A stretch of DNA of 64,000 bases from the human T2T-CHM13v2.0 reference genome, Homo sapiens. The position numbers and the translations under genes are program-made. A model generated the notes under the pieces. The model was not told the origin of the DNA. It was given only the letters and a program-made list of their open reading frames with translations, and made no database searches. Location: assembly GCF_009914755.1 (NCBI RefSeq), contig NC_060948.1. One strand, 5' to 3'. This document shows positions 1 to 64,000 of the stretch, piece by piece (position 1 is the first letter of the stretch; the number at the start of each line of letters is the position of its first letter).

Positions 1-3000
1 CTGGTGAGTGTTACAGCACTTAAAGGTGTTATGTCCAGAGTTTGTTCCTTCAGATGTGTCCAGAGTGTCTTCCTTCTGGCAGGTTCGTGGTCTTGCTCAC
101 TTCACTAATGAAGCTGCAGACCTTACTGGTGAGTATTACAGCACTTAAAGGTGTTATGTCCAGAGTTTGTTCCTTCAGATGTGTCCAGGGTTTCTGTCTT
201 CTGGCAGGTTCATGGTCTTCCTCACTTCAAGAATGAAGCTGCCGACCTTAGTGTTGAGTGTTACAGCACTTGAAGGTGTTATGTCCAGAGTTCTTTCCTT
301 CAGATGTGTCCAGCGTTTCTTCCTTCTGGCAGGTTCATGGTCTTCCTCACTTCAAGAATGAAGCTGCAGACCTTACTGGTGAGTGTTACAGCAATTAAAG
401 TTGTTATATCCAGAGTTTGTTCCTTCAGATGTTTCCAGAGTTTCTTCCTTCTGGCAGGTTCGTCTTCTTGCTCACTTCTTTAATGAAGCTGCAGACCTTA
501 CTGGTGAGTGTTACAGCACTTAAAGGTGTTAGGTCCAGAGTTTGTTTCTTCAGATGTGTCCAGAGTTTCTTCCTTCTGGCAGTTTCGTGGTCTTCCTCAC
601 TTCAAGAATGAAGCTGCAGACCTTACTGGTGAGTGTTACAGCACTTTAAGGTGTTATGTCCAGAGTTTGTTCCTTCAGATGTGTCCAGAGTGTCTTCCTT
701 CTGGCAGGTTCATGGTCTTGCTCACTTCACTAATGAAGCTGCAGACCTTACTGGTGATTGTTACAGCACTTAAAGGTGTTATGTCCAGAGTTTGTTCCTT
801 CAGATGTGTCCAGGGTTTCTGTCTTCTGGCAGGTTCATGGACTTCCTCACTTCAAGAATGAAGCTGCCGACCTTAGTGGTGAGTGTTACAGCACTTGAAG
901 TTGTTATGTCCAGAGTTCTTTCCTTCAGATGTGTCCAGCGTTTCTTCCTTCTGGCAGGTTCATGGTCTTCCTCACTTCAAGAATGAAGCTGCAGACCTTA
1001 CTGGTGAGTGTTACAGCAATTAAAGTTGTTATATCCAGAGTTTGTTCCTTCAGATGTTTCCAGAGTTTCTTCCTTCTGGCAGGTTCGTGGTGTTGCTCAC
1101 TTCTTTAATGAAGCTGCAGACCTTACTGGTGAGTGTTACAGCACTTAAAGGTGTTATGTCCAGAGTTTGTTTCTTCAGATGTGTCCAGAGTTTCTTCCTT
1201 CTGGCAGTTTCGTGGTCTTCCTCACTTCAAGAATGAAGCTGCAGACCTTACTGGTGAGTGTTACAGCACTTTAAGGTGTTATGTCCAGAGTTTCTTCCTT
1301 CAGATGTGTCCAGAGTGTCTTCCTTCTGGCAGGTTCATGGTCTTACTCACTTCAAGAATGAAGCTGCAGACCTTACTGGTGAGTGTTACAGCACTTAAAG
1401 GTGTTATGTCCAGAGATTTTTCCTTCAGATGTGTCCAGGGTTTCTGTCTTCTGGCAGGTTCATGGTCTTGCTCACTTCCAGAATGAAGCTGCAGACTTTA
1501 GTGGTGAGTGTTACAGCACTTAAAGTTGTTATGTCCAGAGTTTTTTCCTTCAGATGTGTCCAGCGTTTCTTCCTTCTGGCAGGTTCATGGTCTTGCTCAC
1601 TTCAAGAATGAAGCTGCAGACCTTACTGTTGAGTGTTAAAGCACTTAAAGGTGTTATATCCAGATTTTGTTCCTTCAGATGTGTACAGAGTTTCTTCCTT
1701 CTGGCAGGTTCATGGTGTTGCTCACTTCAACAATGAAGCTGCAGACCTTACTGTTGAGTGTTACAGCACTTAAAAGTGTTATGTCCAGAGTTTTTTCCTT
1801 CAGATGTGTCCAGAGTTTCTTCCTTCTGGCAGGTTCGTGGTCTTGCTCACTTCCTTAATGAAGCTGCAGACCTTACTGGTGAGTGTTACAGCACTTAAAG
1901 GTGTTATGTCCAGAGTTTGTTCCTTCAGATGTGTCCAGTGTTTCTTCCTTCTGGCAGGTTCATGGTGTTGCTCACTTCAAGAATGAAGCTGCAGACCTTA
2001 CTGGTGAGTGTTACAGCACTTGAATGTGTTATGTGCAGAGTTTTTTCCTTCAGATGTGTCCAGAGTTTCTTCCTTCTTGCAGGTTCGTGGTCTTGCTCAC
2101 TTCCTTAATGAAGCTGTAGACCTTAATGGTGAGTGTTACAGCACTTCAAGGTGTTATGTCCAGAGTTTTTTCCTTCAGATGTGTCCTGAGTGTCTTCCTT
2201 CTGGCAGGTTCATGGTCTTGCTCACTTCACTAACGAAGCTGCAGACCTTACTGGTGAGTGTTACAGCACTTAAAGGTGTTATGTCCACAGTTTGTTCCTT
2301 CAGATGTGTCCAGGGTTTCTGTCTTCTGGCAGGTACATGGTCTTGCTCACTTCAAGAATGAAGCTGCCGAACTTAGTGGTGAGTGTTACAGCACTTAAAG
2401 GTGTTATGTCCAGTGTTTGTTCCTTCAGATGTGTCCAGAGTTTCTTCCTTCTTGCAGGTTCGTGGTCTGGCTCACTTCCTTAATGAAGCTGCAGACCTTA
2501 ATGGTGAGTGTTACAGCACTTAAAGGTGTTATGTCCAGAGTTTTTTTCCTTCAGATGTGTCCTGAGTGTCTTCCTTCTGGCAGGTTCATGGTCTTGCTCA
2601 CTTCACTAATGAAGCTGCAGACCTTACTGGTGAGTGTTACAGCACTTAAAGGTGTTATGTCCAGAGTTTGTTCCTTCAGATGTGTCCAGGGTTTCTGTCT
2701 TCTGGCAGGTTCATGGACTTCCTCACTTCAAGAATGAAGCTGCCGACCTTAGTGGTGAGTGTTACAGCACTTGAAGTTGTTATGTCCAGAGTTCTTTCCT
2801 TCAGATGTGTCCAGCGTTTCTTCCTTCTGGCAGGTTCATGGTCTTCCTCACTTCAAGAATGAAGCTGCAGACCTTACTGGTGAGTGTTACAGCAATTAAA
2901 GTTGTTATATCCAGAGTTTGTTCCTTCAGATGTTTCCAGAGTTTCTTCCTTCTGGCAGGTTCGTGGTGTTGCTCACTTCTTTAATGAAGCTGCAGACCTT

Positions 3001-6000
3001 ACTGGTGAGTGTTACAGCACTTAAAGGTGTTATGTCCAGAGTTTGTTTCTTCAGATGTGTCCAGAGTTTCTTCCTTCTGGCAGTTTCGTGGTCTTCCTCA
3101 CTTCAAGAATGAAGCTGCAGACCTTACTGGTGAGTGTTACAGCACTTTAAGGTGTTATGTCCAGAGTTTCTTCCTTCAGATGTGTCCAGAGTGTCTTCCT
3201 TCTGGCAGGTTCATGGTCTTACTCACTTCAAGAATGAAGCTGCAGACCTTACTGGTGAGTGTTACAGCACTTAAAGGTGTTATGTCCAGAGATTTTTCCT
3301 TCAGATGTGTCCAGGGTTTCTGTCTTCTGGCAGGTTCATGGTCTTGCTCACTTCCAGAATGAAGCTGCAGACTTTAGTGGTGAGTGTTACAGCACTTAAA
3401 GTTGTTATGTCCAGAGTTTTTTCCTTCAGATGTGTCCAGCGTTTCTTCCTTCTGGCAGGTTCATGGTCTTGCTCACTTCAAGAATGAAGCTGCAGACCTT
3501 ACTGTTGAGTGTTAAAGCACTTAAAGGTGTTATATCCAGATTTTGTTCCTTCAGATGTGTACAGAGTTTCTTCCTTCTGGCAGGTTCATGGTGTTGCTCA
3601 CTTCAACAATGAAGCTGCAGACCTTACTGTTGAGTGTTACAGCACTTAAAAGTGTTATGTCCAGAGTTTGTTCCTTCAGATGTGTCCAGAGTTTCTTCCT
3701 TCTGGCAGGTTCGTGGTCTTGCTCACTTCCTTAATGAAGCTGCAGACCTTACTGGTGAGTGTTACAGCACTTAAAGGTGTTATGTCCAGAGTTTGTTCCT
3801 TCAGATGTGTCCAGTGTTTCTTCCTTCTGGCAGGTTCATGGTGTTGCTCACTTCAAGAATGAAGCTGCAGACCTTACTGGTGAGTGTTACAGCACTTGAA
3901 TGTGTTATGTGCAGAGTTTTTTCCTTCAGATGTGTCCAGAGTTTCTTCCTTCTTGCAGGTTCGTGGTCTTGCTCACTTCCTTAATGAAGCTGTAGACCTT
4001 AATGGTGAGTGTTACAGCACTTCAAGGTGTTATGTCCAGAGTTTTTTCCTTCAGATGTGTCCTGAGTGTCTTCCTTCTGGCAGGTTCATGGTCTTGCTCA
4101 CTTCACTAACGAAGCTGCAGACCTTACTGGTGAGTGTTACAGCACTTAAAGGTGTTATGTCCACAGTTTGTTCCTTCAGATGTGTCCAGGGTTTCTGTCT
4201 TCTGGCAGGCACATGGTCTTGCTCACTTCAAGAATGAAGCTGCCGAACTTAGTGGTGAGTGTTACAGCACTTAAAGGTGTTATGTCCAGTGTTTGTTCCT
4301 TCAGATGTGTCCAGAGTTTCTTCCTTCTTGCAGGTTCGTGGTCTGGCTCACTTCCTTAATGAAGCTGCAGACCTTAATGGTGAGTGTTACAGCACTTAAA
4401 GGTGTTATGTCCAGAGTTTTTTTCCTTCAGATGTGTCCTGAGTGTCTTCCTTCTGGCAGGTTCATGGTCTTGCTCACTTCACTAATGAAGCTGCAGACCT
4501 TACTGGTGAGTGTTACAGCACTTAAAGGTGTTATGTCCAGAGTTTGTTCCTTCAGATGTGTCCAGGGTTTCTGTCTTCTGGCAGGTACATGGTCTTGCTC
4601 ACTTCAAGAATGAAGCTGCCGAACTTAGTGGTGAGTGTTACAGTACTTAAAGGTGTTATGTCCAGAGTTTTTTCCTTCAGATGTGTCCAGCGTTTCTTCC
4701 TTCTGGCAGGTTCATGGTCTTGCTCACTTCAAGAATGAAGCTGCAGACCATACTCTTTAGTGTTAAAGCACTTCAAGGTGTTATGTCCAGAGTTTGTTCC
4801 TTCAGATGTGTCCAGAGTTTCTTCCTTCTGGCATGTTCATGGTGTTGCTCACTTCAAGAATGAAGCTGCAGACCTTAGTGTTCAGTGTTACAGCACTTAA
4901 ACGTGTTATGTCCAGTGTTTGTTCCTTCAGATGTGTCCAGAGTTTCTTCCTTCTTGCAGGTTCGTGGTCTTGCTCACTTCCTTAATGAAGCTGCAGACCT
5001 TACTGGTGAGTGTTACAGCACTTAAAGGTGTTATGTCCAGAGTTTCTTCCTTCAGATGTGTCCAGTGTTTCTTCCTTCTGGCAGGTTCATGGTCTTGCTC
5101 ACTTCAAGAATGAAGCTGCAGACTTTTGTGGTGGGTGTTACAGCATTTAAAGTTGTTATGTCCACAATTTGTTCCTTCAGATGTGTCTAGTGTTTCTTCC
5201 TTCTGGGAGTTTCATGGTCTTGCTCACTTCAAGAATGAAGTTGCAGACTTTACTGGTGAGTGTTACAGTACTTAAAGCTGTTATGTCCAGAGTTTGATCC
5301 TTCAGATGTTTCCAGAGTTTCTTCCTTCTGGCAGGTTCCTGGTCTTGCTCACTTCTTTAATGAAGCTGCAGACCTTACTGGTGAGTATTACAGCACTTAA
5401 AGGTGTTATGTCCAGAGATTGTTTCTCCAGATGTGTCCAGAGTTTCTTCCTTCTGGCAGTTTCGTGGTCTTCCTCACTTCAAGAATGAAGCTGCAGACCT
5501 TAGTGTTGAGTGTTACAGCACGTAAAGGTGTTATGTCCAGAGTTTGTTCCTTCAGATGTGTCCAGAGTTACTTCCTTCTGGCAGGTTCATGGTGTTGCTC
5601 ACTTCAAGAATCAAGCTGCAGACCTTACTGGTGAGTGTTACAGCACTTAAAGCTGTTATGTCCAGAGTTTGTTCCTTCAGATGTTTCCAGAGTTTCTTCC
5701 TTCTGGCAGGTACGTGGTCTTGCTCACTTCTTTAATGAAGCTGCAGACCTTACTGGTGAGTGTTTCAGCACTTAAAGGTGTTATGTCCAGAGTTTGTTCC
5801 TTCAGATGTGTCCAGAGTGTCTTCCTTCTGGCAGGTTCATGGTCTTGCTCACTTCACTAATGAAGCTGCAGACCTTACAGGTGAGTGTTACAGCACTTAA
5901 AGGTGTTATGTCCAGAGTTTGTTCCTTCAGATGTGTCCAGGGTTTCTGTCTTCTGGCAGGTTCATGGACTTCCTCACTTCAAGAATGAAGCTGCCGACCT

Positions 6001-9000
6001 TAGTGGTGAGTGTTACAACACTTGAAGTTGTTATGTCCAGAGTTCTTTCCTTCAGATGTGTCCAGCGTTTCTTCCTTCTAGCAGGTTCATGGTCTTCCTC
6101 ACTTCAAGAATGAAGCTGCAGACCTTACTGGTGAGTGTTACCGCAATTAAAGTTGTTATATCCAGAGTTTGTTCCTTCAGATGTTTCCAGAGTTTCTTCC
6201 TTCTGTCATGTTCGTGGTGTTGCTCACTTCTTTAATGAAGCTGCAGACCTTACTGGTGAGTGTTACAGCACTTAAAGGTGTTATGTCCAGAGTTTGTTTC
6301 TTCAGATGTGTCCAGAGTTTCTTCCTTCTGGCAGTTTCGTGGTCTTCCTCACTTCAAGAATGAAGCTGCAGACCTTACTGGTGAGTGTTACAGCACTTTA
6401 AGGTGTTATGTCCAGAGTTTGTTCCTTCAGATGTGTCCAGAGTGTCTTCCTTCTGGCAGGTTCATGGTCTTGCTCACTTCAAGAATGAAGCTGCACACCT
6501 TACTGGTGAGTGTTACAGCACTTAAAGGTGTTATGTCCAGAGATTTTTCCTTCAGATGTGTCCAGGGTTTCTGTCTTCTGGCAGGTTCATGGTCTTGCTC
6601 ACTTCAAGAATGAAGCTGCAGACTTTAGTGGTGAGTGTTACAGCACTTAAAGGTGTTATGTCCAGAGTTTGTTCCTTCAGATGTGTCCAGAGTTGCTTCC
6701 TTCTGGCAGGTTCGTGGTCTTGCTCACTTCCTTAATGAAGCTGCAGACCTTACTGGTGAGTGTTACAGCACTTAAAGGTGTTATGTCCAGAGTTTGTTCC
6801 TTCAGATGTGTCCAGTGTTTCTTCCTTCTGGCAGGTTCATGGTGTTGCTCACTTGAAGAATGAAGCTGCAGACCTTCCTGGTGAGTGTTACAGTACTTGA
6901 TGGTGTTATGTGCAGAGTTTTTTCCTTCAGATGTTTCCAGAGTTTCTTCCTTCTTGCAGGTTCGTGGTCTTGCTCACTTCCTTAATGAAGCTGCAGACCT
7001 TAATGGTGAGTGTTACAGCACTTAAAGATGTTATGTCCAGAGTTTGTTCCTTCAGATGTGTCCTGAGTGTCTTCCTTCTGGCAGGTTCATGGTCTTGCTC
7101 ACTTCACTAATTAAGCTGCAGACCTTACTGGTGAGTGTTACAGCACTTAAAGGTGTTATGTCCAGAGTTTGTTCCTTCACCTGTGTCCAGGGTTTCTGTC
7201 TTATGGCACGTACATGGTCTTGCTCACTTCAAGAATGAAGCTGCCGAACTTAGTGGTGAGTGTTACAGTACTTAAAGGTGTTATGTCTAGAGTTTTTTCC
7301 TTCAGATGCGTCCAGCGTTTCTTCCTTCTGGCATGTTCATGGTCTTGCTCACTTCAAGAATGAAGTTGCAGACCTTACTGTTTAGTGTTAAAGCACTTAA
7401 AGGTGTTATGTCCAGAGTTTGTTCCTTCAGATGTGTCCAGAGTTTCTTCCTTCTGGCATGTTCATGGTGTTGCTCACTTCAAGAATGAAGCTGCAGACCT
7501 TAGTGTTGAGTGTTACAGCACTTAAAGGTGTTATGTCCAGTGTTTGTTCCTTCAGATGTGTCCAGAGTTTCTTCCTTCTTGCAGGTTCGTGGTCTTGCTC
7601 ACTTCCTTAATGAAGCTGCAGACCGTACTGGTGAATGTTACAGCACTTAAAGGTGTTATGTCCAGAGTTTGTTCCTTCAGATGTGTCCAGTGTTTCTTCC
7701 TTCTGGCAGGTTCATGGTCTTGCTCACTTCAAGAATGAAGCTGCAGACTTTTGTGGTGAGTGTTACAGCAGTTAAAGTTGTTATGTCCACAATTTGTTCC
7801 TTCAGATGTGTCCAGTGTTTCTTCCTTCTGGCAGGTTCATGGTCTTGCTCACTTCAAGAATGAAGCTGCAGACCTTACTGGTGAGTGTTGCAGTACTTAA
7901 AGCTGTTATGTCCAGAGTTTGATCCTTCAGATGTTTCCAGAGTTTCTTCCTTCTGGCAGGTTCGTGGTCTTGCTCACTTCTTTAATGAAGCTGCAGACCA
8001 TACTGGTGAGTGTTACAGCACTTAAAGGTGTTATGTCCAGAGATTGTTTCTTCAGATGTGTCCAGAGTTTCTTCCTTCTGGCAGTTTCGTGGTCTTCCTC
8101 ACTTCAAGAATGAAGCTGCAGACCTTAGTGTTGAGTGTTACAGCACGTAAAGGTGTTATGTCCAGAGTTTGTTCCTTCAGATGTGTCCAGAGTGTCTTCC
8201 TTCTGGCAGGTTCATGGTCTTGCTCACTTCACTAATGAAGCTGCAGACCTTACTGGGGAGTGTTACAGCACTTTAAGGTGTTTTGTGCAGAGTTTCTTCC
8301 TTCAGATGTGTCCAGTGTTTCTTCCTTCTGGCAGGTTCATGGTCTTGCTCACTTCAAGAATGAAGCTGCAGACTTTTGTGGTGAGTGTTACAGCAGTTAA
8401 CGTTGTTATGTCCACAATTTGTTCCTTCAGATGTGTCCAGTGTTTCTTCCTTCTGGCAGTTTCGTGGTCTTCCTCACTTCAAGAATGAAGCTGCAGACCT
8501 TAGTGTTGAGTGTTACAGCACTTAAATGTGTTATGTCCAGAGTTTTTTCCTTCAGATATGTCCAGCGTTTCTTCCTTCTGACAAGTTCATGGTGTTGCTC
8601 ACTTCAAGAGTGAAGCTGCAGACCTTACTGTTGAGTTTTAAAGCACTTAAAGCTGTTATGTCCAGAGTTTGTTCCTTCAGATGTGTCCAGAGTTTCTTCC
8701 TTCTGGCAGGTTCGTGGTCTTGCTCACTTCTTTAATGAAGCTGCAGTCCTTACTGGTGAGTGTTACAGCACTTAAAGGTGTTATGTCCAGAGTTTGTTTC
8801 TTCAGATGTGTCCAGAGTTTCTTCCTTCTGGCAGTTTCGTGGTCTTCCTCACTTCAAGAACGAAGCTGCAGACCTTACTGGTGAGTGTTACAGCACTTAA
8901 AGTTGTTATGTCCAGAGATTGTTCCTTCAGATGTGTCCAGAGTGTCTTCCTTCTGGCAGGTTCATGGTCTTGCTCACTTCACTAATGAAGCTGCAGACCT

Positions 9001-12000
9001 TACTGGTGAGGGTGGCAGCACTTAAAGGTGTTATGACCAGAGGTTGTTCCTTCAGATGTGTCCAGGGTTTCTGTCTTCTGGCAGGTTCATGGTCTTGCTC
9101 ACTTCAAGAATGAAGCTGCCGACCTTTGTGGTGAGTGTTACAGCACTTGGAGTTGTTATGTCCAGAGTTTTTTCCTTCAGATGTGTCCAGCGTTTCTTCC
9201 TACTGGCAGGTTCATGGTCTTGCTCACTTCAAGAATGAAGCTGCAGACCTTACTATTCAGTGTTAAAGCACTTAAAGGTGTTATATCCAGAGTTAGATCC
9301 TTCAGATGTGTCCAGAGTTTCTTCCTTCTCGCAGGTTCATGGTGTTGCTCAATTCAAGAATGAAGCTGCAGACTTTAGTGTTGAGTGTTACAGCACTTAA
9401 ATGTGTTATGTCCAGAGTTTGTTCCTTCAGATGTGTCCAGAATTTCTTCCTTCTTGGAGGTTCGTGGTCTTGCTCACTTCCTTAATGAAGCTGCAGACCT
9501 TACCGGTGAGTGTTACAGCACTTAAAGGTGTTATGTCCAGAGTTTGTTCCTTCAGATGTGTCCAGGGTTTCTGTCTTCTGGCAGGATCATGGTCTTGCTC
9601 ACTTGAAGAATGAAGCTGCCGACCTTAGTGGTGAGTGTTACAGCATTTAAAGGTGTTATGTCCAGACTTTGTTCCCTCAGATATGTCCAGAGTTTCTTCC
9701 TTCTGGCAGGTTCATTGTCTTGCTCATTTCAAGAATGAAACTGCAGACCTTAGTGGTGAGTGTTACAGCACTTAAAGGTGTTATGTCCAGAGTATGTTCC
9801 TTCAGATGTGTCCAGAGTGTCTTCCTTCTGGCAGCTTCATGGTCTTGCTCACTTCACTAATGAAGCTGCAGACCTTACTGGTGAGTGTTACAGCACTTAA
9901 AGATGTTATGTCCAGAGTTTGTTCATTCAGATATGTCCAGGGTTTCTGTCTTCTGGCAGGTTCATGTTATGACTCACTTCAAGAATGAAGCTGCAGACCT
10001 TAGTGGTGAGAGTTACAGCACTTAAAGGTGTTATGCCCAGAGTTTTTTCCTTCAGATGTGTCCAGCGTTTCTTCCTTCTGGCAGATTCATAGTCTTGCTC
10101 ACTTCAAGAATGAAGCTGCAGACCTTACTGTTGAGTGTTAAGGCACTTAAAAGTGTTATGTCCAGAGTTTGTTCCTTCAGACGTGTCCAGAGTTTCTTCC
10201 TTCTGGCAGGTTCGTGGTGTTGCTCACTTCCAGAATGAAGCTGCAGACCTTAGTGTTGAGTGTTACAACACTTAAAGGTGTTATGTCCAGAGTTTTTTCC
10301 TTCAGATATGTCCAGCGCTTCTTCCTTCTGGCAGGTTCATGGTCTTGCACACTTCAAGAATGAAGCTGCAGACCTTACTGTTGAGTTTTAAAGCACTTAA
10401 AGTTGTTATGTCCAGAGTCTGTTCCTTCAGATGTGTCCAGAGTTTCTTCCTTCTTGCAGGTTCCTGGTCTTGCTCACTTCCTTAATGAAGCTGCAGACCT
10501 TACTGGTGAGTTTTACAGCACTTAAAGGTGTTATGTCCAGAGTTTGTTCCTCCAGATGTGTCCAGATTGTCTTCCTTCTGGCAGATTCATGGTCTTGTTC
10601 ACTTCACTAATGAAGCTGCAGACCTTACTGGTGAGTGTTACAGCACTTAAAGGTGTTATATCCAGAGATTGTTCCTTCAGATGTGTCCAGGGTTTCTGTC
10701 TTCTGGCAGGTTCATCGTGTTGCTCACTTCAAGAATGAAGCTGCAGTCCTTAGTGTTGAGTGTTACAGCACTTAAAGGTGTTATGTCCAGTATTTGTTCC
10801 TTCAGATGTTTCCAGAGTTTCTTCATTCTGGCACTTTCGTGGTCTTCCTCACTTCAAGAATGAAGCTGCAGACCTTACCGGTGAGTGTTACAGCACTTAA
10901 AGGTGTTATGTCCAGAGTTTGTTCCTTCAGATGTGTCCAGGGTTTCTGTCTTCTGGCAGGTTCATGGTGTTGCTCACTTCAAGAATGAAGCTGCCGACCT
11001 TAGTGGTGAGTTTTACAGCACTTAAAGGTGTTATGTCCAGAGTTTTTTCCTTCAGATATGTCCAGCGTTTCTTCCTTCTGACAGGTTCATGGTGTTGCTC
11101 ACTTCAAGAGTGAAGCTGCAGACCTTACTGTTGAGTTTTAAAGCACTTAAAGCTGTTATGTCCAGAGTTTGTTCCTTCAGATGTGTCCAGAGTTTCTTCC
11201 TTCTGGCAGGTTCGTGGTCTTGCTCACTTCTTTAATGAAGCTGCAGTCCTTACTGGTGAGTGTTACAGCACTTAAAGGTGTTATGTCCAGAGTTTGTTTC
11301 TTCAGATGTGTCCAGAGTTTCTTCCTTCTGGCAGTTTCGTGGTCTTCCTCACTTCAAGAACGAAGCTGCAGACCTTACTGGTGAGTGTTACAGCACTTAA
11401 AGGTGTTATGTCCAGAGATTGTTCCTTCAGATGTGTCCAGAGTGTCTTCCTTCTGGCAGGTTCATGGTCTTGCTCACTTCACTAATGAAGCTGCAGACCT
11501 TACTGCTGAGGGTGGCAGCACTTAAAGGTGTTATGACCAGAGGTTGTTCCTTCAGATGTGTCCAGGGTTTCTGTCTTCTGGCAGGTTCATGGTCTTGCTC
11601 ACTTCAAGAATGAAGCTGCCGACCTTTGTGGTGAGTGTTACAGCACTTGGAGTTGTTATATCCAGTGTTTTTTCCTTCAGATGTGTCCAGCGTTTCTACC
11701 TACTGGCAGGTTCATGGTCTTGCTCACTTCAAGAATGAAGCTGCAGACCTTACTATTGAGTGTTAAAGCACTTAAAGGTGTTATGTCCAGAGTTTGTTGC
11801 TTCAGATGTGTCCAGAGTTTCTTTCTTCTGGCAGGTTCATGGTGTTGCTCACTTCAAGAATGAAGCTGCAGACCTTACTGGTGAGTGTTACAGCACTCAA
11901 AGCTGTTATGTCCAGAGTTTGTACCTTCAGATGTTTCCAGAGTTTCTTCCTTCTGGCAGGTTCGTGGTCTTGCTCACTTCTTTAATGAAGCTGCAGACCT

Positions 12001-15000
12001 TATTGGTGAGTGTTACAGCACTTAAAGTTGTTATGTCCAGAGTCTGTTTCTTCAGATGTGTCCAGAGATTCTTCCTTCTGGCAGTTTCCTGGTCTTCCTC
12101 ACTTCAAGAATGAAGCTGCAGACTTTACTGGTGAGTGTTACAGCACATAAAGTTGTTATGTCCAGAGTTTGTTCCTTCAGATGTGTCCAGAGTGTCTTCC
12201 TTCGGGCATGTTCATGGTCTTGCTCACTTCACTAATGAAGCTGCAGACCTTACTGGTGAGGGTTACAGCACTTAAAGGTGTTATGTCCAGAGTTTGTTCC
12301 TTCAGATGTGTCCAGGGTTTCTGTCTTCTGGCAGGTTCATGGTCTTGCTCAATTCAAGAATGAAGCTGCCGAAATTAGTGGTGAGTGTTACAGCACTTAA
12401 AGGTGTTATGTCCAGAGTTTTTTCCTTCAGATGTGTCCGGCGTTTCTTCCTTCTGGCAGGTTCATGGTCTTGCTCACTTCAAGAATGAAGCTGCAGACCT
12501 TACTATTCAGTGTTAAAGCACTTAGAGGTGTTATATCCAGAGTTTGATCCTTCAGATGTGTCCAGAGTTTCTTCCTTCTTGCAGGTTCATGGTGTTGCTC
12601 ACTTCAAGAATGAAGCTGCAGACCTTAGTGTTGAGTGTTACAGCACTTAAAGGTGTTATGTCCAGAGTTTGTTCCTTCAGATGTGTCCAGAGTTTATTCC
12701 TTCTTGCAGGTTCGTGGTCTTGCTCACTTCCTTAATGAAGCTGCAGACCTTACCGGTGAGTGTTATAGCACTTAAAGGTGTTATGTCCAGAGTTTGTTCC
12801 CTCAGATGTGTCCAGGGTTTCTGTCTTCTGGCAGGTTCATGGTCTTGCTCACTTCAAGAATGAAGCCGCCGACCTTAGTGGTGAGTGTTACACCATTTAA
12901 AGGTGTTATGTCCAGACTTTGTTCCTTCAGATATGTCCGGAGATTCTTCCTTCTGGCAGGTTCTTTGTCTTGCTCATTGCAAGAATGAAACTGCAGACCT
13001 TAGTGGTGAGTGTTACAGCACTTAAAGGTGTTATGTCCAGAGTTTGTTCCTTCAGATGTGTCCAGAATGTCTTCCTTCTGGCAGCTTCATAGTCTTGCTC
13101 ACTTCACTAATGAAGCTGCAGACCTTACTGGTGAGTGTTACAGCACTTAAAGGTGTTATGTTCAGAGTTTGTTCCTTCAGATGTGTCCAGGGTTTCTGTC
13201 TTCTGGCAGGTTCATGTTCTTGCTCACTTCAAGAATGAAGCTGCAGACCTTAGTGGTGACTGTTACAGCACTTAAAGGTGTTATGTCCAGAGTTTTTTCC
13301 TTCAGATGTGTCCAGCGTTTCTTCCTTCTGGCAGGTTCATGGTCTTGCTCACTTCCAGAATGAAGCTGCAGACCTTACTGTTGAGTGTTAAGGCACTTAA
13401 AGGTGTTATCTACAGAGTTTGTTCCTTCAGATGTGTCCAGACTTTCTTCCTTCTGGCAGGTTCATGGTCTTGCTCACTTCAAGAATGAAGCTGCAGACCT
13501 TACTATTCAGTGTTAAAGCACTTAAAGGTGTTATATCCAGAGTTTGATCCGTCAGATGTGTCCAGCGCTTCTTCCTTCTGGCAGGTTCATGGTCTTGCAC
13601 ACTTCAAGAATGAAGCTGCAGAGCTTACTGTTGAGTTTTAAAGCACTTAAAGTTGTTATGTCCAGAGTTTGCTCCTTCAGATGTGTCCAGAGGTTCTTCC
13701 TTCTGGCAGGTTCATGGTGTTGCTCACTTCAAAAATGAAGCTGCAGACCTTAGTGGTGAGTGTTACAGCACTTAAAGGTGTTATGTCCTGAGTTTGTTCC
13801 TTCAGATGTGTCCAGAGTTTCTTCCTTCTTGCAGGTTCGTGGTCTTGCTCACTTCCTTAATGAAGCTTCAGACCTTACTGGTGAGTGTTACAGCACTTAA
13901 AGGTGTTATGTCCAGAGTTTGTTCCTCCAGATGTGTCCAGAGTGTCTTCCTTCTGGCAGGTTCATGTTCTTGTTCACTTCACTAATGAAGCTGCAAACCT
14001 TACTGGTGAGTGTTACAGCACTTAAAGGTGTTATGTCCAGAGTTTGTTCCTTCAGATGTGTCCAGGGTTTCTGTCTTCTGGCAGGTTCATGGTGTTGCTC
14101 ACTTCAAGAATGAAGCTGCAGTCCTTAGTGTTGAGTGTTACAGCACTTAAAGGTGTTATGTCCAGAGTTTGTTCCTTCAGATGTTTCCAGAGTTTCTTCC
14201 TTCTTGCAGGTTCGTGGTCTTGCTCACTTCCTTAATGAAGCTGCAGACCTTACTGGTGAGTGTTACAGCACTTAAAGATTTTAGGTCCAGAGTTTGTTCC
14301 TTCAGATGTGTCCAGTGTTTCTTCCTTCTGGCAGGTTCATGGTCTTGCTCACTTCAAGAATGAAGCTGCAGACTTTTGTGGTGAGTGTTACAGCAGTTAA
14401 AGTTGTTATGTCCAGAATTTTTTCCTTCAGATGTGTCCAGTGTTTCTTCCTTCTGGCAGGTTCATGGTCTTGCTCACTTCAAGAATGAAGCTGCAGGCCT
14501 TACTGGTGAGTGTTACAGCACTTAAAGCTGATATGTCCAGAGTTTGTTCCTTCAGATGTTTCCAGAGTTTCTTCCTTCTAGCAGGTTCGTGGTCTTGCTC
14601 ACTTCTTTAATGAAGCTGCAGACCTTACTTGTGAGTGTTACAGCACTTAAATGTGTTATGTCCAGAGTTTGTTTCTTCAGATGTGTCCAGAGTTTCTTCT
14701 TTCTGGGAGTTTCGTGGTCTTCCTCACTTCAAGAATGAAGCTGCAGACCTTACTGGTGAGTGTTACAGCACTTAAAGGTGTTATGTCCAGAGTTTGTTCC
14801 TTCAGATGTGTCCAGGGTTTCTGTCTTCTGGCAGGTTCATGGTGTTGCTCACTTCAAGAATGAAGCTACCGACCTTAGTGGTGAGTTTTACAGCACTTAA
14901 AGGTGTTATGCCCAGAGTTTTTTCCTTCAGATATGTCCAGCGTTTCTTCCTTCTGGCAGGTTCATGGTCTTGCTCATTTCAAGAATGAAGCTGCAGACTT

Positions 15001-18000
15001 TTACGGTGAGTGTTACAGCACTTAAAGTTGTTTTGTCCAGAGTTTGTTGCTTCAGATGTGTCCAGAGTTTCTTTCTTCTGGCAGGTTCATGGTCTTGCTC
15101 ACTTCAAGAATGAAGCTGCAGACCTTACTGGTGAGTGTTACAGCACTTAAAGCTGTTATGTCCAGAGTTTGTTCCTTCAGATGTTTCCAGAGTTTCTTCC
15201 TTCTGGCAGGTTCGTGGTCTTGCTCACTTCTTTAATGAAGCTGCACACATTAATGGTGAGTGTTACAGCACTTAAAGTTGTTATGTCCAGAGTTTTTTTC
15301 TTCAGATGTGTCCAGAGATTCTTCCTTCTGGCAGTTTCCTGGTCTTCCTCACTTCAAGAATGAAGCTGCAGACTTTACTGGTGAGTGTTACAGCACTTAA
15401 AGTTGTTATGTCCAGAGTTTGTTCCTTCAGATGTGTCCAGAGTGTCTTCATTCTGGCATGTTCACGGTCTTGCTCACTTCACTAATGAAGCTGCAGACCT
15501 TACTGGTGAGGGTTACAGCACTTAAAGGTGTTATGTCCAGAGTTTGTTCCTTCAGATGTGTCCAGGGTTTCTGTCTTCTGGCAGGTTCATGGTCTTGCTC
15601 AATTCAAGAATGAAGCTGCCGAAATTAGTGGTGAGTGTTACAGCACTTAAAGTTGTTATGTCCAGAGTTTTTTCCTTCAGATGTGTCCGACGTTTCTTCC
15701 TTCTGGCATGTTCATGGTCTTGCTCACTTCAAGAATGAAGCTGCAGACCTTACTATTCAGTGTTAAAGCACTTAGAGGTGTTATATCCAGAGTTTGATCC
15801 TTCAGATGTGTCCAGAGTTTCTTCCTTCTTGCAGGTTCATGGTGTTGCTCACTTCCTTAATGAAGCTGCAGACCTTACCGGTGAGTGTTATAGCACTTAA
15901 AGGTGTTATGTCCAGAGTTCGTTCCCTCAGATGTGTCCAGGGTTTGTGTCTTCTGGCAGGTTCATGGTCTTGCTCACTTCAAGAATGAAGCTGCCGACCT
16001 TAGTGGTGAGTGTTACAGCATTTAAAGTTGTTATGTCCAGACTTTGTTCCTTCAGATATGTCCGGAGTTTCTTCCTTCTGGCAGGTTCATTGTCTTGCTC
16101 ATTTCAAGAATGAAACTGCAGACCTTAGTGGTGAGTGTTACAGCACTTAAAGGTGTTATGTCCAGAGTTTGTTCCTTCTGATGTGTCCAGAGTGTCTTCC
16201 TTCTGGCAGCTTCATGGTCTTGCTCACTTCACTAATGAAGCTGCAGACCTTACTGGTGAGTGTTACAGCACTTAAAGGTGTTATGTCCAGAGTTTGTTCC
16301 TTCTGATGTGTCCAGGGTTTCTGTCTTCTGGCAAGTTCATGTTCTTGCTCACTTCAAGAATGAAGCTGCAGACCTTAGTGGTGACTGTTACAGCACTTAA
16401 AAGTGTTATGTCCAGAGTTTTTCCTTCAGATGTGTCCAGCGTTTCTTCCTTCTGGCAGGTTCATGGTCTTGCTCACTTCAAGAATGAAGCTGCAGACCTT
16501 ACTATTCAGTGTTAAAGCACTTAAAGGTGTTATATCCAGAGTTTGATCCTTCAGATGTGTCCAGAGTTTCTTCCTTCTTGCAGTTTCATGGTGTTGCTCA
16601 CTTCAAGAATGAAGCTGCAGACCTTAGTGTTGAGTGTTACAGCACTTAAAGGTGTTAGGTCCAGAGTTTGTTCCTTCAGATGTGTCCAGAGTTTATTCCT
16701 TCTTGCAGGTTCTTGGTCTTGCTCACTTCCTTAATGAAGCTGCAGACCTTACCGGTGAGTGTTGCAGCACTTAAAGGTGTTATGTCCAGAGTTTGTTCCT
16801 TCAGATGTGTCCAGGGTTTCTGTCTTCTGGCAGTTTCATGGTCTTGCTCACTTCAAGAATGAAGCTGCCGACCTTAGTGGTGAGTGTTACCGCATTTAAA
16901 GGTGTTATGTCCAGACTTTGTTCCTTCAGATATGTCCGGAGTTTCTTCCTTCTGGCAGGTTCATTGTCTTTCTCATTTCAAGAATGAAACTGCAGACCTT
17001 AGTGTTGAGTGTTTCATCACTTAAAGGTGTTATGTCCAGAGTTTGTTCCTTCAGATGTGTCCAGAGTTTCTTCCTTCTTGCAGGTTCGTGGTCTTGCTCA
17101 CTTCCTTAATGAAGCTGCAGACCTTACCGGTGAGTGTTACAGCACTTAAAGGTGTTATGTCCAGAGTTTGTTCCTTCATATGTGTCCAGTGTTTCTTCCT
17201 TCTGGCAGGTTCATGGTCTTGCTCACTTCAAGAATGAAGCTGCAGACTTTTGTGGTGAGTGTTACAGCAGTTAAAGTTGTTATGTCCAGAATTTGTTCCT
17301 TCAGATGTGTCCAGTGTTTCTTCCTTCTGGCAGGTTGATTGTCTTGCTCACTTCAAGAATGAAGCTGCAGACCTTACTGGTGAGTGTTACAGCACTTAAA
17401 GCTGTTATGTCCAGAGTTTGTTCCTTCAGATGTTTCCAGAGTTTCTTCCTTCTGGCAGGTTCGTGATCTTGCTCACTTCTTTAATGAAGCTGCAGACCTT
17501 ACTGGTGAGTGTTACAGCACTTAAAGGTGTTATGTCCAGAGTTTGTTTCTTCAGATGTTTCCAGAGTTTCTTCTTTCTGGCAGTTTCTTGGTCTTCCTCA
17601 CTTCAAGAATGAAGCTGCAGACATTACTGGTGAGTGTTACAGCACTTAAAGGTGTTATGTCCAGAGTTTGTTCCGTCAGATGTGTCCAGAGTGTCTTCCT
17701 TCTGGCAGGTTCATGGTCTTGCTCACTTCACTAATGAAGCTGCAGACCTTACTGGGGAGTGTTACAGTACTTAAAGGTGTTTTGTCCAGAGTTTGTTCCT
17801 TGAGATGTGTCCAGAGTTTCTTCCTTCTAGCAGGTTCATTGTCTTGCTCATTTCAAGAATTAAGCTGCAGACCTTAGTGGTGAGTGTTACACCACTTAAA
17901 GTTGTTATGTCCAGAGTTTGTTCCTTCTCGTGTTTCCAGAGTTTCTTCCTTCTGGCAGGTTCGTGGTCTTGCTCACTTCTTTAATGAAGCTGCAGACCTT

Positions 18001-21000
18001 ACTGGTGAGTGTTACAGCACTTAAAGGTGTTATGTCCAGAGTTTGTTTCTTCAGATGTGTCCAGAGTTTCTTCCTTCTGGCAGTTTCGTGGTCTTCCTCA
18101 CTTCAAGAATGAAGCTGCAGACCTTACTGGTGAGTGTTACAGCACTTATAGTTGTTATGTCCAGAGTTTGTTCCTTCGGATGTGTCCAGAGTGTCTTCCT
18201 TCTGGCAGGTTCATGGTCTTCCTCACTTCACTAATGAAGCTGCAGACCTTACTGGTGAGTGTTACAGCACTTAAAGGTGTTATGTCCAGAGTTTGTTCCT
18301 TCAGATGTGTCCAGGGTTTCTGTCTTCTGGCAGGTTCATGGTCTTGCTCACTTCAAGAATGAAGCTGCCGACCTTAGTGGTGAGTGTTACAGCACTTAAA
18401 GGTGTTATGTCCAGAGTTTTTTCCTTCAGATATGTCCAGCGTTTCTTCCTTGTGGCAGGTTCATGGTCTTGCTCACTTCAAGAATGAAGCTGCAGACCTT
18501 ACTGTTGAGTGTTAAAGCACTTAAAGGTGTTATATCCAGAGTTTGTTCCTTCAGATGTGTCCAGAGTTTCTTCCTTCTGGCAGGTTCATGGTGTTGCTCA
18601 CTTCAAGAATGAAGCTGCAGACCTTAGTGTTGAGTGTTACAGCACTTACAGGTGTTGTGTCCAGAGTTTGTTCCTTCAGATGTGTCTAGAGTTTCTTCCT
18701 TCTTTCAGGTTCGTGGTCTTGCTCACTTCCTTAATGAAGCTGCAGACCTTACCGGTGAGTGTTACAGCACTTAAAGGTGTTATGTCCAGAGTTTGTTCCT
18801 TCAGATGTGTCCAGTGTTTCTTCCTTCTGGCAGGTTCATGGTCTTGCTCACTTCAAGAATGAAGCTGCAGACCTTACTGGTGAGTGTTACAGCACTTAAA
18901 GCTGTTATGTCCAGAGTTTGTTCCTTCGGATGTTTCCAGAGTTTCTTCCTTCTGGCAGGTTCGTGGTCTTGCTCACTTCTTTAATGAAGCTGCAGACCTT
19001 AATGGTGAGTGTTACAGCACTTAAAGGTGTTATGTCCAGAGTTTGTTTCTTCAGATGTGTCCAGAGTTTCTTCTTTCTGGCAGTTTCGTGGTCTTCCTCA
19101 CTTCAAGAATGAAGCTGCAGACATTACTGGTGAGTGTTACAGCACTTAAATGTGTTATGTCCAGAGTTTGTTCCCTCAGATGTGTCCAGAGTGTCTTCCT
19201 TCTGGCAGGTTCATGGTCTTGCTCACTTCACTAATGAAGCTGCAGGCCTTACTGGGGAGTGTTACAGTACTTAAAGGTGTTTTGTCCAGAGTTTGTTCCT
19301 TCAGATGTGTCCAGAGTTTCTTCCTTCTAGCAGGTTCATTGTCTTGCTCATTTCAAGAATTATGCTGCAGACCTTAGTTCTGAGTGTTATAGCACTTAAA
19401 GGTGTTATGTCCAGAGTTTGTTCCTTCAGATGTGTCCAGAGTTTCTTCCTTCTGGCAGGTTCATGGTGTTGCTCACTTCAAGAATGAAGCTGCAGACCTT
19501 ACTGGTGAGTGTTACAGCACTTAAAGCTGTTATGTCCAGAGTTTGTTCCTTCAGGTATTTCCAGAGTTTCTTCCTTCTGGCAGGTTCGTGGTCTTCCTCA
19601 CTTCTTTAATGAAGCTGCCGACCTTACTGGTGAGTGTTACAGCACTTAAAGGTGTTATGTCCAGAGTTTGTTTCTTCAGATGTGTCCAGAGTTTCTTCCT
19701 TCTGGCAGTTTCGTGGTCTTCCTCACTTCAAGAATGAAGCTGCAGACCTTACTGGTGAGTGTTACAGCACTTAAAGTTGTTATGTCCACAGTTTGTTCCT
19801 TCGGATGTGTCCAGAGTGTCTTCCTTCTGGCAGGTTCATGGTCTTGCTCACTTCACTAATGAAGCTGCAGACCTTACTGGTGAGTGTTACAGCACTTAAA
19901 GGTGTTATGTCCAGAGTTTGTTCCTTCAGATGTGTCCAGGGTTTCTGTCTTCTGGCATGTTCATGGTCTTGCTCACTTCAAGAATGAAGCTGCCGACCTT
20001 AGTGGTGAGTGTTACAGCACTTAAAGGTGTTATGTCCAGAGTTTTTTCCTTCAGATATGTCCAGCGTTTCTTCCTTCTGGCAGATTCATGGTCTTGCTCA
20101 CTTCAAGAATGAAGCTGCAGACCTTACTGTTGAGTGTTAAAGCACTTAAAGGTGTTATATCCAGAGTTTGTTCCTTCGGATGTGTCCAGAGTTTCTTCCT
20201 TCTGGCAGGTTCATGGTGTTACTCACTTCAAGAATGAAGCTGCAGACCTTAGTGTTGAGTGTTACAGCACTTAAAGGTGTTATGTCCAGAGTTTGTTCCT
20301 TCAGATGTGTCCAGAGTTTCTTCCTTCTTGCAGGTTCGTGGTCTTGCTCACTTCCTTAATGAAGCTGCAGACCTTACCGGTGAGTGTTACAGCACTTAAA
20401 GGTGTTATGTCCAGAGGTTGTTCCTTCAGATGTGTCCAGTGTTTCTTCCTTCTGGCAGGTTCATGGTCTTGCTCACTTCAAGAATGAAGCTGCAGACTTT
20501 TGTGGTGAGTGTTACAGCAGTTAAAGTTGTTATGTCCAGAATTTGTTCCTTCAGATGTGTCCAGTCTTTCTTCCTTCTGGCAGGTTCATGGTCTTGCTCA
20601 CTTCAAGAATGAAGCTGCAGACCTTACTGGTGAGTGTTACAGCACTTAAAACTGTTATGTCCAGAGTTTGTTCCTTCAGATGTTTCCAGAGTTTCTTCCT
20701 TCTGGCAGGTTCGTGGTCTTGCTCACTTCTTTAATGAAGCTGCAGACCTTACTGGTGAGTGTTACAGCACTTAAAGGTGTTATGTCCAGAGTTTGTTTTT
20801 TCAGATGTGTCCAGAGTTTCTTCTTTCTGGCAGTTTCGTGGTCTTCCTCACTTCAAGAATGAAGCTGCAGACATTACTGGTGAGTGTTACAGCACTTAAA
20901 GGTGTTATGTCCAGAGTTTGTTCCCTCAGATGTGTCCAGAGTGTCTTCCTTCTGGCAGGTTCATGGTCTTGCTCACTTCACTAATGAAGCTGCAGACCTT

Positions 21001-22263
21001 ACTGGGGAGTGTTACAGTACTTAAAGGTGTTATGTCCAGAGTTTGTTCCTTCAGATGCGTCCAGAGTTTCTTCCTTCTGGCAGGTTCATGGTGTTGCTCA
21101 CTTCAAGAATGAAGCTGCAGACCTTACTGGTGAGTGTTACAGCACTTAAAGGTGTTATGTCCAGAGTTTGTTCCTTCAGGTTTTTCCAGAGTTTCTTCCT
21201 TCTGGCAGGTTCGTGGTCTTGCTCACTTCTTTAATGAAGCTGCAGACCTTACTGGTGAGTGTTACAGCACTTAAAGGTGTTATGTCCAGCGTTTGTTCCT
21301 TCAGATGTGTCAAGAGTTTCTTCCTTCTGGCAGTTTCGTGGTCTTCCTCACTTCAAGAATGAAGCTGCAGACCTTACTGGTGAGTGTTACAGCACTTAAA
21401 GGTGTTATGTCCAGAGTTTGTTCCTTCAGATATGTCCAGAGTGTCTTCCTTCTGGCAGGTTCATGGTCTTGCTCACTTCACTAATGAAGGTGCAGACCTT
21501 ACTGGTGAGTGTTACAGCACTTAACGGTGTTATGTCCAGAGTTTTTTCCTTCAGATGTCTCCAGAGTTTCTTCCTTCTGGCAGGTTCGTGGTCTTGCTCA
21601 CTTCAAGAATGATGCTGCAGACCTTAGTGGTGAGTGTTTCAACACTAAAAGGTGTTATGTCCAGAGTTTGTTCCTTCAGAAGTATCCAGGGTTTCTTCCT
21701 TCTGGCAGGTTCATGGTCTTGCTCACTTTAAGAATGAAGCTGCAGACCTTACTGGTGAGTGTTATAGCACTTAAAGTTGTTATGTCCAGAGTTTGTTCCT
21801 TCAGATGTGTCCAGAGTTTCTTCCTTCTGGCAGGTTCATGGTCTTGTTCACTTCAAGAATGAAGCTGCAGACCTTAGTGGTGAGTGTTACAGCACTTAAA
21901 GGTGTTATGTCCAGAGTTTGTTCCTTCAGATGTGTCCAGAATTTCTTCCTTCTGGAAGGTTCGTGGTCTTAGCTCACCTCCTTAATGAAGCTGCAGACCT
22001 TACTCGTGAGTGTTACAGCAGTTAAAGGTGTTATGTCCAGAGTTTGTTTCTGCAGATGTGTCCAGAGTTTCTTCCTTCTGGCAGGTTCATGGTCTTTCTC
22101 ACTTCAAGAATGAAGCTGCAGACCTTACTGGTGAGTGTTGCAGCACTTAAATGTGTTATGTCCAGGGTTTGTTCCTTCATATGTGTCCATAGTTTCTTCC
22201 TTCTGGCTGGTTCATGGTCTTGCTCACTTCAAGAATGAAGCTGCAGACCTTAGTGGTGAGTGT
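1..22263. repeat. DYZ19: 125-bp tandem satellite derived from LTR12/ERV9 (antisense of the LTR 3' region); probable chrY DYZ19 array edge
   Basis: Near-exact 125-bp period (ORF starts recur at 42, 167, 417...). Unit ggtgagtgttacagcacttaaaggtgttatgtccagagtttgttccttcagatgtgtccagagtttcttccttctggcaggttcatggtcttgctcacttcaagaatgaagctgcagacctta resembles LTR12 reverse-strand sequence with CpGs decayed. DYZ19 is known as a 125-bp LTR12B-derived satellite. Confidence 0.9.
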
Positions 22264-22289
22264 CTGCTAAAAACAATGTAAAAATATGT

Positions 22290-22725
22290 GTCTGCTAAAA
22301 ACAGTTTAAAAGTGTTCCTCTTTCTCCACAGCCTTGCCAGCATCAGTTGTTTCCTGACCTTTTAATAATCTCCACTATGACTGGTGTGAGATGATCTCTC
22401 ATCGTCGTTTTGATTTGCATTTCTCTGATGGTTGGTGATGTTGGGCTTTTTTCCATATGTTTGTTGGCTGCACAAATGTCTTATTTTAAGAAGTGTCTGT
22501 TTATATCCTTTGCTCACTTTTTAGTGGGTTTGTTTTTTTTTATTTTTGTAAATATGTTATTTTCCTTGTAAATTCTGGATATTAGACCTCTCTCAGATGG
22601 GTAAATTGCAACAATTTTCTCCCATTCTGTAGGTAGCCTGTTCACTCTAATAATAGTTTTGCTGTGCAGAAGCTTTTTTCTTTAATTAGATTCCATTCTT
22701 CAATTTTGGCTTCTGTTGCAATTCC
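22290..22725 (-). mobile_element. L1 ORF2 3' region fragment (older L1PA) abutting the satellite
   Basis: aacagtttaaaagtgttcctctttctccacagccttgccagcatc...ctgtgcagaagctt...aattttggcttctgttgcaatt matches antisense L1 ORF2 C-terminal region. Confidence 0.85.
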
Positions 22726-22729
22726 ATAT

Positions 22730-22935
22730 GGTATTAGGTCTTCTGATTCTCCGCTAGTTTGGTAAGGATAATTGCCTACAGCTCCCTAGAGGCAATTATC
22801 TCAATTTTCTCAAAGGACATTATCTCCTTTTTTTATGTTTGCATATTATTCTGCAGAAAATTTGTTATCACAGTTTCTTCATCTATTCTATCATCAATGG
22901 TCCTTTAGGTTGATTCAATGTATTTGTTATTGCAA
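22730..22935 (-). mobile_element. Degenerate L1 3' end fragment
   Basis: ctagtttggtaaggataattgcctacagctcc...aaaggacattatctcc...ttaggttgattcaatgtatttgttattgc resembles antisense L1 3' end. Confidence 0.55.
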
Positions 22936-24544
22936 AACAAAAAAAATTGTATTTCACCTTACTAAGCTTCATAAATAAAAGTCTAAGAAAAAGTAAATTA
23001 TTTTCAGACAAGCAAGCACTAAGGGTTCTTGCTACAATCAGACCACCCTTACAAAAGTTATTTAAGGCGTGCTAAGCATGGAAACAAAACATAAAAACCT
23101 AACACTTTGAGAATACTATTATGCACATAGCCCACGAACTATGTAAAACATTATATAAGCAAGTCTACAAGACAAACTGCCAACAACATGAGGACAGAAT
23201 CAAAAGCTTATACATGAATATACATCCTGAATGTTAATTATCTAGATGTTCTCATTTAGAGGCATATTGTGGCAATCTGGACAAAAAGACAAAACTCGGC
23301 TGTCTGCAGTCTTCAGGAGATAAATCTTACATGAAATAAAACCCACAGGCTCAAATGAAAGAGATGGAGAAATGTATATCAGCTAAAGGGAAAATAGAAA
23401 AGAGTGGGGGGTCTCTGTTATGTCAGATGAAGCAGATTTTAAACAAATAACAATCAGGAAGGACACAGAAGAGTAGTACTGAATGATAACAGGTTCAATT
23501 TTTTTTAAAAAGCCTTAACTATACTAAATATTCATTTTCTCAACAAAGTAGCACTTAGATTCACAAAACAAGTTCTTCTTAATCTACGACAAGACTTATA
23601 CAGTCACACAATAATTGTAGAGAAATTTAATATTCCACAGACAGTGTTACATTGCTCATCAAGGCAAAACACTATTAAAGAAATTCTGTACTTAAATTTG
23701 ACACTTGAAAAATATGACCTAATAGTCACCAGTAGATTAGTCACCCAATCACTATAGAATATACATTCTTCTCATCTGCACATATAACTTGTTTTAGGGC
23801 TGACCAGGTTCTCAGCCATAAAGCAAGTATAAATAAATTTTAAAAAATGAAATTGTGCCAAGCACTCTTGGAACATAGTGCAATAAAAATAAAATAAATA
23901 CAAATACATATCTTAAAACTACACAAAAACATGCAAATTTAAAAATATGCTTCTCAATAACTATTGAGTAAACAATAATATGGACAGAAATGGAAACGAA
24001 TCTCTGAAATTAATAAATATAGAGACACAACTTACCAAAACTTTGGGGATGCAACTAAAACAGTTTTAAGAGAAACATTTATAGTACTAAATATGTCAAA
24101 TCAACAACCTAACATCACAATGAGAGGAACTAGAAAACAATAACAATCTCACCCCAAAGCTATTAGAATTTTAAAAAAAACTAAAATTGAAGAATTGAAC
24201 AAAACTGAGACCCAAAAACTCACACAGAAAATTAATAAAACTGTGTTTTATTATTATTTAGAGAATTATTATTTAGAGAATAAGACTGATAGACTGTTAG
24301 ATACACTAAAAAATAAAAAAAATGAAGATCCAAATATGCACACAATCATAAATGACAAAGATCACATTAAGCCAATCCCACAGAAATAAAAAAGATCCTC
24401 AGAGGCTATTATTAGTACTTCTATAAAGAAAATTAGAAAATATAGAGGAAATGAATACATTCCTAGAAATACATAATGTCCCAAGATAGAAGCAGGAAAA
24501 AAGTGAAAACCTGAACAGACCAATAATAAATTTGGAAACCAAAT

Positions 24545-24720
24545 CAATAATAATAATAGTTATTGTTATTAATAATATATTATGTTAACATATAATAAAT
24601 TATTATACCTAATATATAGTAAATATAATATGTAATATTAATATAATATTAAAATAATATATTACATGTAATATATTATTGTTATATAATTAATATATAA
24701 TATCAATATAATAACAATAA
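24545..24720. repeat. AT-rich low-complexity/(TA)n-like expansion inside the L1
   Basis: Almost exclusively A/T, with taa/tat/ata motifs. Confidence 0.85.
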
Positions 24721-24832
24721 AACTATGAACAAAAAGCACTGACCAGATTGATTCACAGCCAAATTCTTGATACCAATCCTATTGAAAGGTTTCCAAAAAA
24801 TTAAGGAAGAAAGAGTTTTTATAAATGCTTTC

Positions 24833-25054
24833 TTTTTTAAATTATTTTGTTTTTCTGAGATGGAGTCTGGCCCTGTCACCCAGAATGGAGTACAGTAGTG
24901 CGATCCTGGATCACTGTAACCTCTTACTCCCAGGTTCACGTGATTCTACTTGCCTCAGACACTTGAGTATCTGGGACTACAGGCGTGCACCACCATACCC
25001 AGCTAATTTTTGTATTTTTAGTAGAGACAGTTTTTACCATGATGGCTAGGCTAG
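24833..25054 (-). mobile_element. 5'-truncated Alu (antisense)
   Basis: poly-T, tgagatggagtct...ctgggactacaggcgtgcaccaccat...ttttgtatttttagtagagac. Confidence 0.9.
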
Positions 25055-26320
25055 TTATTAACACATTCTTACAAAGCCAACATCATTCTGACAAAATCTT
25101 ACAAAGACACAACAACAAAAGCTTCAGGCGAATATTGGTAAGTATAGATGCAACAACAAATCTATAAACATAAAAGCAAAAATCCTCAACAAAATACTAC
25201 AAAACTGAATCAGGCAGAACTTCCAAAAGATAATTCACCACCATCAAACAGATTTTATTTTTGAAATGCAAGATTGATTTAACATACACAAATCAGTAAG
25301 TATAACTCACCACATAAAAATAATTCAGAATGAAAACCATATTTCAAATGATGCAGAAAAAGTTTTGATAAAATCCAACATCCCTTATTGATAAAAGCCC
25401 TCAGCAGTTTAGGCACTGAAGGAACACAACTCAAAATAATAAGCACTATGTATGAAACTCACATGCAAAAATTCACTATATATAAAACCAACCTCAGACT
25501 GAAAGAGAAAAGTGAAATTGTATCCTTTGAGAACTGGGGAATTATACGGATGCTACATTCACCACTTCTATTCAACAAAGTATTATACATCCTAGAAAAA
25601 GCAGCGAAGAAAAATAAATAAATAAATAAATCCAAATAGGAAATTAAGTTGAATTATCTTTTTTTCTGACAGTATAATTTTATTACCCACCCCCCAAAGA
25701 AAACCTCTAAAGAGTTTCCAAAATGGTTCCTGGAACAGATGTAAAAGTTAATAAATTTCAGAATATAAAATTATATTACAATAATCAATAGTAAGTTTAC
25801 ACATCAATACAATTTTAAGTAACAACCAAATTTAAAACAATTTTATTTATGGAAGCCACACACAAATAAACACAAAATACATAGGAATAATTTAGCCAAT
25901 TAAGTGAAAGGTATCTATAAAGAGAACTTTAAACCAGTCTTGGAAGAAGTCAGGGATGACACAAATAACAAAAAAAAAATATTACATGCTCATGAATTGG
26001 GAGAATAATGAGTTAAAATCTCTACACTGCACTAAGAAGTTTGTAGAAACAATGCTAACAGTGTCTACCTATGTAAATTTTCACAGAATTAGAAAACTCT
26101 ATTGCAAAATTTATTTGAAACCAAAAATGGCCCAAACAACCTATGCAATTGTAAGCAAGGAGAATAAAGCTGGAGGCATCACACTGACCACGTTTAAACT
26201 GTACTGTATGGCACAAACAAAATTTTTTGTAAAATATAAACAGACCTATAGACAAATGGAAAAGAGGAGTGAACATATAGATAAATCTGCACATCTAAAA
26301 CTATCTGATCTTGGACAAAA

Positions 26321-28096
26321 TCAGAACAAAACTAAAGGCATCACACTACCTGACTTCAAATTATACTAAGTCTATAGTTTATATATACACAAGTCTATAG
26401 TAACTAAAACTTCATGGTACTGCTACCAAAACAGATATATAGATTAATGGAGCAGAACAGAGGCCTCAGAAATAACACCACACATCTACAACCATCTGAT
26501 TGTGACCAAAAAAAGCAATGGGGGAAGGATTCCCTCTTCAATAAATGGTGTTAGGAAAACTGACTAGCCATGTGCAGAAAACAGAAACTGAACCCCTTCC
26601 TTACACTTTATTAAGAAATTAACTCAAGATGGCTTAAAGACTTAAACGTAAAACCCCAAACCTAGGCAATACCATTCAGAATATAGGCATGGGAAAAGCC
26701 TTCATATCTAAAACAGCAAAAGCAATTGCAACAACAACAAAAAAAAAAAAACAGAATTGTCAAAGTGGATCTAATTAAACTAAAAGTCTTCTGCTCAGGA
26801 AAAGAAATTATCATCAGACTGAACAGGCATCCTACAACATGGGAGAAAGTTTTTGCAGTCTATCCATTTAACAAACGGCTAATAATCAGAATCTACAAGG
26901 AACTTAAACAAATTTACAAGAAAAAAAAACAACCCCATCAAAAAGTGGATGAAGGAGATGAACAGACACTTCTCAAAAGAAGACATTCATGGCCAGGTGT
27001 GGAGGCTCACACCTGTAATCACAGCACTTTGGGAGGTCGAGAAGGGCATATCAGGAGGTCAGGAGTTTGAGACCAGCCTGGCAAATATGGTGAAACCCTG
27101 TCTCTACTAAAAAGTACAAAAATTAGCCAGGCATGGTGGTGCACACCTGTAGTTCCAGCTAATTGAGAGGCTCAGACAGAAGAATTTCTTGAACCTAGGA
27201 GGCGGAGGTTACAGTGAGCCAAGATTGGGCCACTGCACTCAAGCCTGGGCAACAAGCGAGACCCCATCTCAAAGAAAAAATAAAGAGAAGACATTCATGC
27301 AGTCGACAAACATATGAAAAAAAGCTCATCATCACTGCTCATTATAGAAATGAAAATCAAAACCACAATGAGATAGCATCTCACACCAGTTAGAATGGCG
27401 ATTATTAAAAAGTCTGGAAACAACAGATGTTGGCTAGGATGTAGAGAAATAGGAATGCTTTTATACTGTTGGTGGGAATGTAAATTTGTTCAGCCATTTT
27501 GGAAGACATAATGGCAATTCCTCAAGGATCTAGAACCAGAAATACCATTTGACTCAGCAATCCCATTACTGGGTATATACCCAAAGGATTATAAATCATT
27601 CTACTATGAAGAAACATGCACATGTATGTTTATTGCAGCACAATTTACAATAGCAAAGAGTTGAAATCAACCCAAATGCCCACCAATGATAGACTGGATA
27701 AATAAAATGTGTCACATATACATCATGGAATACTACGCAGCCATAAAAAAGAATGAGTTCATGTCCTTTGCAGGAACATGAATGAAGCTGGAAACCATCA
27801 TTCTCAGCAAACTAACACAAGAACAGAAAACTAAACAACACATGTTCTTACTCGGAAGTGGGAGTTGAACAATGAGAACACACAGATGCAGGGAGAGGGG
27901 TTGGCGTTAAGGGGAGGGAGATCATTAGGACAGATACCTAATACATGAGGGTTTTAAAACCTAGATGATGGGTTGATAGTTGCAGCAAACCAACATGGTG
28001 CATGTATATACATAACAAACCTGCATGTATAAATTCATAACAAACTTGCATATTCAGGACATGTATCCCAGAATTTAAAGTAAAAAAAAAAAAAAG
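26321..28096 (+). mobile_element. 5'-truncated younger L1 (about L1PA8-10) nested in the old L1
   Basis: Restarts at [13 protein letters not shown], a segment the host already passed near 26170. Continues through the ORF2 C-terminus, 3'UTR (cattaggacagatacctaat...cctagatgatgggttgatag) and poly-A at 28082-28095. Confidence 0.85.
26991..27285 (+). mobile_element. AluS with TSD agaagacattcat (26978-26990 / 27286-27298)
   Basis: Full Alu dimer, A tail, exact 13-bp target-site duplication. Confidence 0.95.
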
Positions 28097-28099
28097 TAA

Positions 28100-28750
28100 A
28101 GACAGAAAAAGGTAAAGAAATAGCAGATGTTTGCAAGGATGCTGAGTAATGTGAAATATTATGTACTCTTGGTGGGAATGCAAACTAGTTCAATAACTGT
28201 GGAATGCAGTCTATTATTCTAAAAAAAGTATGTATATATTCACACACATATATTATTTCTCATATATACATATATATGAGAAATATATAATATGTATATA
28301 TGAGAAAGATATATGTGTGTGTGTATATGTGTGTATATATATGTGTATATGTATATATCCTGTATATATATGTATATATGTGTATATACATATATACATA
28401 TATTATGTGTGTGTTCATATATATGTGGGTATATATATGAGAGAGAGTGAGAGAGAGAGGCCTTTATTCTACTTCATGTAATGCAAAAACAGAAAAACAA
28501 ATACCATATGTTGTCACTTATAGATGGAAGATAAAAATTGAATATACATAAATAAAAGGTTGGATAAAATAGGCACGGGGCAACTAGTCGGGGGAGTAAA
28601 GGAGAAGAAATAGACTAAAGAACCACCTTTTGGGTACTTTGCTTACTGCTTGGTTATGGAGCCATTGGTACCTCAGCATCACATAGTTTACCCATGTTGC
28701 AAACCTACATTTGTACACTTTAATCTATAATAAAACCTCAAAAAAAAAAA
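28100..28750 (+). mobile_element. 3' end of the old host L1 (L1PA15/16-like 3'UTR, poly-A)
   Basis: gcagatgtttgcaaggatgctgag...ggtgggaatgcaaactagttc; cctcagcatcacatagtttacccatgttgcaaacctac...aataaaa + A tail. Confidence 0.75.
28229..28459. repeat. Compound (TA/TG)n-(GA)n microsatellite
   Basis: Directly visible dinucleotide repeats. Confidence 0.9.
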
Positions 28751-28789
28751 CTCTTTTTAGAGTAACGCCTGTGTTACTACCTTAGTTAT

Positions 28790-29750
28790 TTCTAGAGTGT
28801 TTCTTCCAATATATATTTAGATGTGGGACTTTTTTTTCCAGTATAAACTCTTTGGTGTTTTCTAAGGTGTATGTTGTGGGCAAAGTTCCCACCACATTTC
28901 TTATATATGTAGCGGTTCACTTCTATAGAAATTCTCTATTGAGTAATATATAGGTGGCAGTTAAAGCTTTTTCTAACTTCTTTACATTTGTAAAATTTCT
29001 CTTCAATATAAATAACATGGTGTTCTCTAAGGCATATATTTTGAATAATAGTTTTTCCAAGATCATTACCTGTTTAGGTTTTTATATAACGCCAGATTCT
29101 AACTTTGAATAATATGTGAGCATTAGTTCTCACATTTGCCTTTCTTTACACTTGCAGAGTTTCTAAATAGTATGAATTATCTTGATTTTAGTAAGCTCTG
29201 AAAACTGGGTTAGAGCTTTCCAGGATTATTCACATGTGTATAGATTTTCTAAACGGCATAGTTTGAATGCCAATTAAAGGCTTTGCTCCATTTTTTATAA
29301 TTGCAGGATATCTCTCCAAAATGGATTCCCAAATGCTGTGTAAGGGTCGAATAGTAGTTAAAGAATTTGCCACATTCTTTACACTTGAATTTTTAGGATA
29401 AATTTTCATTTGAACTGAGATGTAATAATTGACTAAAATTTTTTTCACGTTTATTACATTTATTTGAGTTTTCTTTAACATGAATTTCTTCATTTTTTGC
29501 AAGTCCTGAGAACTGGTTAAAAATTTACCATATTTATTTTATTCAAAATGCTTCTCTTGAATATGAATACCAGATGAACAATAAATTTTGAGAATTGATG
29601 AAAGACTTTCACCATTCTCTTGTATTTGTAATGATTCTTTAGAAAATGAGTAATCTCATGTTTACTAAAATTTTTGACATGGATAAAGTTTTTATTATCT
29701 TCATTACAAAAGGCATATTTTAGAAATTGGTGTTGATATGTTCTCTCACA
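28790..29750 (-). pseudogene. Decayed C2H2 zinc-finger array of a KRAB-ZNF (ZNF91-family-like) pseudogene
   Basis: Minus strand gives repeated HTGEKPYKCEECGKAF-like remnants, e.g. IYIEEKFYKCKEVRKAL (~28965-29015) and LTKIKIIHTI*KLCKCKE (~29142-29195), with stops and frameshifts. Confidence 0.8.
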
Positions 29751-29756
29751 TATTTT

Positions 29757-29808
29757 GAGGTCAGGAGTTTGAGACCAGCCTGACAAATACGGTGAAACGG
29801 AGTCTCTG
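29757..29808 (+). mobile_element. Short Alu left-arm fragment
   Basis: gaggtcaggagtttgagaccagcctgacaaatacggtgaaac. Confidence 0.75.
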
Positions 29809-29835
29809 CACAGTTCTGTGGAAATAGCTGACACA

Positions 29836-30214
<379 letters not shown>

Positions 30215-30289
30215 TCATTTTTGTAATGAGTAGTTGTCACACATTAGCTGTATACTTTATGTAACTACATTCTTTCTGCCCTTCACCTT

Positions 30290-30905
30290 CATGTATATTT
30301 TCAATACTAGGTTTTATTTATTCTATTTTTCATATCCATTAACAATGCTCACTTCGCTCCAAACCCCCACCATCCTTTTCAGAATCTGGTAATCGTCCTT
30401 TAATTTTCTATCTTCCTGAGTGCAATTGTTTTCATTTTAGCTCTCACAATTATTTGAGAACAAATGAAGTTTGCCTTTGTATGCCTAACTTATCTCACTT
30501 ACTATAATAACCTTCAGTTTTATTGATGTTATTACAAATGACAGAATCTCATTTCTTTTTGTATCTGAATAATACCCATGTAATATATGTACAATTTTCT
30601 TGATACATTTGTCTGTTTTTGATGGACACTTGGATTGTGTTCAAATATTGGCTATTGTGAATGGTGTTGCAACCAATAGGGGAGCTCAGATATTCCTTTG
30701 ATATTAGGATGTCCTTTCTTTTGAATATATGCCAAGCAGTGGGATTGCTGTCACACTATCCCTAGAAGCTATAAATTGTTTTCTATAGTGGTTTTACTAA
30801 TTTACATTTTCATAGTGTACAGGAGCTCTCTTTCGTTTACATCTTCACCAGGATTTGGTATTGTCTATGTTTTGGATAAAAGTCTTTTTTTATTGGGATG
30901 AGAAA
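30290..30905 (-). mobile_element. L1MA-like 3' end
   Basis: ccattaacaatgctcacttc...gagaacaaatgaagtttg...ggacacttggattg...gcagtgggattgctg resembles antisense L1M 3' region. Confidence 0.7.
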
Positions 30906-30909
30906 AACA

Positions 30910-32545
30910 AATAAGCAAATAATAAGAATAATAAGGAAAAATGTATACTTTCACTTATCTCCCCATTTTTTAACTCTTTCTATTTATATTTTATTGCAAT
31001 TTCTATGACTCAAAAAGATATTGTAGTGATAATTTTTATAAGTTTACCTTTTTATCTTTTGATTTAAGATGAGTTATTTTCACACAAGAATTAAAATGTT
31101 ATTACTTTCTGTTTTTCTGTGTAGTACTGCTAGTGAGTTTTGTACCTACAGATTATTTTTTATTTCTCATGAACATCCTTTTTTTCAGATTAAAAATTAT
31201 TTTTGGCATTTCTTGTAGAACAAGTTTACTGTTGATGAAACCTTCAACTTTAGTTTGTTTGTAAAAGTATTTTTTTCACCTTCCTATTGGAAAAAATATA
31301 CTATTCTAGAATAAAAGATTTTTTTTTGTTTTGTGTTGTTTGTTTTTCTTCAGCACTTTAAATACATCATGCCTCTCTTTCCTGTCCTGTAAGATTTTCA
31401 CTGAAAAGTCTGCTACCAAACATTGGAGTTTTGTCGTATGTCACTTTTTCTGCTTATGCTTTTAAGATATTTGCTTTATTCTTGACCTTTGGAAGTTTGA
31501 TTATTACATCACTTGAGGTAGTCTTCCTTGGGTTAAATCTGCTTTGTGTTCCATAACTTTTTGTACTTCAATGTTGATTCTTTCTGTAGGTTTAGAGTTA
31601 ATCTGTTTTAACCATTTGAATAAATGTTGTATTCTTAATCACGCTCTCCACTTCTTGTTTAAGGTCAATAATTTTTAGATATTTTCTTTTGTGGTCATTT
31701 TTCAGATCTTGTCAGCATTTTATTTTATTTGTTTGCTTTTTCTGACTGTGTATTTTCAAATAGCCTGTCTTCAAGCTAATTATTTTTTTCTGCTTGTTTA
31801 ATTCTGCTATTGAAAGAAGTGGATACATTCTTTAGTATATTGGACTAACGTATTGTTTAATAACAGCAATAATGTTAGTACAAGTAACACGAAGACATTC
31901 TCCAGTCAGTTACATTTTTACACTCCAAATTTGAGGCTCGACTTTTTCATTATTTAATTTTTTTGGTAAGTGTATTTGATAAGATTTTAGGCTGGGCGCA
32001 GTGGCCCATGCCCTTAATTCCAGAACTTTGGGAGGCTGAGGCAGGTGGATCACCAGGTCAAGAGATCGAGACCGTCCTGGCCAACATGGTGAAACCTTGT
32101 TTCTACTAAAAATACAAAAGTTAGCTGGGCCATGGTGGCTCATGCCTGTAGTCCCAGCCACTCAAGTGGCTGAGGCAGGAGAATCACTGGAAGCCAGGAT
32201 GTGGGAGTTGCAGTGAACTGAAATCACACCACTGCCCTGCAGCCTGGCAACAGAACGAGACTTTGTTTCAAACAAACAAACAAACAGTTTAAATTTCTTC
32301 TGTTTTATCTTGAATTTGAGTTTCTGCAAAACAGCTATTTTGAATTCTCTGTGTGAAAAGAAATATATCTCTGTCTCCCTGGATTTGGCTTCTGGTACCT
32401 TACTTAGTTTACTTAGTGAGATCATGGTTTCCTGAATATTCTTGATGCTTGTGAATATTTGTTGATATCTGGGCATCAAATAGTTAATTATCTTTGTTCT
32501 TTTTACAGATTGGGCTTATTCCTACCTGTTCTTTTTGAGAAAGCT
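30910..32545 (-). mobile_element. Old L1M 5'/ORF1-region fragment, interrupted by an Alu
   Basis: cctgtaagattttcactgaaaagtctgct, ttgacctttggaagtttgatt and ttcaaatagcctgtcttcaagct are typical of antisense old L1 ORF1 region. Confidence 0.6.
31990..32287 (+). mobile_element. AluS
   Basis: Full dimer ggctgggcgcagtggc... with (caaa)n tail. Confidence 0.92.
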
Positions 32546-33399
32546 AGGATATCTAACTCAATAGTTTTTATTGCCCTATAGATTCATAGGGATTATCTTT
32601 TACTTCTCGCTACTCTATGTCAATCACACACACACAAAGTAACACACACACAGAGAAACACACACTCGCATAAATTCACACACAACACACAAAAAACTTT
32701 GTTGATTGTCAGACCTGGTACAGTCAACATGCTACATGTTATAGACTGTCAGGCATCAGACATCTTATATTGATATTCAATTAATGACACCTCTTTTGAT
32801 GTAATGCGTCATAAAATTCTAGTTTCTAAAGAAATAGAAGCTACATAGTAACAACAGAAATACATTGGAATTACAGGTCACTTTGTTTCCTTTCACAAAG
32901 AGAAGCAGTCTTCCCTGACCATGAAAGGAGGTTTCTTTTCTGGTCAATAAGAGACTTGTGCAAGAGAACCTCATTTTGAATTTTACCAAGTTAACTAGAA
33001 GGAACCAGATTAAGTTTTCACATTTGCAGAAAGTGATCAGAGATGGAAATTTACTTTAATTAATACAACAACTTACATTATACACATCTGATTTGTGGAC
33101 AATGAAAAATATCCAAGTCTCTTTTAATTGATATGCTTTGTCTTTTATTTTTGACATTTTTTTAAAAAAAATCAAATTTCTTTTCTATGAAGTTTCTCAC
33201 CGTCTGAATTTTATTAATGCAGCCCTAAGAATGTTGGATATGTTTTGTTTTCTCTGTATTTCCTAAATTGTTAATTAGATCTGGATATTGGATCAGATTC
33301 AGGTTGATATTATTTCCCAAATACACAGTCGCAATTGTGTACCTTTATAAGAAGAAATATAATGTTTAGTTTTGGTTTTTTAGTAGTCCAAATATTGCC

Positions 33400-34030
33400 T
33401 TATTGACATATTATATCCAAAAACTGAATACTGCATACACTTTTTCAATATACATGAAATATTTAACAAAATCAAACAAATGCTGAACCTTAGAGCAAAT
33501 GTCAATACATTTTAAAGGATAGAATCATGCAGAGTGTATTGTAGAAAATATACTAGAAACCAACAATAGGAAGATATCTAAATATTCCTCAAATATTTAG
33601 AAATTCACTTTTAAATATTTAATAAGTCAAAGGAGAAATCAAATGGAAATGAGAAAATACATCAAACTAAATAATAACACAACATATCAAAACTGATGAA
33701 TAAAACTAATAAAAGTGTTTAGAGGAAACTATATAGCATTAAGTGTACCTACTTAAAAAGATGGAAAATCACCTATTATTCCTGAGCTAAAAAAGAAAAC
33801 AAATAGCAGAATCTAGACAAATATAAGTCAAAAAATAATAAAGAAACAAAAATGAATAAAATACAAAGCAAATGTATAACAAAAAATTAACACAACTTAG
33901 TTTGTTAGGTGAGAACACCCATAAAAATGATAAACCCCTAGCAAGTCTGCAGAGTTAGAAGCAATGCACAAATTTCCTCCACAAGCATATCACAATATAT
34001 CTGAAAGATAGTAAAGAAGAATTATGAAAT
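33400..34030 (+). mobile_element. Ancient L1M ORF2 endonuclease-region fragment
   Basis: A-rich with acaacatatcaaaac, gtgtttagaggaaac and gataaacccctagcaag motifs. Confidence 0.55.
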
Positions 34031-34332
34031 TTTTGTCCTGTATCATGTTAATGTATGCTAATATTGTATTTAGATAAAAATTGACATGTATTTTTTCTAC
34101 TTTACAGAATAGTTTGCATAAAAGTGATTCTGGAGGTATGTACAAAAGTGTTTTTAATTACAGATTAAATTTTTAAAATACTTATATTACTAATCAGATT
34201 TTCTAAGTGGAACAAAAAGAAACCAGAAACCTGAAGAAATAATCAAAACATGTTTATCATAAGATATTTACCAAAGTAGAAATAAACAGAAAGACAGTTT
34301 CTTCATTTAATATGAGGTAGTTTTATTACACG

Positions 34333-34788
34333 CTGTTAGTTTTCCAAGGTTGCTATAACAAGGTACTACAAAATGAGTGGCTTCAAACAAAAACAAAATC
34401 TAATCCCTCATACTTCTTGACAATCAAAGTTGGAAATCAAGTTATCAGCAATACACTCCTTTTGAAGCCTCTGAGGAAAAAAAAGAAAAAAACTATTTCA
34501 TACCTCTTTCTTAGCCTTTAGTAACTCATGCATATCATTTTTTTCTGACTTTCAAATATATTACTTTTATTGCTGCCTCAGATTTCACATGGCATTCTCA
34601 TTGTGTTATTCCATGTCCAATTTTTTCTGTTCTTTTGTTACAGTATATATATTAGTGTTCACCTCAGTCCAATATTATATTACTTTGATTATATCTGCAA
34701 AGATTCTCTTCCAAAATAAGGTCACATTCAGTTACTGGAATTTAGGATTTTGACATCTTTGGGGGGAAAGACAATTAACTCCAAAATA
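34333..34788 (-). mobile_element. MLT1 (MaLR) solo LTR
   Basis: ttagttttccaaggttgctataacaaggtactacaaaatgagtggcttcaaacaa...atctgcaaagattctcttccaaaataaggtcacattc...ggggggaaagacaatt. Confidence 0.75.
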
Positions 34789-34799
34789 ATCTCAAAAGT

Positions 34800-36870
<2,071 letters not shown>

Positions 36871-37074
36871 TTATAATTAAATATTATACCTTAAAATATT
36901 CATAGGTGAGAGTAAATTTTAGGAGCATTAGAACAGAGGTAATATTACTGACAAATTTTGGTGTAAAAATGACTAACAAAATACTAGCAAACTGAATTCA
37001 ATAAAACCTTACAAAGATCATTTATCATGACCAAATGATATCTATCCCAGGGATACAAATATATATATTTTTAA

Positions 37075-37255
37075 TTATCTCTGTGTGGTTCCACAAACCT
37101 GTGGTCCCAACTGCTTGAGAGGCTGAGGTAGAAGAATCACTAGAAAACATGAGATCAAAGCTGCAGTGAGGAGTGGTTGCACCACTCCATTCCAGACTGA
37201 GTTGCAGAACAAGACCCTGCCTTCAGAAAACAAACCCAGCAACAACAAAAACAAA
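37075..37255 (+). mobile_element. Old Alu right monomer (AluJ/FRAM-like)
   Basis: cctgtggtcccaactgcttgagaggctgagg...gctgcagtgag...aagaccctg + A-rich tail. Confidence 0.7.
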
Positions 37256-37800
37256 ATAAAATGATGAAAAATAAACATGAATTCATAGAAATGGAGAAAA
37301 ATGAAGACAAAGTAAAAGAAGTGAAGTGGGAAAAGAAAACTACATAAAATAAAATAAGGAATAATACAAAATAAAATATAATAATATATATCATTAATAT
37401 AAAATATAGATACATAAATAAAAATAATGTAAAGTATAATGAAATATAAATTAAAATAACATAAAGAATAATAAAATAAAATAAATTAAATGTAAAGATA
37501 AATAACAAAACATCAAGGAATAAAGAGAAAGTTAAATATATCAAAAGAAATAAAATTAAATTAAAATATAAAATGAAAAATAAAAACAAGAGAGACAAAA
37601 AATAAAGGGAAATAAAATATTTTTATTAAAAGTACGAAATGATAAATAAAATGAAATGTGTAGATACAAAATAAAATAAAAAGAAAGTAAATGCAATGAA
37701 ATGAGGAGAAATGGAACAAAATGAAGAGATGTATAAAGAAATACAAAATGACAAACAAAATGAAATAAAACAAAAGAAATATGAGAAAATAGAGAAAAAT
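37255..37800 (+). repeat. Degenerate A-rich (AAAAT/AAATG)n tract
   Basis: Strong A skew, repeated aaaat/aaatg. Confidence 0.85.
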
Positions 37801-38310
37801 AACCCTACCATTTGACTCTGCAATCCAATATACCCACAGAAAAATAAATCATTATAGCAAAAAGACACATGCACACTCATATGTTCATCAAAATAGTATT
37901 CACAATAGCAAAGTCATGAAATCAGCTTTAGATGCCCATCAATGATAAACTGGATAAAGAGAATATACACTATGCACTATGACATCTTACACAGCCATAA
38001 AATTTATAAAATTATGTCCTTTGCAGCAACATGAATTGAGCCGAAATCACAATCCTAAGTAAATTAACACAGGAACAGAAAAATCAAATGTCGCATGGTC
38101 TTAGTTATAAGTGGGAGCTAAACACTGGACTGATATAAATATAAATATGGGAATAATCTGAACTGTAGACTACTAGTCAGGATAATGAGGAAGAATGGAA
38201 TAAGGGGGAAAAATTACCTATCGGGTTCTATGCATAAATCTTTCCTGCAATATACCCAGGTAACAAACTTGCACATAGAACTCCTGTATCTAAAATAAAA
38301 ATTTAAAAAT
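37800..38310 (+). mobile_element. Old L1PA/L1PB 3' end
   Basis: ctaccatttgactctgcaatccc...aaagacacatgcac...aattacctatcgggttctatg...aaacttgcacat...aaaataaaa. Confidence 0.75.
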
Positions 38311-38687
38311 AATTACATATTAGTGATGAATAATTTACATTATAGTATTGCTTTAAGAGAAGAATTCTAAAAAACAAAGAAATGAAAGAAAAACATTGAA
38401 AATACACTACCAGTAAAACTGAAAGAAATCGATTAAGAATTTAGGGTAAAATTATGAAATCTAAAGCTAATTATCTTAATTTTCTTTTGTTACCTGAGCA
38501 AAAAGAAAAATCTTTAATGGAAATCTACAATTGCATTTTAATTACCAATCTAGTGTTCAAAAAGTTCTGCAAGAATGTAATGCAACAAAAATCATTAATT
38601 CATCATAAAAATCTTCTATGCTTCAAGATGCAGTTGGTTTATTAAAAGACACTGCTAAAAATAAACAAAAATAAAACAGAGTAATAA

Positions 38688-38985
38688 GGCTGGTCACAGT
38701 GGCTCAGGCCTGTAATCCCAGGACTGTGGGAGACCTAAGTGGGTGTATCACATGAGGTCAGCAGTTGGAGACCAACCTGGCCAACATGCTGAAACCTCCT
38801 CTGTACTAAAAATACACAGATTAACCGGTGTGGTGTTGCGTGCCTGTAATCCCAGCTGCTTGGGAGGCTGAGGCAGGAGAATCACTTCAGCAGGTGTAGC
38901 AGAGGTTGCAGTGAACCGAGATCATACCACTGCAATCCAGCATGGGAGACAGGTGAGACTCTGTCTCAAAAAACAGATAACAACA
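38688..38985 (+). mobile_element. AluS
   Basis: Full dimer with A tail. Confidence 0.9.
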
Positions 38986-39207
38986 AAAGAAGTAAGAAGA
39001 AAAATTAGCAGAAATAAAAATAGAAAAAAATACAATAAAGAGAAATATATGAAGAATAAATCAAATAAAGTAAAATAACATAAGAGGAAATGAGAAAAAG
39101 CAAACTGAAGTGAAATGAAAGGAGTGAAAATGTAATGAAGAGATCTGAAGATTCATGAAGAGAAATAAAATAAAAAGAAATAAGATGTAATATAAAAACA
39201 AATGAAG

Positions 39208-40110
39208 GGGGGGGGCCAAGATGGCCGAATAGGAACAGCTCTCATCTACAGCTCCCAGCGTGAGCGACGCAGAAGATGGGTGATTTCTGCATTTCCATCT
39301 GAGGTACCGGGTTCATCTCACTAGGGAGTGCCAGACAGTGGGTGCAGGCCAGTGGGTGGGCGCACTGGGCGCGAGCCGAAGCAGGGCGAGGCATTGCCTC
39401 ACCTGGGAAGCCCAAGGGGTCAGGGAGTTCCCTTTCTGAGTCAAAGAAAGGGGTGACAGATGCACCTGGAAAATCGGGTCACTCCCACCCGAATATTGCG
39501 CTTTTCCGACGGGCTTAAAAAACGGAGCACCACGAGATATATCCCACCCCTGGCTCAGAGGGTCCTACACCCACGGAGTCTTGCTGATTGCTAGCACAGC
39601 AGTCTGAAAACAAACTGCAAGGCAGCAGCGAGGCTGGGGGAGGGGCGCCCGCCATTGCCCAGGCTTGCTTAGGTAAACAAAGCAGCCGGGAAGCTCCAAC
39701 TGGGTGGAGCCCACCACAGCTCAAGGAGGCCTGCCTGCCTCTGTAGGCTCCACCTCTGGGGGCAGGGCACAGACAAACAAAAAGACAGCAGTAACCTCTG
39801 CAGACTTAAATGTCCCTGTCTGACAGCTTTGAAGACAGCAGTGGTTCTCCTAGCACGCAGCTGGAGATTTGAGAACGGGTGGACTGCCTCCTCAAGTGGG
39901 TCCCTGACCCCTGACCCCCGAGCAGCCTAACTGGGAGGCACCCCCCAGCAGGGGCACACTGACACCTCACACGGCAGGGTATTCCAACAGACCTGCAGCT
40001 GAGGGTGCTGTCTGTTAGAAGGAAAACTAACAAACAGAAAGGACATCCACACTGAAAACCCGTCTGTACATCACCATCATCAAAGACCAAAAGTAGATAA
40101 AACCACAAAG
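39208..40110 (+). promoter_or_regulatory. L1 5'UTR internal sense promoter / antisense promoter, YY1 site (aagatggcc) intact
   Basis: Canonical CpG-containing L1 5'UTR; ccaagatggccg at ~39216-39227. Confidence 0.8.
39515..39655 (-). pseudogene. L1 ORF0, frameshifted and truncated
   Basis: MAGAPPPASLLPCSLFSDCCASNQQDSVGVGPSEPGVGY matches ORF0, then diverges and stops early. Confidence 0.8.
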
Positions 40111-40196
40111 ACAGGGAAAAAACAGAACAGAAAAACTGGAAACTCTAAAACGCAGAGCGCCTCTCCTCCTCCAAGAAACGCAGTTCCTCACCAGCA

Positions 40197-41126
40197 ATGG
40201 AACAAAGCTGGATGGAGAATGACTTTGACGAGCTGAGAGAAGAAGGCTACAGACGATCAAATTACTCTGAGCTACGGGAGGACATTCAAACCAAAGGCAA
40301 AGAAGTTGAAAACTTTGAAAAAAATTTAGAAGAATGTGTAACTAGAATAACCAATACAGAGAAGTGTTTAAAGGAGCTGATAGAGCTGAAAACCAAGGCT
40401 CGAGAACTACATGAAGAATGCAGAAGCCTCAGGAGCCGATGCGATCAACTGGAAGAAAGGGTATCAGCAATGGAAGATGAAATGAATGATATGAAGCGAG
40501 AAGGGAAGGTTAGAGAAAAAAGAATAAAAAGAAATGAGCAAAGCCTCCAAGAAATATGGGACTATGTGAAAAGACCAAATCTACGTCTGATTGGTGTACC
40601 TGAAAGTGATGCGGAGAATGGAACCAAGTTGGAAAACACTCTACAGGATATTATCCAGGAGAACTTCCCCAATCTAGCAAAGCAGGCCAACGTTCAGATT
40701 CAGGAAATACAGAGAACGCCACAAAGATACTCCTCGAGAAGAGCAACTCCAAGACACATAATTCTCAGATTCACCAAAGTTGAAATGAAGGAAAAAATGT
40801 TAAGGGCAGCCAGAGAGAAAGGTTGGGTTACCCTCAAAGGGAAGCCCATCAGACTAACAGCGGATCTCTCGGCAGAAACCCTACAAGCCAGAAGAGAGTG
40901 GGGACCAATATTCAACATTCTTAAAGAAAAGAATTTTCAACCCAGAATTTCATATCCAGCCAAACTAAGCTTCATAAGTGAAGGAGAAATAAAATACTTT
41001 ACAGACAAGCAAATGCTGAGAGATTTTGTCACCACCAGGCCTGCCCTAAAAGAGCTCCTGAAGGAAGCGCTAAACATGGAAAGGAACAACCAGTACCAGC
41101 CGCTGCAAAATCATGCCAAAATGTAA
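40197..41126 (+). CDS. L1 ORF1p lacking residues 1-29 (309 aa; coiled coil, RRM and CTD retained)
   Basis: MEQSWMENDFDELREEG...REKG...ARREW...YPAKLS...QNHAKM. Native ATG at 40111 is ACA. Expression unknown. Confidence 0.7.
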   Translation: MEQSWMENDFDELREEGYRRSNYSELREDIQTKGKEVENFEKNLEECVTRITNTEKCLKELIELKTKARELHEECRSLRSRCDQLEERVSAMEDEMNDMKREGKVREKRIKRNEQSLQEIWDYVKRPNLRLIGVPESDAENGTKLENTLQDIIQENFPNLAKQANVQIQEIQRTPQRYSSRRATPRHIILRFTKVEMKEKMLRAAREKGWVTLKGKPIRLTADLSAETLQARREWGPIFNILKEKNFQPRISYPAKLSFISEGEIKYFTDKQMLRDFVTTRPALKELLKEALNMERNNQYQPLQNHAKM

Positions 41127-41188
41127 AGACCATCAAGACCAGGAAGAAACTGCATCAACTAACGACAAAATCACCAGCTAACAACATA

Positions 41189-45015
<3,827 letters not shown>

Positions 45016-45389
45016 ACAATGAGATCACGTGGACACATGAAGGGGAATATCACACTCTGGGGACTGTGGTGGGGTGGGGGGAGCGGGGAGGGATAGCATT
45101 GGGAGATATACCTAAGGCTAGATGACGAGTTAGTGGGTGTATCGCACCAGCATGGCACATGTATACATATGTAACTAACCTGCACAATGTGCACATGTAC
45201 CCTAAAACTTAAAGTATAATAAAAAAAAAAAATGAAGAGATATAAAGTCAACTGAAAAGAAATAACAGAAATAATGTCAAACTACGTAAAATTAAAAACT
45301 AAAAGGGAAATAAAAAAGTAACTAAATAAAATGAAAGTGAGTACACTGATAGAGAAATGAACAGAAAAAATAGAAATATAAAATAATAA

Positions 45390-45575
45390 TAGCTATGTCT
45401 GTAATTCCAACACTTTCAGAGGCTGTAATTTTAGCTACTTGAGAAAGTGAGATAGAGAAACTGACACAGAAGAAAAATGAGCTTGAAAAATGGAGGCTGC
45501 ACTAAGTTTCAATTGCACTGATACACTCCAGCCAAGATAACAGAGTAAGGCCTTGTCTCAAACAGTACAAATAAA
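45390..45575 (+). mobile_element. Highly degenerate Alu remnant
   Basis: ctgtaattccaacactttcagaggctg...cactccagcc...acagagtaaggccttgtctcaaa. Confidence 0.6.
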
Positions 45576-46340
45576 ATAAAATAACACAAAAAGAACTAAA
45601 CAAATAAATAAAAACGAATACAAAAGAAGTGAAAAAAAAGAAAATGAAAAAATAAAATAATATAAAATAGTAAAAATAAATTACATAAAATTAGCAAAAA
45701 CAAGATGAAATAAAAAGAAGTTAAAAAACAAAAGCAAGAAATGATAATTATTAAAATAATTAAATTAAAATTTTAAAATAAGGCAATACAAGAAAATTAA
45801 CAATAAACAAAATAAAATAAATAAAGCAAAATAAAATAAAATGAAATAGAATAAAAATAGGAACTAAAAAACTTTACAAACTATTAAAAAACAAGAAAAA
45901 TAAATATAAAATAATAATAAATAAGAAATACAAAAATATATAAAAATAAGAAAAAGTAAAAAAATTAATGTTATGAAAAAATAAGATATATGGAGAATGT
46001 AATATAGAAATTAAGAAGAAAATTAAATTGAATCAAGGCAAAGAAAATAAAAAATTCATTAAAAGAATAAGTAATTTAATAAAAAATATAAAAATAAATA
46101 TAATTTTAAAAACAATATAGTTCCATAAGAAATACATAGAATAATAAAATATGAAAAAATTAAAATAAAGGAAAAAAGAAATTTAAAAATAAATAAAAAT
46201 AAGATAATAAAGTAACATTAAAATAAAATAAATAGAAATAAAAGTCCAAAATGTAGATATAAAATTCATAAAAAATAGAATGTAGCGAGGGAAACAAAAT
46301 AAAACAGAACTAAAAAAAAAAAAAAAAGGAACAGCAACTT

Positions 46341-46662
<322 letters not shown>

Positions 46663-49199
46663 TTAAAATGAAATAAAAATAAATAAAATTCAAAAAAATA
46701 AGCAAAATATATATAAATGAATTTTAAATAAAATTTATAAAATTGAAATAAAATTAAGGAAAATTTCAATAAAATAGAATGTGAATTTAAAATCATTATA
46801 TAATAAATTTAAAATAAAAATGTAAACAAAAAGAAAAATGAAAATAATATAAAGGAAATGAAATGAGAGAAACAATTATGGTAATATAAAGAAAAATAAA
46901 ATTTAAAAGGCAGTCAGCAGAAAAAATAAAATTAAAAAATAAGAAATTAAATAGTAAAAAATTAAAACCTAAAATAAACAAAACAGTATAAAAAACAAAC
47001 AAAATAAAACTACAGTAAAGAGAAATACATTAATACAATAAAATAGAGATAAAAAGAAAAATCATTAATATAAAATATAATACAATAAAATTAATTGAAG
47101 ATAATACATGGAAATAAAAAGAAATGGGAATTATAAGCTATAAAGACAATATAAATAAAATAAATAATGGAAAGTATTTTACCAAAAGAAACTAAAATCC
47201 TGCATAGATAAAAAGAAGATGGTAAATATAAAATTATAATATAAATGAAAATAAAGTAAAATAAAGAAAAATAGAATGAACAGCAGTGAAATACAAAAGG
47301 TGAAAGCAAATAGAAATAAAATAATAAAATATATCTAAATTTAAGAAATGGAGAAAGACTAAAGTAAAATTTAGAATAAAGATCACATAAAAAATGGAAA
47401 ATATTCATGAAATTAAAAGTAGAAAGAAATGATATGAGAGCAACAAATATAACAAATATAAAAAAACAAAAACATTAATAAAACATAAGAGAAATAAAAA
47501 GAAAAGAAAAATGAGGTTAATTTTATTATATAAAAATCAAGATAATTTTTTAAATGATACAATAACACGAAATAATGTGAAAAAATAAAATGACTGATGT
47601 TGAATACATCACTAATACAGACATGGTGATCATAAAAAAATAAAATGAAGACAAAGGAAAATCTGTAATAACAAGAAAGAAGTAGATATAATAGAAAACA
47701 CAGCATTATTATAAAATAAAAAATAAATTATAATAAAATAACTTGGAGTAAAAAAACAAAACTATGTAAACAGGACATTAAATAGAAAAGCAGTAATTGC
47801 TAATAAAATAATTTCACATTAAAAGAAATAGAACAAAATAAAATGAAGTAAAATAAAGAGAAGTGAAATGAAAAGAAGTAAATTACAGAGAAATGAATAC
47901 ACTTTTCTGCTGAGTATTAAAAATAAATAAAATAAAATGCTGAGAAATAATACAGCAAAAATGTAAAATGAGGAGGAGAAATAACATAAACCTGAAGAGA
48001 AAAAAAAACTGAAAAGAAGAAATAAAATGAAATGAAACAATTAAAAAAAGCTGTTATTTGCCTAAAGGTGCTATGGTGGAGATTCTGATTGTTGGGCCTG
48101 GCAGTGTTTGAAATTGAAAGACCTTTCTTTAAAATTTTTTTTTTCTGTTTTTGGTTTTCTTTCTGTCTTTCTTTCTTTTCTTTCAATTTTGAAGATGCAT
48201 TTCTGTATGCCCTGTTAACAAAATTTGAGACATACTCTTCTCATTCTTGCACGTTTGACTAAGCCTTTTTCATGGTCTCTGGTCTTGCTGTTTGTAAAGG
48301 TCATGGCTGACATTTGAAACCATTATACTTCTCAGTGGAGTTTCGTTTGTTTTCAGATGCAGTTCTAGCTTTTTACTGACTTGTGACTTGCAGGCTGGAA
48401 TTATGGCCTTTTAGCCTTTTATGGTTCATAGAGTACCAGAGTTCTGAGAATAAAAGTATTGGACATGAAATACAAATTCTGCCCTGAAAAAGTCACCTCA
48501 TAAAGTTATCTCAGTGAGTTGCCCTAACAGCTTTTCTAGGGAACCCTATGGTAACTGCAGTCATGTGTCCAGCATAAGGATAGGTAGAGGAATAAGTGAT
48601 TGCTATGACATGACAGATTTGTAACTTCACCGAAGCAAGGAGCAGCACTACCTCTGGCATTTACTATTTCCTCTTTGGTCTCAAGAAGAGACCTCCAGTA
48701 AACACCAGTAGAAAGAATCTGAGCCCAATTCTGAGGGTTTGATGTTGGCTTTATGTGTCTATTTTCCATTGACATTGTTTGCATAAAGGATAATGTAAAC
48801 CATCCCACTGAGTTTCGGTGGGGTGAATTTATATTGCTACTTTCTGAAATAGAAAAAAAAGATGCTCCAGGATAGTCAGTGAATATTCTGACCAGAAAAA
48901 TTCTCTTACCAAATATCAGTAATCTGTGTCATTTGTCAAGTAAAACATAAGTGACTTCTTTGTTAACTATCCTTCCTGTGGATTCAAGGTAAGTAAAAGA
49001 GAGATTGAGTGGCTACTTTAAAAAGGAAGAGCACTGGGATGTGCTTGCATTAGTGTATTCTGACTTCCATTATAAATCATCATTCTATTGGAAGACTTAC
49101 CCAACGGAATTCTTTTTATAATGCTGGAGAAAAGGGAAGAAGAATTATAATGTTGACTGGTTTTGTTTCTTTGTGAGATGTCTCTCAAATTTGAGGTGG

Positions 49200-49415
49200 C
49201 AGCATACTTGCTGTGTCTTTAAATGGCTATTCCTCTTCTTTTGTTGTTTGAATCTTCTTCTTCTATTCTCAAAGATTGCAGTAGTGTTGGGTTAGGTCTC
49301 ATCCATATGACATCATTTTGCTTTAATTCCCTGAGATCTATCAGTAAACAAAGTAACATTCAGTGATTCCAGGTTGACAAAAAAAAAATTGGTAGAAAAC
49401 ACAATTTAGCTCATA
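49200..49415 (-). mobile_element. Possible MLT1 LTR fragment
   Basis: gggttaggtctcatccatatgacatcatttt...aaacaaagtaacattc resembles the MLT1 copy at 34.3-34.8 kb. Confidence 0.45.
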
Positions 49416-49724
49416 CCATGTTTCTGTTTTCCTGCATACTTAGTAGTTCTATATCATTGTCTCTATTTTAGCAGACATCACTACATCAAAAGCTTCTGCT
49501 TAACCAAAAATGCAGGTGTTAATGAAAGTGATCTGATTCTTGTCAAATGTATTTATAATAATATCTCCTGCTAATTCAGGAAACTCTCCACAAGAATACT
49601 GAATTAAAAACAGTTTTAATATTAAATAAGAAACAAATCATAACAGGACTCACATCACTGGTAATGCATTATTGAAATGAAAAAGTACATTTATGATGTC
49701 AATAGACAGTAATAAGAAAGTACC

Positions 49725-49858
49725 GGCCACGCGCGGTTGTTCACGCCTGTATTCCCAGCACTTTGGGAGAATGAGGTGGGTGGATCACAAGGTCAGGAGA
49801 TCAAGACCATCCTGGCTAATGCAGTGAAACCCATCTCTACCAAAAATATATATACATA

Positions 49859-49906
<48 letters not shown>

Positions 49907-50100
49907 CACATATATGTATATATGTAAAAATTAATATCTGAGTGTGGTGGGACACGCCTGTAGTTCCAGTTACTCAAGAGGCTGAGGCAGGAGAATCACT
50001 TGAATCCAGGAGGTGGAGTTTGCGGTGAGCCGTGATCATGCCAATGCACTCCAGCCTGGGTGACAGAGTGAGTATCCATCTCAAAAAGAAAGAGAAAAAG
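49725..50100 (+). mobile_element. AluSc/Y-like element with a (TA)n microsatellite in its central linker (~49846-49925)
   Basis: Left arm, TA run, right arm, A/G-rich tail. Confidence 0.9.
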
Positions 50101-50213
50101 AGAAGGGAAGGGAAGAAAACAAATATTTTTAAGGTAAAAACCACTGGTTTTCAAATAAGTAGTCCTCACAAGGAAGTTTCTCACATGGAGTTTAGTTTCT
50201 ATTATCCTGGTAT

Positions 50214-50420
50214 TGAGAGGTGACAACGTGCTGGCTGCCCTTGCTCACTCTCAGCACCTCCTTGGCCTCAGTGTCTGCTCTGGCCATGCTTGAGGAGCAC
50301 TTCAGCCAACCGCTGCACTGTGGGAGCCCCTCTCTGGGCTGGTTGAGGCTGGAGCCAGCTCCCTCAGCTTGCAGGGAGATGTGGAGGGAGAGGCATGGGT
50401 GGGAATCAGGGCTGTGCGCA
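50214..50420 (+). mobile_element. LTR12 (ERV9) 5' terminal fragment, truncated
   Basis: Begins tgagaggtgacaacgtgctggc...cttgaggagcacttcagccaaccgctgcactgtgggagcccc...ctccctcagcttgcagggag, the LTR12 5' end. Confidence 0.85.
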
Positions 50421-51620
<1,200 letters not shown>

Positions 51621-51859
51621 CCTTTTTTTTATTTTTTTATTTTATTATTATTATACTTTAAGTTTTAGAGTACATGTGCACAATGTGCAGGTTAGTTACA
51701 TATGTATACATGTGCCATGCTGGTGTGCTGCACCAATTAACTCGTCGTTTAGCATTAGGTATATCGCCTAAAGCTATCCCTCCCCCCTCTTCCCACCCCA
51801 CAACAGTTCCCACAGTGTGATGTTCCCCTTCCTGTGTCCATGTGTTCTCATTGTTCAAT

Positions 51860-55814
<3,955 letters not shown>

Positions 55815-55877
55815 TATGATGTTAGCTGGTTATTTTGCTCATTAGTTGATGCAGTTTCTTCCTAGCCTTGATGGTTT

Positions 55878-56889
55878 TTACAATTTGGCATGATTTTGCA
55901 GTGGCTGGTACTGGTTGTTCCTTTCCATATTTAGTGCTTCCTTCAGGAGCTCTTTTAGGGCAGGCCTGGTGGTGACAAAATCTCTCAGCATTTGCTTGTC
56001 TGTAATGGATTTTATTTCTCCTTCACTTATGGAGCTTAGTTTGGCTGGATATGAAATTCTGGTTTGAAATTCTTTTAAGAATGTTGAATATCGGTGCCCC
56101 CTCTCTTCTGGCTTGTAGAGTTTCTGCCAAGCAATCAGCTGTTAGTCTGATTGGCTTCCCTTTGTGGGTAACCTGACCTTTCTCTCTGGCTGCCCTTAAC
56201 ATTTTTTCCTTCATTTCAACTTTGGTGAATCTGACAATTATGTGTCTTGGAGTTTCTCTTCTCGAGGAGTATCTTTGTGGCGTTCTCTGTATTTCCTGAA
56301 TCTGAATGTTGGCCTGCTTTGCTAGATTGGAGAAGTTCTCCTGGATAATATCCTGCAGAGTGTTTTCCAAGTTGGTTCCATTTTCCCCGTCACTTTCAGG
56401 TTCACCAATCAGATGTAGATTTGGTCTTTTCACATAGTCCCATATTTCTTGGAGGCTTTGTTCATTTCTTTTTATTCTTTTTTCTCTAAACTTCCCTTCT
56501 CACTTTATTTCATTGATTTCATCCTCCATCACTGATACCCTTTCTTCCAGTTGATCTCATTGGCTCCTGAGGCTTCTGCATTCTTCAAGAAGTTCTTGAG
56601 CCTTGGCTTTAAGCTCCATCAGCTCCTTTAAGCACTTCTCTGTATTGGTTATTCTAGTTATACATTCTTCTAAATTTTTTTCAAAGTTTTCAACTTCTTT
56701 GCCTTTGGTTTGAATTTCCTCCTGTAGCTCAGAGTAGTTTGATCGTCTGAAGCCTTCTTCTCTCAGCTCGTCAAAGTCATTCTCCATCCATCTTTGTTCC
56801 GTTGCTGGTGAGGAGCTGCATTCCTTTGGAGGAGGAGAGGAGCTCTGCTTTTTAGAGTTTCCAGTTTTTCTGCTCTGTTTTTTCCCTAT
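55878..56889 (-). pseudogene. L1 ORF1, disrupted (start ATG to ATA, stops and frameshift)
   Basis: Fragments MENDFDELREEGFRRSNYSELQEE... and KRPNLHLIGEPESDGENG... Confidence 0.88.
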
Positions 56890-57471
56890 CTTTGTGGTTT
56901 TATCTACTTTCGATCTTTGATGATGGTGATGTACAGATGGGTTTTTGGTGTGGGTGTCCTTTCTGTTTGTTAGTTTTCCTTCTAACAGACAGGACCCTCA
57001 GCTGCAGGTCAGTTGGAGTTTGCTAGAGGTCCACTCCAGACCCTGTTTGCCTGGGTATCAGCAGCGGTGGCTGCAGAACAGCAGATTTTCGTGAACTGGG
57101 AATGCTGCTGTCTGATCTTCCTCTGTAAGTTTTGTCTCAGAGGAGTACCTGGCCCTGTGATGTGTCAGTCTGCCCCTACTAGGGGGTGCCTCCCAATTAG
57201 GCTGCTCGGAGGTCAGGGGTCAGGGACCCACTTGAGGAGGCAGTCTGCCTGTTCTCAGATCTCCAGCTGCGTGCTGGGAGAACCACTGCTCTCTTCAAAG
57301 CTGTCAGACAGGGATATTTAAGTCTGCACAGGTTACTACTGTCTTTTTGTTTGTCTGTGCCCTGCCCCCAGAGGTGGAGCCTACAGAGGCAGGCAGGCCT
57401 CCTTGAGCTGTGGTGGGCTCCACCAAATTCCAGCTTCCCGGTTGCTTTGATTACCTAAGGGAGCCTCGGCA

Positions 57472-57546
57472 ATGGCAGGCACCCCTCCCCCAGCCTGGCT
57501 GCCGCCTTGCAGTTTGATCTCAGACTGCTGTGCTAGCAATCAGTGA
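57472..57546 (+). pseudogene. L1 ORF0 with premature stop
   Basis: atggcaggcacccctccccc... = MAGTPPPAWLPPCSLISDCCASNQ then TGA. Confidence 0.75.
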
Positions 57547-57929
57547 GACTCTGTGGGCATAGGACCCTCCGAGACAGGTGTGGGATATAATCTCTTGGTG
57601 TGCCGTTTTTTACACCCATTGGAAAAGCACTATATTAAGGTGGTAGTGTCCTGATTTTCCAGTTGCCATCTGTCACACCTTTCTTTGACTAGGAAAGGGA
57701 ACTCCCTGATCCCTTGCACTTCTCAAGAGAGGCAATGCCTCACCCTGCTTCGGCTGGTGCACGGTGCACTGCACCCACTGTCCTGCACCCACTGTCTGGC
57801 ACTCCCTAGTAAGATGAACCCTGTACCTCAGATGGAAATGCAGAAATCACCCATCTTCTGCATCACTCACGCTGGGAGCTGTAGGCCAGAGCTGTTCCTA
57901 TTCAGCCATCTACTAATCCTGTTTTTACA

Positions 57930-58370
57930 TATCGATATTTTCTTTATTGTTTCTTACTTTTGGGTTTTTGTTTTCTGTTTTTGTCTGACAGTACTTATTT
58001 AAAGAACCAGTATCTGAGCTCTGAAAACATTCCTCAGGGTGGCTTATTTTGCTGTTATTAGTAACACTTCTGCTTATAGTATAAAATACTTTTAGTAAGT
58101 TTTTGATGTCAAGAAGCTTACTGTACATCTTCTTAATATGGTATCTTCATTTTTCTCCCTATTTCTCATTTTACTTCCATTTGTATGTCTTTCACTGAAT
58201 TTCATTGTTCTCCTCAAACTCAGTGAGGCTCACTGCTATTCAGATTGTGATTTCTGTATCTGACATTTCACAGAATTCAGATTGAATAAGAACCATAGGT
58301 GGGGAGCTAGTGTGCTCATTTAAAAATAAGAAGCCACTTTGGCTTCTTAAAAATCCTGAGTTTTGTGTTG
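57930..58370 (-). mobile_element. Old L1 ORF1 5'-region fragment
   Basis: gtctgacagtacttatttaaagaaccagtatctgagctctgaaa...tctgtatctgacatttca...ggggagctagtgtg. Confidence 0.55.
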
Positions 58371-58379
58371 GCTATTTTT

Positions 58380-59100
58380 AGCAAATTCAAATCAAAACCA
58401 CAAAGTGATACCACTTCATACTAGTAAGAATGAATATTATTTTAAAAATAGAATCTAAGGAGTCCTCGGTGGGGCAGTCAGCAAGGGGAAAATGTTTGAC
58501 CCTATATATATAATGTAAATTTATTCAGCCCCTGTAAAAAATAGTCTGGAGATATGTGGAAGTTGTTTAAACAGAGCTATCATGTAATCTAGCAATCTCA
58601 TTGTTTGGTGTATGTCAAAAAATAAATGGTGGTACCAAAAAGATGCATGAATTTCTTTCTTTCTCCCTGTGGTATTTGCAATAGCAAATGCTTGCAGTCA
58701 ACCCAGTTGTCCCTCAAATATATATTGGTAAAAAATTAAAATGAAAATAGTCATGCAAGATCATAAAATACTAAACAGCTACCAAAACTAAAATCATGTC
58801 TTCTGTAGCACAGGGATGAAGATGATGAATGTAACACTAATTAAATTAATTCAGGAAAATTAAATACTGTCAATTCTCACACAGAGATGAAAGCTAAGCA
58901 GTGAGTACACATGAGTGTAAATAAAAGAACCATAGCCTGTGGACTACGTGAGGGTGGAGGGACAACAGATGGATTACAGAGCTATGTATTAAGTAATATG
59001 CTTACCACCTGAATGATAAAATTTGCACTGCAAACTTCAGCATCAGAAGATATCACCAAGTAATAAATCTGCGTATGCATACATTCTGTTGTAAAATATT
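58380..59100 (+). mobile_element. Old L1PA/L1PB 3' end, degenerate
   Basis: aaatcaaaaccacaaagtgataccacttcatactagtaagaatg...aaacttcagcatc. Confidence 0.7.
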
Positions 59101-59153
59101 TGACAGCTTAGTATCTGTTAAATAAGCCATTTTCTACTTATAGAAAGAAGGTA

Positions 59154-59444
59154 GGCCATAAGTGGTGGCTCATGGCTGTAATCCTAGCACTTTGGAAGGC
59201 TGAGACAGATAGATCACTTGAGGTCAGAAGTTTGAGAGCAGCCTGACCAACATAAAAATACAAAAAAAAAACCCCAAAACAGCAACAACAACAAAAACAA
59301 TTAGCCAGGCATGGTGGCACGCACCGGTGGTCCCAGCTACTTTGGAGAATCGCTTGAACCAGGGAGGTGAAGGTTGTAGTGAACAAAGATTGGACCACTG
59401 TACTCTAGCATGGGTGATGGAGCAAGACACTGTCTCAAAACAAA
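59154..59444 (+). mobile_element. Alu with internal deletions
   Basis: ggccataagtggtggctcatggctgtaatcctagcactttgg...gagcaagacactgtctcaaaa. Confidence 0.85.
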
Positions 59445-60203
59445 TATATATATAAACACATATCATGTATTACATACATAATACCATATAATACAATATA
59501 TTATAAGCTATTTGAATCCCTTAAATTTTTTATTTCATATTCTTCCCAGAATTTGAACAATATAGTTTCCAGGAAATTCATGCCCTTTAACCTATCTTTT
59601 TTTTAGATTACTCTCACAATTGGCATATCTGCACAAAGGATAGTGTCTTTAATAAGATGTTTTTACTTCCTGTTTCACTGTTTTTTGTTGTTATTCTTTT
59701 AATTGACTAAATTCATAAAATCTGCATCAGTGACGCCTAATTCTTCTACATGATCAGTTATGCTATGGCAATTTTGTATTGACATTTTCAATTCTGTGAG
59801 TATATTACACAGCTGTAGGTGTTCTGCTTTGTAATTTTTTTTACAGTAAACTTTTTTTACTGTATACTTTTTTACAGTAAACTTTGAATTGTGCTCATGC
59901 ATTTTTTCTTCAACTTTTTCAGTTTCCTTTCTTGATGTTACTTGCATGCATATACTATTTTCACAACAATTATTGTTATTTATATTTCAGGCAATTCATA
60001 GATCTCTATTTTTTATATTTGTTTGAAGACTTGTTAAATTCTCTGGCTCATGTCAAAATGGTTGTGATTAGCAAATCTTGAGTTGTTTGTGTATTTGGAG
60101 AAGCAAAACCACACTTTAAGTTAGGATTAAAATGTTCTTCTGCTAAGCCTCTGTAATATTTTCTGGGGAATCAAAAGTGAGTATGCTTGACCAAGGTCTA
60201 GTA

Positions 60204-60934
60204 ACTACTATACTACTGCTATTTTTATTTAATTAATTAATCCTCATATTCTAGCTAAGAGACACACCCATCAGAATATCCGAACACTGTTGCCAAACTC
60301 TTATCATTACCATATCCTCAAATGTCTTCACATATTATATGGTGCTATATATTTAATACATTATATGTGTGTATATAATGTACATAATACATAATACAAA
60401 ATAATATTGTATTACATATATTATGTATATAATACATACTGTATTATATAATACAATATGTGTACCAATATTATATGGTATATATACATTATATACCATA
60501 TATTATATATGTATTATATATGTGTATACAATATATGACTTATATAATACATATAATATTGAATTATGTTATATTATATACATATCTATGTATATGTGGA
60601 TATAAAATGTGTATATTGTATGTAATATAATACCTGCATATTATAAACATGTATATAATACATATTATGCATGTCAATTTATATTACATATTACATATTA
60701 TAAGTTATGATATAAATTTTATCTTATAATAAATTTATAATAAATAAATGTGTATATCATACATTATATACACATATATAATGTATTAAATATATAGCAC
60801 CAAATATGTGGAGACATTTGAGGATATGGTAATTATAAGAGTTTGGCAACAGTGTTCTGATATTCTGATGGTGTGTCTCTTAGCTAGAATCTGAGGATTA
60901 ATTAATTAAATAAAAATGGCAGTAGTATAGTAGT
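60204..60934. repeat. Inverted repeat: ~175-180-bp arms (60204-60382 / 60760-60934) around a ~377-bp AT-rich spacer
   Basis: ttaattaattaatcctcatattctagctaagagacacacccatcagaatatc...gttgccaaactctta...cctcaaatgtc is the reverse complement of gacatttgagg...taagagtttggcaac...gatattctgatggtgtgtctcttagctagaatctgaggattaattaattaa. Confidence 0.93.
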
Positions 60935-61799
60935 ATAAATATAAATTTATATTTATATTTAAATAATATTTAAATATGATTATTTAAATATAAATATATA
61001 TTATATATATGGCACCTCTACTAGTGCCTTAAATTTTTACTGTAACATCCAGAAAGGTACAGTATCTATGCAGATTTTCTGTGTCTTATATCTCTTCCCT
61101 AAGAGTTAGAGGACTCATTACGGGATATTAGTGTGTTAAAAGATACCTTATTGGATGTTTTGAGTCACTCGTGTTAAGTCAGAAATAGTTCCATTAAGTA
61201 ATTTTACTTAGAGTCAAATTAAGGTCTCTGCCACTTGGCATATTTTACATTTTTTTTTCAGGGACTGGACACTGCTCAGTGAAAATTGTGTAGTGATGTG
61301 ATGTTAGGAAACTACAGATACCTGTGGCGTAACTTGATGATGAAACTTTCTTTCAGAATTCCTAGTAAACCTGTGGATTTTGCTTCTGCTCTTAGTAGGT
61401 CTTTTGGGAGCTTCAGCTTTACATGAATAAATTTTAGTTTTTATTTTCAAAATAAGTAGGAGATGGCTAGTGTAAAAAAAAATCAAGATGTTTCATCTTG
61501 ATAGAAATCTCTTTTACTGGGCTGATTTGTATATCTTTCACTCTAGATTAATAGGAACTCTAAAAATTATGCTGTACAAAATATTGGTACTCACTTCCTA
61601 AAGTTCATTTTTTATGAATTCTTTTTGATTTAGTAGTATAGGTAGTGGTAAAAGAATCCACAAATTAAAAATACTTTTTAAATAAAGAAACTGTCAGAAA
61701 ACAAGATTTTGGAATAGAGTTTTCTATAATTACTGTGTTTTACACTAAGCACAGTACAAAATTGGTAACTAGAAAATTTTCATGAAGTGTCTTCTGAAT

Positions 61800-63720
61800 T
61801 TATTCTAATAACACTCTGTTTCTAATGAGTTCACCATGTTAGATTTGACATCAAACCGAGAACACCTAGTATTTGTCTTGTGTCTGGCTTATTTAACTGA
61901 GCACGTTGTTTTCTAAGTCCATTGATGTTGTTGTAAATGGCTAGATATTCATCTTTTTATGGCTACATAATATTCTACTGTGCATATATAACATTTTATT
62001 TGTCATTCTTCTGTCAACAGATATTCAGGGTTTTTTTGTCTCCCTTGGCTGTTATAAATAATGCTGCAAAGAACACGAGGATGCAGATATTTTTAATCAC
62101 GGTCCTTATTTTCTTTTTGGTTATGTGTCCAGAATCTGGATTGCTGGATTATATGATAGATTTATTTATACTTTACTTTTGAAAGAAGATCCATATTGGT
62201 TTTTGTGGTGACTCTACAAAGTTACATTTAACAAAGAGTGCACAGGTTTTCTTTTCTCCACACCCTCACCAATGCTTATTAAGTCTCTTCTTTTTGTTAC
62301 TAAGCATCCTAACATATATGTGGTTGGTACCTCATCTTGCATTTGATTTACATTTGCCTGATGATTTGTAATTTTTATCAGTTTTGTATGTACTGCTTTG
62401 TTATTTGTGTGACTTCTTTGGATAAAACATCTATTCAGCCTGCTGTCTGTTTTCCAACTGAGTTATTATTGTCGTTAGTATTTTTTGCTTTGAATTGCAT
62501 GCTTTATAAGTATGCATGTATAATTTATATATATGATATTAACATACAAAATATATGGTTTGCAAATGTTTCTTTTCTGCAGGTTTTTAAAAATATTTTG
62601 TTTTTTTCTTTGGTGTGAAGACACTTTTTCATTTGATGCAGTCCCACTTGTTTATATTTGCTTGTGTTGCTGTGCTTTTGTTGTCATACCTAAAAAAAAT
62701 TTGCAAAGACCAACACCAAGAAAGTTTTGTCATGTATTTTGTTCTGATGAATTTTGAAATTTTATGTGTTACATCTGTCTTTATTTCATTTTAAGTTAAT
62801 TTGTAGTATACCATAAGAAAATGGTCAAATTCATTTATTCTGTTTATGAATAGTTAGTTTTCCAAGGGTGTTAATTTCCACATTGTGTAGTTTTGGTGCC
62901 TTTATCAAAAATTAGTTGACTTTGTATGTATAGGTTTTATTCTGGGATGTTTATACAGTTCCACTAGTTTTGTGTGGGTTGTCTGGTCATATCGTATGAT
63001 TTTCCTTAACAAAGCCTTTAAGTCACGTTTGAGATCAGGAACCATAGTGACCCCAGCTTGATTCCTTCTTAAGTCTGCTTAGACTATCTGGAGATGTTTG
63101 TGCTTCCATTCAAATCTATGAAATTGAAATACTTTTACTGGACTTTTGATTGGGATAACATTTAATCTGTAGATTTCTGTGGGCAATGTGGTGTTTATAC
63201 TACTAAATACCTTAATTTATAAACATTGAATGTACTATTATTTATTTACATCTACTTCAAATTCTATATGTATCTGAATGCACAGATGTTTAATATTCTT
63301 CATTATATTTATTCCAAGGTTTTTTTATTTTTACAATATTGTAAACTGAATTTGTTTTTTCTTTCCCTTTTTAGACAGTTTATTGTTAGCATGCAGAAAC
63401 ACAACTATTTGTGTATTTATTTTGATTTTTACTATTTTACTGAATGTACTTATTAGTTCTAACAGTCTTTTTTTGGTGTATTCTTGGATCTTAAATATAA
63501 GATTGTGCCATCTACAAATAGTGACATTTGAATGTGTAATTTAATTACTAATTTGGATGGCTCTTTAATTTTTTTTCCTAATTGTTCTGATACAGACTTT
63601 GAGTAACATGTTGAGATGAAAACATTGCTAGTACGCACAATGTAGTCTTGATCTGGTGTCTGTGCATTTAAAAATGGTAACACCTCTTCCAGTATTTACA
63701 AATTTGTAAAGTGGAGATCT
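61800..63720 (-). mobile_element. L1M (L1MA/MB-like) 3'UTR and ORF2 3' region
   Basis: gtatttgtcttgtgtctggcttattt, ggattgctggattatatgatag, tttgatgcagtcccacttgtt; minus ORF QMSLFVDGTILYL resembles SLFADDMILYL. Confidence 0.75.
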
Positions 63721-64000
63721 CTCATTGAGTGATAAGGCTGATGTGATTGCCTCTTGGATTGCAGAGAAATGGAGTTGCCTGTTCGTCACAAGTCTGCTGC
63801 TTGGTCGGCCTCTTGTGGTCCTGATACTAGGGGATTATGTAGTCATGGATTCTGTATGACCCTGAGATTGCAGATCCTTGAGTGCTTTTATCTATACGGC
63901 AGGCACTAGAATAGCATCATGCATTTGGGTCCATATACAGTGAATCTAATATCATCTGTGTAAATAGATTTCGTTCCCACTGAGTCCCTGAGATGGTTTT

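What the first reader, a model, noticed from the sequence alone, without database searches (positions are those of the whole stretch)
39208..57911. Inverted pair of full-length L1s from different subfamilies sharing private, inactivating mutations: likely arm-to-arm gene conversion
The + copy (L1PA2-like, short 5'UTR) and the - copy (L1PA3-like, long 5'UTR) are independent insertions about 6.4 kb apart. Both carry the same ORF2 nonsense codon (TSQLK*, GAA to TAA; 42155-42157 and 54849-54851). Both have G-to-A at the third base of the ORF1 start codon (40113 / 56887). Both have ORF1 NLAKQAN (40681 / ~56318), ORF2 SKTDH (41799 / ~55207), aatgacaaa (42376 / ~54632) and IFDQPE (43943 / ~52928). 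These are non-CpG changes relative to the consensus as I recall it, and an active source element could not carry the stop. Inference: the two L1s act as a self-made quasi-palindrome (centre ~48.5 kb) exchanging short tracts, like Y-palindrome arm conversion but between divergent retrotransposons.
Basis: partly seen in the sequence, partly recalled or inferred. Interest (0 to 1): 0.8.

Follow-up and report, generated by a model that had tools for sequence, protein, structure and literature searches.

The report
Neighbouring Y-chromosome L1 copies swapping short patches
Three LINE-1 retrotransposon copies within 19 kb on the human Y chromosome share a few very rare mutations in short patches, best explained by small gene-conversion events between neighbours, which is a known process and not palindrome-like homogenisation.

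Summary
They are not equally telling. 41799C and 42376C are common (3 of 39 and 5 of 40 panel copies). The ORF1 ATA is in 4 of 100 sampled copies. The ORF2 stop is in 140 copies against 7822, on several subfamily backgrounds. A and B alone give only a marginal excess of exclusive shared alleles: 4, or 3 robust, against about 1.0 expected. They are 6.98% divergent, no closer than unlinked pairs, so nothing palindrome-like is happening.

All three copies carry 43943 A>C, found 12 times genome-wide against 6034. A and C alone carry 43927G with 43943C. B and C share four rare alleles within 90 nt, a haplotype unique in the genome. C shares exclusive alleles with B (4) and A (3); 37 unlinked copies share 0 or 1.

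Verdict: short-patch non-allelic gene conversion among clustered L1s. It is well supported for B-C and A-C, and roughly two to one in favour for the shared stop codon. This is a new example of a known process.

The parts
39208..45277 (+). L1 copy A: full-length, short 5'UTR, youngest clade (L1PA2-like; name not tested against Dfam)
   Evidence: Colinear with 40 full-length L1s and lacks the 127-nt 5'UTR segment. Carries the young state at 53 of 57 diagnostic sites. AAATGAAG occurs on both flanks as a possible target-site duplication. ORF2 stops at 41585, 42155 and 44663; ORF1 start codon reads ACA and there is a frameshift before 40234.
51613..57925 (-). L1 copy B: full-length, long 5'UTR, older clade (sister of L030)
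   Evidence: Carries the old state at 45 of 57 diagnostic sites. Has 141 alleles seen in no other copy, against 56 for A. Many stops and frameshifts. The 5' end is diverged, so the limit lies somewhere between 57911 and 57925.
57019..57150 (-). Stretch of B that holds the 127-nt 5'UTR segment absent from A
   Evidence: 127 alignment columns are present in B and gapped in A. They are present in the long-5'UTR panel copies and absent in 13 short-5'UTR copies. Limits come from the neighbouring aligned sites.
50417..51620 (-). L1 fragment C: internal ORF2 piece equivalent to A 43581-44785. It abuts B's poly(A) on one side and non-L1 sequence on the other.
   Evidence: 94.7% identical to A over 1207 nt. 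Similar subfamily neighbourhood to B. Ends shown.
52742..52831 (-). B side of the B-C patch (A-equivalent 44040-44129): rare alleles T, C, T, A
   Evidence: Panel carriers 1, 0, 0, 0 of 37. The 39-mer holding two of the alleles is exact only in B and C, and all 63 one-mismatch hits lack one of the two. The 109-mer at up to 3 mismatches finds only B, C and one copy on C4 that, in the 80 nt shown, lacks two of the three rare alleles visible there.
51073..51162 (-). C side of the B-C patch. Largest possible extent is A-equivalent 44011-44147. Two differences inside it (44051 and 44120).
43927..43943 (+). A side of A-C patch 1: 43927G with 43943C. Largest possible extent 43916-43980.
   Evidence: 43927G word: 49 places. 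43943C word: 12 places. The only places holding both are A and C. Sequence shown.
51258..51274 (-). C side of A-C patch 1
43745..43752 (+). A side of A-C patch 2: 43745C (transversion) with 43752A (a CpG transition, also in B). Largest possible extent 43682-43756.
   Evidence: The 43745C word has 27 places genome-wide, including A and C. No carrier among 37 panel copies. Sequence shown.
51449..51456 (-). C side of A-C patch 2
52928..52928 (-). B's copy of the three-way shared allele 43943C
42155..42157 (+). Shared ORF2 stop TAA in A (consensus-type copies read GAA)
   Evidence: 140 against 7822 genome-wide. Present on several subfamily backgrounds in the 20 copies fetched. The identical A-B run around it is 59 nt.
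54849..54851 (-). The same stop in B
40113..40113 (+). ORF1 start codon third base G>A in A (B: 56887)
   Evidence: ATA in 4 of the first 100 of 3849 listed copies. The identical A-B run around it is 14 nt.
40681..40681 (+). ORF1 G>A (Arg to Lys) in A (B: 56318)
   Evidence: 42 against 3823 genome-wide. The identical A-B run around it is 23 nt.

Best explanation
A, B and C are three separate L1 insertions that came to lie within 19 kb on the non-recombining part of the Y.

Inferred mechanism. Since then, occasional repair or recombination events on the same chromatid or between sister chromatids used a neighbouring L1 as template. Each event copied a very short patch, at least 8-90 nt and at most about 65-137 nt. 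This is non-allelic (ectopic) gene conversion.

Shown. Rare alleles are shared only among the local copies, are clustered in patches, and form haplotypes unique in the genome.

Inferred. The mechanism, its direction and its timing. Events involving A must postdate A's insertion.

Strength of evidence falls with distance:
- B-C: direct repeats 1.7 kb apart, 4-5 alleles.
- A-C: inverted, about 7.4 kb apart, 3 alleles.
- A-B: inverted, 9-17 kb apart, single isolated sites.

The shared ORF2 stop, the ORF1 ATA and 40681A may have moved the same way. Each could also be a coincidence. I put the stop at roughly two to one for transfer. The process touches about 1-2% of informative sites and does not homogenise the copies.
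For: 1. 43943 A>C is in 12 places genome-wide against 6034 for the usual allele. Three of the 12 are A, B and C. Two of the others are one duplicated pair on C21.
2. 43927G (49 places) and 43943C (12 places) occur together only in A and C. From the two frequencies, the chance for one given other copy is about 1e-5 (the denominator for 43927 is borrowed from 43943).
3. B and C share 44040T, 44089C, 44108T and 44129A within 90 nt, with 1, 0, 0 and 0 carriers among 37 panel copies. The haplotype is unique in the genome. Over the whole 1.2 kb, B and C are only 94.9% identical.
4. Alleles that C shares with one copy and no outsider: B 4, A 3. Of 37 unlinked copies, 5 share one and 32 share none. 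Poisson P is about 4e-4 for 3 or more, and 2e-4 for 4 or more even at twice the rate.
5. Clustering: 5 random sites all fall within 186 of 1203 nt with P = 0.003.
6. B and C are sisters in a tree of the C range, but not after masking 223 columns around the three patches.
7. A-B has the highest count of exclusive shared alleles among 228 young-by-old pairs. 11 of B's 222 deviations match A, against 2-7 for the other young copies.
8. Literature, passages read. [quoted passage not shown] Conversion tracts from endogenous LINEs as small as 13 bp occur in cell culture (PMC1920257, citing Tremblay et al. 2000).
Against: 1. For A-B alone the excess is marginal: 4 shared alleles (3 if the edge site 39214 is dropped) against 1.0 expected, P = 0.02 or 0.08. 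Two other pairs of 228 reach 3.
2. Every A-B shared site is isolated. The identical runs around them are only 14-59 nt, with no neighbouring marker co-transferred.
3. The stop is frequent for a transversion (1.7%) and recurrent on at least three backgrounds. ATA is at about 4%.
4. B and C lie in the same subfamily neighbourhood. Some B-C sharing could therefore come from a common source. Two differences lie inside the B-C patch.
5. The panel is small: 40 copies from one chromosome, 3 of them dropped as aberrant.
6. No second assembly, read data or ape orthologue could be examined. Neither an assembly artefact nor the before-and-after states were tested.
Confidence: 0.68

Rival explanations
1. 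Pure coincidence. All shared alleles are independent recurrent mutations (homoplasy) in old, heavily mutated Y-linked copies, and no sequence moved between copies.
For: The stop, ATA, 41799C and 42376C are recurrent or common. A and B carry more private alleles than their clade-mates (56 and 141), which raises the rate of coincidences. For A-B alone P is only 0.02-0.08. 43752A and 44406/44407 are CpG decay.
Against: 43943C at about 0.15% is present in all three neighbours. Two multi-allele haplotypes are unique in the genome. C's exclusive sharing is 3 and 4 with its neighbours against 0-1 with 37 unlinked copies. The shared sites are clustered.
Confidence: 0.08
2. Common descent for B and C. 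Both come from one rare source element, or from one complex insertion event, and inherited the shared alleles. A's matches would then be chance or a single small conversion.
For: B and C are adjacent, in the same orientation and in the same subfamily neighbourhood. C is an odd internal fragment without its own 3' end. A source differing from its subfamily at about 5 sites per 1.2 kb is ordinary.
Against: The shared alleles are packed into 90-186 nt of 1203 (P = 0.003-0.007) instead of being spread out. Contrast the C21 duplicate pair, which has 8 shared rare alleles spread over 1.4 kb. No other progeny with the haplotype exist. B and C differ at polymorphic subfamily sites 43756, 44413, 44455 and 44457 and stop being sisters once the patches are masked. 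This reading cannot explain A-C sharing at 43745, 43927 and 43943.
Confidence: 0.1
3. Templated mutagenesis by replication template switching between nearby repeats, that is fork stalling or quasi-palindrome-type correction, and not recombinational repair. The sequence outcome is the same but the enzymology differs.
For: The patches are very short (17-137 nt at most). A is inverted relative to B and C. Isolated single-site matches fit very short templated synthesis.
Against: The B-C patch is between direct repeats. The distances of 1.7-17 kb are large for intramolecular switching. Nothing in the sequence separates this from short-tract gene conversion.
Confidence: 0.09
4. Assembly or polishing artefact. 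Reads from one L1 copy were used to correct another.
For: Repeats are where such errors occur.
Against: The copies differ by 5-7%, which is far above what confuses accurate long reads. Neighbouring private differences a few nucleotides from each shared site were left intact. This was not tested with reads.
Confidence: 0.03
5. A and B act as arms of a self-made quasi-palindrome under ongoing arm-to-arm conversion, like the Y palindromes.
For: Inverted orientation, about 6.3 kb spacer, Y-linked, and some shared rare alleles.
Against: 6.98% divergence, no lower than unlinked pairs. A is young at 53 of 57 diagnostic sites and B old at 45 of 57. The longest identical run is 100 nt. The flanks are not homologous.
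Confidence: 0.02

Closest known systems
Non-allelic gene conversion between neighbouring Alu elements (Aleshin and Zhi 2010, seen only as cited in passages of PMC6598467 and PMC8230782)
   Same: Non-diagnostic rare mutations are shared by nearby copies of an interspersed repeat. [quoted passage not shown] It acts between different subfamilies.
   Different: Here the repeats are 6-kb L1s, not 300-nt Alus. This is one locus, not a genome-wide statistic. The patches cover only 1-2% of the element. Direction and dating are unknown.
[quoted passage not shown]
   Same: Diverged L1 copies serve as repair templates, and tracts can be very short (as small as 13 bp according to PMC1920257).
   Different: That was an induced break in cultured mouse cells, with donors anywhere in the genome. 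Here the events are germline and fixed, and the donors are apparently the nearest neighbours.
Arm-to-arm gene conversion in Y-chromosome palindromes (Rozen et al. 2003; recalled, not read here)
   Same: Intrachromosomal exchange between inverted repeats on the male-specific Y.
   Different: Palindrome arms are duplicates kept about 99.97% identical (recalled figure). A and B are independent insertions, 93% identical, and are not being homogenised.
True inverted L1 duplicate pair on contig C21 (38411356 and 38425110), found here
   Same: Inverted L1 pair about 14 kb apart that shares 43943C.
   Different: 98.6% identical, with 8 shared rare alleles spread over 1.4 kb. That is what duplication looks like. 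The Y trio shows only small clustered patches on diverged backgrounds.

Membership tests
Full-length LINE-1 (L1PA) insertion, for A and B | Colinear 5'UTR, ORF1, ORF2, 3'UTR and poly(A), about 6 kb | tested here: met
   Aligned end to end with 40 full-length copies. ORF remnants on both strands. A-rich tails.
Full-length LINE-1 (L1PA) insertion, for A and B | Target-site duplication marking an independent insertion | tested here: inconclusive
   A has AAATGAAG on both flanks, 8 nt and possibly longer with a mismatch. For B no clear duplication was seen; its 3' side runs straight into fragment C.
Different L1PA subfamilies (reader: L1PA2-like and L1PA3-like) | Diagnostic sites and the 5'UTR indel place the two copies in different clades | tested here: met
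   A is young at 53 of 57 sites and B old at 45 of 57. The 127-nt segment is absent in A and present in B, and the two fall in separate clades.
Different L1PA subfamilies (reader: L1PA2-like and L1PA3-like) | B specifically L1PA3 | tested here: inconclusive
   B branches below the long-5'UTR copies closest to the young clade, which suggests an older subfamily. No Dfam consensus was at hand, so names rest on recall.
Non-allelic gene conversion between neighbouring repeats | Shared derived alleles that are rare in the family at large | tested here: met
   43943C 12 against 6034. 43927G 49 places. 43745C 27 places. 40681A 42 against 3823. Two haplotypes are unique in the genome.
Non-allelic gene conversion between neighbouring repeats | Shared alleles clustered in tracts and flanked by discordant sites | tested here: met
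   Met for B-C (four alleles in 90 nt) and A-C (two alleles in 17 nt, two in 8 nt). Not met for the A-B sites outside the C range, which are single and isolated.
Non-allelic gene conversion between neighbouring repeats | Excess over unlinked control pairs | tested here: met
   C shares 4 and 3 with its neighbours, against 0-1 in 37 controls. For A-B alone the excess is only marginal: 4 against 1.0 expected.
Non-allelic gene conversion between neighbouring repeats | Tree changes along the sequence | tested here: inconclusive
   B and C are sisters with all 1205 columns and not sisters with 982 columns after masking the patches. The alignment is short and support values were not assessed.
Non-allelic gene conversion between neighbouring repeats | Before and after states at the orthologous locus in other species or haplotypes | not testable with these tools
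   No ape genome and no second human Y assembly is held.
Y palindrome / inverted-repeat arm homogenisation | Arms are duplicates of each other, flanks included | tested here: not met
   The copies are from different subfamilies. There is no inverted homology between 25001-39207 and 57912-64000 beyond short old repeats of 75-93%.
Y palindrome / inverted-repeat arm homogenisation | Arms kept far more alike than unlinked copies | tested here: not met
   A-B has 419 differences in 6001 sites (6.98%). Unlinked comparisons give 5.0-7.0%.

The most novel reading that the evidence does not exclude
Clustered, 5-7% diverged L1 copies on the non-recombining Y exchange micro-patches of tens of nucleotides often enough to pass null alleles, such as the ORF2 stop, between independent insertions of different subfamilies. 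The rate falls off with distance over 2-17 kb. If this is general, such micro-conversion would plant false shared mutations in L1 phylogenies and age estimates. In principle it could also inactivate or repair neighbouring elements.
Probability: 0.3. Interest if true: 0.5.

Novelty: new member of a known kind. Interest (0 to 1): 0.35.

Why it matters
This locus gives a clean natural example of very short gene-conversion patches between diverged L1 copies. Each donor-recipient pair has its own signature, and the evidence weakens with distance. Most published evidence for conversion between interspersed repeats concerns Alu (passages of PMC8230782 say so).

For practice:
- Rare shared mutations between neighbouring L1s cannot be read as common descent.
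- Age estimates from divergence can be slightly off in repeat clusters.
- A shared stop codon in two neighbours is not by itself proof of transfer when the mutation is recurrent.

It does not reveal a new kind of structure or mechanism.

Tried and rejected
1. Larger palindrome. The annotated pseudogenes ZNF884P and ZNF885P lie almost symmetrically around the L1 pair. However, the flanks 25001-39207 and 57912-64000 show no inverted homology. Rejected as far as the window reaches; 64001-68010 was not examined.

2. A 'stop-codon lineage' of L1. Twenty of the 140 TAA-bearing places were fetched with 500 nt on each side. They were taken in list order from C1-C3. I skipped the element already in the panel and the clustered places at C1 16.0-16.6 Mb, C1 144.5-148.6 Mb and C2 95.1-98.1 Mb. 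The stop sits on young-type backgrounds (3 of 19 at site 41865), on old-type backgrounds, and on a group with alleles absent from the panel (5-8 of 20). Rejected: the mutation is recurrent.

3. Mosaic structure of A or B at subfamily-diagnostic sites. A is 'old' at only 2 of 57 sites, both CpG-type in the 5'UTR. B's 8 'young' states are largely shared with its sister L030 or are hypervariable sites. No long tract was found.

4. BLAST neighbours of A in the genome. The tool skips common words, so hits are enriched for copies that share A's rare words. They were not used for frequencies.

5. A panel of 80 copies. L005, L017 and L022 were dropped from most counts because of 1003, 1512 and 542 gapped columns and very long branches.

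6. Other L1PA-grade donors in the window. None exist besides A, B and C; the other L1 pieces are 72-86% identical.

7. The C21 pair sharing 43943C, as a possible second example. It is a plain inverted duplication.

8. Earlier findings of this scan.

9. Literature searches found general papers on conversion between repeats but nothing on this locus. One search was mostly swamped by an unrelated phrase. I make no claim that the locus is undescribed.

Full report
**Anatomy.** The region holds three L1PA-grade copies, not two.
- A (plus strand, 39208-45277) and B (minus strand, about 51613-57911/57925) are colinear full-length elements in inverted orientation.
- C (minus strand, 50417-51620) is an internal ORF2 piece equivalent to A 43581-44785. 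It is 94.7% identical to A. It starts right after B's poly(A) and ends in non-L1 sequence.
- All other L1 pieces in the window are 72-86% identical to A.
- A has a possible 8-nt target-site duplication, AAATGAAG.
- The flanks of A and B are not inverted copies of each other.

**Reference panel.** I built a panel from the window's own genome. A 26-nt word around the ORF1 start lists 3849 places. The panel was aligned with A and B. Three copies with large gaps and very long branches (L005, L017, L022) were dropped from most counts.

In the tree, A sits inside the clade that lacks a 127-nt 5'UTR segment, next to the youngest copies. B has the segment and branches with L030, below the long-5'UTR copies nearest the young clade. 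At 57 sites that separate the young clade from B's group, A is young at 53 and B is old at 45. B looks older than L1PA3-like, but the names were not checked against Dfam.

All are present.

| Site | Shared allele in panel | Genome-wide exact-word count |
|---|---|---|
| 40113A | 0 of 40 | ATA in 4 of the first 100 listed |
| 40681A | 0 of 39 | 42 against 3823 |
| 41799C | 3 of 39 | not counted |
| 42155T (stop TAA) | 1 of 39 | 140 against 7822 |
| 42376C | 5 of 40 | not counted |
| 43943C | 0 of 39 | 12 against 6034 |

Two of the six are therefore ordinary polymorphisms, and the start-codon change is common.

I asked whether the stop marks a lineage. I fetched 1 kb around 20 of the 140 places. 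The stop sits on young-type, old-type and still older backgrounds. It is a recurrent mutation, as expected for a change no active source could carry, and at about 1.7% it is not very rare.

Both elements carry many other lesions. A has ORF2 stops at 41585 and 44663 and an ORF1 frameshift. B has numerous stops and frameshifts.

**Is A-B sharing more than chance?**
- Across 12 young by 19 old copies (228 pairs), I counted alleles shared by a pair and by no other copy. A-B has 4, the maximum. One of the four (39214) lies at the poorly aligned 5' edge. The distribution over the 228 pairs is 168, 45, 12, 2 and 1 pairs with 0, 1, 2, 3 and 4 such alleles.
- A and B also have the heaviest private loads of their groups apart from L002. 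Scaling A's rate with the 18 other old copies (12 shared alleles in all) to B's load gives 1.0 expected. P is 0.02 for 4 or more and 0.08 for 3 or more.
- Of B's 222 departures from the non-young copies, 11 match A, against 2-7 for the other young copies.
- The shared sites are isolated. Identical runs around them are 14-59 nt, and the longest A-B run anywhere is 100 nt. Of 435 informative A-B sites, only 9 show unexpected agreement.
- A-B divergence is 419 of 6001 sites (6.98%). Unlinked young copies against B give 6.5-7.0%, and A against unlinked B-like copies gives 5.7-6.5%.

Nothing resembling palindrome homogenisation is taking place.

**The third copy changes the picture.** Adding C to the alignment shows three things.
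- C also carries 43943C. Three of the 12 places in the genome with that word are therefore this trio. Two more are one inverted duplicate pair on C21, which is 98.6% identical with 8 shared rare alleles spread over 1.4 kb. That pair shows what true duplication looks like.
- A and C also share 43927G, 16 nt away, and 43745C. The 43927G word has 49 places and none of the other 47 coincides with a 43943C place, so the two-allele haplotype exists only in A and C. The 43745C word has 27 places including A and C.
- B and C share 44040T, 44089C, 44108T and 44129A within 90 nt, with 1, 0, 0 and 0 carriers in the panel. A 39-mer holding two of them is exact only in B and C, and all 63 one-mismatch hits lack one of the two. 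A 109-mer at up to 3 mismatches finds only B, C and one copy on C4 that, in the 80 nt shown, lacks two of the three rare alleles visible there.

Over the whole 1.2 kb, B and C are only 94.9% identical, no closer than C is to A or to unlinked copies.

Counting the alleles C shares with one copy and no outsider gives B 4 and A 3. Of 37 unlinked copies, 5 share one and 32 share none. P is about 4e-4 and below 2e-4. Five random sites would all fall within 186 of 1203 nt with P = 0.003. B and C are sisters in a tree of the C range, but not once 223 columns around the patches are masked.

**Explanation.** These patterns are the standard signature of non-allelic gene conversion: rare alleles shared only by neighbours, in small clusters, on otherwise diverged backgrounds.

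| Pair | Orientation and distance | Smallest patch | Largest possible patch (A-equivalent) |
|---|---|---|---|
| B-C | direct, 1.7 kb | 90 nt | 137 nt (44011-44147), with two later or unrepaired differences |
| A-C, patch 1 | inverted, about 7.4 kb | 17 nt | 65 nt (43916-43980) |
| A-C, patch 2 | inverted, about 7.4 kb | 8 nt | 75 nt (43682-43756) |

43943C reached all three copies. Evidence weakens as distance grows: B-C, then A-C, then A-B at 9-17 kb. This fits the distance dependence reported for Alu within 10 kb and at sex-chromosome hotspots (passages of PMC6598467 and PMC8230782, citing Aleshin and Zhi 2010). Very short tracts from endogenous LINE donors are reported in cell culture (a passage of PMC1920257, citing Tremblay et al. 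2000).

The mechanism, the direction and the dates are inferred, not shown. Events involving A must be younger than A.

For the three A-B sites outside C's reach, I weighed a per-site transfer rate of about 5% (about 3 excess alleles over roughly 60 private alleles of A) against the chance rates from the genome counts. This is my own rough arithmetic. It gives about 0.8 for 40681A, about 0.65 for the stop and about 0.5 for ATA.

**Rivals.**
- Coincidence alone cannot produce the unique haplotypes and the three-way 43943C.
- A common source for B and C is possible for part of their sharing. It does not fit the clustering, the lack of other progeny, or A's matches with C.
- A polishing artefact is unlikely at 5-7% divergence with intact private differences next to the shared sites, but it was not tested.
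- Replication template switching would leave the same footprint.

**Standing.** Conversion between nearby interspersed repeats is established, so this is a new instance and not a new kind. The palindrome analogy and the weight placed on the stop codon are not supported.

Noticed in passing
window 28828-29630 (-), and 67382-68010 (+) outside the window: The annotated pseudogenes ZNF884P and ZNF885P lie in inverted orientation almost symmetrically about the same centre as the L1 pair: 9578 and 9471 nt from the outer ends of A and B. The flanks inside the window show no inverted homology. The stretch 64001-68010 was not read.
   Followed up: partly
window 53367-53657 (-): B carries a tandem duplication of about 149 nt (53367-53515 and 53514-53657; A-equivalent about 43352-43505). 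The two units are only 90.6% identical, which is more diverged than B's private load would predict.
   Followed up: partly
genome-wide; listed places: The ORF2 G>T stop word is unusually frequent for a transversion: 140 against 7822. The other transversions counted here run at 0.15-0.8%. Of the 17 listed places on C1, 11 fall in two clusters (16.0-16.6 Mb and 144.5-148.6 Mb), so segmental duplication inflates the count. Five to eight of the 20 fetched copies share alleles absent from the panel.
   Followed up: partly
L061 and L062 (G000:C21:38410660-38412080 and 38424410-38425830): An inverted L1 pair 13.7 kb apart is 98.6% identical, with 8 shared rare alleles spread over 1.4 kb. It is a genuine inverted duplication or small palindrome on contig C21.
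   Followed up: partly
genome places: Copies carrying 43745C come in triplets with identical 24-mers on C3 (63.30, 63.63 and 64.52 Mb) and on C12 (86.47, 86.78 and 87.08 Mb). This may reflect duplicated blocks or a small lineage.
   Followed up: no
window 49846-49937: A short, low-complexity, self-complementary stretch lies in the spacer between A and C.
   Followed up: no
window 40111-40234: Besides the lost start codon (ACA), A's ORF1 is shifted. The start-codon frame closes at 40234, while the long open frame 40149-41126 is in another frame.
   Followed up: partly
window 50330-50417: Fragment C stops inside ORF2 (A-equivalent 44785) and is followed by unrelated sequence. C therefore lacks its own 3' end and poly(A), so it is not a simple 5'-truncated insertion.
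   Followed up: no
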